Assembly: GCA_030425805.1 (NCBI GenBank) | Contig: JAUHZC010000003.1 | Coordinates: 701 to 64,700, forward strand | Length of the DNA stretch: 64,000 bases | Origin: Alphaproteobacteria bacterium | Lineage (GTDB): Bacteria > Pseudomonadota > Alphaproteobacteria > JAUHZC01 | Direction: 5' to 3' | Notes under the pieces: model-generated | Told to the model about the DNA's origin: nothing | Database searches by the model: none | The model's input: the letters and a program-made list of their open reading frames with translations, nothing else | Part shown: one piece after another, positions 1 through 64,000 of the stretch | Layout: every line of letters starts with the position of its first letter | How positions within the stretch are numbered: position 1 is the stretch's first letter | Translations under genes and position numbers: made by a program

Positions 1-171
1 ATAAGTCCCCGCCTCTCTTACAAGATCAATTTCTCGAAAAATTTTCAAAACTTGAAAAATGGGAACAAACCCTAATTGTATCTTCCCTACAACGTGTGGC
101 TGATATGATGAAGGCGACAAAATTTGATGCCTCACCCATCCTTGGAGTTGGGGCTATTGCGCCTGAGACTC

Positions 172-1128
172 TTAAGAAAGATTCTTAATATTTTTTGGCC
201 GATGATGTAGCTTCAGAGAAGCACGTCGATTGCAAAAATCCCGATAACTCAACGGAAGCATGACAAGATATCCCACAGTTGTAAGCATGAGGCTTGTCCA
301 TGGAGCTGCTGCAAAAGCTGTACACCCTAACCCAACCCCCATCAAGAGGGGGAGGCGTAAATGAGGAGGGACTTTTACAGACTTTAGAGAGTATGTTGGA
401 AGCCGGCTAATCATAAGCCCACCAGACAAAACAAGGAACGCTCCATGGATATATGCAGAAAGTTTAAAATCAAAAGCAAACCCAACAACTGTTGGAAACA
501 GGGCAAGCACTGCTCCTAAGGGAGCTGGCACACCAATGAAAAAATTATCAGGGAGCTTCATTTTTCGTGTATGCAGCTGGCTATTGAAACGCGCAAGGCG
601 TAAAGCCTGACAAAAGATAAAAAAGAGACAGAGCATCCAGCCAGCCGTCTCAAAGGATTGGAAATAGGCCACATAGACTACAATCGCAGGTGTCACACCA
701 AAACATGCAAAATCTGAAAGAGAGTCTAGCTGAGCGCCAAATTCGCTTGAAGCATTTAGAAGTCGAGCAAGACGCCCATCCACACCATCGAGGAGAGCCG
801 CAATTAAAATACACAAAACAGCAAAATTAATTTCCCCAATATAGGCAAAGCGGAAAGCAGAAAATCCTGCTGCCAGGGCCCCAAGAGTCACAATATTCGG
901 AAGCATCTTAGATAAAGGCATATCTATTGTTTTAACCCGTGCTTTTGCCCGCTCTACCTTTTGAGCTGTTTTAGTGCGAACGTGCGTGCGAGCTTTGCGA
1001 ACACTTTGAAGAGCCTTTTTACGAAACGCTTCCCGGGCCGCCCGAAACTTTCCTTGAGGCTGCACTTTTTTACGCTCCAGAGGGCGCCGGATGGGCGTGC
1101 GCCGCCCTTGTCTGAGTCGGGGAAGCAT
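172..1128 (-). CDS. pssA: CDP-diacylglycerol--serine O-phosphatidyltransferase (phosphatidylserine synthase, CDP-alcohol phosphatidyltransferase family)
   Basis: Membrane protein with a CDP-OH phosphotransferase signature (DGxxAR...G...D...D: 'ALLDGVDGRLARLL...GAQLDSLSD'). Sits immediately downstream of psd with its start abutting the psd stop, as in the alphaproteobacterial psd-pssA operon. The ~70-aa basic N-terminal extension may be over-called. An internal ATG at 921 (MPLSKMLPNIV) is an alternative start. Confidence 0.75.
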   Translation of the reverse strand: MLPRLRQGRRTPIRRPLERKKVQPQGKFRAAREAFRKKALQSVRKARTHVRTKTAQKVERAKARVKTIDMPLSKMLPNIVTLGALAAGFSAFRFAYIGEINFAVLCILIAALLDGVDGRLARLLNASSEFGAQLDSLSDFACFGVTPAIVVYVAYFQSFETAGWMLCLFFIFCQALRLARFNSQLHTRKMKLPDNFFIGVPAPLGAVLALFPTVVGFAFDFKLSAYIHGAFLVLSGGLMISRLPTYSLKSVKVPPHLRLPLLMGVGLGCTAFAAAPWTSLMLTTVGYLVMLPLSYRDFCNRRASLKLHHRPKNIKNLS

Positions 1129-1839
1129 TTAGATTCTTTTACCTTCTAAGGCTTTTTGGTCTGAATCAAGAACATTCGCCAAAACTGTTTCTCCACCAAT
1201 GGTTCTTTGGCCTAGAGCAACGTGGGGGGCTATACCCTTAGGAAGATACACATCAACACGGCTACCAAAGCGGATCAAACCATAGGTTTGTCCACGCTCA
1301 ACAACCTGCCCTTCCTGGACATCACACCGAATGCGGCGTGCTAAAAGACCTGCAATCTGAACACAGGGCAATTGGATTTTTGTTTTCTTATCCTCAATCA
1401 ACATAACCAACCGCTCGTTCTCTTCTGAAGCGTTATCTTCATCAGCAGTTAGAAAACGGCCTGGCGTATGAACCTTTGCTGTTGCCTCTCCATCCATAGG
1501 AATGCGGTTAATATGAACATCAAAAATATCCATAAAAATGGACACTTTTGTCCAGTCCTTTCCAGAAAGACCAAGCTCATGAGGAGCTGAAATTTTATCC
1601 TGAATTTGACACACAACCCCATCTGCAGGCGCAACAACAACTCCAGGTGTCTGAGGAATGACCCGAGAAGGGTTGCGGAAAAAACAAAAGATCCAAATCG
1701 TGACAGCCAAGCCAATCAAGCCAAAAACTGTCCAAATTGACCAAAGCAAAAGGGTTAGAAGCAAAGAAATAAGCCCATAGATATACCCCTCAGGGTGAAT
1801 CGAAAATTGTGTAAGCTGACGAAAGTTCACGGGTCCCAT
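1129..1839 (-). CDS. psd: phosphatidylserine decarboxylase proenzyme
   Basis: N-terminal TM segment, then a Psd fold ('GVVVAPADGVV...FMDIFDVHINRIPMDG') and a C-terminal 'RFGSRVDVYLP' self-cleavage (G-S) motif. Confidence 0.9.
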   Translation of the reverse strand: MGPVNFRQLTQFSIHPEGYIYGLISLLLTLLLWSIWTVFGLIGLAVTIWIFCFFRNPSRVIPQTPGVVVAPADGVVCQIQDKISAPHELGLSGKDWTKVSIFMDIFDVHINRIPMDGEATAKVHTPGRFLTADEDNASEENERLVMLIEDKKTKIQLPCVQIAGLLARRIRCDVQEGQVVERGQTYGLIRFGSRVDVYLPKGIAPHVALGQRTIGGETVLANVLDSDQKALEGKRI

Positions 1840-1906
1840 CCTTTATCTTTCCTGTGTAGAGGATACTCCTTGATGCTAGTCTCTGGCAAGTGATCTTGTA
1901 AATTTT

Positions 1907-3049
1907 CTATTTCACAGGAATCAGTGCAATTCTATTTTTCTCAACGCCAACCGCCATATTTCCCTCAAGAAGTGCGAGTGCCTTTTGGCCAAAAACCTCA
2001 AAGCGCCAACCTTCCTGGAGTTGGTTTGGAAGCGCGTGATTGCGAACAATATCCTCAAGAACACTCGCACTACACAAGAGCATTGGGCTAATACCTTGAT
2101 CCTGCGCAAGAAGCTTTTGTGCAAGTTTTAGAAGCTCAAGTTGGCTTGCTTGCAAGCGCGTCAGAGGTTTTTTTTCCTGCAAAACATCTTCCCACTCAAA
2201 GCTTTGGTCTTTTTCAAGCTTTAATGCTTTTTCCACAAAAGATTTTATCGGAGGGCGACGTCGCGCTGCGCGCATTCCCATAACTTGCTTTGTAGATTGC
2301 GGGGAGGCAGCAGCCCACTCTAGTAAAGCCTCATCAGAGCAAATACTCTTTCGTGGCGCATCCTGAGCCTGTGCTACATTTTCCCGCAAGGCAACCAAGG
2401 TTCCCAGTTTATCCAAATATGATTTGGAACGAACCTTTGGTTTAAGGCGCAATGTCAAAAATTCTGTAGAAGGGTTGTATAGCTCTGGATTTAGAAGGCT
2501 TCTCATTTCCTCCTCAACCCAAGTTGTTCGGCCCTGATGCTCTAGTTCCTGTAGCATCTTTTCATAGACTTGAATGAGGTATGTTACATCATCTGCGGCA
2601 TAGGCTTGCTGATCTGAACTGAGAGGTCGCTTGCGCCAATCTGTAATTTGAGCATGCTTTGAAAGGCGAACACCCAGCATTTGTTGGACAAGTGGCTGAT
2701 AGCCAACCGAATCCTGATATCCCAAAGCGAGAGCCCCAACTTGCGTATCAAAAAAAGGCATTGGGAGGACAGCACCCTTTGCATAAAAAATTTCTAGATC
2801 CTGCCGCGCAGCATGAAAAACCTTCACAATCCTAGGATTTCTTAGAAAATCCCACAAAGGTTCAAGAGAGAGGTTTGGGCTTAAGGGATCAACAAGCCAG
2901 TAGTGATCCTTGATTGCTAGTTGCACCAAACATAGTTCTGGCCAATAGGTTGTTTCCCGATGAAACTCTGTATCAATTGCAACAGCTGACGCTTGCTCAA
3001 TTTCGATAATTGCTTTTTTTAGATCAGAGGTTTGGGTAATGAAAGTCAT
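1907..3049 (-). CDS. rnd: ribonuclease D (DEDDy 3'-5' exonuclease + HRDC)
   Basis: N-terminal 'AIDTEFHRETTYWPELCLVQLA' exonuclease motif I; 'YAADDVTYL' motif III; ~380 aa with a C-terminal HRDC-like region. Confidence 0.85.
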   Translation of the reverse strand: MTFITQTSDLKKAIIEIEQASAVAIDTEFHRETTYWPELCLVQLAIKDHYWLVDPLSPNLSLEPLWDFLRNPRIVKVFHAARQDLEIFYAKGAVLPMPFFDTQVGALALGYQDSVGYQPLVQQMLGVRLSKHAQITDWRKRPLSSDQQAYAADDVTYLIQVYEKMLQELEHQGRTTWVEEEMRSLLNPELYNPSTEFLTLRLKPKVRSKSYLDKLGTLVALRENVAQAQDAPRKSICSDEALLEWAAASPQSTKQVMGMRAARRRPPIKSFVEKALKLEKDQSFEWEDVLQEKKPLTRLQASQLELLKLAQKLLAQDQGISPMLLCSASVLEDIVRNHALPNQLQEGWRFEVFGQKALALLEGNMAVGVEKNRIALIPVK

Positions 3050-3058
3050 GCGAAAAAT

Positions 3059-4141
3059 TTAGCCCTGAAACGCTGTCTGAATATCAACAATGAACCCAGC
3101 CGAAAGCTTCTCTTTTAACCTCTCATAAGCTGTAGAGTACTTTGAAGACACACTCGTTAATCTGACAAGTTCTCCAGTCTTATGATCTAAAACCCAGGGA
3201 TCAACGGCTCGAAATTTTGGGCGTTCAACTGTAGGCCCCCATTCTTTACGATGTGCAGCACGTGTCACAACAACATCTGAAGCTTGTTTCAGTGCTCTTA
3301 TAACCTGTTGGATTTCTGGGTCCTTTGAAGAAACTAATTTTGCCTTTACAACCAAATCATTGCTTTTAAACATTTCGTCTTCCGAAATGAGATCAATTTC
3401 AAGCGCTCTCAAAAGAGCTTTTGCTAAAAGTCGATTCTGGGCAAGATTTATGGGGTGTCCAAAAATCTCCTCTGTTAGACGTAAGAGGAGCATTGAGAAA
3501 TTCTCGGCAGCTTTAATTTTTTTAAAAAACCATCGCCCTTCAACATGAGCCAAATTATCAACAATAAACTTAATATCCTGACTCGGCATTTTGTAGAATC
3601 GCTTTCCACTTGTCAGAATATACTCAATTCGATCTGCACATACATCAGGATAGGATTGCTCTAAAATTTCATAAGCAGGATTATCTGTATCCGCAATAGA
3701 AGGAGAAAGGTTATGCTTTTTTATGATTTTTAAAAGTCCTGCGTCTTCAAGCACCATCATGTGCTTCTCGTCCTGATACGCTTTTTCCCCATGAGGGTTT
3801 TTTTGATATACATAATCTCCTGTATGGCAAAAAACTGTGTGAGACACATCGTGCAAGAGGGCTGCAACTTGCTCCTCCTGAGACCCTCCGACAAGCCTTA
3901 CAAGGTGGTATACGCCTAAAGAGTGGTAAAATTTATCATAGGCAGGCAATTTCCCAAAATGGTGGGAAGGGCCTGAGGCATCAATTTTCTTTAATCTCTG
4001 AAATCGAGGATGATGTACGAGCTCAAGGACCAGAGGGTCTGTAACCTCAAGTACCCCAAAAATTGTTTTGAAAGTCTCAGCTCGGCCAGAAACACTGAAA
4101 ATCAGAATAAAAAGGAACGAGCGAAGTAAAAAAGGCATCAT
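3059..4141 (-). CDS. HD-domain metal-dependent phosphohydrolase with N-terminal signal peptide
   Basis: 'VYHLVRLVGGSQEEQVAALLHDVSHTVFCH' H..HD..H motif. The hydrophobic N-terminus (MMPFLLRSFLFILIFSVSGRA) suggests export. Confidence 0.6.
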   Translation of the reverse strand: MMPFLLRSFLFILIFSVSGRAETFKTIFGVLEVTDPLVLELVHHPRFQRLKKIDASGPSHHFGKLPAYDKFYHSLGVYHLVRLVGGSQEEQVAALLHDVSHTVFCHTGDYVYQKNPHGEKAYQDEKHMMVLEDAGLLKIIKKHNLSPSIADTDNPAYEILEQSYPDVCADRIEYILTSGKRFYKMPSQDIKFIVDNLAHVEGRWFFKKIKAAENFSMLLLRLTEEIFGHPINLAQNRLLAKALLRALEIDLISEDEMFKSNDLVVKAKLVSSKDPEIQQVIRALKQASDVVVTRAAHRKEWGPTVERPKFRAVDPWVLDHKTGELVRLTSVSSKYSTAYERLKEKLSAGFIVDIQTAFQG

Positions 4142-4163
4142 GACTCAAAGGTTATAGAGATTT

Positions 4164-5321
4164 CTAAACCTTTTCAAGCGCAATGGCGAGGGACTCCCCA
4201 CCTCCAATACAAATCGCAGCAACGCCCCGCTTTGCACCGTGAGTGGACATGGCATTCAAAAGTGTCACCACAATGCGGGCGCCACTTGCCCCAATAGGAT
4301 GTCCTAAAACACAAGACCCACCCAAGACATTTACTTTCTCGTGGGGAATTTTGTAAGATTGCATAGCACTTAGAGGCACCATGGCAAAAGCCTCATTGAT
4401 TTCAAAAAGATCCACATCCTGAGGTGTCCAACCTGTTTGCTGAAAGAGTTTTTCCAAAGCTCCGATAGGAGCTGTTGTAAAATCCTCTGGCTTTTGGCTA
4501 TAGCTTGAAATTCCGACAATGTGAGCTAGAGGAGTTAAATTTAGCGCTTCTTTCCTCCCAAGGACAACAGCTGCAGCTCCATCATTTAAAGAGCTTGCAT
4601 TCCCTGCTGTCACCGTCCCATTCTCAACAAAAGCAGGCTTTAAGCGTGGAAGTTTTTCAACCAAGTCCGCAGGTGGAAGCTCGTCCGCAGAAAATGCTTT
4701 CTCTGCCCAAGAAACAGGGCTGATTTCATTATCAAAAATTTTCTTTTGCTGGGCTTGATGGGCACGCCGGGAGCTTTCTGCCGCAAAATGGTCTTGCTCT
4801 GATCGGGATAGCCCTAGTTCTGCAGCCTTCTTATCCGCAAGCTGTCCCATCGCTGTTCCCGGAAGAGATGCTTCTTCTAATCCATCTAAAAGAAGATGAT
4901 CTAAGGTCTTCCCATGACCGTATTTTGTTCCCCAGCGAGCTTGTGGTAACAGATAAGGTGCCCGAGACATATTTTCTATCCCTCCTGCAACACTTACGTC
5001 ATGTAAGCCAGCCTGGATCATAAGCGTCCCTATGCGAATTGCTTGCAATCCTGAGCCACAAACCTTATTCACCGTCATAGCCTCAGCACCTGTAGAAAGA
5101 CTGGCTTTGAGTGCAACTTGACGTGCAGGGGCCTGCCCAAGACCCGCAGAAAGAACACATCCCATATGTACAGCTTGAACCTTATCCGATGAAGTTTTTG
5201 CATGCTCAAGGGCTCCCTGAATTGCAAAGGCGCCTAAGTCTGGCGCAGGGATATCCCGGAACTGTCCCCCAAATTTTCCGATAGGGGTGCGTTTCGCCCC
5301 ATAAATGTACACTCCTGTCAT
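4164..5321 (-). CDS. acetyl-CoA C-acetyltransferase (thiolase II)
   Basis: Thiolase active-site regions '[11 protein letters not shown]' and C-terminal '[11 protein letters not shown]'. 385 aa. Confidence 0.9.
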
Positions 5322-6481
5322 GCGGACTCCTTAAATAATTCCCGGCCAATAAGCATGCGCCGAATTTCACTTGTCCCTGCACCAATTTCATAGAGCTTAG
5401 CATCACGTAACAATCGGCCTGCTGGATATTCATTGATATAACCATTTCCCCCAAGGATTTGTATGGCTTCCAAAGCAATCTGTGTTGCATGCTCCGATGC
5501 CATTAAAATAGCGCCTGCTGCATCTTTGCGATCAGCTTGTCCTCGATCACAAGCTTTTGCAACTTCATAAACATAGGCACGGGCTGAATTCAAAGCCACA
5601 TACATATCTGCAAGCTTTCCTTGTATCAGCTGAAATGTGCCAATGGGTTGGTCAAATTGTTGTCGTTCGTGGACATAAGGAACCACAAGATCCAAAGCTG
5701 CCTGCATCAATCCCAGAGGCCCTCCTGCTAAGACAACACGTTCATAATCAAGCCCCGACATTAGCACCTGAACACCTTTTCCCTCCTCTCCAAGGATGTT
5801 TTCTTGAGGAACAGGACAGTCTTTAAAAACCAATTCACAGGTTTCAGATCCACGCATACCCAATTTATCAAGTTTTTGAGCGACCTCAAAACCTGGGAAA
5901 TCTTTTTCGACAATAAAGGCTGTAATGCCTTTTGCCCCCGCATCAGAATCTGTTTTTGCATAAACCACAAAAGTATGAGCCTGCGGTCCATTTGTAATCC
6001 ACATTTTATGACCATTGAGAAAATATGTGCCATTTTCTTGGGATTGTGCTGTGAGTTTCATACTCACAACATCAGAGCCTGCCCCCACCTCTGACATCGC
6101 AAGAGCACCTATGTGCTCCCCGGCCAGCAACTTAGGGAGATATTTCTGTTTTTGTTCTGGCGTGCCATTTAGGGCAATTTGATTGACACATAAATTACTG
6201 TGTGCCCCGTAAGAAAGGCCAACACTCCCTGAGGCTCTTGAAATTTCTTCCATTGCCAAGACATGCTCAAGGTATCCAAGGCCTGCCCCGCCATCGGCTT
6301 CAGGAACGGTCATTCCTAAAATCCCAAGCTCCCCCATCTGCTTCCAAAGCTCTTGTGGAATCTCACCACACTCATCAATGGCTTCCACCTGAGGAGCAAT
6401 CACCGTGTGTGCAAAGCTGGCGACTCCTTGATGAATAGCTTTTGTATCTTCAGAAAAACTAAATGGCAGAGACTTATACAT
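5318..6481 (-). CDS. acyl-CoA dehydrogenase (isovaleryl-CoA dehydrogenase-like)
   Basis: ACAD signatures '[13 protein letters not shown]' and C-terminal '[20 protein letters not shown]'. Neighbours thiolase, enoyl-CoA hydratase and HMG-CoA lyase (leucine catabolism context). Confidence 0.85.
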
Positions 6482-6518
6482 AAGGACTCCTTTGAACTCT
6501 CCAAAGTGTAGAGCTTTC

Positions 6519-7694
6519 TTAAAGATCGGACAAGCTGCTTTCAGGATTCTTCAATAGTTCCGTACAAACCGTATTGAGGCACAAACGTCCTTTTGACGTC
6601 GCCCGGAGAACATCTTTTTTTCCCTCCAAAAAACCACCCTCAGTCAAAAAAGCCAAGTTTTCTTGATCAAGATAGGTTTCAAGATTAAAGCCAAGAATCT
6701 TGTGTATTTCTTGTAGATCTATACCTCGCTCCAAACGTAACCCCATCATTACAGCCTCCTCAGCCTGGGTCTCCTCAGATAATGGTTCAAGGTGGGTGTG
6801 TCCCTCACCTTTCATTGCTCGCTTCATCCAGATTTCAGGGGCCCGATGACGACGCAAAAGGTGCCGCTTCCCGTTTACATGAATACGACCATGAGCCCCT
6901 GGGCCAACAGCTCCCCATTCCTGAGATTTCCAATAAAGAAGATTATGTTGTGAAGCTTGCCCGGGCTTTGCATAGTTTGAAACTTCATAAGCATGATATC
7001 CATGCTCTTCCATGATTTGGCAAGTCTTCTCATAAAAATCTACACTCAAATCTTCTCCCGGAATTTCTAATCTTCCAAGAGCATGATCCCGTGCAAAGGG
7101 TGTATTCGGTTCAATTGTTAACTGATACAAGGATAGATGTCCTTGAGTCAAAGGAAGTGCGCGTTTAAGTTCTCTTTCCCAATCTGACAAAGCTTGATGT
7201 GATCGAGCATATATAAGGTCAAAAGTATAACGCTCAAAAATTTTTTCGGCTGTTTCTATAGCTTTAAGTCCCTCAGCAGCTGTATGGGGGCGCCCTAGAA
7301 ATTGCAAAGCCTCATCTTCCAAAGATTGAATTCCAAGAGACAGTCGATTAACTCCAGCTTCCTGGAACCCTCTAAATTTTTCGATCTCTACAGACTGGGG
7401 ATTTGCCTCTAGTGTAATTTCTATATGGGGATCAACATCATATAGCTCTTTTGCTTTTTCAATAAGTTGGGCAACAGTCTCAGGATGCATAAGGGAAGGT
7501 GTTCCCCCACCAAAGTAGATCGTCTTGAGTGTTCGAAAACCTGTCCATTCTTTCAATTGATCTAACTCTGCTAGAGCTGCCTGAAGATATGCTTCCTCAG
7601 GTAAAGAGGTTGTAACGTGGCTATTAAAATCACAGTACGGGCACTTACGCACACAGTAAGGCCAGTGAATGTAAAGACCAAAATCTTGAAGCAT
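6519..7694 (-). CDS. hemW: radical SAM heme chaperone HemW (coproporphyrinogen III oxidase-like)
   Basis: '[19 protein letters not shown]' CxxxCxxC radical-SAM motif typical of HemW/HemN-like proteins. Conserved rph-rdgB-hemW order. Confidence 0.85.
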
Positions 7695-8287
7695 TACGAA
7701 TTCAAGAGAGCTTGAAAAGCTGGATCTTTCTGCAAGCCAGTCAGAGCATATGCCCGATGATTAGTTTTAGCCCGCACATCAGACTCAATTTCAGCAAGGG
7801 TTTCTGTTTTTCCTTCTGGCACGAAAACAGGGCAGTATCCAAAACCTTTATCTCCTCGAGGGGGGAAACTCAAATGACCATGAAGCTCTCCCACTGCCTC
7901 AACAAGGATGTCACCTGCTGGATTTGCGATAGTCAGATGAGAAACAAAATAGGCCTTGGAAGAACGCCCCTCCAGTTCCCGCTCCAAAGCAGAAAAAGCT
8001 TCCTGGGGTGTCGGGAAAGAATAGAACCATCTGCCCGTTTTAATCGGATCCCAGGTAGGGAGATCTGGAATACACAACCCACTATCGTCAGCCAGGGTGA
8101 TTTCACCTGAAATTTTAGCATAGGCCTTTGCCTTCAGACGTGCATTTTCTTGAAAAGTCGTGCCCGTCTCCTCAACATCTTCTAAGTCATCAGGACAAAG
8201 AATCTCAAGACCAAGATTCCCGAAAATCTCTTGCAGATCTTTTTGTTTTCCAGGATTAGCCGTGCCGAGAAAGAGTTTCAAGCCCAT
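7694..8287 (-). CDS. rdgB: non-canonical purine NTP pyrophosphatase (dITP/XTP pyrophosphatase, Ham1/RdgB)
   Basis: 'KLFLGTANPGKQKDLQEIFG' N-terminus and the 'GDKGFGYCPVFVPEG' Ham1 motif. The start is placed at the internal ATG (MGLKLF) because the long ORF would overlap rph by ~170 nt. Confidence 0.8.
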   Translation of the reverse strand: MGLKLFLGTANPGKQKDLQEIFGNLGLEILCPDDLEDVEETGTTFQENARLKAKAYAKISGEITLADDSGLCIPDLPTWDPIKTGRWFYSFPTPQEAFSALERELEGRSSKAYFVSHLTIANPAGDILVEAVGELHGHLSFPPRGDKGFGYCPVFVPEGKTETLAEIESDVRAKTNHRAYALTGLQKDPAFQALLNS

Positions 8288-9029
8288 GTGCGTCTCCTTT
8301 GTCTCCATAAATCGCCTGAAGTTGTGCCTTTGCAATTTCACTGATTCCTTGCTGAGCCAAAGACAGCATCTCCTGGAATTGATCCTGTCCAAATGGCGTA
8401 TCTTCAGCCGTAGCTTGAATTTCAATAATTTTTCCGCCAGGCGTCATGATAAAGTTTGCATCTGCATGGGCTGTAGAATCTTCTGTATAGCACAAGTCAG
8501 AGACAGCCTGTCCCTCCACAATCCCACAAGATAAGGCTGCAACTTGGTCTAAGAGGGGAAGCGCCTTGATTTTCTTTTCATCTACAAGCTTTTGCATGGC
8601 TTGATGCAAAGCAACATAAGCTCCAGAAATACTGGCACAGCGTGTTCCCCCATCTGCCAAAATCACGTCACAATCAATTTTGATTTGACGCTCTCCAAGG
8701 CCTTTTAAATCTACAACGGCTCTTAAAGATCTACCGATAAGGCGCTGGATTTCTTGAGTTCTCCCTGATTGTTTTCCTCGTGCTGCTTCCCTGTCTACAC
8801 GATCGTGGGTACTGCAGGGGAGCATGCCGTATTCAGCAGTAACCCAGCCATGACCAGCGTCCCGTAAAAAAGGAGGCAGTTTTTCAATAATTGTTGCAGC
8901 ACAAAGAACCTGTGTCCCCCCCATTTGAATCAAACAAGATCCATCAGCATGAGGCAAAAGGCCAACTTGAAAAGAAAGAGGGCGAATCTGCGCGGGCTTA
9001 CGACCATCAGCACGAGAGGTTGTGGACAT
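8256..9029 (-). CDS. rph: ribonuclease PH
   Basis: 'DCDVILADGGTRCASISGAYVAL' RNase PH signature. ~250 aa. Confidence 0.9.
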   Translation of the reverse strand: MSTTSRADGRKPAQIRPLSFQVGLLPHADGSCLIQMGGTQVLCAATIIEKLPPFLRDAGHGWVTAEYGMLPCSTHDRVDREAARGKQSGRTQEIQRLIGRSLRAVVDLKGLGERQIKIDCDVILADGGTRCASISGAYVALHQAMQKLVDEKKIKALPLLDQVAALSCGIVEGQAVSDLCYTEDSTAHADANFIMTPGGKIIEIQATAEDTPFGQDQFQEMLSLAQQGISEIAKAQLQAIYGDKGDAHGLETLSRHG

Positions 9030-9121
9030 TAAATACTCCTGATAACTTGACCTTAGAGCCCAGAATTACTACATTTTAGAAAGGTATTAAAGCCTTTTAA
9101 TCAAGGTATTCGATAAGCACC

Positions 9122-10171
9122 ATGTTGAAAGAACTCAATGAACGCTCCCGGGTGATCTTTAATCACATTGTGGAGTCATATTGTGAAACAGGAGATCCTG
9201 TAGGATCTAAGACACTTTCCGAGAGATTGGAGGTAACCCTGTCTCCTGCCACCATTCGTAATGTGATGGCTGATTTGGAACACTTAGGCCTTCTTTGCTC
9301 TCCCCACACATCTGCAGGGCGTATGCCAACTGAAATGGGGCTCCGTTTCTTTGTCCACGCCCTTATGGAAAAAGGGACTCTCTACGAGAAAGACCAAGAA
9401 AATCTTCAGCAAATTGCACTCTCCCGTGGTCTAAGTTTTGATCAGGTTCTGGAAGATGCCTTAGATCAACTTAGCACTCTCTCCCAATGTGCAGGGCTTG
9501 TCTTCTCACCAAAATCTGAAGTGCCACTAAAACATGTTGAATTTGTACGTCTCAATCGCACACAGGTTTTAGTTGTTTTAGTTACCCAAGGGGGGTTAGT
9601 TGAAAATCGCCTGATTGATGTTTCTCCTACGCTCCCTGATAGCGCTTTGGAAGCTGCCAGTAATTATTTGACCAACACGCTTTCAGGTAAAACTCTCGCA
9701 GATGTGAAACATGTGATTGACCATGAAATCTCAGGCACACGCTCTTCCCTTGATACACTTGCAGCGAGTGTTGTAGACAACGGTCTGGGTGTCCTCACCG
9801 GCGTCCCCTCTCAAGGAGGGTCTCTCATTATCAAGGGACAATCTCACCTTGTCAGTGAATCTGCTGCTCGTGGAGATATTGATAAAATCCGCAGGCTTTT
9901 CCAAGCTCTGGAAGAACGTGAAACTATGATGGGCCTCGTTGATGCAGCTATCAAAGGAGATGGAATTCAAATTTTTATTGGTGCTGAAAATGAACTCTTT
10001 GACTTATCAGGAAGTTCCCTTATTATTTCCCCGTACAAAGACCAGGGAACAGGTGTTGTTGGGGCAATTGGAGTTATTGGCCCCAGCCATTTGAATTACG
10101 CAAAAGTTATTCCAATGGTCGACTACACCTCGAAACTGTTGTCTAAACTGATGGATGATGGAGACGAATAA
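9122..10171 (+). CDS. hrcA: heat-inducible transcription repressor HrcA
   Basis: N-terminal wHTH ('LNERSRVIFNHIVESYCETGDPVGSKTL') and the HrcA C-terminal domain. Directly followed by grpE (start/stop overlap ATGA). Confidence 0.9.
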   Translation: MLKELNERSRVIFNHIVESYCETGDPVGSKTLSERLEVTLSPATIRNVMADLEHLGLLCSPHTSAGRMPTEMGLRFFVHALMEKGTLYEKDQENLQQIALSRGLSFDQVLEDALDQLSTLSQCAGLVFSPKSEVPLKHVEFVRLNRTQVLVVLVTQGGLVENRLIDVSPTLPDSALEAASNYLTNTLSGKTLADVKHVIDHEISGTRSSLDTLAASVVDNGLGVLTGVPSQGGSLIIKGQSHLVSESAARGDIDKIRRLFQALEERETMMGLVDAAIKGDGIQIFIGAENELFDLSGSSLIISPYKDQGTGVVGAIGVIGPSHLNYAKVIPMVDYTSKLLSKLMDDGDE

Positions 10172-10731
10172 TGTGGATGGGCGAAAACGCTAAAACTGAT
10201 ACTGAAAACCAAGATGCAGAAGAATCTGTTGAAGCCACCCAAGAACAGGTAGATGAAGCTGGGGGACCTTCTGTAGAAGAAGAATTGGCCGATATGAAGG
10301 ACCAACTTCTGCGTACTTTGGCAGAGCTTGAAAACGTCCGCAAAAGAGCAGAACGAGAAAAAGAAGATGCGGCCAAATACGCAATTGCATCCTTCGCCCG
10401 TGATATTTTGACTGTTGGTGACAATCTCAATCGGGCTATTGAATCAGCTGAAAAAGCCAAGCAAGATCAAAAATCTGCTGAAGACCAAGTCACATACTTA
10501 GAAGAAGGGGTAACTATGACCCGTGCAGAGTTCCTTCGTCTTCTCAAACTTCATGGCATTGAAGAAATTTCCCCAAAGGGAGAAAAATTCAGTGCAGACT
10601 TCCACCAAGCTATGGTTGAGGTTGAAAGTGATCAAGAACCTGGCACTGTGGTTGAGTGCTTTCAAACTGGATTTAAAATTAAAGACCGCCTCCTCCGCCC
10701 TGCTATGGTTAGTGTTTCAAAGAAGGGTTAG
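10171..10731 (+). CDS. grpE: nucleotide exchange factor GrpE
   Basis: Acidic N-terminus, a coiled-coil region 'LLRTLAELENVRKRAEREKEDAAKYAI', and a C-terminal beta-domain typical of GrpE. Confidence 0.9.
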   Translation: MWMGENAKTDTENQDAEESVEATQEQVDEAGGPSVEEELADMKDQLLRTLAELENVRKRAEREKEDAAKYAIASFARDILTVGDNLNRAIESAEKAKQDQKSAEDQVTYLEEGVTMTRAEFLRLLKLHGIEEISPKGEKFSADFHQAMVEVESDQEPGTVVECFQTGFKIKDRLLRPAMVSVSKKG

Positions 10732-10765
10732 ACTTAGGAACTTTTTTCTTAATCCTAGTCTTTTC

Positions 10766-11320
10766 TCACAACTTCTGCCATTTTTCCCACATGCGCAGGA
10801 CTGAGCGCTCTGTTGTGGGAAGATTTTTTTCGCCCTTATGGAACCAAGCCAAAGCCTTAGATTCACTGTTTTGGACTAATTCTTCATCACTATTCACTTT
10901 AAGAATAAACCGTAGATCAAGATGTTTGTGTGCTGGGACCCTCTTGTATTCTGGAATCTCATGAATATCAATATCAAAAACCTTTTCACTGACAGGAATA
11001 ATCCCCTGTATCCCTGATTCTTCTTGTGCCTCTTTGATTGCCACAGCCAAACAATCTTGATCTCCATCACAATGTCCACCAGTCTGCATCCAACGATCAA
11101 GCTTACGGTGATGCATCAACAATGCTCGTTCTCCTGTTTTATCTAGTAACCACGCAGAGGCTGTAAAATGTCCTGTTAAGCAAGCCCGTTCAAAAGCATT
11201 GCTATGAGACTTGTAAAAATCTAGCATTTCTTCCTTAAAAGGGATTTCTTCGAGAGTTGGAGTATAAGCATTTAAAAGTTCTGGCAGTGTTTTCATCGAC
11301 ATCCTCCACATAATGCCCAA
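10766..11320 (-). CDS. NUDIX hydrolase
   Basis: Nudix-box-like 'GGHCDGDQDCLAVAIKEAQEESGI'. 184 aa. Confidence 0.6.
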   Translation of the reverse strand: MGIMWRMSMKTLPELLNAYTPTLEEIPFKEEMLDFYKSHSNAFERACLTGHFTASAWLLDKTGERALLMHHRKLDRWMQTGGHCDGDQDCLAVAIKEAQEESGIQGIIPVSEKVFDIDIHEIPEYKRVPAHKHLDLRFILKVNSDEELVQNSESKALAWFHKGEKNLPTTERSVLRMWEKWQKL

Positions 11321-11406
11321 GCTTAGAACGTTAATTTCATGGAGAAAAGGTCTCTATCTCCATTTCATTGACTTTGACAGAGAAAATAGTGTAAGAAATC
11401 CAGCAG

Positions 11407-11480
11407 GGCCCGATGGCAGAGTGGTGATGCAGAGGACTGCAAATCCTTGTACGTCGGTTCGATTCCGGCTCGGGCCTCCA
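11407..11480 (+). tRNA. tRNA-Cys (anticodon GCA)
   Basis: Cloverleaf read by eye: acceptor GGCCCGA/TCGGGCC, anticodon loop CT-GCA-AA, T-arm GGTTCGATTCC, 3' CCA encoded. Confidence 0.85.
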
Positions 11481-11533
11481 CTTTTAATAATTTTTTCACC
11501 TAAAACAATTTAAAATAATAAAAAACATTTTTT

Positions 11534-13351
11534 ATGAAGAAATTATACTTTTCCTTGTTCTTAATTCTTTCTCTTTCTGCAAGCAGCTATGGAGCTGCTG
11601 AGCCAGAGGCTACTCCTGGTGCTTCATCCTCGTCTGAAGCAGCCACAGCGCAGACACATGTTGATGCTCTACTTGCAGAATTGGACACTATGCGTGCAAA
11701 ATTTCATGGATGGGCTACTTCTCCAGCAGTCACAGCCAAGATGGGAGCCCTAACCCCATTTATGTTTCGTGGATGGGAAAGAGCCCGCAGAGATGTCCGT
11801 CGCTTGACTGTCCCTATGCGTGCCCATGCTGCTTCCCTCCCTCTGCACCAAAGGAAAGAAGGAGCGACTATTCGGGGCGCTCAATCCCCCATCCTTGCGG
11901 CTCGTTTCAAGGCCTTTGCAAGGATTGCACAAGCTCATATTGATGCTATTCGTACCAGAGGAGAAGAAATTTACAATCCTGGAAGGTTTGCAGGGGTTCT
12001 TGCAGAATTTGGAGGACGTGAAACACTTTCTGTTCATGAGATCATGACAGCAGTTTTGCGTATTACAACAGCTCTTTCTCCTGTAAGTCTGGAGAATGAA
12101 GCTATGGGTAAATTTACCCCTGAAGAAAAAAGTCTTCCGTGGTCAAAATATACAGGAGATCATTTGCACGGTTTTAAATCGAGTCGGCCTGCAGACTTTT
12201 CTTCACCGCAAGAACTTGCTAGTGAATTTCTTGATAAATTGGTAGGAAGTGCTCTGGATCCGATCCCTCTTCCCCTTCCTGGACAAGGCTTTCTTGGCAC
12301 TGGAACCCTAGGAATTCTTGTGACTTCTGGTGTAGGGGCCATTCCCCTTTCTTGCGAAGTCTGTAAGGTTCATGGTCTTGAAATGGCCTCAACAACAAGT
12401 GTTGAACATGATGCCTACCACTTGTTGGCCTCTTTTCTGACAAATCCAAGACCAGCTCTCCGTCAAGCAACCATTAGATACATTGCACAACACCACCCAG
12501 GAAAAGATGTTTTAGCGCTCCCTCCAGAAACCTTTGATGAAGCTGTCCTACATGTCCTAAGGAACTATGTAGAGTATGTAAGGTTTATGATAGGTGTTTT
12601 TAGGGCCGCATTAGAAAACGACGACCGTCCACAAGCTACCCGAGATTTAAATGCATTTTTCCTTATGGTTCACGAACTTGTTGGCGTGACTCCTCGCCTT
12701 GAAAACGAAGGTGGTAGTGTGGCAATGCTTGCAGAATACCTCACTGAGATCAGGGAAACAAATATTGAAAAAGAGACGCTTGGAAACCCAGATTCGCCTC
12801 TCCTAGCTGTGCTTGAAGATCGACTTGCAGCAGAGCCAGGTTTTGGAGCCTTTGAAACAGGGGGTGCTCGTTCAGATACGACAGATCTTTCCTTCTTAGA
12901 TGAGGCTGTTCAGGCACATTTGCGCCAGAAATATGGTGCTCCTGCAGGGGCTTATACGGGAACTCGTATTCAGAAAGTTTTTAACACAGGGTCAACCTGG
13001 CAAATTGAACTCGTTGTACCATACACAGGATCTGAGCCTGTAGCTGGAGTGCTTCATGTTGTTCTTGTCACAAGAAAATATCGAGAAGGGGATCGTCGTG
13101 ATGCCATAAAAACTCTACGCCTTTTTGGTCCTGAATATGCAGCCTTCGCAGGAAATCCCTATGGCCCTCTCTCTGAAGAGTTAAATGCTTTTGCTGATCG
13201 ACTGCTAGCACTTCATTTCCCTGGTGGCGGAGGAGGTGGAGGGGCAGCAGGGCAGCTAGCGGCAGCAGCGGGAAATGAGGACGAAGCCTTAGCGCCACAG
13301 GCTGGAGGTGGAGGAGGAGCAGCGGCAGCAAGCGCAGGTGGAACTCTTTAA
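11534..13351 (+). CDS. hypothetical exported protein with Gly/Ala-rich C-terminal tail
   Basis: Sec-type signal peptide (MKKLYFSLFLILSLSASSYGAAE). No recognisable domain. The C-terminal ~45 aa are almost purely G/A ('GGGGGGGAAGQLAAAAGNEDEALAPQAGGGGGAAAASAGGTL'). Lies between tRNA-Cys and tssF. Confidence 0.55.
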   Translation: MKKLYFSLFLILSLSASSYGAAEPEATPGASSSSEAATAQTHVDALLAELDTMRAKFHGWATSPAVTAKMGALTPFMFRGWERARRDVRRLTVPMRAHAASLPLHQRKEGATIRGAQSPILAARFKAFARIAQAHIDAIRTRGEEIYNPGRFAGVLAEFGGRETLSVHEIMTAVLRITTALSPVSLENEAMGKFTPEEKSLPWSKYTGDHLHGFKSSRPADFSSPQELASEFLDKLVGSALDPIPLPLPGQGFLGTGTLGILVTSGVGAIPLSCEVCKVHGLEMASTTSVEHDAYHLLASFLTNPRPALRQATIRYIAQHHPGKDVLALPPETFDEAVLHVLRNYVEYVRFMIGVFRAALENDDRPQATRDLNAFFLMVHELVGVTPRLENEGGSVAMLAEYLTEIRETNIEKETLGNPDSPLLAVLEDRLAAEPGFGAFETGGARSDTTDLSFLDEAVQAHLRQKYGAPAGAYTGTRIQKVFNTGSTWQIELVVPYTGSEPVAGVLHVVLVTRKYREGDRRDAIKTLRLFGPEYAAFAGNPYGPLSEELNAFADRLLALHFPGGGGGGGAAGQLAAAAGNEDEALAPQAGGGGGAAAASAGGTL

Positions 13352-13415
13352 TAAGACATCCCCTTCCCGGATAAGGAAAATCTTGGTAAGATGACCTGAC
13401 TTAGACAACATCAGG

Positions 13416-15239
13416 GTGGTTCGGGTGTCTTTAGCCCCATTGCTTTATTACTACCAACGAGAAATGAATTACCTCCGCAATGCGGGGCAGCGGTTTGCGC
13501 AACAATACCCAAAAATTGCCAAGCGCTTGGAGCTTGATCTTCAGGGATCTAGTGATCCCCATGTGGAGCGTCTCTTGGAAAGTTTTGCCTTTCTAACAGG
13601 AAAGATCCAACGGGATCTTGATGATCAATTCCCTCGTGTTGCTCAAAATCTCTTGAATGTTCTGTATCCCCACATGATGCAGTCCATGCCATCCACAACA
13701 ACACTTTGCTTCAAGCCAGATCCAGATCAAGCCCCTCCAAATGTTGGTATTGTCATTCCGCGCTATTATCCTATGTTTGCTGAGGTTGGGGAAGAGAATG
13801 AAGCATGTTGGTATCGCATTACACAAACGATTGAGCGTTACCCGTTAGAAGTGGAGAAAGTCCGTGTCTGTGGCCCGAGTGATCTTGGCTTGACTGGAAA
13901 GCGAGCTGTTTCTGAGCAGTGCCTTCATATTAAGTTTGAGGACATCTCTAGTATCCATATTTACAATCACATGCCAAAGAAAATTTGCATGCACTTGAGT
14001 GGAGATCCTCGGACAAAGCACTTGATTCTCCAGGCTCTTCTCTCCCAAGAGAATATTCAAATCCTTTGCGGAGACTTGAGTAAGGGCGAAGAAAATATGG
14101 AGGTTCTCCCCCGGGGAAGCCTGGTGCACCGTGGTTTTGAACAAGATGAATCCCTGCTCCTTCTTCCAGAAACTTATGGAGCTGGTCACCGCCTTTTAGA
14201 CGAGTTTTTCCACTATCCAGACAAATACATGTACCTTGATGTGGAAAATATTCCATATAACCTCTGTGAAGAGCAACTGGATCTTGTCTTTTCCCTACCC
14301 CGAGATTTTGAACTCAAAAACGGCCCACTCGATAAAGATACAATCATGTATGGTTGTGCCCCTGCCGTGAATCTCTTTCCTGTACTCACAGAGCCTGTTT
14401 CTCTCAAGCACACCCAAGTTGAGTATCGTCTTGTCGGAGATTATCGACGGGAAAACAGTGTTGAAATTCATTCCATCCACCGTGTGCTCGGCGCGAGTGA
14501 TGATCAGGATGAACCTTTTGAAATGGAACCCTATTTCAGCCTCCGCCACCAATCCTATAATAAAAATGGATCTTTTTGGCATGCGCGCCTCGTGCCCATG
14601 GAAATGAACAATGTTCAAGGAACGGATGTTCTGATTTCATTTGTCGATGCTGCTTTTAACCCCATCACCTCTCCCGTCGAAACAGTCTATGGGGAAGTCA
14701 TCTGCACAAATCGTGCAGCAACGCATATGATTGGTGCAAATACAACTTTTGCTAATGATGGGGATAGTGTCGAGGGTTACACTGTTACATGTATTGATAA
14801 ACCGACTTCTCAGGTTTACCCAGCCTTGGATGGACGAAATCAGTGGAAACTGATCTCATCACTTGCCCTAAGCCATCTCTCCCTCGCTGACCAAAAAGAT
14901 GGTCTAAAGCGCCTCCAGGAAACGCTCCTCCTCCATTGTCGCACGCCAGAGCAATACAGTATCGTTGATGGACTTGAGAAAATGACCATTAAAGATAGCG
15001 CCCACCGCTTTGGTAATGAGGCTTGGCGGGGCTTTGTACAAGGCATGGACATTGATATTCACATGGATGAGCAAAATTTTGCAGGCACAAGTTCTTTTCT
15101 GTTCTCTGAAATTTTGAGTTATTTCTTTGGTGAATATGCTGGTATGAACAGCTTCACCCGCCTGAATTATTATAACACCCAACAGAAAGGAGTGCGTCAC
15201 CGATGGCCAGCCCGCAGCGGAAATCGCGCCCTTCTATAG
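13416..15239 (+). CDS. tssF: type VI secretion system baseplate subunit TssF (ImpG/VasA family)
   Basis: The N-terminus 'LLYYYQREMNYLRNAGQRFAQQYPKIAKRLEL...DPHVERLLESFAFLTGKIQRDLDDQFPRVAQNLLNVLYPH' matches the highly conserved TssF N-terminal block (cf. 'LLxYYNxELxYLRExGxEFAxxxPKIAxRLxL...DPYVERLLEGFAFLTARVxLKLDxEFP'). 607 aa, which is typical TssF length. Confidence 0.8.
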   Translation: MVRVSLAPLLYYYQREMNYLRNAGQRFAQQYPKIAKRLELDLQGSSDPHVERLLESFAFLTGKIQRDLDDQFPRVAQNLLNVLYPHMMQSMPSTTTLCFKPDPDQAPPNVGIVIPRYYPMFAEVGEENEACWYRITQTIERYPLEVEKVRVCGPSDLGLTGKRAVSEQCLHIKFEDISSIHIYNHMPKKICMHLSGDPRTKHLILQALLSQENIQILCGDLSKGEENMEVLPRGSLVHRGFEQDESLLLLPETYGAGHRLLDEFFHYPDKYMYLDVENIPYNLCEEQLDLVFSLPRDFELKNGPLDKDTIMYGCAPAVNLFPVLTEPVSLKHTQVEYRLVGDYRRENSVEIHSIHRVLGASDDQDEPFEMEPYFSLRHQSYNKNGSFWHARLVPMEMNNVQGTDVLISFVDAAFNPITSPVETVYGEVICTNRAATHMIGANTTFANDGDSVEGYTVTCIDKPTSQVYPALDGRNQWKLISSLALSHLSLADQKDGLKRLQETLLLHCRTPEQYSIVDGLEKMTIKDSAHRFGNEAWRGFVQGMDIDIHMDEQNFAGTSSFLFSEILSYFFGEYAGMNSFTRLNYYNTQQKGVRHRWPARSGNRALL

Positions 15240-16240
15240 GGGAATATCTCTTTGAGGAGCCCTATAAGTTTGACTTTCACCAGGCTTTAAAAATCCTGGA
15301 TGCCCTTAATCCTAAGGGTGTTCCTGTTGGAGAAGGCGTCCTCCCTGAAAGGGAATCCGTGCAACTGAGATCTCGGGTTTTTTTGGGTAGCTCTCCGAGC
15401 CAGCTCCAACAACTCCTGCCAGGACATCGACTGGATCCTCCTAAACTTGAAGTGAATTTTATGGGAATAGCAGGAGAATCTGGCCCCCTACCTGCTGTCT
15501 ATGCTGAAATGCTTCTTGAGCGCAAAGCTAAAAAAGATCACGCAATGGACGATTTTCTCCAGATCTTTAACCATCGGCTTCTCTCAATGGTTGCAAGAAA
15601 TGGGCGTAAGCACTGGCCAGCTCTTCATAATGGGCGTATTGAAGACAATCCTTTTGCTGATACCTTGCTTTCTTTGTCAGGGATGTTTTTCCTCAAAGAT
15701 AGCCCTCTGAAAACTATTGAAAATCGGAGTTTCCTTCCCTACACAGGGATGCTTTGGGATCAACGATGTTCAGCACGTTCCCTCCAGGACATGATAAGAA
15801 ATTTCCTCCAAGTCCCCGCAGCCGTAAAATCTTTCATTGGCAAATGGCATCATATTCCAGGAAATGCCCAAACACGCATCCACTCTGTGTATGAAAAAGG
15901 ACAAAATCACCGCCTTGGAGAAACAGCTACACTAGGAGATCGATACTGGGATCAAGCCGCTGAAATTCTTGTAGAGCTTGACCTTGAGAAGTTTGAGCGA
16001 TGGGAAAGTCTCTTACCGGGCCAAATTGCTTGGTCGCGTGTGATGACACTGATTCGCTCAGCTGTTCCCTCCCAAATCCAGGTCCAAGTTAAGTTGACTC
16101 TCTCTCAGAAACAATTCAAACCCACCCGACTTGATCAGCAATCTCCCCTCGGCTGGGGAAGTTTTCTTGGCTCCCCAAAAAAAACAAAAGAAAGCTTCGG
16201 AATCAGTGGGGAGTTTTGTCAGAATCTAGAATTATACTAA
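15203..16240 (+). CDS. tssG: type VI secretion system baseplate subunit TssG (ImpH/VasB family)
   Basis: N-terminal 'EEPYKFDFHQALKILD' matches the TssG hallmark 'EPxRFxFFQAVRLLE'. 345 aa. Overlaps the tssF stop, the usual tssF-tssG coupling. Confidence 0.75.
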   Translation: MASPQRKSRPSIGEYLFEEPYKFDFHQALKILDALNPKGVPVGEGVLPERESVQLRSRVFLGSSPSQLQQLLPGHRLDPPKLEVNFMGIAGESGPLPAVYAEMLLERKAKKDHAMDDFLQIFNHRLLSMVARNGRKHWPALHNGRIEDNPFADTLLSLSGMFFLKDSPLKTIENRSFLPYTGMLWDQRCSARSLQDMIRNFLQVPAAVKSFIGKWHHIPGNAQTRIHSVYEKGQNHRLGETATLGDRYWDQAAEILVELDLEKFERWESLLPGQIAWSRVMTLIRSAVPSQIQVQVKLTLSQKQFKPTRLDQQSPLGWGSFLGSPKKTKESFGISGEFCQNLELY

Positions 16241-16279
16241 ATCCTTCCCTCCAGGATAGAGAACCATTATACTAAGCCT

Positions 16280-16930
16280 ATGTCTACAGTCGATCCCCTC
16301 GTTGAACTTCTCATTCTTGGCGCTATCGTTGCTGCTATTGGATATTTTTACTACAACCTCCTTGGATCCCGTTCTGCTGACGATCCTACGATTGATGAGA
16401 ATGTAGTACCAATTCACCCTGTCCACACGTCAAAAGGAAAAACAGTTGAACCCCAGCTTGAAGATATTAATGTTTCAGGAGATGGGATTTATGTTCTGGA
16501 AGACCACATGCCTGGCTTTAAAAGTCGGGATTTCTTGAGTGGTGCAGAAGCAGCATTCCGTATGATTGTTGAGGCCTTTGCAAAAGGGGACACAAAAACC
16601 CTTAGTACGCTTCTCGGTCCTGAACTTTTGAAGAGCTTTGGTGACTCCATTAAAGAGCGTGAAAAAGCGGGGCATACCCTGGAAGCAAAAGTTGTTCACG
16701 TCAACAAAGCACAAGTTGTGCAAGCCGAGATTAAAAAAGGATTTGCACAAGTTAAAGTTCGTTATGCCACGAGTCAGCTCAATAAACTTACCGATAAAAA
16801 AGGCAAAGTTCTCGAAGAAACTCCTCAAGATAGTTATGATTCAGTAGCAGATTTATGGACGTATCAAAAATCTCTGCGGGATACATCCCCCCACTGGATT
16901 CTTATTCAAACGGAACCCGTTGAGGAATAA
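16280..16930 (+). CDS. Tim44-like domain membrane protein
   Basis: An N-terminal TM helix, then a Tim44-like C-terminal domain. Conserved alphaproteobacterial position upstream of mltA-smr. Confidence 0.75.
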   Translation: MSTVDPLVELLILGAIVAAIGYFYYNLLGSRSADDPTIDENVVPIHPVHTSKGKTVEPQLEDINVSGDGIYVLEDHMPGFKSRDFLSGAEAAFRMIVEAFAKGDTKTLSTLLGPELLKSFGDSIKEREKAGHTLEAKVVHVNKAQVVQAEIKKGFAQVKVRYATSQLNKLTDKKGKVLEETPQDSYDSVADLWTYQKSLRDTSPHWILIQTEPVEE

Positions 16931-16956
16931 CAAAAACGTGAGAGGGAGCCTAAACG

Positions 16957-17817
16957 ATGCAATCCCTTGCAATCCAAAATTGCTTTAGCCACACGCACTC
17001 CGTTCGGAATACACCTCTCTTTTTTTCTGAAAATTTTGTAGAAAATTTAGAAGCAATGTATAAAAAATCTCCTGATCGCTTTTCAGAAGAACCCTCGTTG
17101 CATAGTCTTTTCGAAGTCTTAGAAAAAATTACTCTCCCCACAACTTTTCCAGGAAAACTCACAGGGTACTTTACCCCTTCAATCATCGCCCAGAGACACG
17201 CTGATGAAATTTTTTCCTGGCCTATATGGGGTGCTGTGCCTCAAACATACCATCACCATCCACGAGGATGGTTTTATGAAAACAAAGATCAGCTTTTAGA
17301 TTATGTGCTTTGTTGGGTAAGCTCTCCTGTTGAAGCTTGGCTATGTGATGTGCAAGGTTCTGCCCGAGTTATTCTAGAGGGGCAAGAACAGTGGGTTGGT
17401 CTTTGGGGGCGCAATACCCATCCATATACGAGTATCGGACAGCTCTTCCGAGAACAGGGATACAAAAACATCACAGCACCACAGCTGGTTGAGCTTCTTA
17501 AGGCAGAGGAAAATCCTTGCCAGATTTTAAGTCAAAACGAGAGTCAGATTTTTTTCCAGTGGTCAGAGTCCCCTTATACAGCCCTAGGAATAAAACCTTT
17601 TCCCTTTTCAACAATCGCTGTCGATCCTCAGTTTATTCAGTCCCCAGTTGCCCTTGTTTCCCTTGAAGGATTGCATTTCCTCGCAATCCCAAGTGATATC
17701 GGAAGCGCTATCAAAGGTCCTCATCGGGCAGACCTCTACTGCGGAATTGGTAATGAAGCCTTTAACATTGCAGGAGGATTAAACACCCCTCTTCATCTCC
17801 AAGAGGTATTTCTGTGA
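16957..17817 (+). CDS. mltA: MltA-family lytic murein transglycosylase (MltA/3D domain)
   Basis: The C-terminal 'DLYCGIGNEAFNIAGG' resembles the 3D-domain end of MltA. Conserved Tim44-mltA-smr neighbourhood. The ORF is shorter than a typical MltA, so the N-terminus is uncertain. Confidence 0.55.
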   Translation: MQSLAIQNCFSHTHSVRNTPLFFSENFVENLEAMYKKSPDRFSEEPSLHSLFEVLEKITLPTTFPGKLTGYFTPSIIAQRHADEIFSWPIWGAVPQTYHHHPRGWFYENKDQLLDYVLCWVSSPVEAWLCDVQGSARVILEGQEQWVGLWGRNTHPYTSIGQLFREQGYKNITAPQLVELLKAEENPCQILSQNESQIFFQWSESPYTALGIKPFPFSTIAVDPQFIQSPVALVSLEGLHFLAIPSDIGSAIKGPHRADLYCGIGNEAFNIAGGLNTPLHLQEVFL

Positions 17818-18311
17818 CAAAGAAACCAGCCGACTATGCTCTCTGGCAAGCCTATAAAAGGCGCGTCACGCCCCTGCGCCCTCAAATCGAAACCGAAGAA
17901 TCTCCACAAACCCTTCAAAAAAAGCTTTCATCTTCAACTGCTTTAAACCAGCCAACCCTCCCTCCTGCACGAAAAAAAACATTAGGTTTGCAAAAGCTTC
18001 AATATCCAAAACGTGTAAAAGCCCAAGCTACACTTGATCTCCATGGCATGACCCGGGAAGAAGCCTCTATTGCCCTCCTGCATTTCCTTCGAAAGTCCCA
18101 AGCGATGGATTTAAAGAATGTGCTTGTAATCACAGGAAAGTCAACGAAGAAACATCTTGTGGGAAAAGGGCATGAAACCTTGAGCGGAGCTCTCTTACAA
18201 TGGCTTCAACAACCAACTTTCAAGACCTTGGTTTCTGGATACACACAAGCACCCCGAAATCTTGGAGGAAGCGGTGCTTATTTATTACAACTCCGAAAAA
18301 CTAAGCCTTAG
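17814..18311 (+). CDS. Smr-domain protein
   Basis: C-terminal Smr domain 'LDLHGMTREEASIALLHFLRKSQAMDLKNVLVITGKS'. Confidence 0.75.
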   Translation: MTKKPADYALWQAYKRRVTPLRPQIETEESPQTLQKKLSSSTALNQPTLPPARKKTLGLQKLQYPKRVKAQATLDLHGMTREEASIALLHFLRKSQAMDLKNVLVITGKSTKKHLVGKGHETLSGALLQWLQQPTFKTLVSGYTQAPRNLGGSGAYLLQLRKTKP

Positions 18312-19203
18312 CATCCATTGCCTGGCAAAGTTTAGAGCGGCAGGGTTGATCAAGGAGCGTTGCCATTTCTTGAGCCGCTTCAAGCAGCTTCCCCAGCTGA
18401 ATTCCTGTCTCAAGCCCACTACTTTCAAAAGCGTAAATGATTTCTTCCAAGGCCACATTTCCCCCAGCTCCTGGAGCATAAGGACATCCCCCGAGACCTC
18501 CGGTTGATCCATCAAACGACCGAATCCCCAAAGCAAAAGCCCCCATTGTATTTGCAAGGCCTTGGCCATAGGTGTCATGAAAATGGCACCCAACCCGCAA
18601 TGGATCCATGCGTTGCAAACATTCTTGAATTACTGAGTTTGTCTGAGCCATCACACCTTGCCCTGTTGTTTCCCCCAACACAATTTCATCAACACCCATT
18701 TGATCAAAGGCTTCAAGAACTTCCATTACCTGCTGAGGGTTTACATCGCCTTCAAAAGGGCAATGGGTCATACAGGATACATAAGCTCGGATACGGCTCC
18801 CCCGCTCTTTCACGGGAGCCACCATAGCCCCATAAGTCTGAAGACTTTCATTCACACTCATCCCTATATTGGCCTTTGCAAAACTGTTTGTGCCTGCAGA
18901 AAAAAAGCAAACCGTATCCACCGTTAAATCCTTAAGACGCTCTAATCCTTTAGGGTTTGGAACCAAGACGTAGGTCTGCAATCCAGGGTATTGAGCTTTG
19001 TCCTGGAAAGCCTCAATAACTGCCTCCGTCGCCTGCATTTGAGGCACTGCTTTTGGGTTTACAAGACTTCCTATCTCGATATGCCTCACCCCTGCTGCAT
19101 AGAGCTTTTGAATATAGTGCACCCGATCCTGTGGACTGAGAATTTGGGATTCATTTTGAAGTCCATCTCGTGGAGAAACATCAACAAGTGTGAGGTTATG
19201 CAT
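18301..19203 (-). CDS. hydroxymethylglutaryl-CoA lyase
   Basis: 'LVDVSPRDGLQNE' HMGL N-terminal signature and 'CHFHDTYGQGLAN' metal-binding motif. The start is placed at the internal ATG (MHNLTLVDV) rather than the long-ORF ATG at 19278. Confidence 0.8.
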   Translation of the reverse strand: MHNLTLVDVSPRDGLQNESQILSPQDRVHYIQKLYAAGVRHIEIGSLVNPKAVPQMQATEAVIEAFQDKAQYPGLQTYVLVPNPKGLERLKDLTVDTVCFFSAGTNSFAKANIGMSVNESLQTYGAMVAPVKERGSRIRAYVSCMTHCPFEGDVNPQQVMEVLEAFDQMGVDEIVLGETTGQGVMAQTNSVIQECLQRMDPLRVGCHFHDTYGQGLANTMGAFALGIRSFDGSTGGLGGCPYAPGAGGNVALEEIIYAFESSGLETGIQLGKLLEAAQEMATLLDQPCRSKLCQAMDAKA

Positions 19204-19933
19204 CAGCTGAACCCTCCTCACTCCATAACGGAGAACGCTTTTCAAAAAACGCCTGAACCCCCTCTGTAGCTTCAACACCTGATAAAATCTCTGTCATCTT
19301 TTGTGTCCAATTCAATGTTTCCACATCTTTGAGAGATAAGCTTTTCAAGCGCTTCATTGCGTCTGGACCTCCTCTCAAGCAAGAAGCTAAGAGACTCTCA
19401 AAGGACACGTCTTCTTCCCGAAAATGTACTAAGCCGTAACCTTGAGCAGTTGCAGATGATATTGGACATTGAGAAAGACCCAAGGCCTTAAAGGCACTCA
19501 GTCCCATTCTTTTCACAAGGAAAGGACTAATCACACCAGGAACAAGCCCAAAGCGAGCTTCAGATAAACATAGAGTTGTTCCTTCTGCTGCCCAAACAAT
19601 ATCTGCTGAGCTGACCAGGCCAACACCCCCACCATAAATAGGGCCATGAATCTTCATAATAACCGGAATCGGAAGCTGAAGAAGTTTTGTTAAGACTTTT
19701 TCCAAGGTCTTAAGGAGAAGGGTTCCTTGGTCACTTGCCATCTCTTTGAGGTGACCTCCAGCACAAAAAGTAGGGCCCTCTCCCTGAAAAAGAAGCAAGC
19801 GCAAGTTATTGTCTTTCTCCGCTTTTTCAATCACTTCGTATATGGCCTGAACTGTTTTCAAGGATAAAACATTCCGATGTTTAGTATCTTGAAATGTGAC
19901 TGTAAGCACCCTGTTTTTTTGTGTGATATCCAT
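19196..19933 (-). CDS. enoyl-CoA hydratase/isomerase family protein (methylglutaconyl-CoA hydratase-like)
   Basis: Crotonase fold ('FCAGGHLKEM', 'IHGPIYGGGVGLVSSADIVWAAE'). Context with HMG-CoA lyase and isovaleryl-CoA dehydrogenase. Confidence 0.8.
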   Translation of the reverse strand: MDITQKNRVLTVTFQDTKHRNVLSLKTVQAIYEVIEKAEKDNNLRLLLFQGEGPTFCAGGHLKEMASDQGTLLLKTLEKVLTKLLQLPIPVIMKIHGPIYGGGVGLVSSADIVWAAEGTTLCLSEARFGLVPGVISPFLVKRMGLSAFKALGLSQCPISSATAQGYGLVHFREEDVSFESLLASCLRGGPDAMKRLKSLSLKDVETLNWTQKMTEILSGVEATEGVQAFFEKRSPLWSEEGSADA

Positions 19934-20056
19934 ATTCTTTCCAAAAAATATTTTTGTTCAAAAAGTAAAAAAATTTTCGAAATTAAGACAATTTTTAATG
20001 TTCTTTAATCTTTATCACCCCATTCTATACCTATTCAATGGAAACTTACAGGCAAT

Positions 20057-21484
20057 ATGGCAGAAGTCCTCACTCCAGATATTTGTGTCATTGGCGCAGG
20101 CTCTGGCGGCCTCAGCGTCGCTGTGGCTATGGTCCAGATGGGTGCCGAGGTGGTTCTTGTTGAAAAAGGGAAAATGGGTGGAGACTGTTTGAATACAGGT
20201 TGTGTTCCCTCCAAGTCTCTCCTTGCCAGCGCACACCAAGCACATGCTTTAAAATCCCTTACAGACTTTGGCTTTGAGAATATTTCTCAGGATGTAGATA
20301 TGAAGAAAATTCATGATCGCATTCATAGAGTTATTGGGAAAATTGCCCCTCACGACTCCCAAAAAAGGATGGAAAGTCTTGGTATTCAAATTATTCGAGC
20401 CAAAGGCCAATTCGTGGATACCCAAACACTGAAGGCTGGGCAAAAGTTTATCCGCGCAAAACGCTTTGTGCTCGCAACGGGATCTTCTCCAATTATCCCA
20501 CCGATTGATGGGCTCAAAGATGTGCCTTATTTCACCAATGAAACTATTTTTGATAACCAGGAGTTTTTGCCTCACCTCATTGTTATTGGAGGAGGTCCTA
20601 TTGGCCTTGAAATGGCTCAAGCCCATGCTCGGCTAGGATCAAATGTCACAATTGTTGCACGAAGTCAAATCCTGCCAAAAGACGATCCTGAGGCCGTTGA
20701 GATCATACGCCAATCTTTGATTGAAGAAGGCTTAGATGTTCGAGAGGCAACTCATGTTATTCAGGTGAAAAAAAATAGAAAACGCCTTGAAGTTGTTGTC
20801 GAGACCAATGGCGTTACAGAAACACTTGTTGGAAGCCATATTCTTGTTGCAACGGGCCGCAAGCCCAATGTTTCTGATCTGGATCTAGAAGCCGCAAGTA
20901 TCGATTACACCCCCCGAGGGGTAAAAACCAATAGCAAGCTCCAAACAACCAATAAACGGGTCTATGGTGTAGGAGACGTGATTGGATCCCCTTATTTCAC
21001 ACACCTTGCAAATTACCATGCAGGGGTTGTTATTCGAAATTTCCTATCTCCCATCAAAACAAGTGTTGATATGAAAGCCTTACCTTGGGTCACATACACT
21101 GATCCCGAAATTGCTCATGTGGGACTCAGCGAAAGTGATGCAAGAAAAGGACGCTACTCTCATCGTGTTTTGACATGGCCTTTTGAAGGAAATGACCGTG
21201 CGCAAGCAGAGGGAAAAACACAGGGACTTCTCAAAGCTATCGTAAGCCCACGTGGAAAAATCTTAGGGTGTACAATTGTTGGCCCACATGCAGGTGAACT
21301 TTTGCAACCTTGGTGTTTGGGGGTCCAAAAAGGTCTCAATATTAAAGATTTTGCTTCTATGATTGTCCCCTATCCGACTTTGTCAGAAATTACAAAAAGG
21401 GCGGCAGGAAGCTTCTATACTCCTAAGCTCTTTAGCAAAACAGCACGACTTTGGACACGTATCATGATGGCTTTAAAGAGGTAA
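20057..21484 (+). CDS. class I pyridine nucleotide-disulfide oxidoreductase (dihydrolipoyl dehydrogenase family)
   Basis: FAD-binding 'VIGAGSGGLSVA', redox-active disulfide 'GGDCLNTGCVPSK', NAD-binding 'VIGGGPIGLEMA', and a C-terminal dimerisation domain with His-Pro-Glu ('IVPYPTLSE'). Confidence 0.85.
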   Translation: MAEVLTPDICVIGAGSGGLSVAVAMVQMGAEVVLVEKGKMGGDCLNTGCVPSKSLLASAHQAHALKSLTDFGFENISQDVDMKKIHDRIHRVIGKIAPHDSQKRMESLGIQIIRAKGQFVDTQTLKAGQKFIRAKRFVLATGSSPIIPPIDGLKDVPYFTNETIFDNQEFLPHLIVIGGGPIGLEMAQAHARLGSNVTIVARSQILPKDDPEAVEIIRQSLIEEGLDVREATHVIQVKKNRKRLEVVVETNGVTETLVGSHILVATGRKPNVSDLDLEAASIDYTPRGVKTNSKLQTTNKRVYGVGDVIGSPYFTHLANYHAGVVIRNFLSPIKTSVDMKALPWVTYTDPEIAHVGLSESDARKGRYSHRVLTWPFEGNDRAQAEGKTQGLLKAIVSPRGKILGCTIVGPHAGELLQPWCLGVQKGLNIKDFASMIVPYPTLSEITKRAAGSFYTPKLFSKTARLWTRIMMALKR

Positions 21485-21490
21485 AGACTG

Positions 21491-22177
21491 ATGAAACTCC
21501 AGCGTTTCTTACCTCTTCTGATTCTCGTGATTGCAATGATTTTTGTTTTTGTCTTTGGTCTCGATGATTATCTCACATTTCAAAGCCTCAAAAATCACCG
21601 AGATTTTTTGAAGAGAGCCGTCCAAGAAGCCTTCTGGCCAACCCTTATCGTCTACGGCCTTACATACATTATCGCCATTGCGCTCTCTCTCCCAGGAGGA
21701 GCCATTCTGACAATCACGGGAGGGTTTCTCTTTGGTCAAATGATTGGAACTATCTCCGTCGTCATGTGTGCAACATTGGGTGCAACCCTGCTCTTTATCA
21801 TTGCCCGCTATAGCGCCCATGATTTGATGAAAGAAAAAGCAGGACCTTGGCTCCAAAAACTCTCAGCTGGTTTTCAGAAAAATGCCTTCTCCTACTTGCT
21901 GATGCTCCGACTTGTTCCGCTTTTCCCCTTCTTTGTTGTAAATCTGGTCCCTGCTCTTCTGAATGTCCGTCTCTATACCTTTGTAGCAGCAACAGCCGTT
22001 GGTATTATCCCAGGAACGTTTGTCTATATTTCTGTGGGCGTCGGGCTGAATAGTATCTTTGCAAGCGGTGATGAGCTGCAGTTTGGCTCCATCCTCACAC
22101 CAGAAATGCTTATAGCTCTCACAGGACTGGGACTTTTGTCTCTCATTCCTGTCATATATAAGCGCTTGAAAGGTTGA
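21491..22177 (+). CDS. TVP38/TMEM64 (DedA-like) family membrane protein
   Basis: Polytopic membrane protein with the DedA/TVP38 core ('LLMLRLVPLFPFFVVNLVPALLNV'). Common partner gene of the preceding oxidoreductase. Confidence 0.7.
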   Translation: MKLQRFLPLLILVIAMIFVFVFGLDDYLTFQSLKNHRDFLKRAVQEAFWPTLIVYGLTYIIAIALSLPGGAILTITGGFLFGQMIGTISVVMCATLGATLLFIIARYSAHDLMKEKAGPWLQKLSAGFQKNAFSYLLMLRLVPLFPFFVVNLVPALLNVRLYTFVAATAVGIIPGTFVYISVGVGLNSIFASGDELQFGSILTPEMLIALTGLGLLSLIPVIYKRLKG

Positions 22178-22229
22178 TCCAAATTCCAACCTGGACTAGA
22201 ATGAGGGAATATTTTTCAAGGACTTTCCC

Positions 22230-23165
22230 ATGGCACTCAATGCACTCCAGAAGCAAGAAGTTGATTCTCTTTCAGAGACATTTCCGACCCGGCGACCTGT
22301 GGTTGAAAGCCTGGAAGAGAAACTTTATACCCCTCAAAAAGTTCTTGATCACGGATTTGTCCGGATCATTGATTATATGGGAGATGATACAGCAATCGTT
22401 CAAGCAGCGCGCGTGTCCTATGGGAAGGGAACAAAACAAACCTCCCAAGACCGAGGGTTGATTCGCTATCTCATGCGGCATCGCCACTCCACACCTTTTG
22501 AAATGTGCGAAATTAAGTTCCACATCAAACTCCCTATTTTTATTGCCCGACAATGGATCCGCCACCGGACAGCAAATGTAAACGAGTACTCTGCACGGTA
22601 CTCCATTCTCTCTAAAGAATTTTATATGCCTGAACCAGCACAGCTTGGCACCCAATCTAAAAGCAACAACCAAGGTCGTGCAAATGTCCTCCAAGGAGCA
22701 GAGGCTGCACGCGTCTTTGAGCTTCTCAAAGAAGATGCAGAGCGTTGCTACAGCCACTATGAAGAAATGCTGAATGAAACGGCTGATGGAAATGTGATTG
22801 ATGAAAATCGCCAGGGTCTTGCACGGGAGCTTGCCCGCATGAACCTTACCATGAACATGTATACGGAGTGGTATTGGAAGATTGATCTTCATAATCTTTT
22901 CCATTTCCTATCCTTGCGGGCAGATTCTCATGCTCAGTATGAGATTCGGGCTTATGCAGATGTTATGCTGGAAATGGTTAAAGAGTGGGTTCCTTATGCC
23001 TACGAGGCCTTTGAAGAATATCGCCTTCACGGGGCTCATCTCTCCCGGACAGGAATTGAGATTGTCTCCCGTGCCTTGAAAGGTGAGAAAATCACACAGG
23101 AAAACAGTGGGTTAACACCCCGGGAGTGGCGTGAACTGGCTGCTTTACTCCCTCTAGAAAACTAA
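22230..23165 (+). CDS. thyX: FAD-dependent thymidylate synthase ThyX
   Basis: ThyX motif 'RHRHSTPFE' (RHRxxS) plus 'ARQWIRHRT'. ~300 aa, typical of Rickettsiales/Holosporales-type ThyX. Confidence 0.9.
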
Positions 23166-23234
23166 AGTAAAAAGAAGCATCACTTGAAATTGTCTTAGGA
23201 AAAGACTAAAACTAATATTAAGTTAAGGTGTTTA

Positions 23235-23693
23235 ATGGTGGATGAGTTAAATTACGACCTCATGGTACAAGAAGCGCTCCGCCGGATTGTGCGGGATGCC
23301 TTGACTGTTGTCCAAAATCATGGACTTGCAGACAATCATCATTTCTACATTACCTTCCGTACCAACCGAAGTGATGTGAGCCTCCCCCCCTACTTACGGG
23401 AAAAACACCCTGAAGATATTACTATTGTTCTTCAGCATCAATTTTATGACCTCGCTGTTTATGAGAACCACTTTGAGGTCACGCTTAGTTTTAATGACAA
23501 ACATGAGCGCTTGAAAGTTCCCTACGGAGCGATTACAAGCTTTATGGATCCTTCCGTAAAATTTGGTCTTCAGTTTGTGCCACAAGCTGAAAACTATGCT
23601 ATGGATCCAAAAAACCCCACCCCCGAAGGGGCAGGGCCTACGTCTAGTAAGGTCGTTGACCTGGCTGCGTTTCGCCAACGCCGGGGATCTTAA
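23235..23693 (+). CDS. sspB: ClpXP adaptor SspB-like protein
   Basis: Resembles alphaproteobacterial SspB ('YDLMVQEALRRIVRDAL...HHFYITFRT...'). Ends with a flexible tail preceding 'AAFRQRRGS', reminiscent of a ClpX-binding peptide. Confidence 0.65.
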   Translation: MVDELNYDLMVQEALRRIVRDALTVVQNHGLADNHHFYITFRTNRSDVSLPPYLREKHPEDITIVLQHQFYDLAVYENHFEVTLSFNDKHERLKVPYGAITSFMDPSVKFGLQFVPQAENYAMDPKNPTPEGAGPTSSKVVDLAAFRQRRGS

Positions 23694-24598
23694 CCGTCCG
23701 TTGGAGCAGCAGCAGCGGCAGCAGCGCCTAAGGTGCCCGAAGCATCAACGTCAATAGCTTCTGCGGCGGCAACTCCTTCATCGTCATCGTCTCCACCACC
23801 TTCTTCAACAGCCATAACTTCGGCAGCAGCTGCCACAAGAATTGTGAGTGCCGCTGAAGCCTTAGCTGTAGCTGCTTCAATATCCTCAGCTGTCCAACCA
23901 TCGTGAGGTGTTGGGTCAGCCAATGCACCCCCTAGATCATCTAGTTCATCTTTTAGAGCTGTAATTTTTCCGAATTTTACTTTTGCAACTTCTACAAGAG
24001 CTGTAAGAGTCTGCATGAGCTTCCCAAACTTTTCTAGCTTCCCTTCTGGGGGACCTGCAGCTTTTACTGTATTCACTATCTTCCCAACAGTATTAAGGAA
24101 AAGCTCCAAACTTGCACCATTTTTGCCACGTAAGTCCTCCAACTGTTCCATTACTGTCTCTGCAGTCTCCGCTGCTGATGTTGCTTTTTTTATGCCATCA
24201 TCAATACCGTCAAGAACTCCATTCAAGTCCCTCAATGCTGCCGCTTGTTCTTCTGTTAATAAACCAAGTTCCCCAAGCATTCTTTCTACAGATGTGACGA
24301 GCCCTCTCACTCTCACAAAGCCTCTTTGTGCTGCAGTCGCTGCATGACGTGCAGCCTCAACAGCAGAATCAAGATTATCCCAGACAACAACTGCAGCAGC
24401 CTGTGCCCCTCCACAGCACCTAGCAATCCACCCTAAACATCCTGTTGGGGCAGGTAGCTCCCTCGTAAGATGTTCCTCCTTCGGGATTTCCTTCATTGCC
24501 TCTCGAAGCGGAGCTGAGTCTGAAACATCTGCCCCATAACCAGGCATTGAATAAACGCTCCCAAGTAATAGACAAACAAAAGTTGAAACCTTTTTCAT
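23690..24598 (-). CDS. hypothetical exported alpha-helical protein with Cys-Cys motif and acidic Gly/Ala-rich tail
   Basis: Signal peptide (MKKVSTFVCLLLGSVYSMPGYGA), 'GCLGWIARCCGGAQAAAVVV', then long predicted helices. The C-terminus is 'EEGGGDDDDEGVAAAEAIDVDASGTLGAAAAAAAPTDG'. Confidence 0.5.
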   Translation of the reverse strand: MKKVSTFVCLLLGSVYSMPGYGADVSDSAPLREAMKEIPKEEHLTRELPAPTGCLGWIARCCGGAQAAAVVVWDNLDSAVEAARHAATAAQRGFVRVRGLVTSVERMLGELGLLTEEQAAALRDLNGVLDGIDDGIKKATSAAETAETVMEQLEDLRGKNGASLELFLNTVGKIVNTVKAAGPPEGKLEKFGKLMQTLTALVEVAKVKFGKITALKDELDDLGGALADPTPHDGWTAEDIEAATAKASAALTILVAAAAEVMAVEEGGGDDDDEGVAAAEAIDVDASGTLGAAAAAAAPTDG

Positions 24599-24645
24599 AA
24601 GATATGTCCTTCATTATTTTCAATTTTATCTGAGCGCAGAAATTA

Positions 24646-24661
24646 TTAACAAAACGTTAAC
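24646..24661. promoter_or_regulatory. CtrA-box-like motif TTAAC-N6-TTAAC (TTAA-N7-TTAAC) in a divergent promoter region
   Basis: 'TTAACAAAACGTTAAC' exactly fits the CtrA full-site consensus. It lies between the divergent starts of the exported protein 23690..24598 (-) and olsB (+). Confidence 0.3.
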
Positions 24662-24800
24662 GCCCCTGGACATTTGCTGAAAAAGCAAAAAAAGGTTTCT
24701 TTCTTGGCTCAAGAATGGTACAAAATGGGAAGTTTTAAATGCATTTAAGGATGCTGTTGGGTTTTGTACGTACTCTCGCAACTTCTAGTAAAAGCAAGTT

Positions 24801-25685
24801 TTGGGTGCCATTACTCAAGTTAAAAGGAAATATAAAGTGTCTTCTCTAGTGGCGTCTTCCCTTCATAAAGATACAATTTATCCTGACTTTTCCTCTCTTT
24901 CAGCAGGATCACTCAAAGTCAAATTGGCAGACACAGAAGAGGAGGTTCAGGCTTCCCAACGGCTCCGCTATACCGTTTTTTACGAAGAACTTGGTGCCAA
25001 AGGAAATCCCAAGATTCTCCATGAGAAAAGAGATTTTGATGAATATGATGACCTTTGTGATCATATTCTTGTTATTGATACAGAGAGTAACAACAAAGTT
25101 GTTGGGACTTATCGGGTGCTTCTTTCAGAAACAGCGCGTCGGGCTGGCGTCCCCATGTACACAGAGACTGAGTTCGATCTCTCAGGCCTCCATGGAGAAG
25201 ATAAAATCATCATGGAGACCAGCCGCAGCTGTGTTCTTGAGGCTTACCGCAACAAGATGATCGTCAATCTTCTATGGCAAGCTATTTCCCAGTATGCCAT
25301 TGCAAACGGAGTGACCTACCTTGTTGGTGTGCCAAGTTTCCACGGAACAGATCCAGAGGAATATGCGGAAGCTCTGGCTTATTTGTACGAGAATCACCAA
25401 GCCGATCCTGCTCTGAATCTCTGTGCCCGTAAAGATCTTGCAGGCACTTTAGAATCTGCTTCTTATCCAAAAAAGAAGTGCTCTCTCTCATCTGCCCGGG
25501 AAATTACAGCTGCCCTTCCTCCTTTAGTCAAAGGGTATATTCGACTGGGGGCAAAGGTAAGCCAAAACCTGGTTATTGACCGTCAGTTTAACACTGTTGA
25601 TGTTTGCATCATTGTAGATGCTCAAGACCAGCAAAACGACTATGTTTCTTACTATCACCGTAAAGCAGAAAAAAACGAGGGCTAG
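24801..25685 (+). CDS. olsB: ornithine-acyl-ACP N-acyltransferase OlsB-like (GNAT/hemolysin-like acyltransferase)
   Basis: ~290 aa OlsB-like protein ('LRYTVFYEELGAKG'), immediately followed (1-nt gap) by an OlsA-like PlsC acyltransferase. This is the canonical olsBA arrangement. Confidence 0.65.
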   Translation: MGAITQVKRKYKVSSLVASSLHKDTIYPDFSSLSAGSLKVKLADTEEEVQASQRLRYTVFYEELGAKGNPKILHEKRDFDEYDDLCDHILVIDTESNNKVVGTYRVLLSETARRAGVPMYTETEFDLSGLHGEDKIIMETSRSCVLEAYRNKMIVNLLWQAISQYAIANGVTYLVGVPSFHGTDPEEYAEALAYLYENHQADPALNLCARKDLAGTLESASYPKKKCSLSSAREITAALPPLVKGYIRLGAKVSQNLVIDRQFNTVDVCIIVDAQDQQNDYVSYYHRKAEKNEG

Positions 25686-26531
25686 ATGCGCCTTTATTTC
25701 AATATTTTTATGTTTTTTCTGCTTTCAATTTTGATGACAATTGTTCATTGTCCTCTTTTATTGATTCCGGTCTATAAACGTAAGTATTTTTGGTTTATTC
25801 CAAAACTCTGGCACCAAGCTATGTGTTGGTGCATGAATATTAAGATACAAATCCATGGCCTAAAACAGCCTAACAGCTTCTTTATGAATTCGCCTACGAT
25901 TTTTGTCTCAAACCATATCGGTGTTGGTGATATTGAAATTTTAGGGGGCAGTCTCCCGATTAATTTCGTTTCTAAAGCAGAAGTAAAGCACTGGCCTATC
26001 TTTGGTCTTCTGGCGATGTTCCAACGTACTCTTTTCATAGAACGGGAGAAATCTCAAGCTGCACTGCAACGGGATATGCTCGAGAAGCGCTTGAAAGCTG
26101 GAGGAGCGCCTCTCCTCTTTTTCCCTGAAGGAACGACATCAAATGGCGCAGAAGTTCTTCCCTTTAAGTCCCCCTTATTCGAAGTCACAAAGAATTTTGA
26201 GGCCTCGATGGGAGAGCCTGTCCGCATTATCCCTCTGACCCTTTTTTACTCTCACTTTGATGGGGAGCTCCTTGATTCCCAAGAAAAGCGGGATCGCATT
26301 GCCTATTATGGGGATCTTCCCCTCCCTCCCCACCTTAAAGCACTCATGAGTGGTAAGGGCATTACGGTTCACCTACATATTCACCCTCCTCTTTCTTCCC
26401 AGGGAAAAAACCGCAAACAGCTTGCCCAAGAGACAGAACTTGCAATTCGTACAAGTTTTCGCAAGCTCCAAGCGCGCTTCAAAACCCTTCCTCAGGAAGA
26501 AGCTGAGGAAGAAATCGCTAAAGCCTCTTAG
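25686..26531 (+). CDS. olsA: lyso-ornithine lipid O-acyltransferase OlsA-like (PlsC family)
   Basis: Acyltransferase motifs 'NHIGVGD' (HxxxxD) and 'FFPEGTTSNG'. Adjacent to olsB. Confidence 0.65.
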   Translation: MRLYFNIFMFFLLSILMTIVHCPLLLIPVYKRKYFWFIPKLWHQAMCWCMNIKIQIHGLKQPNSFFMNSPTIFVSNHIGVGDIEILGGSLPINFVSKAEVKHWPIFGLLAMFQRTLFIEREKSQAALQRDMLEKRLKAGGAPLLFFPEGTTSNGAEVLPFKSPLFEVTKNFEASMGEPVRIIPLTLFYSHFDGELLDSQEKRDRIAYYGDLPLPPHLKALMSGKGITVHLHIHPPLSSQGKNRKQLAQETELAIRTSFRKLQARFKTLPQEEAEEEIAKAS

Positions 26532-26925
26532 TTATTTGCTCACAAACACTTGTGAATAACTTTTCTAATTTTTTAGCCAATTTAAAAATCTATTTGTTTA
26601 TAAGGTATTACTGAATCCTTAACGAGAAACCCTTACTAAATAAAGGTTTATCCTTAAAGTGTTGATTTTGCTTGTTTTTTTGGAATCAATACTTTTTTTC
26701 ATCATAAAACAAAAAAAAATTCTATTAACGTCTTGACATAGAGTATGCCTTGTTTTCCACAAAACCCTGTGGATAACTTTGGGGATAAATCTTGGGATAA
26801 AACCATTCATTTTTTAACCCTCTCTTTTTAAAGGATTTATCAAATCCCAAATCGAAGGGATTAAATCTATTAATGAAAAAAACCTTTTCTTTCTGCAAGG
26901 TTTTTGATATCAATGGGTTCAGTGT

Positions 26926-27001
26926 TCCCCGGTAGCTCAGTTGGTAGAGCAAGTGGCTGTTAACCACTGGGTCGGCGGTTCGAGTCCGTCCCGGGGAGCC
27001 A
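26926..27001 (+). tRNA. tRNA-Asn (anticodon GTT)
   Basis: Cloverleaf read by eye: acceptor TCCCCGG/CCGGGGA, D-arm TAGCTCAGTTGGTAGAGC, anticodon loop CT-GTT-AA, T-arm GGTTCGAGTCC, CCA encoded. Confidence 0.85.
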
Positions 27002-27018
27002 TTAAGATTATTATTCCC

Positions 27019-27942
27019 ATGTATACAGTTGCTGCTCTTTATAAATTCTTTCCCTTCCCTGATTATCAAGAGGCCCAAGAGTCTCTAAAAGCCCTCTGTG
27101 ATACTCACGGTATCAAGGGAACACTTCTCCTTGCGACGGAGGGAATCAATGGGACTGTCGCTGGGACCGAAGAAGCTATTGATGCCCTTAAGGCTTACCT
27201 TGAACAAAAAGGCTATTTTGAAGGAATGTCCTTTAAACTTTCCACAGCTGAAGACATGCCCTTTTATCGAATGAAAGTTCGGTTAAAAAAAGAGATTGTG
27301 ACCTTGGGTCAACCTTTAGCTGACCCCCTCAAAGCTGTTGGACGCTATGTTGAAGCCGATGAATGGAATGAGTTGATCGCTGATCCGGACACGGTTGTCG
27401 TTGACACGCGTAATGACTATGAGGTCAAGTTGGGTACCTTTAAGGGTGCTTCAAACCCCAAAACCCAAACTTTTCGAGAATTCCCAGAATACGTTGAGAA
27501 AGAGCTTGGGGATAAGAAAAAAAAGCGGGTTGCCATGTTCTGTACAGGTGGCATTCGGTGTGAAAAATCGACGGCTTATCTTCTTGAACAAGGATTTGAA
27601 GAAGTGTACCACCTCAAAGATGGCATTTTGAAATATTTAGAGACTGTCCCTCCCCATCAATCTTTGTGGGAAGGTGAGTGTTTTGTTTTTGACCAGCGTG
27701 TCACAGTTGGCCATGGTCTGGAGGAAGGCACCGCGAAGCTATGTTATGCCTGCCAAGCTCCTGTTTCAGATGAAGAGCAAAAAGATACACGTTACGTACC
27801 TGGCGTGTCCTGCCCTTCCTGTCACGGAAAGAGGAGTGATTCCCAAGTTTCCCGCGCTACAGAGCGACAAAAACAACAAGAGCTTGCCAGAAAGCGCGGA
27901 GACTCTCATATTGGCCAAAAATTGAGCCGCCATTCTCACTAG
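27019..27942 (+). CDS. trhO: rhodanese-domain tRNA uridine(34) hydroxylase TrhO (YceA/UPF0176)
   Basis: '[16 protein letters not shown]...[16 protein letters not shown]' N-terminus typical of TrhO. Central rhodanese with 'CTGGIRCEK' active-site Cys; C-terminal Cys-rich region. The start is moved downstream of tRNA-Asn, which the long ORF overlapped. Confidence 0.8.
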
Positions 27943-27945
27943 GCT

Positions 27946-29082
27946 TTACCTTACAGCCCCTCTCAAAAAGGGCTCAGCCCTCACAGATCCCCTTTTAAGA
28001 TAAAGTTGGAAATGCTTACGCTCTGCCTGTGGATCCTGAACAACGATGTGGTCTGGAACAGGGTCAGCATGACAGCGGCAATGATGTTTCTCTCCAGGCA
28101 GGAAATCAGGAGGATTTTCTCTTGAATAGACTTTTCCCTCTCTTTCCAGATGTTCCATCCGCACTTTTTTGTCCATCTTCGTACGCCAGATAAAGTACGC
28201 CTTATTCTTTCCCCACTGATAAGCCTCTTTACCTTGGGATTGAGGGGAGATTCTGGTCTTACCAATCTCTGCCTGCTGGATCCCATAAGAAAGGGCATGT
28301 GTTGGTTTTGTATAAGTCGGGCATTGATAGGAAGCAAGGAGTGCAGCCTCAGCATCCCGGCGATTCTGAAGGCTAGGATCTCGCTTTACATTCGATCGTT
28401 CCTTCACCTCCCTCACCGCACCCTGAAGATAGGAAGTCTTACCCGTTTTGACATAGTTCCGGATAAGTTGGCAGAAAGTTGTTTTTCCATTGGCTAACTC
28501 AGGATGATTAAAATAAAGACTCAAGATTGTCATTTTTTCATTAGCCCGGAGTCTTTTCCAATCAGGACCATAGATATTGCAGACTTCCTGATACCGGGTT
28601 TGGATAGAATCTTTATAAGCCAAGGTGACCTGTTCATCGGTTAGGTTTTTCTCACCATAGTAGACCTTCTTCATCAGACCAGGCTCTTTGAAAAGCTGGT
28701 CATAATAAAGTTGGGTCTTTTCTTCGTTGATGTTTAACCCGATACCGACCGTGCAAATTGGTAATTGTTTATATTTTGCAAAACAAATTTCCTCTAATTG
28801 GTCACGCCTTTCTTGGCCCAAAGCATAGAATTTTTTGGAGGAGATATACTGTGTTTTCTTATCAGGATCTGGAATACCATCCAAATAGGCTTCATTGCGA
28901 CAACCTTCAACGGTGGTGATAAAAAACTTAAGCCGATCGAAAAAAATATCATCCTCTAAATCATGAACACTCTGAGCAGAATAGTTATGTATTGAATCCC
29001 GCAGTATTTCTGAAATCCGGGTTTTTTGACGGTCCCCCAAGAAACTTCCCCTTGTGTTTTTTATAAAGGTAAATTTTCTCAA
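27946..29082 (-). CDS. fusion protein: N-terminal GH24 phage-type lysozyme domain + C-terminal phage MuF/SPP1-gp7-like domain
   Basis: The N-terminus carries the lysozyme catalytic block 'TVEGCRNEAYLDGIPDP...ICTVGIGLNI' (E-G...Y.D..G..T.G.G). The C-terminus carries a MuF-type 'KVRMEHLEREGKVY...PGEKHHCRCHADPV' (R..H..L.G...P..HPNCRC) motif. No signal peptide. Confidence 0.5.
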   Translation of the reverse strand: MRKFTFIKNTRGSFLGDRQKTRISEILRDSIHNYSAQSVHDLEDDIFFDRLKFFITTVEGCRNEAYLDGIPDPDKKTQYISSKKFYALGQERRDQLEEICFAKYKQLPICTVGIGLNINEEKTQLYYDQLFKEPGLMKKVYYGEKNLTDEQVTLAYKDSIQTRYQEVCNIYGPDWKRLRANEKMTILSLYFNHPELANGKTTFCQLIRNYVKTGKTSYLQGAVREVKERSNVKRDPSLQNRRDAEAALLASYQCPTYTKPTHALSYGIQQAEIGKTRISPQSQGKEAYQWGKNKAYFIWRTKMDKKVRMEHLEREGKVYSRENPPDFLPGEKHHCRCHADPVPDHIVVQDPQAERKHFQLYLKRGSVRAEPFLRGAVR

Positions 29083-29144
29083 AGTGTTTTGTCAAAGGAG
29101 ATAAGCACTTTTTCGTGATGAAATTACACCAATTTTACACACCC

Positions 29145-30014
29145 CTATTTATATTCAAAGGCACCAAAGGGAATGTGGTATAAACCCCGCATAGCAAAAT
29201 CCTCGGCTTTTTCTTTCGGGTAATTCCTTTTCAACCAATATGATGTTAATACTGCTTTTGCTTTTTCATAGCGCGGCAAAATACGACGATAGATTTTCTT
29301 GTTATAAGCACTTTTCTTTCCCCAACTTTCATAGGGGCGTAGAGATTTATCGGGTACTGGTGGAAGGCCCCATGGTGCAACATGCGTGAGGACAAAATTG
29401 CGGCTGTAAGTTTTGATAAAATAGTAATACATTGTTCCGTCTTTATCAGGATTAGGAAAATTTTTCCCATATGCCTGTTTTGAAACTTCCAGATATTCAT
29501 CCAGTTCACGATAGGGGTAAGGGATATCCTTGTCGTAATCGTCAGGGATAATAATGCCCACGATACCAATATCACGCGTACATCCAAATCTAGGTCTCGT
29601 TGCCTCAACAAGCCCCGGAAATTTTTCTAAATCTTCTGGTGAAAGTGCAAAATGTCGATGATAGCCGCCATATGCGATGGTTGTCACAAGGCTTTTATCC
29701 GTACCATCATAAGCCATAGGGTCCCCAAACTCATATATGCTGAGTCCTCTCTCTACAGGAACAGAATTGTGAATTTTCTGCTGCAATCGTAAAATTTCAC
29801 CAAATTCATCCTGTGTTTTGGCGGGTTTACTATGAAGATCAAGTATTCTCCGTAAAATTTCCTGCACTTCCTCAATAGAGAGGGTAACTTCATTTGATAA
29901 AGAATTTTTTCCTCTTTCCTGATTGCACTCCCCTCGAACAGAGGAACTACACAAGAGTAGCAGCACTGCAAAAGTGAGCAAAAATAAACTTTTTGGAGAT
30001 AAGAATTTTTTCAT
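29145..30014 (-). CDS. hypothetical exported protein
   Basis: Signal peptide from the internal ATG (MKKFLSPKSLFLLTFAVLLLLCSSSVRG). No recognisable domain. Trp/Tyr-rich. Confidence 0.45.
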   Translation of the reverse strand: MKKFLSPKSLFLLTFAVLLLLCSSSVRGECNQERGKNSLSNEVTLSIEEVQEILRRILDLHSKPAKTQDEFGEILRLQQKIHNSVPVERGLSIYEFGDPMAYDGTDKSLVTTIAYGGYHRHFALSPEDLEKFPGLVEATRPRFGCTRDIGIVGIIIPDDYDKDIPYPYRELDEYLEVSKQAYGKNFPNPDKDGTMYYYFIKTYSRNFVLTHVAPWGLPPVPDKSLRPYESWGKKSAYNKKIYRRILPRYEKAKAVLTSYWLKRNYPKEKAEDFAMRGLYHIPFGAFEYK

Positions 30015-30054
30015 AATATATCTTTCTAAGTATAAAATCATAATTGATATCAGG

Positions 30055-30507
30055 TTATTCCTCTCCCAATCTCCCAAACTTCAGCAGGATGGCATTAGCC
30101 CGGAAATGTACATCTCGCTCATTATAACCAAGTTCAATGGCTTTTTTGTAATCTTTGAGGGCGCCTTCCAGATTTCCTAGGTCCTCTTTACTTACCCCGC
30201 GATGGTAGTACACTTCTCCCAAGTAGGGCTGGCGATTGTATTTTATTGCCAAAGTAAGGGCCTCCATTGCATCTTGGTAGCGCCCAAAAAAATCAAGGGT
30301 CACGCCTCTTTGAAAATGAGCTTCTGCATTTTCAGGTCTATATTTCAAAATATCTTCACTCAGAGCTAAGGCTTCCTCTAGCTTTGCTGTTGCCCGGAGG
30401 TCAAAAATTTGGAAGCGAATTTTTCTATTTGACCAATCTTCATATTTGGCATGTCCTTCATAGGCTATCAGGCTTAAGAAGGTTAAAAGTGTCAGTGCGG
30501 TTTTCAT
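30055..30507 (-). CDS. exported tetratricopeptide (TPR) repeat protein
   Basis: Signal peptide (MKTALTLLTFLSLIAYEGHA), followed by three or four TPR-like units ('AEAHFQRGVTLDFFGRYQDAMEALTLAIKYN', 'YYHRGVSKEDLGNLEGALKDYKKAIEL'). Confidence 0.6.
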   Translation of the reverse strand: MKTALTLLTFLSLIAYEGHAKYEDWSNRKIRFQIFDLRATAKLEEALALSEDILKYRPENAEAHFQRGVTLDFFGRYQDAMEALTLAIKYNRQPYLGEVYYHRGVSKEDLGNLEGALKDYKKAIELGYNERDVHFRANAILLKFGRLGEE

Positions 30508-30760
30508 AAGTTGCCTCCCCGTTTTTCGAGCATACTTACGCTCTTAAAAAGAGAGAATCAAGCGTTTAAATCCGCGAGGGGGCCTTATGGTTCACATGAT
30601 TTTCCGGAAATCTTTATCACTCCATAATTTAGCATTTTTAAAAAAATTGAAAGCCTGCAATGAGCCATGACCCCAGATCAAGTTCAGGGGGAAAAATCTG
30701 ATAAAGATCATTACGCAGGCTCTGGACCAGAGTCCGAATCACTGCATTGAATGCTTGTAA

Positions 30761-32083
30761 TTATAAAATAAACTTAGAAAGATCAGTCTGCTCTGAAAGA
30801 TGGCCCACCTTCTCTTGAACATAGGCTTCATCAATGGAGACCTTCTCTCCTCCACGATCTGTTGCGGTGAAGCTGATTTCTTCAAGAAGACGCTCCATCA
30901 CCGTTTGCAAACGACGAGCACCGATATTCTCAATATTACGATTAATTTCTACAGCCAATCGTGCCAAGGCCTTAATGGCCCCTTTGGTAAAGGTGAGTGT
31001 GATGTCTTCGGTCTCAAGAAGGGCTGTGTATTGCTTGATCAAGCTAGCCTCAGGTTCTGTGAGGATATGAACAAAATCCTCTTCCGTCAGGGCTTTGAGC
31101 TCCACACGAATGGGGAGACGCCCTTGGAGTTCAGGCAAAAGATCAGCTGGTTTTGCAAGGTGAAAAGCTCCAGAAGCAATAAAGAGGATGTGGTCTGTTT
31201 TCACCATGCCGTACTTGGTGGAAACAACAGTACCCTCAACCAAGGGTAAAAGGTCTCGCTGCACACCCTCCCGGCTAACATCTCCACCCCGGGCATTCAT
31301 ATGACTGCTATGGCAAATCTTATCAATCTCATCTAAAAAGACGATTCCATTTTGCTCCACATCCAGCAGAGCTTCTTTGACAATCTGGTCCTGGTCAATC
31401 AGCTTTTCACTTTCTTCTGTGATCAAGAGTTCCCGAGCTTCAACGACGGTCATTTTCTTGGTCTTCATTGATTTTCCGAAAGCTTTCCCCATCAGATCAC
31501 CCAGGTTCAGCATTCCCATCTGTGCTCCTGGCATTCCTGGAATATCCACAGTTGGCATAGAGGAAGAAGGAACATCCTCAACCTGAATATCAATAGATGT
31601 TTCATCCAGCTCACCCTTGCGGAACTTCAAACGAAATTTCTGACGGGTTTCCGCGCTAGCTTCTTTCCCAACAATAACATCCAGAATACGTTCTTCAGCT
31701 GCGTCCTCTGCTTTGACACGGACTTCCTTACGCCGAATTTCTTTATTTTGCGTGATAGCAACCTCAACCAAATCTCGCACGATTTGTTCTACATCACGCC
31801 CCACGTATCCAACTTCAGTAAACTTTGTTGCCTCGACTTTGACAAAAGGAGCCTGTGCAAGCTTTGCCAAACGCCGAGAAATCTCCGTCTTTCCTACCCC
31901 CGTTGGACCGATCATCAGAATATTTTTTGGCAAAATTTCTTCCCGAAGGTCTGGTTCCACCTGCATGCGACGCCAGCGGTTACGCAAAGCAATAGCAACT
32001 GCTTTTTTGGCCTCACCTTGGCCAATAATATAGCGATCTAATTCAGAGACAATCTCTCGTGGTGTAAATTCTGTAACACGCAT
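30761..32083 (-). CDS. hslU: ATP-dependent protease ATPase subunit HslU
   Basis: Walker A '[21 protein letters not shown]'; I-domain; C-terminal HslU signature. Immediately downstream of hslV. Confidence 0.9.
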
Positions 32084-32094
32084 ACTTCAAATCC

Positions 32095-32646
32095 TTATTT
32101 CGTAGAGAGCGTTTCAAAAACAAAATTATTATTGGTGTAGACACAAATGCCTGCTGCCACATTCATAGAGCGTTCTGCAATCTCACGGGCAGATAAGTCC
32201 ATATCCTGGAGAGCCCGGGCAGCTGAAAGAGCATAGGCTCCCCCACTTCCAATACCAATTAGACCATCTTCTGGCTCAAGAACATCCCCGTTCCCTGTCA
32301 AAATTAGGGATGTCTCACGATTTGCTACAGCCATCATGGCTTCAAGTCTACGGAGGTATTTATCTGTTCGCCAGTCCTTAGCCAATTCAACACAGGCCCG
32401 GGTCAATTGCGTGGGATACTGCTCAAGCTTTGCCTCAAGGCGCTCAAATAAGGTAAATGCATCAGCCGTTGCTCCTGCAAATCCAGCAATGACAGACCCA
32501 TCTCCAAGAGGGCGAACCTTCTTGGCATTTGACTTAATCATCTGATCTCCAAGAGTAACCTGGCCATCTCCACCGATCACGACTTGGTCTCCTTTGCGAA
32601 CAGACAAAATTGTAGTTCCGCGCCAACTCTCCACTGTATCCCCCAT
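32095..32646 (-). CDS. hslV: ATP-dependent protease subunit HslV
   Basis: '[21 protein letters not shown]' N-terminal Thr protease signature. Confidence 0.9.
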
Positions 32647-32693
32647 GATAAATCCTCTAGTATGGTCTTATTTTATTGAAAGGCTGAAGTCAA

Positions 32694-33047
32694 ATGTATG
32701 ATACCACAAATGTCTTTTGGAAAATTCTCGAAGGAGACATTCCTTGCACCCCAATCTACGAAACAGATCATATTTTTGTCTTTCCAGACATTGCACCCAA
32801 ACGAAAGATCCATCTTCTCTGCATCCCCAAAGGGAAATACACTGATTTCTCTGACTTCACTAAGAATGCCACAAAAGACGAGATCCAAGGATTTTGGAAA
32901 GGTGTTCAGGACGTTATTCGCTCTCACAACCTTGAAGACCAGGGATATCGTATTATTTCAAATATGGGATCTCAAGGAGGGCAGGAAGTGCCTCATTTTC
33001 ACATTCATATTCTTGCAGGAGAACCTGTGGGGCCTTTGGTAGCCTAA
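32694..33047 (+). CDS. HIT-family (histidine triad) hydrolase
   Basis: 'QEVPHFHIHILAG' HxHxHxx motif. Confidence 0.8.
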   Translation: MYDTTNVFWKILEGDIPCTPIYETDHIFVFPDIAPKRKIHLLCIPKGKYTDFSDFTKNATKDEIQGFWKGVQDVIRSHNLEDQGYRIISNMGSQGGQEVPHFHIHILAGEPVGPLVA

Positions 33048-34432
33048 GTGCTTGCTGATGCCCCTGCTGAAGCATCCGTTTCCGAGCAAAAATCTGCAAT
33101 TGTTTCTTTGATCCAGGTGTTGACTTCTGGTCGACCGAGATAGCTTGCATAAGTTTCACGATGATACACATTGCTGCCGTGCTCAGGCCTTATAATTGAA
33201 GGACCCATAGAGTAGCGCACATAGCATAAGATGCCAGCTAATTTCCCTCCAATAAACAGAGGAGACCCAGAACATCCTGAAAAAGGGCTTCCTGTGATAC
33301 GCAATTCATCTGAACGATCAGTTGTATGGATATAGTCTAGATCCTCAGCCTCATTTGCATTTACAAGGACCTCTGTACCATCTGAAATTGCTTTATAATG
33401 AGGGGAAACCTGATGAAGAAAAACTTGTAGACTGGACGTACTGTCTCTGAACAGCTCTTGAACTTTTCCCCCAACATAAGAGAGATATTTACCAATACCC
33501 GCAGGTCTTTCTTCTGAATCCACAACCTCAGCAACGGAGCATTCTTCACTCCACCCCGCAACACAAATTAAGGCTAAATCAATGGGAATATGTGAAACTT
33601 CCCAGGCATGTACATGAGAAGGACAATCTGAGTCAAAAAGGGCTACTTTTGAAACTGGGTACCCTTCCCTTCCTTGGTAAAGGGAGAAAGAAGATTCACG
33701 GCCTTGGATTGCCTTCGCTACATGTGCACAGGTTAAAAATACTCCTGGTGCGATCAGTGTTGCAATACCCCGGCTACTCCCCTTCATAACTCCAATGTAA
33801 AAGATTTTTGAACGATCAGGATCTGTACTCCCCGCAATCAAGGACCGGACCCTTGCATGTTCTGTAGGAAAGTAAATTCCCGAAATACTCCGTCGTATTG
33901 TTAGCAATAGATCTGTTTCTGTCCCTCCAGAAGCCCCTTCAGCCTCCATGAGCTCTTCAAGTTTCTCTCTTAAAGCCACATCTTTAGCTTCACCATATGA
34001 GGCCTCCTCAAAAAAATCTGTAGAGCCTGTCTCTCTTGTTACTAACCCTTCTGACACTAATTCTGCTATGGCTGCTTCAGAAAGATTCTCCCCTGTTGCA
34101 ACGTCAACAAAATCAGCAGCCTGATAATATTCAGCAGCTAGAGCATATTGTTTTTGAGCTTGTGCAGAACGACCCAGATAATATAAAGCTTCTGAACGGA
34201 TCTCAACACGCGCAGAGAGTAGTTTTCTTAAACAAAACTCTCCTGCTTTATAAGCACCTTTTTCAATAAGGCATTTCCCATGATTAAGTTGGTTTGGAAG
34301 CCGTATTAATTCTTCAGCAATTTCTTTTGTGCTCCCTAAAAAAACAGGGTTAGAGCGATACGAAACCTCCAGTGCTTGAGCACCCCATACCAATACAGGC
34401 AAAAAAGCCCACAAAAAACACCACCGTGCCAT
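33044..34432 (-). CDS. exported trypsin-like (S1) serine peptidase with N-terminal TPR/Sel1-like region
   Basis: Signal peptide; the N-terminal half is helical repeat ('ALYYLGRSAQAQKQYALAAEYYQAA'); C-terminal 'GVFLTCAHVA' (His) ... 'GCSGSPLFIGG' (Ser) catalytic motifs. Confidence 0.6.
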   Translation of the reverse strand: MARWCFLWAFLPVLVWGAQALEVSYRSNPVFLGSTKEIAEELIRLPNQLNHGKCLIEKGAYKAGEFCLRKLLSARVEIRSEALYYLGRSAQAQKQYALAAEYYQAADFVDVATGENLSEAAIAELVSEGLVTRETGSTDFFEEASYGEAKDVALREKLEELMEAEGASGGTETDLLLTIRRSISGIYFPTEHARVRSLIAGSTDPDRSKIFYIGVMKGSSRGIATLIAPGVFLTCAHVAKAIQGRESSFSLYQGREGYPVSKVALFDSDCPSHVHAWEVSHIPIDLALICVAGWSEECSVAEVVDSEERPAGIGKYLSYVGGKVQELFRDSTSSLQVFLHQVSPHYKAISDGTEVLVNANEAEDLDYIHTTDRSDELRITGSPFSGCSGSPLFIGGKLAGILCYVRYSMGPSIIRPEHGSNVYHRETYASYLGRPEVNTWIKETIADFCSETDASAGASAST

Positions 34433-34500
34433 AGAAAATCTTTTTAATTTCTATACTTAGTGTCTCCATCAAGGCTTTAAAAAAAGTTAATATGAGGGAA

Positions 34501-36009
34501 TTACCCCGCCTGTCTATAGGATAGAGCCTCTGCCACATGAGATTTTAAGACCTTTGTTTCACTCCCCAGATCTGCAATGGTTTGACTTACCTTCAAAACC
34601 CGATGAAACGCCCGTGCAGAGAGCCGCAGCTTTTCAGCAGCTTTCAGAGCTAAATCTTCAGCCTCTTTATCGAGGCTGATGAAGACTTCAATGTGCTTTG
34701 CCTGCATTTGAGCATTGGTACGCAGAGCTTTATCGCTGACAGCCTGAAATCTTGTCTTTTGCTTTTCTCGAGCCTGAGTCACCCGTTTCAAAACATCTTT
34801 ACTAGGCTCTGCAGGCCTCAGGCGTCTAAGCTCCTGAGGACTTAGGGCCTCGACTGTAAATCGGAGATCAATCCGATCCAGAAGAGGACCCGAGAGACGA
34901 TTTTGATAATCCTGCACACAATGAGGTATTCTCTTACAACTACGCTCGGAATCTCCTGCATACCCACACCGACAAGGATTCATCGCACTAATGAGCTGAA
35001 AAGAGGCAGGGTAATCATATCGAGCATTTGCCCGAGAAATTGACACATTCCCTGTTTCCAATGGTTGACGCAAAGCCTCGAGGGTATGGCGAGAAAACTC
35101 CGGCAGCTCATCCAAAAACAAAACACCCCGATGAGCAAGAGAAATATCCCCAGGCCGGGCGCGACTCCCCCCACCAACTAAGGCAGGAAGAGAAGCCGAG
35201 TGATGGGGAGAGCGAAAAGGACGCTGTCGGATTAACTGTCCTTTTTTAAGATGCCCCGCAATACTATGTACCATCGTAACTTCTAGGGCTTCTTCCGGAG
35301 ACAGTGATGGAAGAATGCTTGGCATGCGGGCAGCCAGCATAGACTTTCCTGCACCTGGAGGACCTACCATCAACACATTATGCCCCCCTGCAGCAGCAAC
35401 CTCCAAGGCTCGTTTAGCTGATTCTTGCCCCTTTACATCTTTCAGATCTAAAACTTCTGTGGAGTGATCCTGCATTTTGGGCTTTGGAGGGGTTAAAACC
35501 TGGCGCCCTTTGTAGTGATTAACAAGCTGAAGCAAATGTTCTGGAGCAATCAAGTCAACTCCCTTCGCCCAGGCTGCCTCTGATCCTGAAGCATGTGGGC
35601 AAATTAAAGAACAGTTTCGACTCAAAGCCTCCACCGCTGCAGGTAAAGCCCCAGATATAGGAGCTAAACGCCCATCCAGCCCGAGCTCTCCAAGAGCTAT
35701 AACGTCTTCAAAACGATTTTTTTTCAGGACCCCCATGCTTTCTAAAAGGCCTATGGCTATAGGGAGATCATAATGATTTCCCTCCTTTTGGAGGTCTGCC
35801 GGTGAGAGATTAACGGTGATCCGTTTTGCAGGCAATGATAACCCCATCGCTAAAAGAGCTGAGCGCACCCTCTCTCTTGACTCCCCGATTGCCTTATCAG
35901 GTAAGCCCACAATAGTGAAAGCCGGAATCCCATCTGCAATTTGGACCTGAACTGTAACTAGACGCACGTCCAGTCCCTGAAATGCAACTGTTTGGACCTG
36001 TGAAACCAT
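34501..36009 (-). CDS. YifB/ComM family Mg-chelatase-like AAA+ ATPase
   Basis: N-terminal Lon-like domain; Walker A 'LMVGPPGAGKSMLA'; C-terminal ChlI/YifB domain. ~500 aa. Confidence 0.85.
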   Translation of the reverse strand: MVSQVQTVAFQGLDVRLVTVQVQIADGIPAFTIVGLPDKAIGESRERVRSALLAMGLSLPAKRITVNLSPADLQKEGNHYDLPIAIGLLESMGVLKKNRFEDVIALGELGLDGRLAPISGALPAAVEALSRNCSLICPHASGSEAAWAKGVDLIAPEHLLQLVNHYKGRQVLTPPKPKMQDHSTEVLDLKDVKGQESAKRALEVAAAGGHNVLMVGPPGAGKSMLAARMPSILPSLSPEEALEVTMVHSIAGHLKKGQLIRQRPFRSPHHSASLPALVGGGSRARPGDISLAHRGVLFLDELPEFSRHTLEALRQPLETGNVSISRANARYDYPASFQLISAMNPCRCGYAGDSERSCKRIPHCVQDYQNRLSGPLLDRIDLRFTVEALSPQELRRLRPAEPSKDVLKRVTQAREKQKTRFQAVSDKALRTNAQMQAKHIEVFISLDKEAEDLALKAAEKLRLSARAFHRVLKVSQTIADLGSETKVLKSHVAEALSYRQAG

Positions 36010-36078
36010 AGCCCCCCCCTTTATAAATTGATTAAAACTGTCCCTTTGCTATGATGATGTCAAGATTGCGAATACATA

Positions 36079-36684
36079 ATGTTTTCTTTTTTACACACTG
36101 TCCTTCTTATTTTGATTACTTGGATGGCTGGCTTTTGGGGCTTTGCTTGGCATGTGAATCATCTTTCTCCTCCTTCTCCAATCCCTAAGGCCCAGGGAAT
36201 TGCTGTTTTCACGGGAGGAAGTGATCGTATGCGAGAAGGACTCAAGCTCTTAAGCCAAGGCTACGGCGAAGTGCTTTTAATTTCTGGTGTGAATGTTCGC
36301 GTCAAAAGAGGAGATATCGGTTTTCTTCAAAAGCACAAAAACCAAGTTTTTCGGCCTAATATCACCCTCGGCCACGAGGCTTATGATACGACTGGAAATG
36401 CCGAAGAAGCAGCCCAATGGGCTCAAGAACTGAATATCTCCAAAATTATTCTCGTCACATCTTCTTACCATATGCCCCGCTCTCTTGCGGAAGTGCATGC
36501 TCTTCTTCCCCATGCTAAAATTATTCCCTACCCCGTTGTTCCTCCCCGTTGGCGAAGAATGCCTTGGTGGCAATCCCCAAATGGTCCATGGTATATGATG
36601 TCTGAATACAATAAATTTTTGTTTGTCAAAGTACGTCAGATGATATCCTCTATCTTCACAATCATTATGAAAGGTATCGCATGA
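36079..36684 (+). CDS. DUF218 (YdcF/SanA/ElyC family) protein
   Basis: TM N-terminus followed by the DUF218 core 'GIAVFTGGSDRMREGLKLLSQGYGEVLLISGVN'. Confidence 0.6.
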   Translation: MFSFLHTVLLILITWMAGFWGFAWHVNHLSPPSPIPKAQGIAVFTGGSDRMREGLKLLSQGYGEVLLISGVNVRVKRGDIGFLQKHKNQVFRPNITLGHEAYDTTGNAEEAAQWAQELNISKIILVTSSYHMPRSLAEVHALLPHAKIIPYPVVPPRWRRMPWWQSPNGPWYMMSEYNKFLFVKVRQMISSIFTIIMKGIA

Positions 36685-38216
36685 GATCCTTGCTCTTCCA
36701 GCTTGCTTTCTACCCTTATCTTTTTGGGGCCTTGGCTTTTGTCATGCCCTTCTACCTCACTTCAACGGAGAGAGTGCACTACTTTCGTTCTCAGATTTTG
36801 GCAAAAGGGATTTTGTGGCTTCTCAGGGTCATTCAGAATATTCATCTTAAGGTCAAAAACATTGAAAATATTCCACAAGGTCCTTGTGTGATAGCCGCCC
36901 GCCATGAATCTGTTTTTGATACAGTTGTTCTGCCTTTCCTCTTTCCCGAAGGTGCCATGGTTTACAAAAAAGAACTGGAAAACATCCCTTTATTTGGTTT
37001 ATTACTCCGAAAATCCAAGATGATTGCTGTAGATCGCCAAGCAGGCTCTGCAGCTCTCAAAGATCTGCTCGCCAAGGGACAAGCCCTTAAGGAGCAGGGA
37101 CGTCCCATTATTATTTTTCCAGAAGGCACACGTGTCTCTCCTGGTGAAAAACAAAATCTCCAACCGGGAGCAGCAGCTCTTGCAAAACACCTCAATCTCC
37201 CCCTGGTTCCGGTTGGAACAAACTCAGGAACACACTGGCCACGCCGCACCTTTTATAAGTTTCCAGGAACAATTTTCCTCAACTTTGGGAAACCTCTTTT
37301 GCCAAAGGGAACTATTAAAGCCATTAATCAAACTTTAGCTGAAAAAATTCATGATCTCAGCTTTGGGCTGCCAACCCAAGACCTCCCTTCCCAAAAGAGA
37401 AAATCCCCCTTTGCGACTCTGGTAGCAGCTGTTTTTGGACTTTTTCTTCTCTTGCGCTTAGGGGAAAGTGCCATTCTCTTTTATGCTGCTCAGGAATTTC
37501 GAGATCACATTTCCGATAAACCTAAAGCCGTTTATACGCAAAAATCGAAAATCAAAGTGGATTATGTCCGGCTAAAACCTTTCTTCCTTTTTGAAACTGT
37601 AAAATTTCCTCTCCCCAAAGACCGTGGTGAATCCTCTATTAAGAAAATCCGTTTGAAAGTTGATTGGCTCAAGATGGGGATTTCTTTGAAGTTTGAAGAG
37701 TATGAAACAAAAATCAAAAACGCAAAAATTGAAGCTGATGCTGTAACCGGACACATCTTTTTTCTTTCCAGATGTGCTGATCTGTCTGCACCAAAGCTCT
37801 TTCTTACCGTTCAAGATCAGAAAAAGATTTCCTTTAAAAACCCGACTCTTTCAGTCAAAAAACCATGCTATACCCTCCGCTTTGATAAAATTGAGCATTC
37901 TTACCCAAAACTCCCTGCTGTGTTTGATACAGGGGCTGTAGAGCTCACACTTGAAGAAGAAGGACTTGAACTTGAAATTCTCAAGCTGATGACGACAGTT
38001 GCCCACCTTGTAAAAGTTAATGTACAAGGCCATGCATCCTTTAAACACCCCGATGATCTTGTTCTCAGCGCAACGCTTACAGCGGAACCTGGGCATGAAG
38101 GATTTTTAAATTTAGCAAACCAACTCCTCCCCTTGGATAAAGTCATCCAAGACGATCCAAAAACTGGACGTCCTCAGATTGCCCTCAATTTCCAAGGCAA
38201 AATCCACCATGAGTAG
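36681..38216 (+). CDS. 1-acyl-sn-glycerol-3-phosphate acyltransferase (PlsC) domain fused to a ~280-aa C-terminal TM + unknown domain
   Basis: 'ARHESVFDTVVL' (HxxxxD) and 'IIFPEGTR' PlsC motifs in the first ~230 aa. Then a hydrophobic helix ('FATLVAAVFGLFLLLRLG') and an uncharacterised, predicted beta-rich domain. Confidence 0.6.
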   Translation: MRSLLFQLAFYPYLFGALAFVMPFYLTSTERVHYFRSQILAKGILWLLRVIQNIHLKVKNIENIPQGPCVIAARHESVFDTVVLPFLFPEGAMVYKKELENIPLFGLLLRKSKMIAVDRQAGSAALKDLLAKGQALKEQGRPIIIFPEGTRVSPGEKQNLQPGAAALAKHLNLPLVPVGTNSGTHWPRRTFYKFPGTIFLNFGKPLLPKGTIKAINQTLAEKIHDLSFGLPTQDLPSQKRKSPFATLVAAVFGLFLLLRLGESAILFYAAQEFRDHISDKPKAVYTQKSKIKVDYVRLKPFFLFETVKFPLPKDRGESSIKKIRLKVDWLKMGISLKFEEYETKIKNAKIEADAVTGHIFFLSRCADLSAPKLFLTVQDQKKISFKNPTLSVKKPCYTLRFDKIEHSYPKLPAVFDTGAVELTLEEEGLELEILKLMTTVAHLVKVNVQGHASFKHPDDLVLSATLTAEPGHEGFLNLANQLLPLDKVIQDDPKTGRPQIALNFQGKIHHE

Positions 38217-39144
38217 CCAAAAACTCATTGTTGGCCTTAAAACATGGCAAGACTTTGATCATCTTGAAGGCCAAAAATTCTTGGAGCTTGTTAAAGCTGG
38301 AGCTTTTGGCGGGGTCATTCTATTTGCAGACAACTGTCACTCTCCCTCTCAAGTTAAAAGCTTAACGGGTATCCTAAAAGAAGCTGCTGGAGATCGCCCT
38401 TTCTGGATCAGCATTGATGAAGAAGGAGGACTTGTTACCCGACTGAATGAGTCATTTGACCTAAGGATTCCAACAGCAAAAGATCTTGGAGCCTTCCAAA
38501 ATCCTAAAACCTACACGGGGTTCACAACTCAGGCCCAAATTCTGCAAGACCTTGGGATCAATCTTAACTTTTCCCCTGTTGTTGATCTTGCGCTAGGGTC
38601 CCCTGTTGTTGAGAAAAAAGGACGTTCTTTCGGCGCAAATCCCGATCATATTATCGGTTGGGCACAGTCTTTTCTCAAACAATCACTTGAGAAAGGGGTT
38701 ATGGGGTGTCTCAAGCATTTTCCTGGTCATGGAGCCTTAAGCGTCGATACCCATGATTGTGTCGCCTATGCAGATGATCTGGAGATCCAAGCCCTTAAGC
38801 CGTTTCAAAAACTTCACAAGGCCTTTCCCCAGGTCCCTATTATGTTGGCTCATGTTGTGATCCAAAAGTTTGATGACCAAGTTTCTTGCCTATCCCCAAA
38901 ATGGCGTGCTGTAATTCATCAAGCCCTTTCACCAAAAGCCTGTGTCATTACCGATGATCTGAGTATGGGTGCCCTTCAAAATGTCCCTGACCCTAAAAAA
39001 CGCCTCAAATTAGCCCTTCAGGGACCTGCAGATTTTCTCATCTTCTCTCAAAATCCGAAAGCAAGTTTATCTCATAAATTCAAGATGTTAACCTATGAAG
39101 AAATGATTGAGATCTGTGACTTGACTGACACAAGACCAGTATAA
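38209..39144 (+). CDS. nagZ: beta-N-acetylhexosaminidase NagZ (GH3)
   Basis: 'CLKHFPGHGALSVDTHD' GH3 motif. ~310 aa, matching the size of bacterial NagZ. Confidence 0.8.
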   Translation: MSSQKLIVGLKTWQDFDHLEGQKFLELVKAGAFGGVILFADNCHSPSQVKSLTGILKEAAGDRPFWISIDEEGGLVTRLNESFDLRIPTAKDLGAFQNPKTYTGFTTQAQILQDLGINLNFSPVVDLALGSPVVEKKGRSFGANPDHIIGWAQSFLKQSLEKGVMGCLKHFPGHGALSVDTHDCVAYADDLEIQALKPFQKLHKAFPQVPIMLAHVVIQKFDDQVSCLSPKWRAVIHQALSPKACVITDDLSMGALQNVPDPKKRLKLALQGPADFLIFSQNPKASLSHKFKMLTYEEMIEICDLTDTRPV

Positions 39145-39221
39145 AAATGTAAAAAAAGAATTAAAACTTGATTTACAGAAAATTAAGACCTATATATCCA
39201 TCGGAAAATAAATATACACAG

Positions 39222-40079
39222 ATGGCAACTTTGAATTTAAAAAATACAATGAAATGTCTTTTTGTAACAGGGTGTTTCCTTGCGCTTGGTGCCTTTACAC
39301 CGAGTGGAAAAGTTTCTGAGACTTTAGACCTTTCTCCTCCAAGCTGTAAGCCTTTGATGATCAAGCCTCTTCGTTTTACAAAAGTTGAGGAACTTCAAAA
39401 GTGCTTCCAAGATGCAGGATATGATTCTGTTGAGAATTTAAAATCTGTCCCAGCGCTTGTTGTGCATCACTTGCCTCATAATATCACGAAGAAGATGCCA
39501 ACTGTGCAGCGCAAAAAAGCCTTTATTCAGGCTGTCCTTCCACTGATTCTGCATGCAAATCATGCTGTACGCCAGGAAAGGACTTATATCAAGCATTTGC
39601 AAAAGAAAGAATCCTTGTCTCCCAAAGATCAGGCTTGGCTGACGAAGATCGAGAAAAAATATAATGTGAAAAGTGGAGATTTTAAAGAACTCCTCAGCCG
39701 TGTTGATGAAGTTCCTGTATCTATGGCCCTCGCACAAGCTGCTATCGAGACAGGTTGGGGGACATCCTATGCCGTCCGTAAGAAAAACAACTTGTTTGGC
39801 GTCACACCTCCTTCTGGCGTTGCACGTTATAAGCATTTGGAAGAAAGCACGCACGCATACCTGCGAAATCTCAACACACACCGGGCTTACAAAGATATGC
39901 GTATCATGCGCTCTGCCATGCGCAAGGCTAACAAACCTCTGTGTGCACATGGCCTTATGGGCAAGTTGATTCACTACTGTGAATATAAGGGATGGTACGT
40001 GAAGTATGTTCGCAACATGATTGCTAAGAACAATCTCCGCCGCTTTGATAAAGTGGCCTACGCACCAGCTCTCGCTTAG
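39222..40079 (+). CDS. exported glucosaminidase-domain protein (FlgJ/Bax-like mannosyl-glycoprotein endo-beta-N-acetylglucosaminidase)
   Basis: Signal peptide from the internal start (MATLNLKNTMKCLFVTGCFLALGAF). 'ALAQAAIETGWGTSYAVRKKNNLFGV' glucosaminidase signature. Confidence 0.65.
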   Translation: MATLNLKNTMKCLFVTGCFLALGAFTPSGKVSETLDLSPPSCKPLMIKPLRFTKVEELQKCFQDAGYDSVENLKSVPALVVHHLPHNITKKMPTVQRKKAFIQAVLPLILHANHAVRQERTYIKHLQKKESLSPKDQAWLTKIEKKYNVKSGDFKELLSRVDEVPVSMALAQAAIETGWGTSYAVRKKNNLFGVTPPSGVARYKHLEESTHAYLRNLNTHRAYKDMRIMRSAMRKANKPLCAHGLMGKLIHYCEYKGWYVKYVRNMIAKNNLRRFDKVAYAPALA

Positions 40080-40082
40080 AGC

Positions 40083-40823
40083 TTAGTCTGTAAAAGTCGA
40101 TTTGACATTGACCCTGAAACGAACTTGGAAGTTTTTATTAAAGTCGTTCTGGGATGAGACCTGATTTGCACCCCTCGTATGAGTAGCAAAAGCCATATGA
40201 CGCTCTTTTGGAAAAGCGTCAGTGGCTTTGAGTTGTTCAAAAGTTGATGAGAATTTATGAAGGTGCAGCGAACCAAGATTGTACTCCTTTGCAACAATTC
40301 CGGACTTTTGAAGTGTTTTTTGTATTGCACCCTCTAAAAGCTCTTCTTCTATGGAGTGCAGATCCTCAAAAATTGATTTTGCTGGCAAGAAAGTCACACC
40401 TACATGTTTTGAAGGGCTAATATTCATTGAGCGCATGCCTTCATAGAGCTCTTTAACTTTTTTTGTTGAAACTTCAATTTCTTGGGTCACATAAAAAACC
40501 TTTTGAAGATCATTTCCCTGATGATGCGGATAAATCACTGTTTTGTGAACAGGTTCTAGCGTTATTTCCTGGCTAGGGATTTTTGCTTTTTCAAGATGAG
40601 CCAAAAGATCCTCACGTGTTTGCTTCATAGCTGTCTCAATATTCTCTAGATCTTCCCCTTTGTGATTTAATAAAATTTGCATCACAACTCGGTCTGGTAC
40701 CATAAGCTTATCAGCGGAACCTGTGATTTTGATTTTTTTAGGGGCATCGCTTCCTAAAAGTCCATAGCAATTGCTGTAAACTATACTTAGAAGGAAAAGA
40801 AACCAGATAGATTTTTTTTGCAT
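40083..40823 (-). CDS. exported SIMPL-domain (DUF541) protein
   Basis: Signal peptide. 'KIKITGSADKLMVPDRVVMQILL' resembles the SIMPL N-terminal block. Confidence 0.45.
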   Translation of the reverse strand: MQKKSIWFLFLLSIVYSNCYGLLGSDAPKKIKITGSADKLMVPDRVVMQILLNHKGEDLENIETAMKQTREDLLAHLEKAKIPSQEITLEPVHKTVIYPHHQGNDLQKVFYVTQEIEVSTKKVKELYEGMRSMNISPSKHVGVTFLPAKSIFEDLHSIEEELLEGAIQKTLQKSGIVAKEYNLGSLHLHKFSSTFEQLKATDAFPKERHMAFATHTRGANQVSSQNDFNKNFQVRFRVNVKSTFTD

Positions 40824-40930
40824 AACGAAAGCCTCACATGTGTATCTAAGGTTATCATCACTTTCACTCAGTCGCTAGACTCTGGTTCATTATTTTAATA
40901 CTCTTAAAAAAGTAAGATGAGAAATCTCCC

Positions 40931-41536
40931 ATGATTGATAGTTACATCCGCCCCTACATTGATCCGCCTCTGAAAATTTTAGCACGGACTTTTGTAAAGT
41001 TTGGCTTGAAGCCCATTCACCTCACGCTTGCAGGAGGTGTTTTTGGTTTTTTCTGTGGCATGATGGTGCTTTTAAACCAGCCAACTTGGGCTTTCAGCTT
41101 CCTTATGCTGAATCGCCTTTGTGATGGACTAGATGGAGCCATTGCCCGTGAAACGAGGCTCTCAGATTTTGGGGGTTATCTGGATATCACTGTTGATTTC
41201 CTTGTCTATAGCTTCATTGTCCTTTGTCTTGGACTGTTAAACACAAAAGCAAACGGTGCCATTGCTGCCTTTGTCATTTTTACCATGATGGGGGCTGGCA
41301 CAACTTTTCTTGCTCACAGTATCCTAGCCGCAAAAAAAGGGCATACCTCCAGCCACCAAGGAGAAAAATCAATTTATTACTTGTCAGGAATTTGTGAAGG
41401 CTTTGAAACAACACTCTTCCTTAGCTTGATTTGTCTCTTCCCAGGACAGTTTCTTATCCTTGGACTTCTCTTTGGATCTCTATGTCTCCTGACAGTTATG
41501 GGACGAATTTGGCAGACAGCAAAGGATTATAGTTGA
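40931..41536 (+). CDS. CDP-alcohol phosphatidyltransferase family protein
   Basis: 'RLCDGLDGAIARE' DGxxAR motif and multiple TM helices. 201 aa. The substrate (choline, glycerol-phosphate, inositol) is not assignable. Confidence 0.6.
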   Translation: MIDSYIRPYIDPPLKILARTFVKFGLKPIHLTLAGGVFGFFCGMMVLLNQPTWAFSFLMLNRLCDGLDGAIARETRLSDFGGYLDITVDFLVYSFIVLCLGLLNTKANGAIAAFVIFTMMGAGTTFLAHSILAAKKGHTSSHQGEKSIYYLSGICEGFETTLFLSLICLFPGQFLILGLLFGSLCLLTVMGRIWQTAKDYS

Positions 41537-41593
41537 AGCAGCGTTAAATCTTCTGTAAGTTAATTCCTTGAGTTTACTTGTTAGGAGATAATC

Positions 41594-42133
41594 ATAGATC
41601 GTTCTCGTCGCCCAAATCCACGCCAAGCTGGTCCTCGTATCAACCGGGACATTCGTGTTGATAAGATTCGCCTCATCGGTCCCGATGGAGAGATGATAGG
41701 CGTTGTATCCCTGGACCAAGGGCTTGAGCTTGCTCAACAGCATCGTCTTGACCTTGTAGAAGTTTCTCCAAATGCAGATCCTCCTGTATGTAAGGTCCTT
41801 GATTACGGGAAGTTCAAGTATGAAACCCAAAAAAAGCAATCGGCTGCCAAGAAAAAGCAGAAGACCATTGAAGTGAAAGAAGTTCAACTTCGTCCTGCCA
41901 TCGAAGAAAATGATTATCAGGTTAAGAAAAATCGTGCCTACAAATTTCTTGAAAGCGGGAATAAAGTCAAAGTGACTCTCCGATTTCGGGGTCGTGAAAT
42001 GGCTCACCAAGAAATTGGAATGGAGCTCATGAATCGCCTCAAAGGGGATTTGGAAGAAGTCTCAAAAGTCGACCACGAGCCCTCCCGAGAAGGGCGTCAA
42101 ATGATTATGGTGCTTAGCCCTGCTAAACCTTAG
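41594..42133 (+). CDS. infC: translation initiation factor IF-3 (probable non-AUG start)
   Basis: C-terminal '[21 protein letters not shown]' IF-3 signature. The first in-frame ATG (41693) would truncate the conserved N-domain ('[21 protein letters not shown]'). An in-frame ATA/ATC 5-8 nt after an AGGAGA Shine-Dalgarno at 41583-41588 fits the known autoregulatory non-AUG start of infC. Confidence 0.8.
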
Positions 42134-42134
42134 T

Positions 42135-44825
42135 TTAGCGATGCTTTTCAAAAACCATTACGATTTCTGTTCCCTGGTCAGGTTGAGACCGGACTCTCAT
42201 TTCCCCCTGAGAGAGATCAATGATTTCTTTACAGTATGAGAGTCCAATTCCCATCCCTGAGGATTTTGTTGTAAACATTGGGTCAAATATATTCTCAAGA
42301 ACGTCTGGCTGCATCCCAGGACCATTGTCCTGTATTGCGACAACAACCTTATCCTCATCAACTTCAATTTCGATCTCAATTCGAAGCTGAGAGCCCCTGC
42401 GTCCTTGCCCACAAAAAGCCTCATAAGCGTTTTTGAACAGGTTATGCATGACCTGAATCATAGCTGATTTATGGGTAGAAATCAGAGCATCTTGTATCAG
42501 GCCCTTTAGGATAAAGATCTCCCCCTTTTCTTCAGGCGGGAGAGGATAAATATCGATAGCCTCTCGAAGAATATCCCCGATATTTTCTTTGTGAACAAAA
42601 AGTTCTTTGTTTGTTCCCTTCAACTGCCTGATTGAGAGCTGTTGAATCTGGGAAATGCGTGTCACTGTATTTCCAATTTCCTCGATATTTTTCTGCAACC
42701 CTTCAACATCTTCCTTGCTGCCCTTAATTTCAACCTTCTTTGCAATATTTTTAAGAGAAAATACACGCATTCCTAGGGTTGATAGAGGCGTAGAAAGCTC
42801 ATGAGAAATATAATTTGCTTGGTATTTTTCAAGCTGTTTTGCTGAAAACTCATCCCCCTCTTTTTTTCGAGAGAAGACCATTCCCATGAGGGATGAAAAA
42901 ATAATACTGAAAACAAAAAGTAAAATATCATTAGATGCGAAATCGAAACAGCTTCCTCCGCATAAAAGAATATACAAACCAAAGGCAAGTAGGCTCCCAC
43001 CTGCAAAAAGAATCATAAAAACACGCCAAGAGACGAGGAGAGCCATGAGAAAAAGCCCCAAAGTTAAATTTGTGAGCCCGAATGTATCTAGGTTTCCTAG
43101 AAGACCCTGCACCATCAAAGTGAAAGGAAGCGTTATCATGACAGTGAAATGCCAATAGGCTGTGAAATACCGCAAAAGACTCTTTGGCCAATATCCTTTT
43201 AGCAAGAGGAGAACACAGAGAAAGCCAGAAAATAGCTTGAGAAAAATCATCTCACCAGAAACCAGAGTTGATTTTTGGATCCACATGAAATTCGGCGCAA
43301 TGTAGACACACAGCACAAAAACGGAAAAGCCTGTAGCTGGAAGCCATTCTAACCTAGCTGGATTGAGAATTTCAGAAAAAGAAGGCTTCTTTTTGCTCGA
43401 CTCTCTTTGGATTCTTATGATTTTTTTCTGTGATTCAGGTGCAAACCTAGATTTTGGCTCGAAAAAAAAAAATCGCGTGAAGAAAACTACTGCGTTTCCT
43501 AGCATTCCAACAATAAAACCTGGAACATATGTTAAATCCACAAGATTCAAAACATCCCAAATGATAAAAGAAACAATCCCCCCGAGTACTGCATAAAGAA
43601 AGGTTTTCTCTGAAACTTTGATTCCAAAAATTGCAGCATAAAGCGGAACAACAGCAACTGGACTCCAAAAGCTCATGAAATAGACCATGATACTCAGGAT
43701 ATCCTTGAAAATGAGCGCAATAGCCATAGCAAAAAGAGCTGCAGAAGGAGTAAAAATCCAAATCCAGTTCCGCATACGCTTTTCATCTGATCTTGTTTTT
43801 TCTTTTAATCCAAGAACATCCCCCAAGAAAGTGGAAGTACTTAAGTTCAGAGCAGAGTCTGCAGATGACATAATAACAGCCATGAGGCCTGAGGCCGCAA
43901 TCCCCTTTACACCTATAGGCAAAAACTCTGAAATAAGATGAGGAAAGGCGAGCTTGGAATCAATATTTGGAAAAATAATATAGGCTGCAATCCCAATTAA
44001 CCCAATAAAGAAAAAGAAAGGAAACTCCAGAATTGCCGTCAAAATCATTGATTTAGACATTTGCTTAGGTCCCCGTGAAATGAAAAACCTGTGCAAAATT
44101 AGAGGGTTTAAAATCGGTAAGAATTGAGCAAAGAAATACGTTAGAAGAAGCCCTGTATCTGCTTTTGTATGTACAAAAGAATAGTGCGTTTCAGGGATTT
44201 GAGAAAAGAATTTTTGATATCCCCCAAAGTAGTCTAGCAAAAACATGCAAACTGAAGGAACGCTCACAACGATGAAGCAAAATTGCAAAACGTCCGTGAA
44301 CACAACAGCACGAACCCCCCCAAACATTGTATAAAAAAGAACGATTCCCACACTGAAAAGAACACCGAGATTAAAGGGAATATTTAAAAAATATTGAAAA
44401 ACAAATCCCATTGCTGAAACTTGTAATGCAAATGTTCCAAGGGTCTTAATAAGCGCACTTAATCCAATAATTTTCTTAGCATACTGACCATAAGCCTTTG
44501 CCCCCATATCCCCAGGAGTCATACATCCATGGAATCTTCCCATCTTGGGAATGACAACAACACCGAGAAATAAATCAGCAAATGCCTGCAGTGCTACAAG
44601 AATAAGGATAGGGTAACCGTACTCAAAAACACGGGTAGAAAGCCCTAGACTTGATCCGCCCCCCAACCAAGTAGCTGCCGTTGTACAAACAAGGACGGGA
44701 AGTGAAAAATTGCGATCTGCGACAGAGAAATCTTTTAAGGACTCAACTTTCTTGCCTCTTACAATAGCTACCCACAAGGTGCCGAGAAGAAATAATCCGA
44801 TAATACCTAAGTCAATATTGTGCAT
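42135..44825 (-). CDS. hybrid sensor: sodium:solute symporter (SSF) domain fused to histidine kinase (HisKA + HATPase_c)
   Basis: ~12-13 TM helices of SSF type in the N-terminal ~600 aa. H-box 'ISHELSTPLSTL'; N/G boxes 'HNLFKNAYEAF', 'QDNGPGM', 'GMGIGLSYC'. Confidence 0.8.
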   Translation of the reverse strand: MHNIDLGIIGLFLLGTLWVAIVRGKKVESLKDFSVADRNFSLPVLVCTTAATWLGGGSSLGLSTRVFEYGYPILILVALQAFADLFLGVVVIPKMGRFHGCMTPGDMGAKAYGQYAKKIIGLSALIKTLGTFALQVSAMGFVFQYFLNIPFNLGVLFSVGIVLFYTMFGGVRAVVFTDVLQFCFIVVSVPSVCMFLLDYFGGYQKFFSQIPETHYSFVHTKADTGLLLTYFFAQFLPILNPLILHRFFISRGPKQMSKSMILTAILEFPFFFFIGLIGIAAYIIFPNIDSKLAFPHLISEFLPIGVKGIAASGLMAVIMSSADSALNLSTSTFLGDVLGLKEKTRSDEKRMRNWIWIFTPSAALFAMAIALIFKDILSIMVYFMSFWSPVAVVPLYAAIFGIKVSEKTFLYAVLGGIVSFIIWDVLNLVDLTYVPGFIVGMLGNAVVFFTRFFFFEPKSRFAPESQKKIIRIQRESSKKKPSFSEILNPARLEWLPATGFSVFVLCVYIAPNFMWIQKSTLVSGEMIFLKLFSGFLCVLLLLKGYWPKSLLRYFTAYWHFTVMITLPFTLMVQGLLGNLDTFGLTNLTLGLFLMALLVSWRVFMILFAGGSLLAFGLYILLCGGSCFDFASNDILLFVFSIIFSSLMGMVFSRKKEGDEFSAKQLEKYQANYISHELSTPLSTLGMRVFSLKNIAKKVEIKGSKEDVEGLQKNIEEIGNTVTRISQIQQLSIRQLKGTNKELFVHKENIGDILREAIDIYPLPPEEKGEIFILKGLIQDALISTHKSAMIQVMHNLFKNAYEAFCGQGRRGSQLRIEIEIEVDEDKVVVAIQDNGPGMQPDVLENIFDPMFTTKSSGMGIGLSYCKEIIDLSQGEMRVRSQPDQGTEIVMVFEKHR

Positions 44826-45021
44826 GGTCTACTTTTGGTTACTCATAAATTCTACGCTCAATTTTTCTAAGAGACCACCTTTTTAAAATTTCACGGGATC
44901 CCTATATCTTAATTACTACATTTTTTTTATTTTTTTAAAGAGAGATTAGCATTTTTAGATCTAGGCAAAAAACTATGATATAAGAAAAAATTAGAAAAAA
45001 AATTCTGGGAGTGAAAAATAC

Positions 45022-47592
45022 ATGTCATATATCGACCTTTCAATTGTGGCTCTTTATTTGATAGGGACATTTATTGTTGGCCTATACTATGGAAAAAGAG
45101 AAGGCAAGTCATTACAACAGTTTGCGACAGGGAATAAAGACTTCTCCGTTCCCCTCATTGCAATCACTATCTTTGCAACCCTAACGGGTGGAAATAACGT
45201 TCTTGGAAATTCTGAGAAAGGATTTCGATACGGCATCATCTTTTATCTGATTGTCTTTGGAGATCCCGTCTACCGGTTGATTATGGCAAAATATTTTGCA
45301 CCACGATTTAGTCGTTTTCGTGACTGTATCTCTGCAGGTGACATCTTAGATAAAAGCTTCGGAAGGTTGGGGCGATGCATTGCTGGGGTTGCTGCTTTCA
45401 TGAAGTGCTCAGGAAGTGTAGCAGCTCAAATTGCAGGGCTCAGCATTGTACTTCAATACATGTCAGGAATTGATTACTTTACAGGTCTTGTGATCGTCAC
45501 ATTCCTCACAATTGCCTACTCTGCTTTTGGGGGAATCACCTCTGTTGTCTTCACAGACGTCATTCAGTTTGTAGCTTTGATTATTGCTGTTCCGCTTGTC
45601 TCAGCTCTCGCTGTTCATAAAGCGGGAGGCGCAAACGTTGTTTTTGAAACAACATTCATCACAAAGCCAGATTTCTCTTTTGAAGATGGAAGTTTTATTT
45701 TCACAATCTTCATGATCTACTGCATTCCAGAACTAAACCCTGTTTTGCTACACCGTCTTCTCATCTCCAGGAATCTTCGTTTCCTCTCTGCTTCTCTCCG
45801 GGCAGCAGCAGCCTTAGCGGTTCCTTTTGGCCTCGTTATGGCTTTGTTAGTAGGATCAGCATATATTCTTGATCCCACCATTGAGCCTAAGAGTGTTTAT
45901 CCGTACCTGATTGATACAATTCTGCCTGTAGGCTTGAAAGGAATTGCTATTGCAGGACTATTTGCAATTCTAATGTCAACAATTGACTCCTTTTTAAACA
46001 CAGCCTCTGTTGCCTTTGCCCAGGATATCTTGGAAGGATTTTTTCCCAAAAAGTTTAATGATCAAACCAAGAAGAAATATGCGCAGTCTACAACTGTAAT
46101 CATTGGTGCGATTGGTTTTTACATAGCAACTCAGTACAACAGCATTGTTTCAATTTTTCTTTTCTCAATGGAATTGTGGGTTCCACTTATGGTTGCTCCT
46201 CTCTATAGCGTAATCTTCAGATATAATGCGACTCAAAAAGATCTAATTTTTTCCTGTCTTGGGGGTGTTGTTGCACTTTACTCTGTAAAATTCAGCCCTC
46301 TTGGAAAAATCCCAGGATTAACTGTTTTTGCTGCATACTTAGGTAGCTTTTTAATGATGTTCAGGAGGGCACTGACATTTAAAAACCTAAAGGAGCTGCT
46401 GACACGACCTGCACGCCCAAGATCAATTGCTCTTGCAGAGAAAAAACGATACATCGTTCCCCAAAATATAGATGCCTTCTGCATTTTGATTGTTTTCTTC
46501 TATGCATTTTCTCCCTTCCTAGGAATCTACGAAAATAAAAATCTACTTTGGCTAGGAATGCATGTCTTGGGAGTTTCTTCTGCTCTTGCTCTCTTCTTTG
46601 GCCGACGTAATAACTTCAGCTTTAAACCTCTTATTCAGCCTTTTGTTATTATGACAGGAGCTCTCATACCTTTCTTAATGGTCCATGTTAGTGGAAAATT
46701 GGAAACACTCTTCTTTATCATGCCAATCTTCCTCTATTTTTCCTCCATGATTGCCTTTAGTAAGTTTTTTCAAGGAATTGCTTTTAGTTTCACGCTTTCT
46801 AAGTTTGTAACTTATTACTATATCGGTCTTCCTGGACTTGGGGCTTTTTATGAAGTTGCTTTTCTCTCAACTGTTCTCATAAGTGGATTTTTTATCTCTC
46901 GTTTAACATTCCACAACCCAAGAGAACGTTATCAAGGTGCTGCTATTGCTATTTCAGAAATTGCCCATGAAGTCAGAACACCCCTCCAATCAATTGCTGT
47001 TGATTTTGGAATGTTAATTGAAGAACTTGGTATTGGTAAAAAAGAGTCTCCAAATCCACTCATTGGAAAAATATATCACAAGCTTAATACCGTATTCTCT
47101 TCTCTGGAACTTATTCTTCAAACCTTCCGAAAAGACGATAAAAATGATCAATATGAAATTATTAATCTGAGTAATCTTTTGCAAAATATCATTGAACAGT
47201 ACTCATTTCCCAAAGATGTCCACGTTACAATTGATGCTCAGTGCCAGAATCTTCACGTCAAAGGTGATGAAGCCGCGCTCCGTGGAGTCTTTTTAAACCT
47301 TATCAAAAATAGTGTTGAGGCTCAGTATGGGCAGGATAAAAAAGAGGTTAATCTCACTTTGAAACAATCTGCAAACTATGCAACAATCTTTGTTGAAGAT
47401 CGAGGTCCTGGTGTAGATCTCAAAGACTCAGAAGTCATTTTTGAGCCTTTCTACACCACAAAGAAATCTGGCACGGGGGTTGGTTTGAGCTACTGCTTAA
47501 AAATTATTCAAAATCAATCAGGTTCTATGTTCTATGAACCACGTCCTGGAGGAGGCGCTCGATTTGTCGTCCAGTTACCTGTGGGGTCATAA
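45022..47592 (+). CDS. hybrid sensor: sodium:solute symporter (SSF) domain fused to histidine kinase
   Basis: SSF-type polytopic N-terminus. H-box 'ISEIAHEVRTPLQSI'; 'LNLIKNSVEA', 'EDRGPGVD', 'GTGVGLSYC'. Divergent from the first SSF-HK across an AT-rich 196-bp region. Confidence 0.8.
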   Translation: MSYIDLSIVALYLIGTFIVGLYYGKREGKSLQQFATGNKDFSVPLIAITIFATLTGGNNVLGNSEKGFRYGIIFYLIVFGDPVYRLIMAKYFAPRFSRFRDCISAGDILDKSFGRLGRCIAGVAAFMKCSGSVAAQIAGLSIVLQYMSGIDYFTGLVIVTFLTIAYSAFGGITSVVFTDVIQFVALIIAVPLVSALAVHKAGGANVVFETTFITKPDFSFEDGSFIFTIFMIYCIPELNPVLLHRLLISRNLRFLSASLRAAAALAVPFGLVMALLVGSAYILDPTIEPKSVYPYLIDTILPVGLKGIAIAGLFAILMSTIDSFLNTASVAFAQDILEGFFPKKFNDQTKKKYAQSTTVIIGAIGFYIATQYNSIVSIFLFSMELWVPLMVAPLYSVIFRYNATQKDLIFSCLGGVVALYSVKFSPLGKIPGLTVFAAYLGSFLMMFRRALTFKNLKELLTRPARPRSIALAEKKRYIVPQNIDAFCILIVFFYAFSPFLGIYENKNLLWLGMHVLGVSSALALFFGRRNNFSFKPLIQPFVIMTGALIPFLMVHVSGKLETLFFIMPIFLYFSSMIAFSKFFQGIAFSFTLSKFVTYYYIGLPGLGAFYEVAFLSTVLISGFFISRLTFHNPRERYQGAAIAISEIAHEVRTPLQSIAVDFGMLIEELGIGKKESPNPLIGKIYHKLNTVFSSLELILQTFRKDDKNDQYEIINLSNLLQNIIEQYSFPKDVHVTIDAQCQNLHVKGDEAALRGVFLNLIKNSVEAQYGQDKKEVNLTLKQSANYATIFVEDRGPGVDLKDSEVIFEPFYTTKKSGTGVGLSYCLKIIQNQSGSMFYEPRPGGGARFVVQLPVGS

Positions 47593-48440
47593 TGATTATT
47601 GTTCCAAGTTTTGTTGTTGCCATAGATGATGATGTTCATTTTCTAGATAGTTTAAAAAATCTCATTAAAGCCTCTGGTTTTGAAGCAGAGACTTTTCACT
47701 CCCCTCATAGAGCATCTGACTTTGTTCTTGAAAGTGAGAAAACGCTTCAGGATATGGGGTTTTATGAAACATCACCCTATACAGACGATGGCTTTGAAAA
47801 TTTAGTAGAAAAGCTTTTAGACCAAAAGCCCCCGATCATAAGCGTTCTTAGTATTGATCATAACATGATTAATATTACGGGGCTTGAGTGGCTAGAGTTA
47901 CACCCTTTCCACGCCCAGAAAATGCTTGTTTCTGGGGTACTTGGGGATACAGGAGCAGTTGAAGCTTTTAATAGAAAAAAAGTGAACTTCTTTCTACAAA
48001 AAGGGTCTGCAGACTTTGTCTCAAGGTTCAAACAGGGTATGAGAGAGCTCAACTTTGATTTTTTCGCCCAGTTTACCAGCAAAAACTATAGAGAGGATGT
48101 GATCCAATCTCTTAAGAATCTCTATATGGAAAATCAGTTTGATTTTCTTTTACCTCGCTCAACAGCCCCGATTTTTGAAATTACAGCTGATAATCGAAAG
48201 GGAATTCTTCATGTTTTTGATAAAGATGAAAAACTCATACAGCTTCAATACGCAAAAGAGTCTGGTGCAGCAAAAGATGTTTTGGCACTTTTAGAGAAGA
48301 AGGATATGGCATTTTGTCATGGAATCCCTACTAATTCTCAAAAAGCATCCCCAAAATCTTGGACAGCAGAGGATATTGTTCAACTCACGAATGTTCCCAA
48401 AACGGAGACTTTTGTTCATATATCTTATGAACCAACCTAA
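47592..48440 (+). CDS. atypical receiver (REC)-like domain protein with unknown C-terminal domain
   Basis: Translationally coupled to the kinase (ATGA). The N-terminus has REC-like landmarks: acidic pair 'AIDDD', putative phospho-Asp 'VLSIDHNMINITG', and 'FFLQKG' Lys. The alpha2-beta3 insert is unusually long. The C-terminal ~140 aa are unassigned. Confidence 0.45.
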   Translation: MIIVPSFVVAIDDDVHFLDSLKNLIKASGFEAETFHSPHRASDFVLESEKTLQDMGFYETSPYTDDGFENLVEKLLDQKPPIISVLSIDHNMINITGLEWLELHPFHAQKMLVSGVLGDTGAVEAFNRKKVNFFLQKGSADFVSRFKQGMRELNFDFFAQFTSKNYREDVIQSLKNLYMENQFDFLLPRSTAPIFEITADNRKGILHVFDKDEKLIQLQYAKESGAAKDVLALLEKKDMAFCHGIPTNSQKASPKSWTAEDIVQLTNVPKTETFVHISYEPT

Positions 48441-48542
48441 TTTTTAACAAATTTAAAATTACCCCTGGTAAATTTTGATTCAGGGTCCTATCTCTCAGAA
48501 ATAAGTATTAAAATTTGTTTTGCTACAGAAGAATCTGTAGAA

Positions 48543-49025
48543 TTGCAATCAGGGGAGGAAAACGAAAGCCGTATGGATATTACTCAAAATGTCATTAAAA
48601 GAACAAAGCTATATTTGAAAGAAAACCGTCTTTCAATTCCTGAGATGGAGCTTCGGGCAGGTCTTCGCGAGGGAACCCTTCGTAATCTTCTGTATGGGCG
48701 TGTCAAGAACCCCACTATTGGAACACTCTATAAAATGTCACGAGCTATGGATACTTCCATAGAAACACTTATCTCTGATCCTGAAAAAAGTCTTTATCAA
48801 AAAGAAATTGATTTGCTCATTAAAATTGCACACAAGGTCTTTCCGCCCATGAAGACTGAAAATGCAGAGAAAGATGATATTTTGAAGATGATTTGTGACA
48901 TTTACGACTATAGTGAGCGCACACCAAATAAGGAACTTGATGATAATTTCTTTCAATTTTCATTAGATAGATACTATCGAGAAAAAGAAAGCCCTGGTCA
49001 GCCTCAACCTAAAGACTTCAAGTAG
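48543..49025 (+). CDS. XRE-like helix-turn-helix protein
   Basis: 'MELRAGLREGTLRNLLYGRVKNPTIGTLYKMSRAMDTSIETLI' HTH_XRE-like. Paralogous to 50074..50523. Confidence 0.5.
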   Translation: MQSGEENESRMDITQNVIKRTKLYLKENRLSIPEMELRAGLREGTLRNLLYGRVKNPTIGTLYKMSRAMDTSIETLISDPEKSLYQKEIDLLIKIAHKVFPPMKTENAEKDDILKMICDIYDYSERTPNKELDDNFFQFSLDRYYREKESPGQPQPKDFK

Positions 49026-49960
49026 TCATCAAAAGAAGAAAGCTCTAGTCCTAAGAAGCCTAACTCTTTTTCATTGAGCCGGCTGTAGTAGAAAGTGCTA
49101 TCACAATTTCCCCTGACTTTGTGTAGAGGGGGTAGCTTTATGTCCCAAAAGGAAAAAGCTGGTGCAAGTTTGCGTTGCTTTATTTTCTCAACATCGGCAG
49201 TAGAAGCTCCTTTTTGAGCCATATCTTCAGCCATAAGATCAAAATCACTACCTTCATAGATGAGAAGAGCTGAAGTTTTTCCTTTTTGATCAATGAAAAA
49301 CCTGGATCCACGTGTACAGAGCGTACAATATTCAATCATGGGAGATGAAAAAAACCCTTGTTCCATTTCATCTTGAAATAAGGCTTGGTAAGGCCTGCTC
49401 TCTATAATTTTCCTATTTAACTTTCCCATGTAACGCCGGTATAAAGCCTTAAAAAAAAGTTCTGTTTGAAGGGGAATAAGGCTCAAAACCCTCTCCATAG
49501 CATCCCTTGACCCCTTTCCAACAAAACAATCTATCGTGCCTTCATTGAGGTGCTCAATGGCATCTTGATAGCTCTGGGTCCCTGTCAGCATGACTTTACG
49601 TAATGGCTTTTCCAAAGGGAGTTCTTTAAAAAGAGTCAACCCATCCATGACTGGCATTCTTAAATCAGCAATTAAAATCGATGTCATTGCATACCGATTT
49701 TTTTGAGCTAGGATTTTTAAAAAAGTTTTTTGCTCAAGAACATAAGCGTTATGGCCTGTCCACTCTTTCCAAACCCACTCGGCAGGGCAGGGTTCTTTTT
49801 TAAGATAAGATAAAAAGTTGTATGGATCCGTAAAAGCCTTTGCTCGCAAACCTTCTTCCTGAAGTGCGCTCTCAAAGGAATCACAAAACTCAGGGCTATC
49901 ATCAACAGCCCCGATAAATGTTGGATGATAAAGGAGAAGGTCGTTATTTCTCATATTCAT
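49004..49960 (-). CDS. atypical receiver (REC)-like domain protein with unknown C-terminal domain (paralogue of 47592..48440)
   Basis: 'GAVDD', 'ILIADLRMPVMDGLTLFKEL' (phospho-Asp region), 'VMLTGT', 'CFVGKGS'. Shares the long insert and an unassigned C-terminal domain with its paralogue. Confidence 0.5.
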   Translation of the reverse strand: MNMRNNDLLLYHPTFIGAVDDSPEFCDSFESALQEEGLRAKAFTDPYNFLSYLKKEPCPAEWVWKEWTGHNAYVLEQKTFLKILAQKNRYAMTSILIADLRMPVMDGLTLFKELPLEKPLRKVMLTGTQSYQDAIEHLNEGTIDCFVGKGSRDAMERVLSLIPLQTELFFKALYRRYMGKLNRKIIESRPYQALFQDEMEQGFFSSPMIEYCTLCTRGSRFFIDQKGKTSALLIYEGSDFDLMAEDMAQKGASTADVEKIKQRKLAPAFSFWDIKLPPLHKVRGNCDSTFYYSRLNEKELGFLGLELSSFDDYLKSLG

Positions 49961-50073
49961 CTCTTTATTTTATAATTATAACTTGAATACTTGAAAATTT
50001 TATTAAAATTTCCTTGGTGAGAAAATTTAAGCTAAGAATATATACAATTTAAATCACTGAGAAGATAAAAACT

Positions 50074-50523
50074 TTAGGCATCTTTGCTTCCCGCTCCCTT
50101 ATGAGACATGAGAAATTTTTCTTTTAAATATGCAATAAAAGCCGCATCTAGTTGATGATTTTTCCCATATACAAGGGCTTCCCACAACAGATTTGAAAAA
50201 TCACGGTAGCTTCCTCCATTTTCTAAAACAAAGGGAAGGAGGTATTTGCTTGCAATATTGATGTTACGAAACTCTAGAGATTTATACTGATCATGATCTT
50301 CTAAAAGGTCATTTATCGTAAGATCCAGAGCCTCTGACACCCTTACAAGCACATGCAAAGAGGGATTTTTGGTGTTGCCATTGAGAATATTTTTCAAAGT
50401 CTGGGGTTTGAGTCCGAGGCTTCTCTCAAACTCAGTCAAAGTATACTTATTTTCAGCCAAGTGGCGAGAAACCTTTGTTTTGAAGTTATCTATATGGCTC
50501 ATTCCAACCTCGCTAGATTTCAT
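50074..50523 (-). CDS. XRE-like helix-turn-helix protein (paralogue of 48543..49025)
   Basis: 'LTEFERSLGLKPQTLKNILNGNTKNPSLHVLVRVSEALDLTINDLL' HTH_XRE-like. Confidence 0.5.
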   Translation of the reverse strand: MKSSEVGMSHIDNFKTKVSRHLAENKYTLTEFERSLGLKPQTLKNILNGNTKNPSLHVLVRVSEALDLTINDLLEDHDQYKSLEFRNINIASKYLLPFVLENGGSYRDFSNLLWEALVYGKNHQLDAAFIAYLKEKFLMSHKGAGSKDA

Positions 50524-50643
50524 TATAACCTTTTTTTTTAAAAAAAATAAAAAAAAACTTGAAAACGATTAGAATATAACCATATAACACCTAATAAAAT
50601 TATATTTTTTTAATTCAATGTATAGTTAGGTATAGGTTTAACA

Positions 50644-51279
50644 ATGAGGCTTAAGTTTAATATAGAAAAGGAATTTATAGTTCAATTCCAAAAATATTCG
50701 ACTTTGGAGGTTGTCTATAAAGGTGAGCAGGGTACTGGAAGGTGCGTTATCACTCTCCCAGGCAGCGAAAGGATCTGCGATGCTTGCTCACACTCTCTTC
50801 TTAAAACGGTTGGAGAAATAAGCGAAATCACCTTCGAAAGCACTGCTCTTCAAAATTTTGAAGAAAAGCATAAAATCTACTTTGAGGCTCTCAGTCTCGG
50901 AGATATGGATGTTTTGCATGAAAATCCAGAGATTCTTGATAATTATGCAAGTCTACAACTTGATTGCTGGAAATCTTTTCTGTCTTCTCTTTATAAATTT
51001 ATCGAGAATTATTGGCCCAATCAGAAAAAAAGAGGCTGGGTCATTACATCTTCTGAGATGGATATCCTCTTTTTAAAGAATGCTTCCCCTCTTCTGTGTG
51101 GAGATCAATTCACTTATATTGATAAAAAGAAGAAAGAGGTTTTTGTCTCTGTCGTCGTAAATACGCAAAAAACAGATCCAAAAGTCGTTAACATTTCTTA
51201 TCCAACGCTGGAAGAGCGTCAGAAATTTGTTCCAAATTCCAAGGTCATTATGCCGAATGGGGCTATAAAGCCCCTTTAA
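50644..51279 (+). CDS. hypothetical protein
   Basis: 211-aa ORF with no recognisable domain, flanked by AT-rich intergenic DNA. Coding status supported only by its length. Confidence 0.35.
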   Translation: MRLKFNIEKEFIVQFQKYSTLEVVYKGEQGTGRCVITLPGSERICDACSHSLLKTVGEISEITFESTALQNFEEKHKIYFEALSLGDMDVLHENPEILDNYASLQLDCWKSFLSSLYKFIENYWPNQKKRGWVITSSEMDILFLKNASPLLCGDQFTYIDKKKKEVFVSVVVNTQKTDPKVVNISYPTLEERQKFVPNSKVIMPNGAIKPL

Positions 51280-52163
51280 AGAACTTTTTCTGTTCCGTCA
51301 TTCACAATAGAAAGGAAACGGTCTAATTCTTCAAAAGAATTAAACTGAATTTCGATCTTCCCCCCTTTACCCTCTGATTTTAGGCCAACCGGGAGATTGA
51401 GTTGCTCAGAAAGCGTTTGAGCAATTTGCCCTAACTCTCCCTGAGGAAGTTCATCAGATCGTGATGAAGTCTGCGCTCTTGTCTTTGATTTTTGCTTTTC
51501 AGGATTTTGGCAAAGGGCTTCTGTTTGCCGCACATTCAATCCCTGACGAATCACAGTCTTTGCTGCTTCTTCAGGATGAGGATGTCCAAGAAGGGCCCGG
51601 GCATGCCCCGCAGAGAGTTTTCCCTCTCTCACAAAGATTTTCAAAGCTTCTGGCAAATTCTGAAGACGAAGAAGGTTTGCGATATGGCTACGGCTTTTCC
51701 CAAGAATTTTTGAAAGTGTTTCTTGGGTATAAGAAAACTCTTCCATCAATCGCTGATACCCCAAAGATTCTTCCATAGGATCAAGATCTTCACGCTGGAT
51801 ATTTTCCAACAAAGCCATCTCAAGGCTTTGTTTGTCATCTAAATCTTTGATAACGATTGGAACTGTTTCAAGCTGTGCGAGCTTTGAAGCCCGCCATCGA
51901 CGCTCCCCAGCTATAATTTCATATCGATCCCCAAGTTCTCGCACGACTATGGGCTGAATAACCCCATTTTCTTTGATAGAATCTGCAAGCTCTTGCAAAG
52001 CTGTTGGAGCTATGGTTTTTCGTGGCTGATATTTTCCAGGAATCAACCGATCGAGGCTTACCTCTTTCAATTGGTCTTTTTCCTGGGGAAGATCAGGTCC
52101 CAAAAGGGCTGAAATTCCTTGTCCCAAGGGTTTTTTCTTAAGCGACCTGACTGTGGTGACCAT
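51276..52163 (-). CDS. parB: chromosome partitioning protein ParB
   Basis: 'IAGERRWRAS' ParB box and an HTH region. Downstream of parA. Confidence 0.9.
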   Translation of the reverse strand: MVTTVRSLKKKPLGQGISALLGPDLPQEKDQLKEVSLDRLIPGKYQPRKTIAPTALQELADSIKENGVIQPIVVRELGDRYEIIAGERRWRASKLAQLETVPIVIKDLDDKQSLEMALLENIQREDLDPMEESLGYQRLMEEFSYTQETLSKILGKSRSHIANLLRLQNLPEALKIFVREGKLSAGHARALLGHPHPEEAAKTVIRQGLNVRQTEALCQNPEKQKSKTRAQTSSRSDELPQGELGQIAQTLSEQLNLPVGLKSEGKGGKIEIQFNSFEELDRFLSIVNDGTEKVL

Positions 52164-52917
52164 GTGACATACCTCTTATTTTGTGAAGAATCTCTTTCGC
52201 CAGGCGAATATAAGCCATGGATCCATGGGATTTTACATCATAAACCATCACGGGCAAACCATGGGAAGGAGCTTCTGAAACCCTTGTACTCCGAGGGATT
52301 TTTGAGTCAAAAAGATGCTCTGGAAAATAGGAACGAACTTCTTCTTCAACATGCTGTGCAAGGGCATTGCGGCTATCATACATGGTGAGAATGATCCCCA
52401 GAATCTCAAGATCTGGGTTATAGTTGTTGTGAATCCGCCGGAAAGTTCGCAGAAGCTGCGTCATTCCCTCTAGAGCAAAAAACTCAGCTTGGAGAGGAAT
52501 TAAAATATATTGGGAGGCAATGAGAGCATTAATTGTCAAAAATCCAAGTGAAGGAGGACAATCAAAAATCACAAAGTCAAAATCATGCCCATTTAAAATC
52601 TTTTTCAAGACATACAACCCCTCATCTACGTGAGGAAGCTCCACTTCAGAAGCTGAGAGATCCTGGGTTGAGGGCAAAACATACAAATTCGGAACTGAAG
52701 TTGAAACAACAGATTCTGAGAGTGTTTGCTCTCCTGTGATGACCTGATAAACACCTCCTCGGCGTTCTGAGGCAGAAATACCAAGGCCTGTACTTGCATT
52801 TCCCTGGGGGTCTAAGTCAATCAACAAGACACGCTTATTGATCGCCGCCATTGCGGTCGCAAGATTAATTGCTGTTGTCGTCTTTCCAACGCCACCCTTT
52901 TGGTTGGCAATCGTCAT
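52138..52917 (-). CDS. parA: chromosome partitioning ATPase ParA
   Basis: Deviant Walker A 'ANQKGGVGKTTTAINLA'. The start is taken at the internal ATG (MTIANQKGG), which avoids an overlap with rsmG. Confidence 0.9.
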   Translation of the reverse strand: MTIANQKGGVGKTTTAINLATAMAAINKRVLLIDLDPQGNASTGLGISASERRGGVYQVITGEQTLSESVVSTSVPNLYVLPSTQDLSASEVELPHVDEGLYVLKKILNGHDFDFVIFDCPPSLGFLTINALIASQYILIPLQAEFFALEGMTQLLRTFRRIHNNYNPDLEILGIILTMYDSRNALAQHVEEEVRSYFPEHLFDSKIPRSTRVSEAPSHGLPVMVYDVKSHGSMAYIRLAKEILHKIRGMSHGHHSQVA

Positions 52918-52922
52918 TACTG

Positions 52923-53552
52923 TCACGTAGCTTGCTCCCCGGGTTTCAAATTCCACACCTTTATTATAGTCGTATGAAAAAGAGAAGAAAGAGAAGACTT
53001 CTCATAAGAAAAAGAAAATTTCTCTTGGGCTTGCTGAACCTCTTCATCCACGCGGCTTCCCTTGAGAAAAAAACCTGTCATGGTATCTTTCCACTGAGGC
53101 TTTAAAAAATCAAAAATTGTCTCCAGTGATGCAAACCCACGAGCTGTAAACTGGGCATTCTCTGGGTAGGACACTGTTTCAACACGCTGATTGATAACAT
53201 GAACATTGCAAAGGTTAAGGCTCCGAATCACCATTTCAAGGAAATCACATTTTTTCTGGGTTCTTTCCACGAGATAAACATTCTCAAGCCCCAAAATTCC
53301 TAGGATAAGCCCTGGAAATCCAGCACCTGAGCCTAAATCATAAGTGGGTCGTGTAGGATCTAACTCTGCAATCAATGGCACACAATTAAGAATATGGCGC
53401 TCCCACAGAGCATCAAGATCCTTCAAGGACACCAGATTATATACAGTTGCCCACTTTCTCAAAAGTTTTTCAAAAGCCTCCAGATCATCCAAGACATGGG
53501 ATGTGTCTCGGATGGCGTAGGATTTCAGAAGCTTTTCGTATTTCCTATCCAT
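52923..53552 (-). CDS. rsmG: 16S rRNA (guanine527-N7)-methyltransferase RsmG (GidB)
   Basis: SAM-binding '[15 protein letters not shown]'. Classic position upstream of parAB. Confidence 0.85.
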
Positions 53553-54804
53553 TCATGGAATCAAAGAAATCATCGTTTGATTTTGTGAACTTAATCTTAT
53601 CCAATAGGAATTCCATTCCATCAGCAGGACCCATAGGATCCAAAATCCGACGGAGGACCCACATCCGAGAAAGCCTCTCTTTTCCAACGAGAAGCTCATC
53701 CTTACGGGTTCCAGAGCGTGTAATATCAATGGCAGGGAAGATGCGCTTATCAGAAAGCTTACGGTCCAGAACAATTTCAGAGTTACCTGTTCCCTTGAAC
53801 TCTTCGAAAATCACCTCATCCATACGGGAACCTGTTTCGATCAAGGCTGTTCCGATGATGGTCAAAGACCCCCCCTCTTCCACATTTCGGGCTGCACCAA
53901 AAAGACGTTTTGGACGCTGAAGGGCATGGGCATCAACACCTCCTGTAAGAACCTTTCCAGAGGAAGGAACACAGGTGTTATAGGCACGGGCTAAACGGGT
54001 GATAGAATCAAGGAGGATGACAACATCCTTTTTATGCTCAACAAGACGCTTTGCCTTTTCAATCACCATTTCAGAAACCTGAACATGTCGGCTTGCAGGC
54101 TCATCAAAGGTTGAGGAAATGACTTCTCCCTTAACGGAGCGAATCATGTCTGTCACTTCTTCTGGACGTTCATCCACAAGTAAAATAATCAAATGGACTT
54201 CAGGGTGATTCTTCTCAATAGCCTTTGCGAGCTCCTGAAGCATCACTGTTTTTCCTGTCCGAGGCGGCGCTGTCAAAAGAGCCCGTTGACCTTTTCCAAG
54301 AGGAGCGACCATATCAATGACCCGTGTCACTGCATGAGGATTGTCTCCCTCAGGCTCAATCTCCAGCTTTAGCTGATCTTGTGCAAAAAGCGGTGTCAGG
54401 TTATCAAAATTCAAACGATGACGGCTTTTTTCAGGCTCTTCAAAGTTAATTCTTGTGACACTTGTGAGTGTAAAGTAGCGCTCTCCCTCTTTCGGAGCAC
54501 GCATCTCTCCCTCGACGGTATCTCCTGTGCGAAGGCTATACTTGCGCACAATTTTAGGAGAAACATAAATATCGTCCGCACCTGGAAGATAGTTTGCACC
54601 CGCAGAACGGAGAAAACCAAACTGATCTTGAAGAAGCTCAATCACTCCACCCCCATAAATGGGATCTCCGCGCTCAGCGTGGGTTTTTAAGATTTCCACA
54701 ATCATATCTTGCTTGCGCAAATTGGAGGATTCTTCAATATTAAGAGACTCGGCTAGAGCCAAGAGCTCCGTCGGGCTTTTCGCCTTAAGATCTTGTATGT
54801 TCAT
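53545..54804 (-). CDS. rho: transcription termination factor Rho
   Basis: N-terminal '[24 protein letters not shown]'; CSD RNA-binding region; Walker A '[12 protein letters not shown]'; 419 aa. Confidence 0.9.
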
Positions 54805-54923
54805 ATATGTCTATCGGAAAGTTAAAATGTATCAAGGACTGATGTGGTATGTTATACCCAGTTTTTCTTTTTTGACAAGAAAAATCTCAGCATCAAAAGT
54901 TCTGGAAGCCTTTCCCTTCACTA

Positions 54924-55487
54924 TTAATATCGATATTGAGGGCCTTGAGGCCTTATGCAACACATAAAGCACCCCAACCCGCAAGTGGCAAGACAAGCGC
55001 CGCAATTTCCAAAGACAAACTCCGTTGCTGTGTGGCCCGTAGTGAGGTGAAGTAAGGTCTCTACTCCTGGGTATATAAACCCGACCATTGCATTAATATC
55101 ACCTGGAGAGAAACCTTCCTCAAAGCTGCCAGATGCTGCCCTAATGGCCTGAACAATAACAAAAGCTGCAGTTAACGCCCCCATGGCTTTCCCATATCCC
55201 TCACAACATGAGGTCAGCCGTCTTGCGACTGCCTGCTCTGCAGGAGAAAGACCTCCTCCTCCTGGAGCAGGGTGTCCTGCTGGAGTGGGAACTCTTGCTG
55301 AAGAAGAGGAGGCCCTTCCAGGTGGCTGTTGTCCTCCAGTAGCAGGGGTTACGACACCAGCTAGATATCCTTCTGCATAAATTGGTGTCTGTTTTCCATC
55401 GCCCCCTGTTCCAGTAGCAGAAAAGGAATTTGTAACTCCTAAAACTATCATTAAAAAAAACATGTGTATTATCTTATGGAGGCTCAT
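54924..55487 (-). CDS. hypothetical exported Gly/Pro-rich, Cys-rich small protein
   Basis: Signal peptide (MSLHKIIHMFFLMIVLGVTNSFSA); low-complexity 'TGTGGDGK...PPGRASSSSARVPTPAGHPAPGGGG'; 'SCCEGYGKAMGALTAA'; C-terminal 'GNCGACLATCGLGCFMCCIR' Cys cluster. Confidence 0.45.
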   Translation of the reverse strand: MSLHKIIHMFFLMIVLGVTNSFSATGTGGDGKQTPIYAEGYLAGVVTPATGGQQPPGRASSSSARVPTPAGHPAPGGGGLSPAEQAVARRLTSCCEGYGKAMGALTAAFVIVQAIRAASGSFEEGFSPGDINAMVGFIYPGVETLLHLTTGHTATEFVFGNCGACLATCGLGCFMCCIRPQGPQYRY

Positions 55488-55634
55488 TTTTTCCCTGCGT
55501 TAAAACTTTTAATTAAAAACTGGCACACCTAAACATGAACTTCAATACCTGATAAGGTTTTGACAACACCAAAATGTGATTTCTGCTACATTGTGGTCCC
55601 GCTGTGAACACAAAGCTTGTGAGGATAGTTAAAA

Positions 55635-56102
55635 ATGATAAAAAACACCCCATACCCAAGAGTTGGAGTAGCTGTCTTGATTCTCAATGACCAAGGGCAG
55701 ATCCTTGTTGGGAAACGTAAAAATTCACATGGAGCCTCAAGTTGGGCCCCTCCCGGCGGTCACCTGGAATTTTCAGAAACTTTTGAAGCTTGCGCAGTGC
55801 GGGAAACCTTAGAAGAAACAGGATTGAAAATAGAAGATCCACTTTTTTTGGGCATTACAAATGATAAATTCCCAGAGGAAAACAAACACTTTGTCACCGT
55901 GTTTATGAAAGCAGAATTACAAAACAAGCAAGCACCTAAATGTATGGAACCCCATAAATGTGAGGGATGGCAATGGTTTACCCAAGATAAATTGCCAGAA
56001 ATTTTATTTACTCCTTTTAAAAAATTTATCCAAGGAAAAGTCTATACTTCCTCTCCATTTTTGTATTCCTTTGAAAGGCACCAAAAAACCTATTTCTTTT
56101 AA
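55635..56102 (+). CDS. NUDIX hydrolase
   Basis: Nudix box 'GGHLEFSETFEACAVRETLEETGL'. Confidence 0.7.
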   Translation: MIKNTPYPRVGVAVLILNDQGQILVGKRKNSHGASSWAPPGGHLEFSETFEACAVRETLEETGLKIEDPLFLGITNDKFPEENKHFVTVFMKAELQNKQAPKCMEPHKCEGWQWFTQDKLPEILFTPFKKFIQGKVYTSSPFLYSFERHQKTYFF

Positions 56103-56170
56103 TCAAAATATTTACGAATATTTTATAAACATATGTTTTAATATAAATCTAATTATAGAAGTATTTTTTA

Positions 56171-57751
56171 ATGTTACAGGGACTCTCAAAGTTTATTCTT
56201 TTTGTTTTCTTCTTTTTGGGAAGTGTAGATGCTGAAGCACTCTCTTCAGAAGCCGAGGCTGTTAAAACAACCCTTTCTGAAAAATTCTCAACATCAGGTC
56301 AAATCCGAAAATTCTACGAAAAACGATCCTTTAAGCCAGTTTGGTTTGTTGAAGAACGTCCTTCCGTCGCCCTTGAGAATGCTGTTAACACCCTGAAAAA
56401 AAGCCGTGAAGAAGGTTTAGAGCCTGAAGATTATGATACAGGAATCAAAGCTGCTGAAGACGAAGGAATGCCATGGTCAGAGAGAGAAATCCAGCTCTCG
56501 AAAAGTGTGGCAGACTACCTAAAAGACTTAACTCAGGGACATATGTCTGCAGATGAGGGAAAGAAGTGGCATAACTACGGTGGGGTCCTTGATAAAAGAG
56601 CCTCTCCCTCAGAAATTCTCCAAACGCAACTCCTGAGCGACCCCACAGGGGCTTGGCTCTTAACTTATACGGTTGATGACCATATCTACCAAAAATTTAA
56701 GGAGGAGCTTGCTTACCAACGCATCCTAGAGCGCCAAGAAGAATGGCCTCAAGAAAAAATAACAAAGATTCTGCGCAAAGGCACCAAGGATAGGGAAGTC
56801 ATCCTGCTTCGAAAACTCCTTAAGCTTCATGGTGTTATCGGTGAAGACCTCCCCATTGAAGCCACTCCAGACACCTATGACACCTACATCGTTGCAGCTG
56901 TGGGAACATTTCAGGAAAAAATGGGGATCAAAAGCGATGGATTTGTGGGAGAACGCACCCGCCAAATCCTAAATATGTCCCCTTCGGAACGAATTAATAA
57001 GCTTAAGATTTCTATGGAGCGGTGGCGGTGGCTTCCTGAAGATTTGGGGGATCAGTATGTGATGGTCAATATTCCCTGGTTTGAGCTTTTGATGGTGAAG
57101 AACGATGAAATTATGGATCGGATGCGGATTATTGTAGGTCGTGATGGTCGGGAAACCCCGGTTTTCTCAACACAAATCCGAGGGATCCGATATAACCCCT
57201 CTTGGACTGTGCCCCGTTCCATTGCAACACGGGACAAGCTTAAAATCCTCAAAAAAGACCCACACATTCTAGAAAATCGTCATTACCGTCTTTATTCAGC
57301 TTCAGGTGAGCCTTTAGCAATGGATCAGATCAACTGGGGACAGGTCACCCGGGCAACGTTTAATTATCGCCTTAAACAACTTCCTGGCGATCATAATGCC
57401 CTGGGACGGGTTCGCCTTTTGATGCATAACCCCTACTCTGTTTACCTTCACGGAACAGATGCTGGAAGCCAGAAGCTCTTTAGCTATGACGAGAGAGATC
57501 ATTCCTCAGGGTGCATTCGCGTTGAAGATCCGGTGAGACTTGCCACATTCTTACATGATGATCCAGGAAAATGGTCTCAACCTATTGTTGAGGAAGTGAT
57601 AGAAGTCAACAAAACACGAAATGTTAAACTCGAAAAAAGAGTCCAAGCGCATATTGTTTATTTTACAGCATGGCCTATAAACGGTGTTGTTCAATTCCGT
57701 CCAGACATTTATGAAATGGACAAGCGCCTCATGAAAGCCCTCAGGGGATAG
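56171..57751 (+). CDS. L,D-transpeptidase (YcbB/LdtD-like) with peptidoglycan-binding domain
   Basis: Signal peptide; PG_binding_1-like 'LLRKLLKLHGVIGED...AAVGTFQEKMGIKSDGFVGERT'; YkuD catalytic 'HGTDAGSQ...SSGCIRV'. Confidence 0.8.
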   Translation: MLQGLSKFILFVFFFLGSVDAEALSSEAEAVKTTLSEKFSTSGQIRKFYEKRSFKPVWFVEERPSVALENAVNTLKKSREEGLEPEDYDTGIKAAEDEGMPWSEREIQLSKSVADYLKDLTQGHMSADEGKKWHNYGGVLDKRASPSEILQTQLLSDPTGAWLLTYTVDDHIYQKFKEELAYQRILERQEEWPQEKITKILRKGTKDREVILLRKLLKLHGVIGEDLPIEATPDTYDTYIVAAVGTFQEKMGIKSDGFVGERTRQILNMSPSERINKLKISMERWRWLPEDLGDQYVMVNIPWFELLMVKNDEIMDRMRIIVGRDGRETPVFSTQIRGIRYNPSWTVPRSIATRDKLKILKKDPHILENRHYRLYSASGEPLAMDQINWGQVTRATFNYRLKQLPGDHNALGRVRLLMHNPYSVYLHGTDAGSQKLFSYDERDHSSGCIRVEDPVRLATFLHDDPGKWSQPIVEEVIEVNKTRNVKLEKRVQAHIVYFTAWPINGVVQFRPDIYEMDKRLMKALRG

Positions 57752-57872
57752 TGTTTCCTTTTTACAACGGCTGAAGAGCTCTATAGCTTTATTTCATAGC
57801 TTTTTGAAGGCTCCCTTGAGATTTAGGGGAGAGCTTTTTATATGTAGAAGATCGATCTAATGAGCTCCCCCT

Positions 57873-59060
57873 ATGTCAATGCGTACGCGATTTACAATCA
57901 TACTTTCCTTTGTCTTTGCAGCAGCCTGCATCGAGACGGATATCTATCTCCCCGCTTTCCCAGACATGATGGATTTCTTTGGCACAACAGAAGAAGTTAT
58001 TCAAAGCCTCCTCACCTGGAACTTCTTTGCTTTGTGTCTTTCAAGCGTGCTCTATGGGCCTGCTTCTGATGCTTATGGGCGAAAACCCTTTTTGATTGGA
58101 GCTTTATCTATTTTCTTAGTCGGTAGCCTTATTACTGTTTTCTCAGATGATTTTGGCTATGTCCTCCTCGGCCGGGTTTTCCAGGGCCTTGGAAGTGGGG
58201 GGTGTTTTACATTGGGTTCTGCCATGATTTTTGACAGTCTTAATGAAGAAGACTCGGCTATTGTCCTCAACAGACTTAACACACTTGTTCCCCTTGCTAT
58301 GGGTGGTGCACCTCTTGTCGGCGCCTACCTGAACCAAGCCTACGGTTTTCGTGCTAATTTTGAAGCGATTGCCATTACTGTTGCACTCAGCCTTGTTATT
58401 TGTGCTTTCGGTTTTGAAGAACCTCTCTCTGAAGAGAAGCGACGCCCTCTCAACAAGGATAACCTTAAGCATGACTTTAAAGCCCTGTTGACCTCTTTTC
58501 CATTTTGGCAGATCTGTTTATTCATTGGCCTTGTTTTTGCAGCCTTTATGAGCTTTCTTGCGGGAATTACTCTTCTGTTTATCTGTGAGTTTGGTGTTCC
58601 CAAAACACTCTATCCCTTTTATCAGGGGTCTCTTCTGCTAGCCTATGTCATCGCAAGCTTGACCTGCTCTCCCCTCATTGAACGTATTGGTATGACGAAA
58701 GTTCGGGATTTAGGAGCCATTCTCTCTTTCAGTGGGGCGATTTTTCTGTCTATCGCCATCATTTTCACCCCCAGAAACCCTGAGTTGTTAACGCTCAGCA
58801 TGATCCCCTTTACCTTTGGGATGATGTATTCCATGACGCCGTCTTTCGCGACCTTGATGAATTTATTTCCAGAGATCAAGGGTCTGAATGCAAGCCTTTT
58901 AACAAGCTTTCGCCTTCTCATCACAGCAGCCGTAGTGGATATCTCAAGCCGCCTCTATGATGGAACAATCTACCCCGTCGCGCTAACAGCGATTGCCGCT
59001 ATTTTGCTCGGAACCCTAGCCTATGCTGGGTTTGCCTTTGGGAAGGGTAAAGAAGTTTAA
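57873..59060 (+). CDS. MFS transporter (Bcr/CflA drug-resistance type)
   Basis: 12 predicted TM helices; 'GPASDAYGRKPFL' MFS motif A. Confidence 0.8.
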   Translation: MSMRTRFTIILSFVFAAACIETDIYLPAFPDMMDFFGTTEEVIQSLLTWNFFALCLSSVLYGPASDAYGRKPFLIGALSIFLVGSLITVFSDDFGYVLLGRVFQGLGSGGCFTLGSAMIFDSLNEEDSAIVLNRLNTLVPLAMGGAPLVGAYLNQAYGFRANFEAIAITVALSLVICAFGFEEPLSEEKRRPLNKDNLKHDFKALLTSFPFWQICLFIGLVFAAFMSFLAGITLLFICEFGVPKTLYPFYQGSLLLAYVIASLTCSPLIERIGMTKVRDLGAILSFSGAIFLSIAIIFTPRNPELLTLSMIPFTFGMMYSMTPSFATLMNLFPEIKGLNASLLTSFRLLITAAVVDISSRLYDGTIYPVALTAIAAILLGTLAYAGFAFGKGKEV

Positions 59061-59074
59061 GCAGGGGCTAACAC

Positions 59075-59980
59075 CTAAAAAAACTCTGTTTCTGGTTGGT
59101 CTGAGGGAAGAAGCCGTCGGATAGCCTTCTCGAGTTTTTTCAGAGCTTGAACCTCAAGCTGGCGCACCCGCTCCCGGGAAAGGTTTAATTCAGCCCCAAG
59201 AGTATCAAGAGTATCTGGCTTCTCTTTCATTTTCCGACGACGGACAATTGTTTGTTCACGGGGCTTTAAGCTTGTCAAAGCCTCTTCCAAAAGAGCTATT
59301 TTTTTAAAAGATCGGTCTTGTCGAATAACGACATCTTCTGGATTTTCTGCCCCATCAGGGATGAAATCCATAAGTTCACCGTCATCATCTTCATTAGACG
59401 TGCTGAGATTTAAGGAAATATCTCCCCCCATGAGACGTTGTTCCATCTCTTTCACAGACTTCTTACTGACAGAAAGAACCTTGGAGACATGTGCTGTTTG
59501 ATCTTCTGTCAAACTGGTTCCAATCTCTTCTGGAGCCATGTCTTTTTTCATCCGTCGCAAGGAGAAAAAAAGCTTCTTCTGATCACGATTTGTTCCCATT
59601 TTGACCATAGACCAATTACGGAGAATATAGTCTTTCATTTGAGCCTGAATCCACCACACAGCATATGTGGCAAACCGAACCTCTTTACTCTGGTCAAATC
59701 GGCGCAAGGCCTCCATCAACCCCAGACTTCCCTCAGAAACCAAGTCCTGCATAGGCAGGCCATACCCCCGATACCCAGACGCAATCTTAGCCACAAGGCG
59801 AAAGTGAGACTGAATTAGCTTATCTGCGGCTTTCATATCATTAGTCTCGTGCCACCTAGAAATAAGACTTTTTTCTTCCTCAGGTTCAAGCACGGGATAT
59901 CGATTGGCCCGCGTTATCATCTTGTGAAGCGGATCCCTATCCTCGACTGCATTATATTGCCCATGGGAGCTGTAGTACAT
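59075..59980 (-). CDS. rpoH: RNA polymerase sigma-32 factor RpoH
   Basis: Sigma-70 regions 2 and 4 plus the 'DQKKLFFSLRRMK' RpoH box. Confidence 0.9.
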   Translation of the reverse strand: MYYSSHGQYNAVEDRDPLHKMITRANRYPVLEPEEEKSLISRWHETNDMKAADKLIQSHFRLVAKIASGYRGYGLPMQDLVSEGSLGLMEALRRFDQSKEVRFATYAVWWIQAQMKDYILRNWSMVKMGTNRDQKKLFFSLRRMKKDMAPEEIGTSLTEDQTAHVSKVLSVSKKSVKEMEQRLMGGDISLNLSTSNEDDDGELMDFIPDGAENPEDVVIRQDRSFKKIALLEEALTSLKPREQTIVRRRKMKEKPDTLDTLGAELNLSRERVRQLEVQALKKLEKAIRRLLPSDQPETEFF

Positions 59981-60051
59981 GTAATCCCCTGCAAATCGCT
60001 ATTTTTATGTTATCAAAAAATGGTGATTAAAAGGTTTACACTAAAATTTTG

Positions 60052-61032
60052 TCAAACTCCAGAATAATCTTTCCTCAATAATGACAATACTTTTAAAAAG
60101 TTTTCTGGCAAATCTTGTGTGAAAGATAGCTCTTCTTCTGTTTCTGGGTGCAGAAAAGAGAGCTTATAAGCATGAAGAAAGTGTTGCCCCAGGGTTGAAG
60201 CCGTATCTGCAAGCTGTTTAGCCTTGGGGCCTTGATAGATACTTCCATACAAATCATCCCCGATAACGCCATGATTCATGTTTGCTAAATGCGCCCGAAT
60301 CTGGTGGGTCCGCCCTGTTTTCAACTGGCACTCTACAAGGCTTGCAAGAGCTCCAAAAGACTCTAGAACCTTGTAGTAAGTAATAGCCTCTTTCCCTCCA
60401 GACCTCAAAACCCGCATCCGATGGCGATCACGGGGGTGGCGGTCCATGGGGCGGTTAATAATTCCCACAGGAGGAGAGGGCACACCCCAGACAAGAGCCT
60501 TATAGCAACGGCTCAAGCTTCTTTCCTGAAACTGGTCTTTCAAATACCGGTAAGCCGTTAGGGTTTTCGCAACAACCATAAGCCCTGAAGTATTCCGGTC
60601 CAAGCGGTGAACAATCCCTGGCCTTGTTGGGTTTCCTTCATTCACACCGCTAATTTCTTCGCCACAATGGTAAAGAAGGCCGTTGACGAGCGTACCTGTA
60701 TAATGCCCCGGCGCAGGGTGCACAACGAGACCCACAGGCTTGTTCAAAACGAGAACGGACTCATCTTCATAAACAACATCTAAATCCATGGGCTCTGGCT
60801 CTAGAGTTCCAGAACCAAGGGGCTCCGAGAGATCTGTTAAGGAGAGAACATCCCCTTCTTTTGTCTTATACTTTGGGGATGTTTCCACCTCTGCGTTGAC
60901 CAAAACCAGCCCTTGGGAAATTTTCTTGACTAAGAGGGAACGAGAAAAATCGGGAAACCCGGCAACCAGGGCTTTGTCAAGGCGTAACCCCACAAGATCA
61001 TCCGTAATTACAAATTCTGTCACCGTTTCCAT
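60052..61032 (-). CDS. rluD: 23S rRNA pseudouridine synthase RluD (RluA family)
   Basis: S4 domain N-terminus; catalytic 'HRLDRNTSGLMVVAKT'. Confidence 0.85.
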   Translation of the reverse strand: METVTEFVITDDLVGLRLDKALVAGFPDFSRSLLVKKISQGLVLVNAEVETSPKYKTKEGDVLSLTDLSEPLGSGTLEPEPMDLDVVYEDESVLVLNKPVGLVVHPAPGHYTGTLVNGLLYHCGEEISGVNEGNPTRPGIVHRLDRNTSGLMVVAKTLTAYRYLKDQFQERSLSRCYKALVWGVPSPPVGIINRPMDRHPRDRHRMRVLRSGGKEAITYYKVLESFGALASLVECQLKTGRTHQIRAHLANMNHGVIGDDLYGSIYQGPKAKQLADTASTLGQHFLHAYKLSFLHPETEEELSFTQDLPENFLKVLSLLRKDYSGV

Positions 61033-61063
61033 CCGCGATAAATGACAGAATTTGAAGCTTTTG

Positions 61064-61519
61064 TCAAAAAGGCTTAAAAAAGACGAGCCCTACGATGAGG
61101 AGGAGGAGGATGGTTGGAATTTCGTTGATCCACCGAAAAAAGACTTCTGAGTGGGTGTTTTCCCCGGAAACGAAGGCTTTATGCGTTTTAGAGAGAAACC
61201 CCTGAAACCCAGCAAGACCGAAGGCAAGAGTAAACTTAAGATGAAACCACCCTTCCCGCCAGGGCTCCCCCCCAAGAGAAACCGTCAGCAGGATGCCGAA
61301 CAAGAACGTTGCCATCATGGCAGGATTCATGATGACCTTGAGAAGTTTTTTCTCCATGGTGAGGAAGGTCTCATACCCCTTTTCTCCAGGAGAAAAACGG
61401 GTGTGATACACGAATAGCCGCGGTAGATAGAAAAGCCCCGCCATCCAAGCGACAAAACTCACCACATGGAGCCCCTTGAGGGTGAGATATACCGTTTCAT
61501 TTGCTAACCAATCAGCCAC
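61064..61519 (-). CDS. hemJ: protoporphyrinogen IX oxidase HemJ (CopD-like, UPF0093)
   Basis: 'YLTLKGLHVVSFVAWMAGLFYLPRLFVYH' matches the HemJ N-terminal helix. Membrane protein in a heme cluster. The start is placed at a GTG (V44 of the long ORF) because the annotated ATG lies ~135 nt inside hemH. Confidence 0.55.
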   Translation of the reverse strand: MADWLANETVYLTLKGLHVVSFVAWMAGLFYLPRLFVYHTRFSPGEKGYETFLTMEKKLLKVIMNPAMMATFLFGILLTVSLGGEPWREGWFHLKFTLAFGLAGFQGFLSKTHKAFVSGENTHSEVFFRWINEIPTILLLLIVGLVFFKPF

Positions 61520-62516
61520 AGCAACACTCCTTGTATTTTGAGGGACAGACACGCTTAAAAGACTCGCTTGTTCTGACAAGATCCGCAAGTGTTTTGATAA
61601 AAGCAGGGTGAGCCCCCGAAACAGGAACCCGATGATACTCAGGGACACCTTTTTTCTCTGCTAGCTCTCGATACTCGACGTCCAGCTCCACAAGGGTCTC
61701 AGAATGGTCAGAAACGAACGCCAGAGGCACAACGACCAATCCCAGCCCCCCTTGTCCTGCTTTTTCGATCTCGGCGTCTGTATAGGGCTCTATCCACTTC
61801 TGAGGACCCACCCGACTTTGGTACGTCACAACCCAATCGAACCTTGGGTGCTTTTTTTCAACCTCCGCCGCAATGGCTGCTGCTGTCTGCTCAACCTGCC
61901 ATTGGTAGGGGTCTCCTTTGTTGATAATTGACTCTGGAAGCCCGTGAGCTGAGAACAAAACCCGCACCCTTCCTTTTGCTTGGTCTAGCGCCTTAATCAA
62001 CGGCTCAGCATAAGAAGCGATAAAGCCTGGTGCCGTTGGGTAACAGCAAGGAACCAGGAGCGGGACACCTCCAAGCCCCTCACCCTGGAGCGCTTCTTTC
62101 CACTCTTTCAGAGAAGACCCGGACGTTGTTGTCGAGAACTGTGGGTAGAGAGGGAGAGCCACGATCCGATCTGGCTGGTAGTCCCGCACCTCTTTTACAA
62201 CCTCTGCTGCCCGGGGGTGCCAGTACCGCATCACGATAAAGACTTTGTGCCCCTCCCCCAGCTCTTTCTCCAGGGCCCTCGCCTGAGCCTGGGTGTTCTC
62301 AAGAAGAGGGGAGCTCCCACCAAGCTGCTCATAGATCTCGGCAGCCTCTTTTTCGCGGCGTGATGAGATGAGCTTTGCAGCAAACCAGCGGAGAGGACGT
62401 GGTAAAGGAAAAATGGCGGGGTCAAAAAAAAGGTTGAACAAAAAGGGTTTCACGGAAGAAGGGTTATCAGGTCCCCCTAAGTTAAACAAAACAACCGCTG
62501 TTCTTGTCTTTGTCAT
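61512..62516 (-). CDS. hemH: ferrochelatase
   Basis: 'VVLFNLGGPD' N-terminus, 'PQFSTTTSGS', 'SAHGLPES'. 334 aa. Confidence 0.9.
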   Translation of the reverse strand: MTKTRTAVVLFNLGGPDNPSSVKPFLFNLFFDPAIFPLPRPLRWFAAKLISSRREKEAAEIYEQLGGSSPLLENTQAQARALEKELGEGHKVFIVMRYWHPRAAEVVKEVRDYQPDRIVALPLYPQFSTTTSGSSLKEWKEALQGEGLGGVPLLVPCCYPTAPGFIASYAEPLIKALDQAKGRVRVLFSAHGLPESIINKGDPYQWQVEQTAAAIAAEVEKKHPRFDWVVTYQSRVGPQKWIEPYTDAEIEKAGQGGLGLVVVPLAFVSDHSETLVELDVEYRELAEKKGVPEYHRVPVSGAHPAFIKTLADLVRTSESFKRVCPSKYKECCCG

Positions 62517-63535
62517 GATGCCTCCCGCACGTAAGAAATAAAGGCCTCAACATGTTTGGGGGGGGTGTTAGGCACAACGCCATGCCCTAGGTTCATGATG
62601 TGGGGGCGGCCCTTGAAGGCCTTTTTGTAGCGCTGAACCTCCTGGCGCAAAATCTCCCCCCCGACCACCAAGGCCTGAGGATCCACAGCCCCCTGAACAG
62701 GAACGCCCTTTCCTAGCCTCTGGTTCACGGCTTCTGGGTTCATTGTGTAGTCAAGGCCAACAGCATTCACACCTGTCTTCTTCACATAATCGACGAGATG
62801 CTCCCCCATTCCCCGAGGGAATCCAATGATCGGCACTCCTGGACAGGCTAAGCGTACCCGATCAACGATTTGCTTTGTTGGCCCAAACACAAAGGGCTCG
62901 AGTCCCCCATAAGGACAAGCCCCGCCCCAGGACTCAAAGATCTGAAGCACAGAAGCTCCTGCCTTGGCCTGAGCCACAAGGTGTGTTGACAGCGCATCTA
63001 CAAGCAGCTCCATCAAAGCCTCCATCTCCTGGGGACGGGAAAGGGCAAAGTGACGCACACCGTCATGAGCTTTGGATCCTCGGCCTTCAACCATATAGCA
63101 AGCCAGGGTCCAGGGCGCTCCACAAAACCCAATAAGATCTTTCTCAGCCCCGATTGCCAAACGCGCCAACTCTACGGCCTCATACACAGAGGCAAGAGCC
63201 TGGGGATCATACTTGAGCCGAGGGACCTGTAAGGGGCCAAGCTGGGGGCCCTCTCCCCGAACAAAGGAAACGTCTTGACCCATCGCGTGAGGAATCACGA
63301 GAATGTCTGAGAAAATGATGGCTGCGTCTAAGTCAAATCGCCTCATGGGTTGAAGTGTGATCTCCGTTGCAACCTTGGGGGTGTAGCATGCTTCTAAGAA
63401 GCTTGCTTGGGTTTGGCGAAGCTCCCTATACTCGGGAAGATACCTCCCAGCTTGGCGCATAAGCCAAACAGGGGGAGCCCCGTCTTTTTTACCGGCAAGG
63501 GTTTGACAAAGGTTACCCATTTCTTTTGATACCAT
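62513..63535 (-). CDS. hemE: uroporphyrinogen decarboxylase
   Basis: 'PPVWLMRQAGRYLPEY' N-terminal signature. 340 aa. Confidence 0.9.
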   Translation of the reverse strand: MVSKEMGNLCQTLAGKKDGAPPVWLMRQAGRYLPEYRELRQTQASFLEACYTPKVATEITLQPMRRFDLDAAIIFSDILVIPHAMGQDVSFVRGEGPQLGPLQVPRLKYDPQALASVYEAVELARLAIGAEKDLIGFCGAPWTLACYMVEGRGSKAHDGVRHFALSRPQEMEALMELLVDALSTHLVAQAKAGASVLQIFESWGGACPYGGLEPFVFGPTKQIVDRVRLACPGVPIIGFPRGMGEHLVDYVKKTGVNAVGLDYTMNPEAVNQRLGKGVPVQGAVDPQALVVGGEILRQEVQRYKKAFKGRPHIMNLGHGVVPNTPPKHVEAFISYVREAS

Positions 63536-63875
63536 TAATAATATATTAAAAAATTGTAATAGTAGTATGGCTGGGGATCATGGGGATTCAAGGAAAAAGA
63601 TATCCCCACCCCAAAAAAACAAAAACCCGTGGAAAAAGGGGAGAGATTCATGAGGCCTAGAAAGAGCCTTCTTTTCTCGAGGCGCTCTTTTGGGGGGAAC
63701 TCTGTGGATGAGCTGGGGGTAACTTTTTTGGCACTGAATCAAAGGGGTGTGGATAACTTGCGGATAAAAAACCAAGAGCGGGTGTGTATTTTTACACTTT
63801 TGGAGTGCACACAGAGATCTCCCCGGTTTTATCCACAGCCTTGACCCCCTTGCATCTCTCCATTACATCTATCAT
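63536..63875. other. putative chromosomal replication origin (oriC/Cori) between hemE and a dnaQ-like gene
   Basis: The 340-bp non-coding region contains DnaA boxes: perfect TGTGGATAA at 63748-63756, perfect TTATCCACA at 63829-63837, TGTGGATGA at 63703-63711 and a partial 'GGATAAA' at 63762-63768. A TTAA-N7-TTAA (CtrA-box-like) lies at 63535-63549. Adjacency to hemE is the conserved alphaproteobacterial Cori context, and parAB-rsmG lie ~10 kb away. Confidence 0.5.
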
Positions 63876-64000
63876 ATGAGAGAAATCGTTCTAGATACCG
63901 AAACCACAGGTCTTCGTTTTGACGAGGGACACCGCCTTGTTGAGATTGGGGCTGTGGAAATTGTGAATCTTGTCCCTACCGGGAAGACGTATCACGTTTA
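63876..64000 (+). CDS. dnaQ: DNA polymerase III epsilon-like 3'-5' exonuclease (5' fragment, runs off window)
   Basis: '[29 protein letters not shown]' Exo I motif of DnaQ-like exonucleases. Confidence 0.65.

What the first reader, a model, noticed from the sequence alone, without database searches (positions are those of the whole stretch)
11407..16240. Orphan tssF-tssG (T6SS baseplate wedge) pair plus a large exported protein, inserted right after tRNA-Cys
Two adjacent ORFs carry the most diagnostic N-terminal blocks of the T6SS baseplate proteins TssF and TssG: 'YPKIAKRL...DPHVERLLESFAFLT' and 'EPYKFDFHQALKILD'. No sheath (tssBC), hcp, vgrG, clpV, tssK or tssM is present anywhere in the 64-kb window. 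The flanks are pure housekeeping (hrcA-grpE, Tim44-mltA-smr).

The pair is preceded by a 605-aa Sec-signal protein with no recognisable domain, and the three genes sit directly 3' of a tRNA-Cys, which is a classical integration site. Three readings are possible: a scattered or minimal T6SS; a degenerating system in a reduced genome; or a baseplate module reused with another contractile apparatus. All three would be unusual for an alphaproteobacterial symbiont-like genome.
Basis: partly seen in the sequence, partly recalled or inferred. Interest (0 to 1): 0.8.

Follow-up and report, generated by a model that had tools for sequence, protein, structure and literature searches.

The report
Stand-alone tssF-tssG of a scattered T6SS
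The two genes are intact type VI secretion baseplate genes (TssF and TssG), and their isolation from the other secretion genes is the layout already published for Holosporales-type endosymbionts, so the finding is real but ordinary.

Summary
tRNA-Cys lies at 11407-11480. It is followed on the + strand by a 605-aa Sec-signal orphan ORF, a full-length TssF (TIGR03359, 501 bits against a cutoff of 260) and a full-length TssG (TIGR03347, 225 against 143). No other T6SS gene occurs in the 64 kb.

The "orphan pair" reading is only partly right. In about 21 Holosporales-type genomes and MAGs (Ca. Caedibacter acanthamoebae, Finniella, Odyssella, Paracaedibacteraceae), tssF-tssG also stand alone within ±10 kb. 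Other phyla show the canonical tssBC…tssE-tssF-tssG-clpV-vgrG cluster. [quoted passage not shown]

The pair is under long-term purifying selection (pN 0.25-0.37, pS about 0.8, no stops). I found no island hallmarks at the tRNA: no att repeat, no integrase, flat GC. The 605-aa protein belongs to a very rare family, with two relatives among 1.84 billion representatives. It is not a conserved partner of tssFG.

I could not reach the rest of this genome, so the presence of the other T6SS modules is inferred. Verdict: a new member of a known kind, of low interest.

The parts
11407..11480 (+). tRNA-Cys (GCA). It is a neighbour of the locus and shows no sign of being an integration site.
   Evidence: ARAGORN. 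No direct repeat of its 3' end lies downstream. Two Logan contigs overlap only inside this tRNA.
11534..13351 (+). 605-aa exported orphan protein with a Sec signal, a mainly helical body and a Gly/Ala-rich tail. It belongs to a rare family with conserved VHG, HDxxH and HE motifs. Its function is unknown, and it is not a conserved T6SS partner.
   Evidence: - No Pfam, NCBIfam or PDB-sequence hit.
- Exhaustive phmmer against 1.84e9 representatives found only P0247 (E 9e-22) and P0248 (E 1e-5).
- Conserved columns are V279-H280-G281, H292-D293-x-x-H296, T303, N304, H380-E381 and L530-F-G-P533.
- The AF2 model has pLDDT 38.
- It is unrelated to the gene upstream of tssF in L002.
13416..15239 (+). 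tssF, the T6SS baseplate wedge subunit, full length. The likely start is the GTG at 13425 (604 aa, NCBI model P0121). The ATG at 13464 would cut off the conserved N-terminal LxYYQRE block.
   Evidence: - PF05947 at E 2.9e-155 and TIGR03359 at 501 bits against a cutoff of 260.
- About 80 columns are invariant across 9 TssF sequences.
- Closest relatives are P0002 and P0003, at 51-54% identity depending on the alignment used.
- pN is 0.32-0.34 against pS 0.79.
15203..16240 (+). tssG, the T6SS baseplate wedge subunit, full length. Its start overlaps the end of tssF by 37 nt, as in the other tssF-tssG loci examined, which suggests translational coupling.
   Evidence: - PF06996 at E 6.5e-71 and TIGR03347 at 225 bits against a cutoff of 143.
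- The overlap with tssF is also seen in L006-L083.
- pN is 0.37 against pS 0.82 versus L002.

Best explanation
The two ORFs are the functional tssF and tssG genes of a canonical (T6SS-i type) type VI secretion system. The system's core genes are dispersed around the chromosome in small modules, as in Holosporales/Holosporineae-type intracellular alphaproteobacteria. This window holds only the [tssF-tssG] module.

From established structural work on the T6SS baseplate (my own knowledge, not tested here), TssF and TssG assemble 2:1 with TssE and TssK into wedges. Six wedges surround the VgrG hub, dock on the TssJLM membrane complex and start sheath and tube polymerisation.

The overlap of the tssF stop with the tssG start suggests coupled translation of the two partners. 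The pair probably shares a same-strand transcription unit with its neighbours. These are the 605-aa exported orphan upstream and the Tim44-like, mltA and smr genes downstream. No functional link to them is implied.

Shown: the identity, completeness and selective constraint of TssF and TssG; their isolation within 64 kb; and the same isolated layout in related lineages.

Inferred: that the remaining modules (tssBC-hcp, tssKLMA, vgrG, tssE) exist elsewhere in this genome, and that the apparatus is active.
For: - Both ORFs give full-length equivalog-level HMM matches, and no phage-baseplate family competes.
- No other T6SS gene occurs in the 64 kb.
- Of 80 TssF loci from GTDB species genomes, about 21 are Holosporales-type. 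These include the Ca. Caedibacter acanthamoebae complete genome, Caedibacter spp., Finniella, Odyssella, Holosporales and Paracaedibacteraceae MAGs. All of them have tssF-tssG alone within ±10 kb.
- Nearly all loci from other phyla have tssB-tssC…tssE directly upstream, and clpV or vgrG downstream in many.
- The window's two closest relatives also carry the pair among housekeeping genes.
- In an NJ tree the clade window+L001+L002 sits next to the isolated-pair sequences.
- Synonymous sites are saturated (pS 0.78-0.82) while pN is 0.25-0.37, and there are no stops in three lineages.
[quoted passage not shown] Bodocaedibacter.
- PMC11909080, PMC9992710 and bioRxiv 10.1101/2025.10.03.678719 report the T6SS as conserved across Holosporales.
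Against: - The rest of this genome could not be examined. No tssB, C, K, L, M, vgrG or tssE from the same organism was seen.
- Placement of the organism inside Holosporineae is not demonstrated. HslU and HrcA searches place it only among Rhodospirillales-like Alphaproteobacteria. HrcA is 64-67% identical to three relatives (one NCBI record labelled only 'Alphaproteobacteria bacterium', two unnamed ENA proteins) and 53-56% to Azospirillaceae.
- TssF is only 36-38% identical to any named homologue, and the NJ tree is not bootstrapped.
Confidence: 0.8

Rival explanations
1. Relic pair: the lineage has lost the rest of the T6SS, and tssF-tssG survive as a non-functional or decaying remnant in a reduced genome.
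For: No other T6SS gene lies in the 64 kb. The rest of the genome was not seen. TssF is very divergent from all named homologues, at 36-38% identity.
Against: - Both ORFs are uninterrupted and match their profiles end to end.
- The pair is kept intact in three lineages that differ by about 50% at the protein level, with pS saturated and pN 0.25-0.37.
- The invariant TssF family columns are retained.
- The literature reports retention of the T6SS even in the smallest Holosporineae genomes (PMC11909080).
Confidence: 0.1
2. Mobile island: the 605-aa gene plus tssF-tssG were inserted together at tRNA-Cys by horizontal transfer.
For: - The three genes sit directly 3' of tRNA-Cys.
- Synteny with relatives (rph-hrcA-grpE) ends just before this point.
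- The Logan assembly graph branches inside the tRNA.
- In L001 tssF also follows a tRNA gene, tRNA-Pro.
Against: - No integrase or recombinase, and no direct repeat of the tRNA 3' end.
- GC and skew are indistinguishable from the flanks.
- The nearest TssF relatives are vertical-looking lineage members, not foreign taxa.
- The 605-aa gene does not travel with tssFG in any relative.
- Contig breaks at tRNAs are expected in metagenome assemblies.
Confidence: 0.06
3. Re-used baseplate: TssF and TssG serve a different contractile device (an eCIS or phage-tail-like particle) rather than a T6SS.
For: None directly. The only support is that no sheath or tube genes are visible in the window.
Against: - The matches are to the T6SS-specific equivalog models, and no Baseplate_J or gp6-like hit was found.
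- The window contains no tail-sheath, tube or tape-measure genes. The only phage-like signal is a marginal MuF domain at 27946-29082.
- Known eCIS use their own gp6/gp7 homologues (my own knowledge).
Confidence: 0.02

Closest known systems
Multi-locus T6SS of Holosporales/Holosporineae endosymbionts (Ca. Bodocaedibacter vickermanii, Paracaedibacteraceae, Caedimonadaceae), PMC8163844
   Same: - The tssF-tssG module stands alone among housekeeping genes, with no tssE upstream and no clpV or vgrG downstream.
- The two ORFs overlap.
- The host is an alphaproteobacterial, symbiont-like genome of moderate GC.
- Orphan exported proteins are abundant nearby.
   Different: - TssF and TssG here are only about 36-38% and 32-42% identical to those of named Holosporales, and form their own long branch with two metagenomic relatives.
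- There is no flank synteny with any of them.
- Membership of the organism in Holosporineae is unproven.
- The other modules of the system were not seen.
Canonical single-cluster T6SS-i (for example Azospirillum, Acidobacteriota and Nitrospinota loci L015-L085; the alphaproteobacterial MAG L009)
   Same: The TssF and TssG families are the same at equivalog level. The tssF/tssG overlap is the same. The wedge function is presumably the same.
   Different: In those loci tssB-tssC-(hcp)-tssE lie immediately upstream, and clpV and vgrG lie downstream in many. Here none of these lies within at least 13 kb upstream and 47 kb downstream.
Phage T4 gp6/gp7 and the Baseplate_J wedge proteins of contractile phage tails and eCIS
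   Same: They are distant structural homologues of TssF and TssG, with the same wedge role (my own knowledge).
   Different: No profile match to those families was found. There are no tail genes in the window.

Membership tests
TssF (TIGR03359 / PF05947) | Full-length match above the curated cutoff | tested here: met
   501 bits against a cutoff of 260, covering profile 1-600 of 600. PF05947 at E 2.9e-155, covering 5-608 of 608.
TssF (TIGR03359 / PF05947) | Not better explained by phage Baseplate_J or gp6 families | tested here: met
   PF05947 is the only Pfam family reported at E <= 0.1.
TssG (TIGR03347 / PF06996) | Full-length match above the curated cutoff, encoded immediately after tssF | tested here: met
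   225 bits against a cutoff of 143. PF06996 covers 1-304 of 304. The ORF starts 37 nt before the tssF stop.
Functional T6SS (13 core genes tssA-M) | Sheath (tssBC), tube (hcp), spike (vgrG), tssE, tssK and the membrane complex (tssJLM) present in the same genome | not testable with these tools
   None of these is in the 64-kb window. The rest of the assembly could not be fetched.
Holosporineae-type scattered T6SS layout (PMC8163844) | tssF-tssG form their own locus, separated from all other core genes | tested here: met
   The window meets this. The same was reproduced in about 21 Holosporales-type loci, and the window's two closest relatives L001/L002 show it too, in contrast to the clustered layout in other phyla.
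Holosporineae-type scattered T6SS layout (PMC8163844) | The organism belongs to Holosporineae | tested here: inconclusive
   - The best named TssF hits are Caedibacter, Finniella and Odyssella, and the NJ tree places the window next to them.
- HrcA and HslU place it only among Rhodospirillales-like Alphaproteobacteria.
- Holosporineae are nested in Rhodospirillales (PMC11909080).
tRNA-associated genomic island | Integrase or recombinase next to the tRNA | tested here: not met
   None was found among the ORFs from 10.7 to 18.3 kb.
tRNA-associated genomic island | Direct repeat of the tRNA 3' end at the distal border | tested here: not met
   No repeat family involves 11407-11480.
tRNA-associated genomic island | Deviant base composition | tested here: not met
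   GC is 0.44-0.48 inside against 0.41-0.48 in the flanks. The single bump of 0.51 is the Gly/Ala tail of the 605-aa ORF.
Pseudogenised remnant | Frameshifts, premature stops or relaxed constraint | tested here: not met
   There are no internal stops. pN is 0.25-0.37 while pS is 0.78-0.82.

The most novel reading that the evidence does not exclude
The 605-aa exported protein may be the founding member of a new, extremely rare family of secreted metal-dependent enzymes or effectors. It carries conserved VHG…HDxxH…HE residues and has only two relatives among 1.84 billion representative proteins. It would be co-transcribed with the T6SS baseplate genes and would act in the host interaction of a deep, unsampled Rhodospirillales/Holosporineae-like symbiont lineage. 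A variant of this reading is that this lineage scattered its T6SS independently of Holosporineae.
Probability: 0.1. Interest if true: 0.45.

Novelty: new member of a known kind. Interest (0 to 1): 0.15.

Why it matters
The result adds one more divergent lineage to those that keep T6SS baseplate genes as a stand-alone tssF-tssG module. This fits the published view that a dispersed T6SS is a retained, probably host-interaction, apparatus in Holosporales-like endosymbionts. It opens no new question about T6SS biology.

It also carries a practical lesson for window-based scans. The absence of partner genes in 64 kb is not evidence of an orphan system in lineages with rearranged genomes.

The only unexplored item is the rare 605-aa exported family.

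Tried and rejected
1. Fetching the rest of the genome failed. Exact-protein look-ups for TssF (607 and 604 aa), TssG and edge genes returned only two short Logan contigs.

2. Taxonomic placement through HslU and HrcA searches gave only "Rhodospirillales-like Alphaproteobacteria". Paper searches for ERR3420974, GCA_028353575 and JAOMOP found nothing.

3. I tested whether the 605-aa protein is a conserved T6SS accessory, and rejected it.
- It shows no similarity to the 672-aa TPR-like exported protein upstream of tssF in L002.
- It has no homologue in any of the 88 loci held at that point.
- A JGI metagenome scan found none.

4. The structure of the 605-aa protein could not be used. The AF2 model from a 3-sequence alignment has pLDDT 38, so no fold search was run. 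A PDB sequence-profile search was empty.

5. The promoter and terminator scan of 11.2-18.5 kb was no better than shuffled sequence.

6. A JGI metagenome scan for close TssF relatives gave at best 36% identity.

7. Flank synteny between the window and Holosporales tssFG loci: none.

8. I considered searching for TssC of the same organism with a foreign TssC query and dropped the idea. The hit list shows only the best 120, and a long-branch orthologue would not rank there.
Full report
**What is in the sequence**

ARAGORN places tRNA-Cys(GCA) at 11407-11480 on the + strand. Three + strand ORFs follow.
- 11534-13351: 605 aa.
- 13416-15239: 607 aa from the first GTG.
- 15203-16240: 345 aa.

The second ORF matches Pfam T6SS_TssF over the whole profile (E 2.9e-155). 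It also matches the NCBIfam equivalog TIGR03359 at 501 bits against a cutoff of 260. The third ORF matches T6SS_TssG over the whole profile (E 6.5e-71) and TIGR03347 at 225 bits against a cutoff of 143. No phage-baseplate family competes with either match.

The conserved TssF N-terminal block (LxYYQRE…) lies upstream of the first ATG. The start is therefore one of the GTGs, and the 604-aa NCBI model implies 13425.

The 605-aa ORF has a typical Sec signal. It has no Pfam, NCBIfam or PDB-sequence match.

**The rest of the window**

ORFs of the window not already covered by the precomputed Pfam listings were scanned against Pfam, and precomputed Pfam was read for the first 27 kb. I also ran tblastn with TssB, TssC, Hcp, TssE, ClpV, VgrG and a YwqK/MORN protein. 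These came from a canonical cluster in an alphaproteobacterial MAG (L009, annotated; tblastn).

Nothing T6SS-related turns up outside 13.4-16.2 kb.

**Is the pair really "orphan"?**

The window's sequence is on a 256,936-bp NCBI contig and on two Logan contigs of run ERR3420974. I could not fetch the remainder of that genome.

The closest TssF relatives are two metagenomic proteins at 51-54% identity, P0002 and P0003. Both are followed by tssG and sit among housekeeping genes, with no other T6SS gene on 13-16 kb of contig.

A scan of GTDB species genomes returned 80 TssF loci with ±10 kb of flank. Searching them with the canonical-cluster proteins gives a clean split.
- About 21 loci carry tssF-tssG alone. 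They come from Ca. Caedibacter acanthamoebae (complete genome CP008936), Caedibacter spp., Ca. Finniella, Ca. Odyssella, and MAGs labelled Holosporales, Paracaedibacteraceae or unclassified Alphaproteobacteria.
- Nearly all loci from Azospirillum, Acidobacteriota, Nitrospinota, Myxococcota and others show tssB-tssC…tssE-tssF-tssG, with clpV or vgrG downstream in many.

In a simple NJ tree, the window plus its two relatives form a long branch next to the isolated-pair sequences.

**The literature already describes this**

The description of Ca. [quoted passage not shown] It also reports that the genes are transcribed (PMC8163844).

[quoted passage not shown] Two further papers say the same.

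So the layout that looked odd in a 64-kb window is the norm for this kind of bacterium.

**Function or decay?**

Among the window, L001 and L002, synonymous differences are saturated (pS 0.78-0.82). Non-synonymous differences are 0.25-0.37, and there are no internal stops. About 80 family-invariant TssF columns are retained. This is long-term purifying selection, not a decaying remnant.

The mechanism follows from established baseplate structures and is my own knowledge, not tested here. A TssF2-TssG1 core, together with TssE and TssK, forms a wedge. Six wedges surround VgrG and couple the TssJLM membrane complex to sheath and tube assembly.

The 37-nt overlap of tssF and tssG recurs in the other loci I inspected. 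It fits coupled translation of the two partners.

**Island at tRNA-Cys?**

I found none of the usual marks.
- No repeat family involves the tRNA.
- There is no integrase.
- GC is 0.44-0.48, like the flanks. The one 0.51 bump is the Gly/Ala tail of the 605-aa ORF.

In relatives the rph-hrcA-grpE block is conserved, but other genes follow it (L086, L087). Their tssFG pairs lie in other neighbourhoods. In L001 the pair sits directly after tRNA-Pro.

This pattern looks like general genome rearrangement rather than a recent insertion, though an old insertion cannot be excluded. The Logan assembly breaks inside the tRNA, which is expected for a conserved tRNA in a mixed sample.

**The 605-aa protein**

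An exhaustive phmmer search of 1.84 billion representative proteins finds only two relatives: P0247 (E 9e-22) and P0248 (E 1e-5). P0247 also has a signal peptide, and both relatives end in an Ala-rich tail.

The three proteins share V279-H280-G281, H292-D293-x-x-H296, T303, N304, H380-E381 and an LFGP motif. This hints at a metal-binding or catalytic site.

- The AF2 model was unusable, with pLDDT 38.
- The protein has no homologue beside tssFG anywhere.
- The large exported protein upstream of tssF in L002 is an unrelated TPR/SNAP-like protein.

I therefore treat the 605-aa protein as a lineage-specific exported protein that happens to be the upstream neighbour. It may be co-transcribed with tssFG, but that is untested: the promoter and terminator scan was uninformative.

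**Who is the organism?**

- HslU is 70-73% identical to many Alphaproteobacteria.
- HrcA is 64-67% identical to three relatives (one NCBI record labelled only 'Alphaproteobacteria bacterium', two unnamed ENA proteins) and 53-56% to Azospirillaceae-type Rhodospirillales.
- Holosporineae are now placed inside Rhodospirillales (PMC11909080), so this is compatible with a slowly evolving or basal relative. It does not prove membership.

This uncertainty, together with the unseen remainder of the genome, is the main limitation of the verdict.

**Verdict**

Interest is low. The only loose end with any novelty is the rare exported 605-aa family.

Noticed in passing
window 27946-29082 (-), next to tRNA-Asn 26926-27001: A 378-aa protein whose C-terminus matches Phage_Mu_F exactly at the Pfam cutoff (E 1.2e-6). 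It is followed by an orphan exported gene (29145-30077) and a TPR gene (30055-30507). It could be a prophage or GTA remnant, or a MuF-type polymorphic-toxin N-domain.
   Followed up: no
window 23690-24598 (-) and 54924-55487 (-): Two more Sec-signal orphan proteins (302 and 187 aa) rich in Ala, Gly and Pro. The 302-aa one ends in an acidic Ala/Gly-rich tail like that of the 605-aa protein. Neither has a Pfam match above the curated cutoff. Together they suggest a set of lineage-specific exported proteins.
   Followed up: partly
window 42135-44825 (-), 45022-47592 (+), 47592-50523: Two divergently transcribed fusions of a sodium:solute symporter domain to a histidine kinase. Next to them lie an atypical receiver-domain protein, a 282-aa ORF without a Pfam hit and two Cro/C1-type HTH proteins.
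   Followed up: no
window ~11427-11480; L004 and L169: The two Logan contigs of ERR3420974 that cover this region overlap only inside tRNA-Cys (coordinates derived). The assembly graph therefore branches within the tRNA gene.
   Followed up: partly
L001 12203-13206: The end of this ENA contig is an inverted copy of its own tssG and tssF. It is an assembly hairpin artefact, not a split tssG.
   Followed up: yes
L001 9782-9858 and 10001-11806: In the relative that carries P0003, tssF starts about 140 nt after a tRNA-Pro gene. It is a second case of tssFG directly downstream of a tRNA, but a different one.
   Followed up: partly
L009, L012, L081 (genome contigs): Three low-GC MAGs, labelled "uncultured Alphaproteobacteria bacterium", "uncultured Rhizobiaceae bacterium" and "Rhizobium sp. 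Q54", carry a complete compact cluster: tssB-tssC-hcp-x-tssE-tssF-tssG-clpV-vgrG-ywqK. A Fic protein lies nearby in L009. Their TssF groups near the Holosporales-type sequences. This may be a clustered relative of the scattered systems.
   Followed up: partly
window 7694-8425 (-) versus 7712-8110 (+): A naive longest-ORF call picks a spurious + strand ORF here. The real gene is the Ham1-like dITP/XTP pyrophosphatase on the - strand.
   Followed up: yes

Follow-up and report, generated by a model that had tools for sequence, protein, structure and literature searches.

Among the proteins that come closest to the subject of this report are the 63-kDa PRP1 and an 89-kDa protein of Holospora obtusa. 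Both are periplasmic, carry a putative signal peptide, and are later exposed on or secreted to the host (PMC9866348; PMC11909080). The type VI secretion system (T6SS) is near-universal in the Holosporineae, where it is described as non-standard, with some envelope components not identified (PMC11909080). In the Paracaedibacter-like symbionts, which are of the Holosporales type, tssG and tssF form a conserved stand-alone pair (PMC8163844).

Here we describe a 605-residue protein encoded next to such a pair in a stretch of alphaproteobacterial DNA of 64,000 nucleotides, hereafter referred to as the window. The source organism appears to be an alphaproteobacterium resembling a Holosporales-type intracellular symbiont, a placement suggested by its scattered T6SS layout, the abundance of MORN proteins, LRR proteins, and orphan proteins with signal peptides, and its alphaproteobacterial housekeeping synteny. 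The scattered T6SS modules are a point of likeness to the Paracaedibacter-like symbionts. With the two H. obtusa proteins the 605-residue protein shares an orphan, lineage-specific character, a size of roughly 60-90 kDa, a putative signal peptide, and the lack of a recognized dedicated secretion signal, and its predicted mature mass of 62.4 kDa falls within that range, a comparison that depends on the proposed Holosporales placement. It displays no detectable homology to either of them, however, the phmmer search described below having found no relative outside this organism. PRP1 contains a D5_N DNA-binding domain, whereas no Pfam domain is present in the protein described here.

Results

The gene and the encoded protein

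Listed in Table 1 are the features of the locus. The mature protein is predicted to contain 585 residues with a pI of 5.8. Both the codon usage and the GC3 of the reading frame are native-like. Neither a strong Shine-Dalgarno sequence nor a sigma-70-like promoter was detected upstream of it.

Table 1 Features of the locus, with nucleotide positions numbered from the start of the window
Feature	Position	Strand	Evidence or remarks
tRNA-Cys (GCA)	11407..11480	+	ARAGORN, Rfam; 53 bp upstream of the reading frame
Open reading frame, 605 residues	11534..13351	+	ATG start, TAA TAA double stop
Sec-type signal peptide MKKLYFSLFLILSLSASSYG, predicted SPase I site SYG/AA	11534..11593	+	Inspection and hydropathy
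Ala/Ser/Thr/Glu/Pro-rich low-complexity stretch AAEPEATPGASSSSEAATAQT at the mature N-terminus	11594..11656	+	Counterpart in the paralogs
Best-conserved core of the family	12371..12676	+	Three-paralog alignments, BLASTP
LFGP motif (residues 530-533), invariant, close to where the folded part ends	13121..13132	+	Alignments, model
C-terminal tail, residues 563-605	13220..13348	+	Two Gly-run/Ala-run halves around NEDEALAPQA
tssF, downstream neighbor	13416..15239	+	Pfam, E 3e-155
tssG	15203..16240	+	Pfam, E 7e-71; overlaps tssF by 37 nt

The N-terminus, MKKLYFSLFLILSLSASSYG/AAEPE, shows the n-, h-, and c-regions of a signal for Sec and SPase I. As judged by inspection, these are the basic MKK, the hydrophobic LYFSLFLILSLSA, and the segment SSYG/AA, which places small residues, a serine and a glycine, at positions -3 and -1, respectively. 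The same architecture, with cleavage predicted at (Y/F/W)G/A, is found in the two paralogs described below, whose signal peptides end in GFG/AV and SWG/AQ. There is no lipobox in the signal peptide of the 605-residue protein because it contains no cysteine, and according to hydropathy analysis the protein contains no transmembrane segment other than the signal peptide. The signal peptide had been called clean in an earlier note on this DNA, and inspection, hydropathy, and its preservation in both paralogs bear this out. The protein is thus very probably exported.

A family of three paralogs

When 1.84e9 representative proteins were searched with phmmer, the only relatives found besides the protein itself were P0002 (E 5e-21) and P0003 (E 1e-5). 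All three paralogs derive from sample ERR3420974 and from one NCBI assembly. Word-based searches with the protein, a family profile, or P0010 returned self-clusters only; such searching is lossy for this family, given that the profile search missed even P0002. No relatives were detected in GTDB genomes, which were scanned with TssF as well as with the family alignment, or in JGI metagenomes, and a local family HMM run against all open reading frames of at least 60 residues in the window, L003, and L004 revealed no fourth member.

The three reading frames are intact, encode proteins of 544-694 residues, and are 26-30% identical with about 55-60 invariant positions. A frameshift interrupts one of them in the NCBI assembly, whereas the Logan assembly made from the same sample shows it whole. 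The proteins have a common layout, beginning with the signal peptide and an Ala/Ser/Gly-rich mature N-terminus, continuing through a helical region to the core motif VHG-x10-11-HDxxH-x6-TN ... HE, and ending with LFGP and an Ala/Gly/acidic tail. The paralogs form a lineage-private family and are probably ancient duplicates.

In the 605-residue protein the invariant core residues of the three-paralog alignment are V279-H280-G281, H292-D293, H296, T303-N304, R315, Y345, R357, and H380-E381. The cluster of histidine, aspartate, and glutamate residues is possibly a metal-binding or catalytic site. No fold having been obtained, this idea derives solely from their invariance in an alignment of three sequences. 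Indeed, AlphaFold2 models calculated from the three-sequence alignments had pLDDT values of 37.8 for the full-length protein and 47.2 for the core, residues 225-562 (pTM 0.38). The core model, at this low confidence, places the LFGP motif after a three-stranded β unit. A Foldseek search of the PDB with the core model gave nothing at E<=0.001 and TM-scores of at most 0.22; a likeness of the top matches to DNA polymerases β and λ is meaningless at such model confidence. Profile searching of the PDB gave 0 matches at E<=10, and scans of the three paralogs against Pfam, NCBIfam, PHROGs, and PADLOC at permissive E-values yielded only noise. That the protein has no recognizable fold, as noted earlier, agrees with the empty domain scans, the empty PDB sequence and profile searches, and both of the poorly scored models.

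The Gly/Ala-rich tail and tails on other proteins

The C-terminal 43 residues of the protein, PGGGGGGGAAGQLAAAAGNEDEALAPQAGGGGGAAAASAGGTL, include 16 glycines and 14 alanines and are thus 70% Gly/Ala (30/43), in keeping with the poly-Gly/poly-Ala terminus recognized at the outset. They run in the order G7AAGQLAAAAG, NEDEALAPQA, and G5AAAASAGGTL. Scanning the 64 kb in six frames showed that 20-residue segments with at least 15 Gly/Ala are confined to this reading frame, which places the tail far outside what chance would give. The corresponding ends of the paralogs are DEAAAAAGEAE and RGEAGASTSGRAAAASASAALA, such that the three tails measure about 10, 22, and 43 residues. In each of the two distant paralogs (about 29% identity) the conserved "FP" is followed by such an Ala/Gly/acidic tail, the presence of which is therefore a family trait and not an accident. 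The earlier suggestion of a flexible appendage is supported, in that the tail is a genuine low-complexity and presumably flexible extension retained in both paralogs.

Across ~94 kb of the organism's DNA, eight open reading frames encode proteins in which at least 60% of the last 20 residues are A/G/S/D/E, and all eight of these bear signal peptides (Mann-Whitney p 0.0008, for an 87-ORF sample that was assessed with a crude signal-peptide predictor and that includes the three non-independent paralogs). No such tail was found in that sample on a protein without a signal peptide. Unrelated signal-peptide proteins of this type are encoded in the window at 23690-24598, ending in ...GGGDDDDEGVAAAEAIDVDASGTLGAAAAAAAPTDG, and at 33044-34432, ending in ...DASAGASAST. 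Comparable ends occur on two signal-peptide proteins of L003, encoded at 14975-15535 and, in the case of an LRR protein, at 20240-21445. A search for the same tail on other proteins had been proposed earlier. Such ends recur in style, but BLASTP revealed neither a common tail motif nor a shared signal-peptide module among the unrelated proteins.

Because the tails are retained across distant paralogs and occur on unrelated signal-peptide proteins, they could be more than passive spacers and represent a specific signal. As such, the Ala/Gly/acidic tail would be a functional tag carried by part of the Sec secretome and recognized in a second step, which might be transfer from the periplasm to the surface or host, loading into outer-membrane vesicles, or controlled periplasmic proteolysis or processing. 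That each of the three paralogs, despite their low identity, has a tail of the same style behind its folded part is consistent with a tag, as is the restriction of comparable ends in the 87-ORF sample to signal-peptide proteins. On the other hand, the tails vary from 10 to 43 residues, differ in their final residues, and have no motif in common, and the sample is small and includes the three paralogs. In addition, low-complexity ends are generally enriched in secreted, fast-evolving proteins. We consider a tag of this kind unlikely.

Nor do the described C-terminal sorting signals provide a precedent. They share the C-terminal position with the tail, and its composition of small and acidic residues recalls type I secretion (T1SS) signals and the Gly-Gly motif of GlyGly-CTERM. 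No Pfam or NCBIfam match was obtained, however, to the GlyGly-CTERM, PEP-CTERM, LPXTG, T9SS CTD, or RTX/T1SS models. Sortase-type signals typically consist of a hydrophobic helix plus a basic cluster, and the tail has neither of these, nor does it contain GGxGxD nonapeptides or a β-sandwich CTD. T1SS substrates are not known to carry Sec signals. An SsrA-like degron was also considered and set aside, the E. coli SsrA tag being AANDENYALAA. The spacer AAAAGNEDEALA resembles this tag, but it is internal rather than C-terminal, the paralogs lack it, and its carrier is predicted to be exported.

The neighboring T6SS genes

Immediately downstream of the gene is tssF, as the earlier note had stated; tssG comes next (Table 1). 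In the Logan assembly an alternative start is assigned to tssF, at position 13464 of the window. The gap between the two genes is accordingly 64-112 bp, and since it contains no terminator-like site on the + strand, an operon link to these T6SS baseplate genes is possible. Downstream of tssG are housekeeping genes encoding Tim44-like, MltA, and Smr proteins. A genomic island at the tRNA-Cys gene was rejected, the 3' end of the tRNA not being repeated in att-like fashion elsewhere in the window and the codon-position GC being native.

If it functioned in type VI secretion, the protein would be delivered as a cargo effector or would serve as an accessory or envelope component peculiar to this lineage, perhaps taking the place of TssJ, the outer-membrane lipoprotein that is apparently missing. 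It would then be co-expressed with tssF and tssG. In favor of such a role are the shared strand and the short gap without a terminator-like site, the location of the paralog P0010 at 6.6 kb from vgrG and a YwqK/MORN_2 gene, and the non-standard T6SS of the Holosporineae with its envelope components not all identified (PMC11909080). Between P0010 and vgrG, however, there is an oppositely oriented RND operon, and the surroundings of the paralogs are unrelated, one being located beside genes for an RND pump and PntAB and another, P0012, after rplT. T6SS cargo is usually loaded in the cytoplasm on Hcp or VgrG, and a Sec signal that is cleaved off is at odds with such loading. No vgrG, hcp, or PAAR gene and no adaptor gene (DUF4123, DUF1795, DUF2169) is present in the window, and the three paralogs contain no MIX, FIX, PAAR, RHS, known Tox, or adaptor domain (Pfam and NCBIfam, E<=10). 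Without a lipobox the protein is not TssJ-like, and a substitute for TssE is likewise rejected, the protein having no gp25-like domain and instead 605 residues with a signal peptide. The T6SS is widespread, and yet the family is missing from every other T6SS-bearing organism among the representative proteins searched, such that there is no co-conservation with the T6SS in other genomes. Finally, in related symbionts the tssG-tssF pair stands isolated (PMC8163844). The earlier nomination of the protein as T6SS-associated or as T6SS cargo had the adjacency to tssF as its sole evidence and is not sustained by these observations. A T6SS role thus appears improbable, and the proximity to tssF and tssG most likely reflects position and not function, although the genes may be co-transcribed.

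Coding integrity and the DNA of the tail

Still more improbable is that the gene is a decaying or non-functional orphan, with its tail a neutral product of read-through or drift. Homologues outside one organism are absent, the upstream signals for transcription and translation mentioned above were not detected, and a frameshift splits one paralog in the NCBI assembly, but that paralog is whole in the Logan assembly, codon usage and GC3 are native, and three intact reading frames have kept their signal peptides, their architecture, and their invariant positions.

The DNA encoding the tail has a GC content of 66.7%, as compared to 43.9% for the window. Its GC3 is 0.30, however, like that of native genes, and the excess is located in codon positions 1 and 2, which points to a cause at the level of the amino acids and not of the DNA. 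The G7 run is encoded by GGT GGC GGA GGA GGT GGA GGG, and the alanine runs by a mixture of GCA and GCG. Among perfect tracts the longest is (GGA)3 or else a 6-nt unit present twice; the window contains 25 triplet tracts of at least three units, with lengths of 3-4 units. TRF reported a single weak 8-bp array (score 36). The two halves of the tail form an imperfect direct repeat of 29 nt with 83% identity and a separation of 81 nt. Phase-variable triplet repeats typically have a perfect tandem tract of at least 5-6 units. Over 11,925 nt the NCBI-derived window is identical to a Logan contig present in two runs, both sequences being from the one sample ERR3420974 and thus not from independent strains.

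The proposal that the GGN/GCN tract is a slippage-prone simple-sequence repeat of the contingency type, altering tail length in frame and generating population heterogeneity, can draw on the locally GC-rich, triplet-built DNA, on the direct repeat with its suggestion of a past duplication, and on the unequal tails of the paralogs, but against it stand the mixed synonymous codons, the unexceptional longest tract, the weak TRF score, the native GC3, and, within the one sample, the identity of the two assemblies, and we give it hardly any credence. The tail is very probably not a DNA-slippage tract, and it matches no known C-terminal sorting signal.

Discussion

The interpretation that we favor, with moderate confidence, is that the 605-residue protein is private to its lineage, is exported by Sec, and belongs to the envelope or faces the host; it may depend on a metal, and its ends would be disordered. 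The Sec pathway would carry it across the inner membrane, with cleavage at SYG/AA. The mature 62-kDa protein would open with a disordered Ala/Ser-rich N-terminus followed by a poorly conserved helical region. Next would come the conserved core with its invariant His/Asp/Glu constellation (VHG-x10-HDxxH-x6-TN ... HE), the candidate metal or catalytic site, and then a small β unit, the LFGP motif, a final helix ending in "FP," and the disordered Gly/Ala/acidic tail. The site of action would most likely be the envelope or periplasm, or else the protein may be released towards the host. For the tail itself the likeliest role is that of a flexible spacer or a solubility-type extension, with a constraint on its composition but none on its sequence, and it is probably maintained at the amino acid level.

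A bolder proposal, which we regard as improbable, combines two of the ideas discussed above. The Ala/Gly/acidic C-terminus would be, in this uncultured symbiont, a common export, processing, or stability tag, acting at a second step on host-bound Sec proteins, and the three paralogs, delivered in this manner, would be metal-dependent enzymes of a new fold (VHG...HDxxH...TN...HE). In a more exotic variant, conceived by analogy with EBNA1, the Gly-Ala tail might keep host proteasomes from processing the protein once it is released. Both the PE_PGRS proteins and the EBNA1 Gly-Ala repeat are, like the tail, dominated by Gly and Ala, GC-rich, and presumably disordered, a likeness drawn from general knowledge that serves as a lead only. 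Unlike the PE_PGRS proteins, the tail described here is limited to 43 residues at the extreme C-terminus, shows no GGAGGN periodicity, and is accompanied by neither a PE domain nor a T7SS context (Pfam). As compared to EBNA1, an encounter of the tail-bearing protein with a eukaryotic proteasome is conjecture.

As it stands, the finding is that of an uncharacterized orphan protein, and it describes neither a new T6SS component nor a hypermutable locus. It bears on how Holosporales-type symbionts move Sec-exported proteins past the periplasm and on the roles of their many orphan signal-peptide proteins. With its invariant His/Asp/Glu cluster and its conserved, presumably disordered ends, this private paralog family provides a concrete candidate for a host-interaction factor.

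The Exported Protein and Its Distribution

The 605-residue protein begins with MKKLYFSLFLILSLSASSYG/AAEPE, which by inspection is built like a Sec/SPase I signal, with a basic, a hydrophobic, and a small-residue region, and lacks a lipobox cysteine. No membrane segment beyond the signal peptide was evident from hydropathy, and the predicted mature protein contains 585 residues (62.4 kDa, pI 5.8). The last 43 residues, PGGGGGGGAAGQLAAAAGNEDEALAPQAGGGGGAAAASAGGTL, include 16 glycines and 14 alanines. When the window was scanned in all six frames, 20-residue stretches with at least 15 Gly/Ala residues turned up solely in this ORF. The tail is real and non-random, and the ORF, the signal features, and the tail composition bear out the earlier note's description of an exported-type protein with a Gly/Ala tail.

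Features of the window and of L003 and L004, further sequences from the same organism
Feature	Position	Strand	Remarks
tRNA-Cys	11407-11480		53 bp upstream of the 605-aa ORF
Window protein ORF	11534-13351	+	605 aa; ATG start; two consecutive TAA codons at end
Gly/Ala tail DNA	13220-13348	+	last 43 residues
tssF	directly downstream of the 605-aa ORF	+	Pfam E 3e-155; start ambiguous: GTG at 13416 (607 aa) or Logan gene call at 13464 (591 aa)
tssG	follows tssF downstream		Pfam E 7e-71
tssF/tssG overlap	15203-15239		37 nt
302-aa orphan	23690-24598	-	signal peptide MKKVSTFVCLLLGSVYSMPGYG/ADVSD; acidic and poly-Ala C-terminus ...EEGGGDDDDEGVAAAEAIDVDASGTLGAAAAAAAPTDG
462-aa protein	33044-34432	-	signal peptide ...VLVWG/AQALE; end ...TDASAGASAST
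SSF-histidine kinase hybrid	42135-44825	-	896 aa
SSF-histidine kinase hybrid	45022-47592	+	856 aa
vgrG, MORN_2 gene	L003 1-4644		1123-aa VgrG, then 426-aa MORN_2 (YwqK-type) protein
LRR protein	L003 20240-21445		signal peptide; acidic tail ...DESGEGGDEDDDPYGIYDID
Third paralog gene	L004 5909-7993		intact as P0012 (694 aa) in Logan assembly

Pfam, NCBIfam, PHROGs, and PADLOC, permissive thresholds included, failed to recognize the protein, and sequence and profile searches of the PDB gave no match. When 1.84 billion representative proteins were searched exhaustively with phmmer, only the query itself and two relatives came back: P0002, of 544 aa (E 5e-21), and P0003, of 542 aa (E 1e-5). Both are encoded on a 437,694-bp contig of one NCBI assembly, the 256,936-bp contig of which carries the window genes, and cluster and contig look-ups traced both to Logan run ERR3420974 as well. 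No closer relatives emerged from further searches, and scans of GTDB genomes and JGI metagenomes were empty. In full-length form the paralogs are P0010 (548 aa), P0012, and the protein of the window, with pairwise identities of 26-30%. Given the exhaustive search and the single source of the relatives, the family comprises, on public data, three old paralogs of one organism. Judged from its sequence, the protein lies outside every described family.

Architecture of the Family

An alignment of the three paralogs reveals one common architecture. After the signal peptide, which ends in (Y/F/W)G before an alanine, the mature protein opens with a low-complexity stretch of Ala, Ser, and Gly (AAEPEATPGASSSSEAATAQ; AVTGGSASSASS; AQAAASAAAMPDPAAAASASAGASAGAD). 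A helical region of weak conservation leads into the conserved core, in which V279-H280-G281, H292-D293, H296, T303-N304, R315, Y345, R357, and H380-E381 are invariant. Further conserved positions (P435-x-F437-G438, W489, and L530-F-G-P533) come after the core, and the last helix ends in 'FP' ahead of an Ala/Gly/acidic tail. This tail is DEAAAAAGEAE in P0010, 43 residues in the window protein, and RGEAGASTSGRAAAASASAALA in P0012, where it comes after a long insertion containing an E9 run. Since all three paralogs possess such a tail, it is a family trait, variable in both length and sequence. The three-sequence alignment suggests that the invariant His/Asp/Glu cluster is a candidate metal or catalytic site.

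AlphaFold2 models, built from shallow alignments, had a pLDDT of 37.8 for the full-length protein and of 47.2 for the core (pTM 0.38). They are mostly helical, with a low-confidence three-stranded beta unit near residues 478-512, and a Foldseek search with the core model yielded nothing better than an E of 0.24 or a TM of 0.22. The absence of a recognizable fold, as first noted from the sequence, has held throughout.

In the NCBI assembly the third paralog appears as two pieces, P0011 (170 aa) and P0003. The protein sequences imply that one G was lost in ...GCAATGGCTGCA... (L004, about 6370-6376), which may represent either an assembly/polishing error or a real frameshift polymorphism.

Similar Tails on Other Proteins

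The earlier note had proposed a search for the same tail elsewhere in the genome. Across about 94 kb (the window, L003, and L004), 8 of 87 non-overlapping ORFs had last 20 residues that were at least 60% A/G/S/D/E, and every one of the eight carries an N-terminal signal peptide. They include the three paralogs, the 302-aa orphan, the 462-aa protein, a 186-aa L003 orphan, and the L003 LRR protein. That such tails might constitute a shared functional tag of exported proteins is unlikely. In its favor, the tails of signal-peptide proteins score above the rest (Mann-Whitney p 0.0008, with a crude predictor, a small sample, and non-independent paralogs); BLASTP, though, found no sequence module in common among them, and their likeness is compositional. 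The favored reading is that fast-evolving exported proteins tend to have low-complexity ends as a generic property.

The tail of the 302-aa orphan is of the same style as that of the window protein and unrelated in sequence; its sole Pfam match is phiKZ_IP (sub-threshold, E 6e-4). Over residues 225-400 the 462-aa protein weakly matches Trypsin_2, below threshold (E 0.0025), and it may therefore be an exported serine protease of divergent sequence. In L003, the LRR protein and several more orphan signal-peptide proteins lie near the vgrG and MORN_2 genes.

Relation to the T6SS

The gene lies 64-112 bp upstream of tssF on the same strand, with no terminator-like site between them, and this position is the sole evidence for the proposed role as a T6SS-associated or cargo protein. 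A Sec signal is at odds with the loading of T6SS cargo in the cytoplasm. The protein showed neither an effector marker nor an adaptor domain, and no homologue came from another T6SS-bearing organism among the 1.84 billion representative proteins. The paralog contexts are unrelated: one gene is flanked by pntAB and an RND efflux operon, with the vgrG-MORN_2 pair 6.6 kb away beyond intervening opposite-strand genes, and the other follows rplT. The T6SS proposal accordingly reduces to adjacency.

The lone tssF-tssG pair amid housekeeping genes, together with the vgrG and YwqK-type MORN_2 genes in L003, resembles the layout of Paracaedibacter-like symbionts, for which a [ywqK-vgrG]-type module has been described (PMC8163844). 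Since tssF-tssG is conserved in such symbionts as a stand-alone module, the gene upstream is an insertion beside it rather than a part of it. The overlap of tssF and tssG suggests translational coupling.

The Logan assembly breaks inside tRNA-Cys at about 11427, where contig 622492 begins; the neighboring contig 763340 carries the NUDIX/grpE/hrcA side. A second copy of this tRNA elsewhere in the genome, or junction heterogeneity, could account for this break. Elsewhere in the window, two divergently oriented genes, paralogs of each other, encode CbrA-like transporter-sensor hybrids in which a sodium:solute symporter (SSF) domain is fused to a histidine-kinase ATPase domain.

DNA of the Tail

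The suggestion of a slippage-prone repeat is contradicted by mixed synonymous codons, a (GGA)3 maximum, a TRF score of 36, and amino-acid-driven GC. The Gly7 run is encoded by GGT GGC GGA GGA GGT GGA GGG and the Ala runs by a GCA/GCG mixture; (GGA)3, the longest perfect triplet tract, is unexceptional for a window with 25 perfect tracts of 3-4 units, and TRF reported a single weak 8-bp array. The tail halves match each other as an imperfect direct repeat over 29 nt (83% identity, 81 nt apart), which would fit an old duplication rather than an active microsatellite. The tail DNA is 66.7% GC versus 43.9% for the window. For the gene, GC1 is 0.64, GC2 0.49, and GC3 0.30, the last resembling that of neighboring housekeeping genes; the excess thus resides in the first two codon positions, and composition is driven by amino acids. 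Third positions follow the A/T bias of the genome (GGA, GCA). The sole other copy of the locus, a Logan contig from ERR3420974 (same sample), is identical over 11,925 nt.

Proposed Role

From the scattered T6SS layout, the alphaproteobacterial neighbors (hrcA-grpE, Tim44-like, MltA, SspB, and two ATP synthase b subunits), and the LRR and MORN proteins, we infer that the source is a Holosporales-type intracellular symbiont. The protein would be exported by Sec and cleaved after Gly 20. Its location would be periplasmic, envelope, or host-released, by analogy with Holospora, whose orphan signal-peptide periplasmic proteins are released to the host (PMC9866348; PMC11909080). The core may have a metal-dependent activity, and the presumably disordered Ala/Ser/Gly "bookends" would serve as flexible spacers or solubility elements, constrained in composition and not in sequence. 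A secretome-wide C-terminal tag in combination with a new metalloenzyme fold is improbable. By sequence inspection, the protein can be assigned only to Sec/SPase I substrates as a broad class. Its features did not place it among T6SS cargo or accessory proteins or PE_PGRS, nor its tail among contingency SSRs or known C-terminal sorting signals. It founds a new orphan family, of a type already familiar from intracellular symbionts: exported, lineage-restricted proteins whose ends are of low complexity.

Follow-up and report, generated by a model that had tools for sequence, protein, structure and literature searches.

Within the window, by which we mean the whole 64,000-nucleotide stretch analysed, a gene on the minus strand encodes a protein in which a T4-type lysozyme domain is followed by the core of a MuF phage head-morphogenesis domain. 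The gene, which we call LysMuF, stands alone, with no phage neighbours, in a Rickettsiales-like chromosome. It is one member of a conserved family, some relatives in which are linked to GTA genes. The main new result is that, with the gene for a small exported protein, it forms a conserved two-gene module, a pair so far uncharacterised.

The LysMuF coding sequence

The LysMuF ORF occupies 27946..29082 on the minus strand, and its longest form is 378 aa. We favour a TTG start at 29040, giving a coding sequence of 364 aa (27946..29040, minus strand); the homologues begin about 10 residues ahead of an RDxxHN motif, and the length of P0001, a database entry of identical sequence, is 364 aa. The N-terminus has low hydrophobicity and lacks a signal peptide, as judged from hydrophobicity and N-terminal inspection alone, by which all signal peptides and membrane anchors were called in this work. 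A scan for promoters and terminators gave signal no higher than the shuffled expectation. The traits of an SAR endolysin or lysis cassette are absent, there being no hydrophobic N-terminus on LysMuF and no small multi-TM neighbour. Where relatives carry a membrane anchor the segments are strongly hydrophobic, unlike the weak SAR type.

Neither LysMuF nor its clade profile finds a match in the PDB by phmmer or profile sequence searches. The AlphaFold2 model of the protein has a pLDDT of 88 and a pTM of 0.85, with the lysozyme domain and the MuF core forming a single compact unit.

A lysozyme domain with an intact catalytic triad

The N-terminal part of LysMuF is, on the joint reading of alignment and model, a T4-lysozyme-type (GH24) domain (28315..28965, minus strand; about residues 40-256 of the 378-aa ORF). 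A Foldseek search with the model returns GH24/T4 lysozyme chains at a probability of 1.0 with target TM scores of 0.6-0.72. A sister-clade profile matches T4 lysozyme with E = 1e-6, and aligns E11, D20 and T26 of that enzyme with an invariant Glu, an invariant Asp and a near-invariant Thr. The equivalents in the window protein are E59 (28906-28908), D68 (28879-28881) and T111 (28750-28752), all unchanged in 27 of 27 aligned sequences. LysMuF is a predicted muramidase, and we infer that it is enzymatically active. Pfam PF00959 gives no match to the window protein at E ≤ 1 because the sequence is too divergent for the model; a relative (P0037) clears the gathering threshold, with 26.2 bits against 22.3.

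Between the catalytic Asp and Thr lies a helical insertion of around 40 residues (28759..28878, minus strand; residues 69-108) that is specific to the clade. It is present in all 27 close homologues, and short or absent across the wider family. Its helices, 82-87 and 90-104, are modelled with high confidence.

The MuF core and the C-terminal tail

The MuF/SPP1-gp7 core lies at 28069..28227 on the minus strand (residues 286-338, YFIWRTxMDxKVRxxH...NCRC), and its invariant residues are W299, R300, T301, D304, V307, R308, H311, C335, R336 and C337. Pfam PF04233 matches residues 286-338 with 29.6 bits, exactly its gathering threshold of 29.6 (E = 1.2e-6), but the match spans only positions 56-110 of the 112 in the model, so that the whole domain is not present. 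There is a match to PHROG 324 (head morphogenesis, 2.9e-13), and TIGR01641 scores 34.4 bits, under its cut-off of 39.65. Some 50 residues of the core superpose on phage minor capsid proteins with an rmsd of 1.3-1.6 Å (BFVD Foldseek), and by tblastn there is 40-50% identity with phage minor head proteins across 45-65 residues. The core modelled alone (pLDDT 81) gave nothing meaningful in a fold search of the PDB (best E 2.6); at this sensitivity no solved structure is related to it.

Beyond the core there is a C-terminal helix of the KAFELYLRKG type followed by a basic, low-confidence tail, KRGSVRAEPFLRGAVR (27949..28068, minus strand). In the AlphaFold2 model the helix runs over residues 351-364, and residues 368-378 have pLDDT below 50. 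The LYLRKG motif is conserved.

The first-pass annotation had read the ORF as a fusion of phage-type lysozyme and MuF sequences. The model with its Foldseek matches, the sister-clade profile, PF04233 and PHROG 324 bear out this two-domain reading. Of the two Pfam searches it proposed, that with PF04233 succeeds at threshold and that with PF00959 fails.

Conservation and distribution of the family

There are around 30 full-length homologues of LysMuF (42-50% identity), all from environmental genomes of Rickettsiales/Holosporales and none within a prophage. Related metagenome loci were sought with a hand-made degenerate DNA pattern. We have 31 homologue matches overall, of which 27 are aligned at full length; the copy at one locus (L004) is IS-disrupted. 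The wider family comprises 97 proteins at E < 1e-30, many with the same architecture. Because the 27 aligned homologues keep both the catalytic triad and the MuF-core residues invariant, LysMuF is, by this comparison, a maintained gene rather than the decaying phage relic that was one of the first suggestions. Its full architecture is found in none of 50,697 sequenced phages (INPHARED, tblastn), where matches are to the MuF core only, and in IMG/VR the matches are to the lysozyme only.

The genomic position of LysMuF differs between genomes. No portal/terminase head module lies beside it at L001, L002 or L004; the Pfam gene tables of these three contain no T6SS genes, and no vgrG, hcp or PAAR gene is listed beside the module there. 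In one relative the gene adjoins virB3/virB4/virB6. A sub-clade carries a membrane anchor, and its gene lies beside ftsW in L105 and L114, with a murG-like gene as well in L114 (ftsW and murG-like being named from N-terminal sequences only).

The neighbourhood in the window

Upstream of LysMuF the same strand carries the genes of two exported proteins, TPR150 first and then p289. TPR150 (30055..30507, minus strand) is a Sec-exported TPR protein of 150 aa, with a TPR_1 match at 6e-12 and the N-terminus MKTALTLLTFLSLIAYEGHA. In the window, TPR150 is parted from LysMuF by p289 (29145..30014, minus strand), which has a signal-peptide-like N-terminus, MKKFLSPKSLFLLTFAVLLLLCSSSVRG. The sole match to p289 (289 aa) among 5.8 billion proteins is itself; searches of Pfam, PHROG, NCBIfam and PADLOC assign it to no family, and it has no similarity to the partners of LysMuF at other loci. 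By these searches p289 is an orphan, outside the conserved module. The two exported neighbours noted at first are real, with Sec-type N-termini, but they do not have equal status, and both lie upstream of LysMuF.

It had been proposed that the genes form a recently acquired cassette linked to tRNA-Asn (26926-27001). This is not supported. Between the tRNA and the LysMuF ORF there is a housekeeping gene of the rhodanese/TrhO type, no att-like copy of the tRNA 3′ end was found, the only repeats being short and at chance level, and the GC and GC3 of the LysMuF and TPR150 genes are inside 1 SD of the window genes. The absence of phage genes around LysMuF is confirmed among the ORFs scanned, in that there is no portal, terminase or other phage gene near it and no adjacent complete prophage; these neighbours are mostly housekeeping genes and family-less exported orphans. 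PADLOC gave no defence-system match, and there is no GTA gene in the 64-kb window. The window also encodes the peptidoglycan proteins MltA and an L,D-transpeptidase. TssF and TssG (13416-16240) are confirmed, lying 11.7 kb from LysMuF, and most of the scanned ORFs between carry housekeeping domains. Among those scanned between tssFG and the cassette, which are part of the total, no gene is of the vgrG/hcp/PAAR type, and there is no T4SS gene among those scanned near LysMuF.

An exported partner beside LysMuF

In relatives LysMuF nearly always has the gene of a small exported protein next to it. This suggests an enzyme-inhibitor (weapon-immunity) pair and not the remnant of a dead phage. Homologues of TPR150 lie directly beside LysMuF in L001 (three copies), L002 (a fused double), L004, L005, L006, L007 (two copies), L008 and L012. 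Across these eight related loci the separation is at most about 200 bp, the orientation varies and the flanks examined are unrelated. As far as gene order and homology can tell, LysMuF and a Sec-exported partner are a conserved two-gene module, in which the partner here is TPR150; in the clade of the window it, and not p289, is the conserved one.

Other clades have unrelated families of exported protein in the same place. There is a family of 173 aa in L086 (two copies), L104 and L133, one of 203 aa in L087, L010, L011 and L099, and a Sel1-type protein of 317 aa in L088. Using hhalign we found no relation between the TPR family and the partners in other clades. At the seven loci where LysMuF has a strongly hydrophobic N-terminal anchor, all the flanks that can be seen are free of exported neighbours.

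The partner genes are duplicated and diverge rapidly. Tandem copies occur in L001 (three), L007 (two) and L086 (two), and L090 has two LysMuF paralogues, each with its own exported paralogue just before it. Between L086 and L104 the partners are 54-57% identical, while LysMuF, NlpC/P60, g12 and g13 are 87-99% identical. The TPR150 of the window has 24-40% identity with its homologues, compared with 44-49% for LysMuF. Tandem copies, a partner for each paralogue and fast divergence are typical of immunity genes. The arrangement is that expected of an effector and its immunity protein, in that LysMuF has no signal peptide and the adjacent partner has one, and the partner is duplicated, diverging or replaced. 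The first-pass annotation had raised, along with a comparison of synteny in relatives, the notion that a protein targeting peptidoglycan is accompanied by an adjacent protective one, and in general terms these results support it.

Linkage to GTA genes

In L086 and L104 LysMuF and its partner have an NlpC/P60 gene on one side and, on the other, the GTA tail genes g12 (DUF2460), g13 (BR0599) and g15 (GTA_TIM/Rcc01698_C), and at a divergent locus (L137) a g12 homologue is just downstream. In L090, L091 and L093 a relative of LysMuF forms an in-frame fusion with an HK97-type capsid protein. At the examined loci of the window's own clade there is no GTA gene near LysMuF. The GTA genes of Rickettsiales are scattered round the genome and vertically inherited (PMC9203015). 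RcGTA has no MuF-lysozyme gene, and the same account lends no support to a MuF-like counterpart in rcc01866 or another of its accessory genes (PMC5026251).

A possible mechanism and its alternatives

The explanation that we prefer, and in which our belief and our doubt are evenly balanced, is that LysMuF is a domesticated muramidase derived from a phage or GTA that acts in the periplasm and is neutralised there by its periplasmic partner. LysMuF, made without a signal peptide, would reach a periplasm by a non-Sec route, either in a GTA- or phage-like particle or through a machine of the T4SS or T6SS type. Recognition for loading would rest on the MuF core and basic C-terminal tail. In the periplasm LysMuF would cut the glycan strands of peptidoglycan, and producing cells and their kin would be protected by the partner, which would bind and neutralise it. 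Counting against this explanation, p289 comes between the two genes in the window, and neither vgrG/hcp/PAAR-type nor T4SS genes are among the ORFs scanned near LysMuF; the adaptor role of TPR proteins, the anchored relatives and the drawback of an inhibitor under delivery to kin, all taken up below, weigh the same way.

One delivery route in this scheme overlaps with a different proposal, in which LysMuF is a component of a scattered Rickettsiales-like GTA, loaded via the MuF core and either ejected with the DNA to open the wall of the recipient or lysing the producer to release particles. The loci next to g12, g13 and g15 and the capsid fusions point this way, as does the scattering of Rickettsiales GTA genes, and the MuF protein gp7 of SPP1 binds the portal and is located in the head (PMC5576092). 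Against it are the lack of GTA genes in the window and near the examined loci of its clade, and the lack of such a gene in RcGTA itself. Membrane-anchored relatives keep the MuF core, and thus it is not simply a capsid-loading tag; moreover, if GTA delivery goes to kin, a periplasmic inhibitor in the recipients seems counter-productive, as it would hamper entry of the DNA. We regard this proposal as an unlikely but serious candidate. TPR proteins also serve as adaptors or regulators of housekeeping cell-wall hydrolases, and LysMuF could be a peptidoglycan-remodelling enzyme with a TPR adaptor of the NlpI/CpoB kind rather than an inhibitor against attack. This would suit the native base composition, the retention of the family in genomes that keep peptidoglycan genes, and the weak, sub-threshold NlpI-like match of TPR150 (21.8 bits). 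Some of the family would seem to act on the wall of their own cell, to judge by the anchored relatives, one of which lies between ftsW and murG. However, with neither signal peptide nor anchor the proteins of the window clade cannot reach their own wall by Sec, the genomic position is not conserved, and a partner that is replaced by unrelated families, tandemly duplicated and evolving much faster than its neighbours would be unusual for a housekeeping adaptor. We consider this rather improbable.

The original suggestion was of a muramidase effector of the T6SS, fired by the system to which the nearby tssF and tssG belong and paired with a periplasmic immunity protein. These two genes are real, and an effector lacking a signal peptide beside an exported partner fits the logic of Tse/Tsi pairs, but the link to LysMuF is not supported. 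The distance of 11.7 kb, the housekeeping genes between, the absence of vgrG/hcp/PAAR-type or adaptor genes among the ORFs scanned there, the tables of L001, L002 and L004, and the relative that adjoins virB genes instead all make it very unlikely. Least credible of all are two readings to which together we give almost no weight, a prophage remnant with no function and a MuF polymorphic toxin of the classical kind. Bacterial MuF genes are almost always within prophages or their remnants (PMC5576092), and the L004 copy is disrupted. Yet the gene in the window is intact, its catalytic and core residues are invariant over 27 aligned lineages, no portal or terminase gene is near, no sequenced phage in the set searched has the architecture, and the MuF part is partial and C-terminal with no variable toxin following it.

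Returning to the domesticated muramidase with its neutralising partner, we can extend this reading in a speculative way that we think improbable, though worth stating. LysMuF-partner pairs would be a weapon/immunity or lysin/anti-lysin system, not recognised before, which environmental Rickettsiales deliver in GTA-like particles. Loading of the muramidase into heads would be by the MuF core and, in one lineage, by the capsid fusion, and each lineage would have its own fast-evolving periplasmic neutraliser. If this were true, scattered GTA genes of the Rickettsiales type would remain able to make working particles, which would take part in conflict between cells.

Rickettsiales-type bacteria live inside eukaryotic cells, and few ways are known in which they interact with other bacteria. 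The module may point to an interbacterial or particle-borne weapon with its immunity, or to a new control of a wall hydrolase. It also shows that the MuF core occurs in reversed order and outside phages, in membrane-anchored forms as well, which bears on the role of a widespread and structurally unsolved domain.

Comparison with known systems

LysMuF shares its fold and Glu/Asp/Thr triad (in the context EG.R..AY.D...T.G.G) with the GH24 phage-type lysozymes, such as T4 lysozyme E and the T4 gp5 tail lysozyme (PF00959). It differs in its helical insertion of about 40 residues inside the catalytic N-lobe, an extra conserved N-terminal RDxxHNL helix, the C-terminal MuF core, and a chromosomal gene outside any phage. 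With the MuF/SPP1 gp7 minor head proteins and MuF toxins (PF04233, TIGR01641; PMC5576092) it has in common a core of around 55 residues (W.T..D..VR..H ... NCRC), but it matches the C-terminal half of the domain model only. In MuF polymorphic toxins the MuF domain is N-terminal, the toxin C-terminal and the portal gene adjacent (PMC5576092). In LysMuF the core is C-terminal, there is no adjacent portal or terminase gene, the C-terminus is conserved rather than a variable toxin, and the core is retained even in the anchored sub-clade.

Like the GTAs of the RcGTA type (PMC5026251, PMC9203015), LysMuF relatives involve g12, g13, g15 and NlpC/P60 homologues as neighbours, or HK97-type capsid as a fusion. 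The genes are scattered in the genome, as are those of Rickettsiales GTAs, and the clade of the window differs in showing no physical linkage to GTA genes at the loci examined.

Pairs of peptidoglycan hydrolase effectors and periplasmic immunity proteins are known from the T6SS (Tse/Tsi). T4SS effectors of Xanthomonas and Stenotrophomonas have an N-terminal glycoside hydrolase and a C-terminal recognition domain, and are met by periplasmic immunity proteins (PMC10933484, PMC11253643). LysMuF resembles these systems (X-Tfe/TfcB with X-Tfi, and Tse/Tsi) in its N-terminal glycoside hydrolase, conserved C-terminal domain, lack of a signal peptide and adjacent exported immunity-like gene. Its C-terminal domain is a MuF core, not the XVIPCD of X-Tfe, its hosts are Alphaproteobacteria of the obligate intracellular type, and a link to a secretion machine is only proposed.

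The proposed logic is shared with T4 Spackle, a small helical periplasmic protein that is a stoichiometric inhibitor of the gp5 lysozyme (PMC7677548). There too a periplasmic protein and a GH24 lysozyme are encoded in one genome, and the gp5 lysozyme enters the periplasm from outside. The partner of LysMuF, a TPR protein or a member of a different, unrelated family, does not resemble Spackle in sequence, and inhibition by it is proposed here; the setting is a bacterial chromosome and not a lytic phage.

Domain structure of LysMuF

The ORF at 27946..29082, a real reading frame in the ORF listing, lies on the minus strand and encodes LysMuF (residues numbered on the 378-aa ORF). The first-pass annotation saw here a lysozyme joined to a MuF domain, and this is confirmed by PF04233 and PHROG 324 for the MuF core, and by structural and transitive profile evidence for the lysozyme. 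A database copy of the protein (P0001; 364 aa, 100% identical), taken together with the homologue alignment, indicates 29040 as the likely start.

The suggested Pfam check gave a divided answer. PF04233 matches residues 286-338 with 29.6 bits, exactly its gathering score, covering only model positions 56-110 of 112, but the lysozyme model does not match LysMuF, although one member of the sister clade (P0037) lies above its threshold. PDB sequence searches with LysMuF found nothing. The AlphaFold2 model built from 27 homologues is confident (pLDDT 88, pTM 0.85), and its top PDB matches are GH24 or T4-lysozyme chains throughout (probability 1.0, target TM 0.6-0.72); matches in BFVD are lysozymes as well as MuF or minor capsid proteins. 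The sister-clade profile A2 finds T4 lysozyme with E 1e-6, aligning E11 and D20 with the invariant Glu and Asp of the family, and T26 with its near-invariant Thr. E59, D68 and T111 do not vary across the window clade, and a helical insertion of ~40 residues separates the Asp and Thr of the catalytic triad.

The MuF core also matches PHROG 324 'head morphogenesis' (2.9e-13), and TIGR01641 at 34.4 bits, under its cut-off. W299, R300, T301, D304, V307, R308, H311, C335, R336 and C337 are invariant in the homologue alignment. By tblastn against 50,697 phage genomes the core is the only part with a phage counterpart, at 40-50% identity over 45-65 residues of proteins annotated as minor head or head-morphogenesis, and no phage record covers 80% of LysMuF. 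No solved structural relative was found for the core modelled alone (pLDDT 81).

Genomic setting

Upstream of LysMuF on the same strand lie p289, a 289-aa ORF (29145-30014, counted from the Met opening a signal-peptide-like segment), and the 150-aa TPR150 (30055-30507), giving the order hslVU, TPR150, p289, LysMuF. Two 23-nt stretches, 29097-29119 and 29995-30017, form a direct repeat that is imperfect, at 83% identity. Through it the intergenic DNA directly upstream of LysMuF resembles the p289 5' end, carrying ACG in place of the ATG. The similarity may be the footprint of a p289 insertion or duplication, or else chance.

The neighboring tRNA-Asn is present (26926-27001, plus strand), but a rhodanese/UPF0176 (TrhO-type) gene, convergent with LysMuF, follows it and separates the two. 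The proposal of a recently acquired tRNA island is not supported: no att-like repeat matches the tRNA end, and the LysMuF and TPR150 genes deviate by less than 1 SD from other window genes in GC and GC3. That phage genes are missing nearby is borne out, since none occurs among the scanned genes of the 64-kb window; the remainder are housekeeping genes or family-less orphans, among them thiolase, HemN-type, HrcA, Lpd, ThyX, OlsB-like, HslUV, MltA, an L,D-transpeptidase and an ATPase of the Mg-chelatase type. TssF (13416-15239) and TssG (15203-16240) are confirmed. Their distance of 11.7 kb was the sole basis for a T6SS link, which is not supported.

The tssF/tssG pair is isolated (11534-16240), with a 605-aa ORF of no Pfam/NCBIfam family before it and Tim44-like and MltA genes after, so T6SS genes seem scattered in this Rickettsiales-like genome. 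Elsewhere, 23690-24598 (minus strand) encodes a 302-aa exported Ala/Glu-rich orphan with raised GC (0.48), strong local GC skew and no family match. The 462-aa exported product of 33044-34432 (minus strand) matches TPR and trypsin-like peptidase models weakly and below threshold; it may be a protease, secreted or periplasmic. Divergent paralogues at 42135-44825 (minus) and 45022-47592 (plus) fuse a sodium:solute symporter domain to a histidine kinase ATPase domain, in the manner of CbrA.

A conserved family with an exported partner

LysMuF belongs to a conserved family and is not a relic. Thirty-one proteins match it at E<=1e-3, the majority full length, 42-50% identical and on long chromosomal contigs; the carrier genomes in GTDB are labeled Rickettsiales, Rickettsiaceae, Holosporales or Alphaproteobacteria, names that are MAG labels only. 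Exhaustive profile searching gave 97 proteins at E<1e-30, and relaxing the limit to E<1e-10 raised the number to 334, many with the same three parts (RDxxHNL helix, GH24 and MuF core) without the insertion. The sole clearly inactivated copy is interrupted by an IS element with DDE_3 transposase genes (L004, 6484-8933).

The two exported neighbors had been read as parts of one cassette, and only one of them holds its place. In tblastn of the window neighbors, TPR150 homologues directly adjoin LysMuF relatives in eight loci, a raw tally, like all our adjacency counts, from a few dozen loci without a formal null model: three tandem copies in L001, one internally duplicated 304-aa protein in L002, two copies in L007, and homologues in L004, L005, L006, L008 and L012. 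They stand upstream, divergent or convergent to the lysozyme gene, and all have Sec-type N-termini (signal peptides called by inspection and hydrophobicity), one with a lipobox-like motif (L006). Where examined, the flanks differ: ABC transporter and ribonucleotide reductase in L001, an AddA-type helicase and virB3/B4/B6 in L002, the isc cluster and an IS in L004. At L002 (9077-17080) the lysozyme-TPR pair is directly upstream of rvh-type virB3-virB4-virB6, the lone case of T4SS adjacency. TrhO, HslU and p289 are syntenic with LysMuF relatives in no related locus, and p289 has no family and no homologue among 5.8 billion proteins.

The neighbor in the wider family is again a small Sec-exported protein, yet of unrelated families: a 173-aa Cys-containing family (L086, twice, 92% identical; L104; L133), a 203-aa family (L087, L010, L011, L099) and a 317-aa Sel1-type protein (L088). 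L090 has two LysMuF paralogues, each preceded by an exported paralogue of its own (366 and 531 aa, 38% mutual identity). Between L086 and L104 the partners diverge faster than all surrounding genes, at 54-57% identity compared with 87% for LysMuF, 89% for NlpC/P60, 93% for g12 and 99% for g13.

In seven loci (L098, L101, L114, L120, L124, L129, L140) LysMuF instead has an N-terminal segment that is strongly hydrophobic and conserved between loci, and wherever flanks are visible these loci have no exported neighbor. At L114 the anchored protein lies between ftsW- and murG-like genes, read from N-terminal sequences. L105, its N-terminus cut off, likewise adjoins ftsW.

Links to gene transfer agents

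On the 1.54-Mb contig of L086, NlpC/P60 comes first, followed by two exported partners, LysMuF, DUF2460 (g12), BR0599 (g13), a 200-aa ORF and GTA_TIM/Rcc01698_C (g15). L104 has the same arrangement, and the divergent L137 has a g12 homologue directly downstream. On three independent contigs (L090, 1660-3927; L091, 549-2816; L093, 7518-9815) one reading frame (755-765 aa) joins the LysMuF module to an HK97-type major capsid protein. No GTA linkage was found at those loci of the window's own clade that had their flanks inspected, and tblastn of the L086 GTA proteins gave no match in the window. Rickettsiales GTA genes are reported to be scattered over the genome and vertically inherited (PMC9203015). 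It is plausible but unproven that the family is tied to such scattered GTAs of Rickettsiales-type bacteria.

Proposed function

The first-pass interpretation as a whole is partly supported. LysMuF is a member of a conserved, uncharacterized family of lysozyme-MuF proteins with a cognate exported partner. It is most safely described as a muramidase of phage/GTA type that has been domesticated and is paired with a protein of the periplasm. We propose that the enzyme would reach the periplasm by a non-Sec route and that the partner would neutralize it there, because the signal peptide is on the partner and not on the enzyme, because the partner duplicates, diverges rapidly and gives way to non-homologous families, because paralogues form cognate pairs (L090), and because self-anchored enzymes lack a partner.

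A serious rival is a housekeeping role with the TPR protein as adaptor, mainly because anchored relatives adjoin ftsW and murG. As to delivery of LysMuF, the GTA links and capsid fusion point to particles as one candidate route, and the position of the L002 pair beside the rvh T4SS to another. The C-terminal tail is basic and disordered in the AlphaFold2 model; by comparison with T4SS signals it may be interpretable as a secretion signal.

Wall hydrolases of the T6SS are countered by periplasmic immunity proteins. Those of T4SSs are neutralized in the same manner, and combine an N-terminal glycoside hydrolase with a C-terminal recognition domain, as in the layout of LysMuF (PMC10933484, PMC11253643). 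Neutralization of the gp5 lysozyme by T4 Spackle provides a precedent for the proposed action of the partner on LysMuF (PMC7677548). The GH24 lysin, the MuF tag and the enzyme/immunity pair are each known themes, and this gene is a new variation on them.

Follow-up and report, generated by a model that had tools for sequence, protein, structure and literature searches.

Which signaling system is encoded by a 9-kb AT-rich region in which two transporter-fused sensor kinases, two receiver-domain proteins and two XRE-type proteins lie together, and does it end in a novel output domain, as the original prediction held? We addressed this question computationally. All coordinates refer to the window, i.e., the whole 64-kb stretch of DNA that was analyzed.

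Gene organization and composition of the locus

All seven open reading frames (ORFs) of the original prediction are present at the positions given for them. They comprise two kinases, two LqsR-family regulators, two XRE proteins, and one putative ORF of 211 amino acids (aa), and are listed here with two divergent control regions.

42135-44825, minus strand: HK1, 896 aa, SSS::LqsS-like sensor histidine kinase; phospho-accepting His, H675
44826-45021, unstranded: HK1/HK2 divergent control region, 196 nt, 26.5% GC, with a T-rich tract (44921-44939) and one TTAAAATTT site (9-mer, 44883)
45022-47592, plus strand: HK2, 856 aa, SSS::LqsS-like sensor kinase (H649), paralogue of HK1 and divergently transcribed from it
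47592-48440, plus strand: RR1, 282 aa, divergent LqsR-family response regulator
48573-49025, plus strand: HTH1, 150 aa from ATG 48573 (160 aa from TTG 48543), XRE/SinR-like HTH with a C-terminal helical domain
49004-49960, minus strand: RR2, 318 aa, typical LqsR-family response regulator
50074-50523, minus strand: HTH2, 149 aa (142 aa if started at Met8, 50502), XRE/SinR-like HTH
50524-50643, unstranded: HTH2/ORF divergent control region, 120 nt, 16.7% GC, with a T9/A8TA9 tract
50644-51279, plus strand: putative ORF, 211 aa, no family match, 37.6% GC, part of the low-GC block

HK2 and RR1 had been described as translationally coupled through an ATGA. The two genes do overlap, but by a single base within TAATG (stop 47590-47592, start 47592-47594). 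HTH1 more likely starts at ATG 48573, which has GGAGG upstream, and GAGG is found upstream of the alternative HTH2 start at Met8 (50502). HTH1 and RR2 are convergent, with 3' ends overlapping by 22 nt. The second regulator-XRE pair is inverted as proposed, since it lies on the other strand and also has a reversed gene order, with HTH2 upstream of RR2. The gaps between regulator and XRE genes measure 113 to 132 nt, and these genes are not translationally coupled. The poly-T/A tract described at 50531-50565 is present in the sequence, and the T-rich tract at 44921-44939 is 89% complementary to 50537-50555. The putative ORF at 50644-51279 has a convergent 4-nt overlap with the parB stop and gave no match in Pfam, NCBIfam, PADLOC, or PHROGs.

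Comparison of GC content with the flanks bears out the description of an AT-rich island with AT-rich intergenic regions. The 9-kb region has 38.3% GC versus 44.8% in the rest of the window, i.e., 6.5 points less, and is the lowest-GC 9.1-kb stretch in the window; all seven genes have 37 to 40% GC and the intergenic regions 17 to 33%. This low GC content is the sole basis for the suggested acquisition of the region. No mobility genes (integrase or transposase) were found within it, no tRNA gene adjoins it (the only tRNA genes of the window lie at 11.4 and 26.9 kb), and no convincing direct repeats flank it. Searches with PADLOC and PHROGs returned no phage or defense families beyond generic HTH matches.

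The proposed duplicated module is present in the form of two paralogous sets. HK1 and HK2 align over their full length with 29% identity (909 columns, E = 3e-89), HTH1 and HTH2 over both domains with 29% identity (E = 1e-16), and RR1 and RR2 over the N-terminal 146 residues only, with 26% identity (E = 1e-10). Because the paralogues are only 26 to 31% identical, the two sets appear to be old copies that go back to an ancient duplication. HK1 is closer to the kinases of the metagenome contig L188 (460 bits) than to HK2 (291 bits).

Regulators and transporter-fused kinases

The two regulators had been predicted to combine a receiver domain, distinguished by an unusually long alpha2-beta3 insert, with a C-terminal domain matching nothing recognizable. 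The Pfam Response_reg profile matches RR2 with an E value of 8e-11 and RR1 with only 0.013. The conserved Asp/Thr/Lys triad supports the receiver identity of both proteins: RR2 carries D20/D21, the acceptor D99, T126, and K149, and RR1 carries D12/D13, the acceptor D89, S114, and K137, hence Ser for Thr. D21, D99, and K149 (RR2 numbering) are invariant in 60 of 60 aligned sequences, and T126 is kept in at least 90%. The insert also exists, but it is not peculiar to these proteins; it occurs in all 60 aligned LqsR-family members, RR1 and RR2 included, and is a hallmark of the family. In the RR1 model, it consists of a long alpha2 and an extra helix at residues 65 to 77. RR1 is unusually divergent, with MI replacing MP after the acceptor Asp in addition to the Thr-to-Ser exchange.

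A phmmer search with RR2 against 1.84 billion representatives yielded 1148 matches, the best of which are full-length proteins of about 300 to 340 aa. The LqsR-family profile matches the structure of Legionella LqsR (6SY9) end to end (residues 21 to 352, E = 4.5e-113). For a fair test, a family profile was built without the window sequences; it recognized both domains of RR2 (202 bits, profile positions 1 to 328) and of RR1 (85 to 91 bits, positions 8 to 287). With profile A1, which includes RR1 itself, RR1 scored 157 bits (E = 2.3e-40) in a search of 5.8 billion proteins. The AlphaFold model of RR1, built from the family alignment (pLDDT 82), has LqsR 6SY9 as its top PDB match (E = 1.5e-13, TM 0.62, 280 columns); the C-terminal half of RR1 alone gave no significant pairwise match. 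The claim of a novel C-terminal domain is thus not upheld: as judged from their sequences, RR1 and RR2 are full-length LqsR-family response regulators and not a new protein type, and the family has a solved structure (6SY9) and published members, LqsR and PhcX (PMC10653808). The output of the family, which lacks a DNA-binding domain, is described as unknown (PMC10653808, PMC3376566), the mechanism being so reported in 2023 (PMC10653808). According to the structure paper as cited in PMC10653808, LqsR dimerizes in a phosphorylation-dependent manner.

Both kinases contain the SSF and HATPase_c domains of the predicted transporter-kinase fusion; a second membrane block and its LqsS/CqsS-type homology had been missed in the original prediction. 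Pfam SSF matches HK1 with an E value of 3.5e-25 (2 to 404 of 406 profile positions) and HK2 with 4e-29, and HATPase_c matches them with 4.9e-22 and 8.9e-22, respectively. The H, N, G1, F, and G2 boxes of HK1 are intact. The membrane parts of HK1 are arranged as follows.

43461-44825, minus strand: HK1 SSS (SLC5) transporter-like domain, approximately residues 1 to 455, Pfam SSF
42861-43358, minus strand: HK1 second membrane block, approximately residues 490 to 655, roughly five to six hydrophobic segments by hydropathy, LqsS/CqsS-type sensor homologue

Among solved structures, the HK1 SSS domain is most closely related to the choline transporter CHT1/SLC5A7 (E = 3.8e-13), the MSSADS stretches of the two falling opposite each other in the alignment. 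The domain also matches the free-standing 475-aa SSS protein of contig L126 (E = 4e-89). For the second block, a phmmer search with HK1 residues 471 to 660 against LqsR loci matched 25 ORFs, of which 24 have a kinase core and one is cut by the locus edge. A profile of 30 kinases adjoining LqsR genes, seven of them from loci also encoding a CqsA/LqsA-type synthase, matched HK1 at residues 525 to 892 (E = 3.7e-46) and HK2 at residues 467 to 854 (E = 3.7e-35). A membrane-only profile matched HK1 at residues 527 to 648 (E = 1.2e-7), and the HK2 block alone gave no significant match to it. The HK1 alignment begins at position 62 of 190 in this profile; therefore, the first ~60 positions, approximately the first two helices, are not detectably conserved. 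The membrane block and core of the kinases are homologous to those of LqsS/CqsS-type kinases encoded beside LqsR genes, and this homology ties the locus to the Lqs system.

An N-terminal SSS domain fused to a histidine kinase is also characteristic of the SLC5/STAC sensor kinases CbrA, CrbS/MxtR, and RpuS (PMC7918813, PMC9100948), and HK1 and HK2 might accordingly be expected to control carbon-source use. This is highly improbable and already contradicted by the domain tests. Neither kinase has a STAC or PAS domain in Pfam at E ≤ 0.1, so they are not of the CbrA/CrbS type; the interval between transporter and DHp is hydrophobic and LqsS-like, the linker being the second membrane block, and the partner regulators are of the LqsR family rather than NtrC or LuxR type. 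The CbrA kinase functions without its SSS domain (PMC7918813), and coupling of transporter to kinase in HK1 and HK2 is therefore not to be assumed.

SSS::LqsS-like fused kinases are common in metagenomes (54 of 84 loci), mostly without an adjacent regulator. Where a regulator does adjoin this class, it belongs to the LqsR family every time (three loci plus the window, counted as five cases), so that the linkage of SSS, LqsS-like, and LqsR-like parts is found in other organisms as well. In L188, a tandem pair of fused kinases precedes an LqsR-like regulator; L127 has a fused kinase adjoining such a regulator, and L126 a split form with separate SSS, kinase, and LqsR-like genes. L188_HKa is a full-length relative of HK1 (E = 4.5e-141). 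A full-text search of one literature collection found no description of the SSS-fused form of LqsS/CqsS-type kinases; the parts come from known families, and their combination has not been described before.

With kinases and regulators from Lqs-system families, the locus might serve canonical alpha-hydroxyketone quorum sensing, in which the membrane block binds an LAI-1/CAI-1-type autoinducer made by a synthase elsewhere in the genome and the SSS domain is accessory, e.g., serving import or scaffolding. When the 64-kb window was translated in all six frames and searched with a CqsA/LqsA-like synthase profile (13 sequences from 13 loci), nothing matched even with the cutoff relaxed to E ≤ 10. 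Such a synthase could lie outside the 64 kb: it is found within two genes of LqsR in only 13 to 14 of 110 sampled loci, so that separation is common, and the case of PhcX demonstrates that an LqsR-family gene need not be linked to lqsA (PMC10653808). However, the ligand-binding motifs of CqsS are located in the first three membrane helices (PMC3376566), and in HK1 the first helices are not detectably conserved; the conserved SSS fusion or adjacency points to a different or additional input. We consider autoinducer sensing of this kind unlikely.

XRE proteins and proposed signaling pathways

The two paralogous XRE-type proteins of the original prediction are both recognized by HTH_26/HTH_3, with Pfam E values of 4.9e-8 for HTH1 (HTH_26) and of 4.2e-10 (HTH_26) and 5.9e-9 (HTH_3) for HTH2. 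SinR is the best PDB sequence match of both (HTH1, E = 2.4e-5). The AlphaFold model of HTH2 (pLDDT 81.5) comprises a five-helix HTH domain and a three-helix C-terminal bundle; by fold, it comes closest to the DNA-binding domain of SinR (TM 0.82, rmsd 2.0) and matches SinR, DdrO, and Stl weakly when these are taken at full length (E ≥ 0.03, rmsd 8 to 12).

It seems reasonably probable that the locus encodes two paralogous Lqs-type pathways, HK2 to RR1 and most likely HK1 to RR2, with SSS-input kinases and with the XRE proteins as their DNA-binding end. The idea of a transporter-coupled signaling circuit is thereby retained, in the form of two paralogous sets of transporter-coupled two-component parts. 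Coupling of HK2 to RR1 is suggested by the TAATG overlap. Pairing of HK1 with RR2 is suggested because both are conservative in their bit scores to the L188 proteins (460 and 53, respectively), while HK2 (345) and RR1 (22) are both divergent.

In each kinase, composed of an N-terminal SSS/SLC5 domain, a further bundle of some six helices (LqsS/CqsS-type sensor), and a DHp/CA core, the SSS domain would bind or transport a small solute, and the LqsS-like helices would pass its conformational cycle on to the kinase core. Autophosphorylation of the core on H675 (HK1) or H649 (HK2) would then set the state of D99 (RR2) or D89 (RR1). By analogy with LqsR, the phosphorylated regulators would dimerize and act via their LqsR-type C-terminal domain. 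As this domain lacks a DNA-binding fold, the SinR-like XRE neighbors may supply DNA binding in each pathway, and the regulators would control them through protein-protein contact. The sequences show to which families all parts belong, in which order the domains occur, that the catalytic residues are conserved, and that the SSS/LqsS-like/LqsR-like linkage recurs in other organisms; what the kinases sense, that HK1 pairs with RR2, and that the regulators are coupled to the XRE proteins is what we infer here.

The XRE proteins may also be unrelated local repressors, e.g., autoregulators or silencers of an acquired low-GC island, with the regulators acting otherwise, e.g., on nucleotides or c-di-GMP via a degenerate GGDEF-like domain. 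The locus lies 6.5 GC points under its flanks, acquired DNA of all kinds contains XRE repressors, and generic matches to phage repressor families were obtained with HTH2. Furthermore, XRE genes are not general neighbors of LqsR genes: no relatives of HTH1/2 were found in 120 LqsR loci, at most one of 90 small neighbors belonged to an XRE-type family (110 of the 120 loci scanned), and the HTH protein beside the L188 regulator is CI/LexA-like and unrelated to HTH1/2. The LqsR output domain has been reported to resemble the PleD diguanylate cyclase fold, but no cyclase activity was found for LqsR (PMC10653808). Against local repressors speaks that two regulator-XRE pairs have been retained since the old duplication, each regulator copy keeping its XRE neighbor despite 26 to 31% identity, that L166 again has a relative of HTH1/2 next to a protein composed of SSS domain and membrane block, and that no mobility, phage-structural, or defense genes were found. 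We give the local-repressor account a modest but real chance.

In line with a DNA-binding partner for the regulators, an Arc-like ribbon-helix-helix (RHH) protein adjoins the LqsR gene in six LqsR loci. It is conceivable, if rather doubtful, that LqsR-family regulators control separate small DNA-binding partners (XRE here, Arc-like RHH in some Pseudomonadales) and that the widespread SSS::LqsS-like kinases are a class of their own, "trigger-transporter" sensors of the flux of a small solute rather than of an alpha-hydroxyketone autoinducer.

In Legionella and Ralstonia, virulence, motility, and life-cycle switches are under the control of the LqsR family, although signal transmission by its C-terminal domain is unexplained. 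The two independently retained regulator-XRE pairs offer a concrete, testable hypothesis for this missing output step. The locus also shows LqsS/CqsS-type kinases fused to a transporter, a form frequently met in environmental metagenomes. Transported solutes thus join the possible inputs of "quorum-sensing-type" kinases, and a second architecture, one lacking STAC, is added to the SSS-domain sensor kinases, which are poorly understood.

Comparison with known systems

The Lqs system of Legionella pneumophila (LqsS/LqsT, LqsR) has the same full-length regulators, composed of a receiver with insert and the LqsR-type C-terminal domain; the kinase membrane block and core are homologous as well, and here, too, one kinase gene is followed directly by its regulator gene. 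In contrast, the kinases described here carry an extra N-terminal SSS domain of ~455 residues, the window contains no LqsA synthase or hdeD gene, and the complete set occurs twice, in both cases with an adjacent XRE protein; RR1 is unusually divergent. PhcX of Ralstonia solanacearum is likewise an LqsR-family regulator that works apart from a canonical lqsA-lqsS-lqsR cluster and whose output mechanism is unknown (PMC10653808). It adjoins phc quorum-sensing genes without an adjacent LqsS-type kinase, whereas LqsS-type kinases are kept here in transporter-fused form.

HTH1 and HTH2 resemble SinR of Bacillus subtilis, whose antagonist is SinI, and the similar two-domain XRE repressors DdrO and Stl in that a small helical domain follows a five-helix, SinR-like DNA-binding domain. 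Their three-helix C-terminal bundle does not significantly resemble the SinR/SinI helical hook (fold E values all ≥ 0.015), no SinI-like gene is present here, and control by a protein partner is drawn from SinR by analogy only.

CbrA and CrbS/MxtR (PMC7918813) likewise have an SSS domain as the N terminus of a histidine kinase, and whether it senses, transports, or does both is a question common to each. Unlike in these proteins, a second membrane block takes the place of STAC or PAS domains in joining transporter to DHp, and the partner belongs to the LqsR family. The TM8 motif MS(S/T)xDS is retained in the kinases here, while the Na2 site is reported lost in CbrA (PMC7918813). Vibrio cholerae CqsS is of the same kinase family, its membrane sensor of several helices leading straight into DHp/CA. 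It is, however, a hybrid kinase that signals through its own receiver to LuxU/LuxO, whereas HK1 and HK2 have no receiver and are accompanied by dedicated LqsR-type partners.

Gene content and composition of the island

ORF listing, translation, Pfam searches, paralogy and base composition together confirmed, with small corrections, the seven genes predicted between infC and parB:

Genes of the island and its flanks
41693-42133 (+): infC, left flank
42135-44825 (-): HK1, sensor kinase with a sodium:solute-symporter (SSS, SLC5) domain
45022-47592 (+): HK2, second such sensor kinase
47592-48440 (+): RR1, response regulator
48573-49025 (+): HTH1, XRE-type HTH protein
49004-49960 (-): RR2, second response regulator
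50074-50523 (-): HTH2, second XRE-type HTH protein
50644-51279 (+): unassigned 211-amino-acid ORF, a putative gene sharing the low GC content of the island and overlapping the parB stop by 4 nt
51276-54804 (-): parB-parA-rsmG-rho, right flank

Pfam detected SSF and HATPase_c in both kinases, Response_reg in RR2 and weakly in RR1, and HTH_26/HTH_3 in HTH1 and HTH2, while NCBIfam offered no more specific family for any island protein. None of Pfam, NCBIfam, PADLOC and PHROGs contained a match for the 211-amino-acid ORF. The stop of HK2 and the start of RR1 overlap in TAATG. The proposed duplication stands in that HK1/HK2, RR1/RR2 and HTH1/HTH2 are paralogous pairs, with the qualification that they are distant, at 26 to 31% identity. 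The proteins of the window are singletons in a collection of 15 billion proteins; in word-index searches RR2 matched itself alone, and a profile of the LqsR family matched just RR1 and RR2.

The GC content of the island is 38.3% (37 to 40% for each gene) versus 44.8% in the rest of the window, making it the window's lowest-GC 9.1-kb stretch. Composition is the one feature that speaks for the proposed acquisition: no adjacent tRNA gene, no flanking repeats and, beyond generic HTH matches, no phage or defence families were found in or around the island, and for the last reason an origin as a defence system or prophage was rejected. The rho-rsmG-parA-parB gene order on the right is typical of alphaproteobacteria, a weak hint at such a source. 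On the left, the infC ORF (region 41693-42135) ends one base before the convergent stop codon of HK1 and is not followed by rpmI-rplT. Read from its ATG, it begins ~20 positions into the IF3_N profile, which would fit an unusual start codon lying farther upstream. Elsewhere, the window encodes ThyX, HrcA, haem-synthesis enzymes and, at approximately 11.5 to 16.3 kb (probably 13416-15239 and 15203-16240), type VI secretion proteins (TssF, E = 2.9e-155; TssG, E = 6.5e-71).

Regulators of the LqsR family

The two proteins described in the original prediction as atypical receivers with a novel output domain belong to the LqsR family of response regulators. Queried with phmmer against 1.84 billion representative proteins, RR2 had 1,148 matches, the top ones being ~300 to 340 amino acids long and aligned across nearly their full length. 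In an alignment of 60 family members, D21, D99 and K149 of the receiver are invariant and T126 is nearly so, and the C-terminal half carries conserved EYY, W and YYY motifs. The long alpha2-beta3 insert, taken earlier for a peculiarity of RR1 and RR2, is present in all 60. Against the PDB, the 60-member profile matched Legionella pneumophila LqsR (6SY9) end to end (E = 4.5e-113), with all remaining matches restricted to the receiver domain. A profile rebuilt without the window sequences recovered both regulators over essentially their full length, RR2 with 202 bits (positions 1 to 328) and RR1 with 85 to 91 bits (positions 8 to 287). The AlphaFold model of RR1 (pLDDT, 82; pTM, 0.78) likewise matched 6SY9 best among PDB structures, with 280 aligned columns.

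In the literature, LqsR stands as the prototype of its regulator family, and no output function is known for the C-terminal part of these proteins (PMC3376566). PhcX of Ralstonia also belongs to the family and has orthologues in 310 proteobacterial genomes, and the output domain is reported to form a five-stranded antiparallel sheet that resembles the PleD cyclase domain and has no detectable activity (PMC10653808). The C-terminal domain is thus already known.

A degenerate DNA pattern modelled on the conserved residues of the family, scanned against species-representative genomes, yielded at least 120 loci, and all those listed contain true LqsR-family members at >195 bits; the taxa represented are Oxalobacteraceae, Burkholderiaceae, Legionellales, Coxiellaceae, Pseudomonadales, Gallionellaceae, Nitrococcus, Holosporaceae, Paracaedibacteraceae and others. 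Of 110 loci, at least 65 have a histidine kinase gene directly beside the LqsR gene, and a CqsA/LqsA-type aminotransferase also occurs in 13 to 14 of the sampled loci. A profile built from 13 CqsA/LqsA-like proteins had no match in the six-frame translation of the 64-kb window.

Symporter-fused kinases and their linkage to LqsR-type regulators

HK1 and HK2 are fusions of an SSS domain to an LqsS-like kinase. A profile of 30 kinases adjoining LqsR genes (7 of them from loci with a synthase) aligned to residues 525 to 892 of HK1 (E = 3.7e-46) and 467 to 854 of HK2 (E = 3.7e-35). Hydropathy analysis placed ~5 to 6 extra hydrophobic segments behind the SSS domain of both proteins. Residues 471 to 660 of HK1, between SSS domain and kinase core, matched 25 ORFs in LqsR loci, 24 of which are kinases and one of which is truncated by the locus edge; restricted to its membrane part, the 30-kinase profile was significant for HK1 (E = 1.2e-7) and not for HK2. 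Both proteins keep every kinase box intact, the histidine being H675 in HK1 and H649 in HK2. The best kinase relatives were found in Nucleicultricaceae and Paracaedibacteraceae genomes, a weak hint that the source of the window may lie near Holosporales. The SSS domain has the choline transporter CHT1 as its closest solved structure (E = 3.8e-13) and has retained MS(S/T)xDS, a motif of TM8, which we take, from vSGLT and PutP, to carry the Na2-site serines; we infer that a solute is sensed. Since Pfam detected neither STAC nor PAS domains in HK1 or HK2, membership in the CbrA/CrbS family was rejected, and both kinases stand apart from the SSS kinases of that type (PMC7918813).

The combination recurs elsewhere. 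Scanning metagenomes with an alignment of SSS domains yielded 80 loci (84 with four earlier contigs), and in 54 of the 84 the SSS domain is fused to a kinase that fits the LqsS-like profile, in most cases with the membrane block included. In a few loci the block is joined to other outputs: P0008 (L123:6001-9453; 1,150 amino acids) has an SSS domain and LqsS-like block followed by HD/HD_4 domains resembling RelA/SpoT-type hydrolases in place of the kinase, so that the membrane module also serves outputs other than a kinase. Its contig is rich in ankyrin-repeat genes and apparently stems from a host-associated bacterium. At L124:620-2588, a 513-amino-acid SSS gene directly followed by a 146-amino-acid HATPase_c-only gene resembles a fused-kinase copy with a truncation or frameshift.

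The majority of the fused metagenome kinases lack an adjacent regulator; in the cases that do have one (L127, L188 and L126), it belongs without exception to the LqsR family. On L188 the regulator gene follows two fused-kinase genes in tandem, and HK1 matches one of these kinases, L188_HKa, over its full length (E = 4.5e-141). L126, the contig encoding the closest relative of RR1, has the split form, with three separate genes in a row for a free-standing 475-amino-acid SSS protein (E = 4e-89 to HK1 3 to 452), a 382-amino-acid kinase (E = 8.8e-42 to HK1 514 to 893) and an LqsR-like regulator. A 101-amino-acid SSS fragment lies directly upstream of the intact SSS gene. The opposite strand (L126:1527-2387 and L126:199-1461, both minus) encodes a second LqsS-like kinase of 420 amino acids, followed not by a regulator but by a 286-amino-acid SAM-methyltransferase-like protein (Methyltransf_12, E = 1e-4). 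The relatives on these three contigs are closer to HK1 and RR2 than to HK2 and RR1, which hints at a pairing of HK1 with RR2. A full-text search of one paper library found no article joining solute symporter, histidine kinase and LqsS.

Control regions and small DNA-binding neighbours

A search for a shared operator in four intergenic regions of the island returned AT-rich words alone, and a promoter scan performed no better than on shuffled sequence. The window holds exactly three copies of the 9-mer TTAAAATTT, at 44883, 48508 and 50003, always in intergenic DNA of the island (HK1/HK2, RR1/HTH1 and RR2/HTH2). Since as many copies are expected by chance and the motif was selected post hoc, we regard it as a candidate operator only. 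The two divergent control regions also hold near-identical A/T tracts in opposite orientation (TTTTTTTTATTTTTTTAAA; 44921-44939 and 50537-50555; 89% complementary, or 70% over 44 nt), which may be curved or UP-element-like DNA.

By sequence, SinR is the best solved relative of HTH1 (E = 2.4e-5) and HTH2 (E = 4.6e-4). In a model of HTH2 (pLDDT, 81.5, built from just two sequences), a five-helix HTH domain superposes on the SinR DNA-binding domain (TM score, 0.82), and a separate three-helix bundle has no convincing structural match. Legionella LvbR is an XRE/BswR-like factor; it was dropped as a relative because no such PDB match appeared at E ≤ 1. No relatives of HTH1 or HTH2 were found among the 120 LqsR loci listed, and of 90 small neighbours scanned in 110 of these loci, no more than one belongs to an XRE-type family. 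The HTH protein adjoining the regulator on L188 is CI/LexA-like and unrelated to them. On another contig (L166), a 154-amino-acid protein matches both HTH1/2 domains and is encoded convergently to an 865-amino-acid protein with SSS domain and membrane block.

In six Pseudomonadales/Alcanivoracaceae loci, an Arc-like ribbon-helix-helix gene adjoins the LqsR gene. The encoded proteins are conserved (98 to 145 amino acids; PF03869, best E = 7e-16), with their genes one to two positions from the LqsR-family gene (L008, L018, L073, L094, L102 and L120). Together with the L166 protein and the pairs in the window, these loci hint at a possible cooperation of LqsR-type regulators with DNA-binding partners encoded by genes of their own; for RR1 and RR2, the coupled partners would be the XRE proteins. 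That such small partners are the long-missing output of LqsR seems to us rather unlikely.

Two old, paralogous two-component modules of Lqs type make up the locus, with kinases fused to a transporter domain and SinR-like XRE proteins as neighbours. The assignment of the parts to their families is firm, and the locus is a new combination of known families, not the source of a new output domain. Its pairing of LqsR-type regulators with XRE proteins is paralleled by the lineage-specific pairing of Arc-like ribbon-helix-helix proteins with LqsR-family genes.
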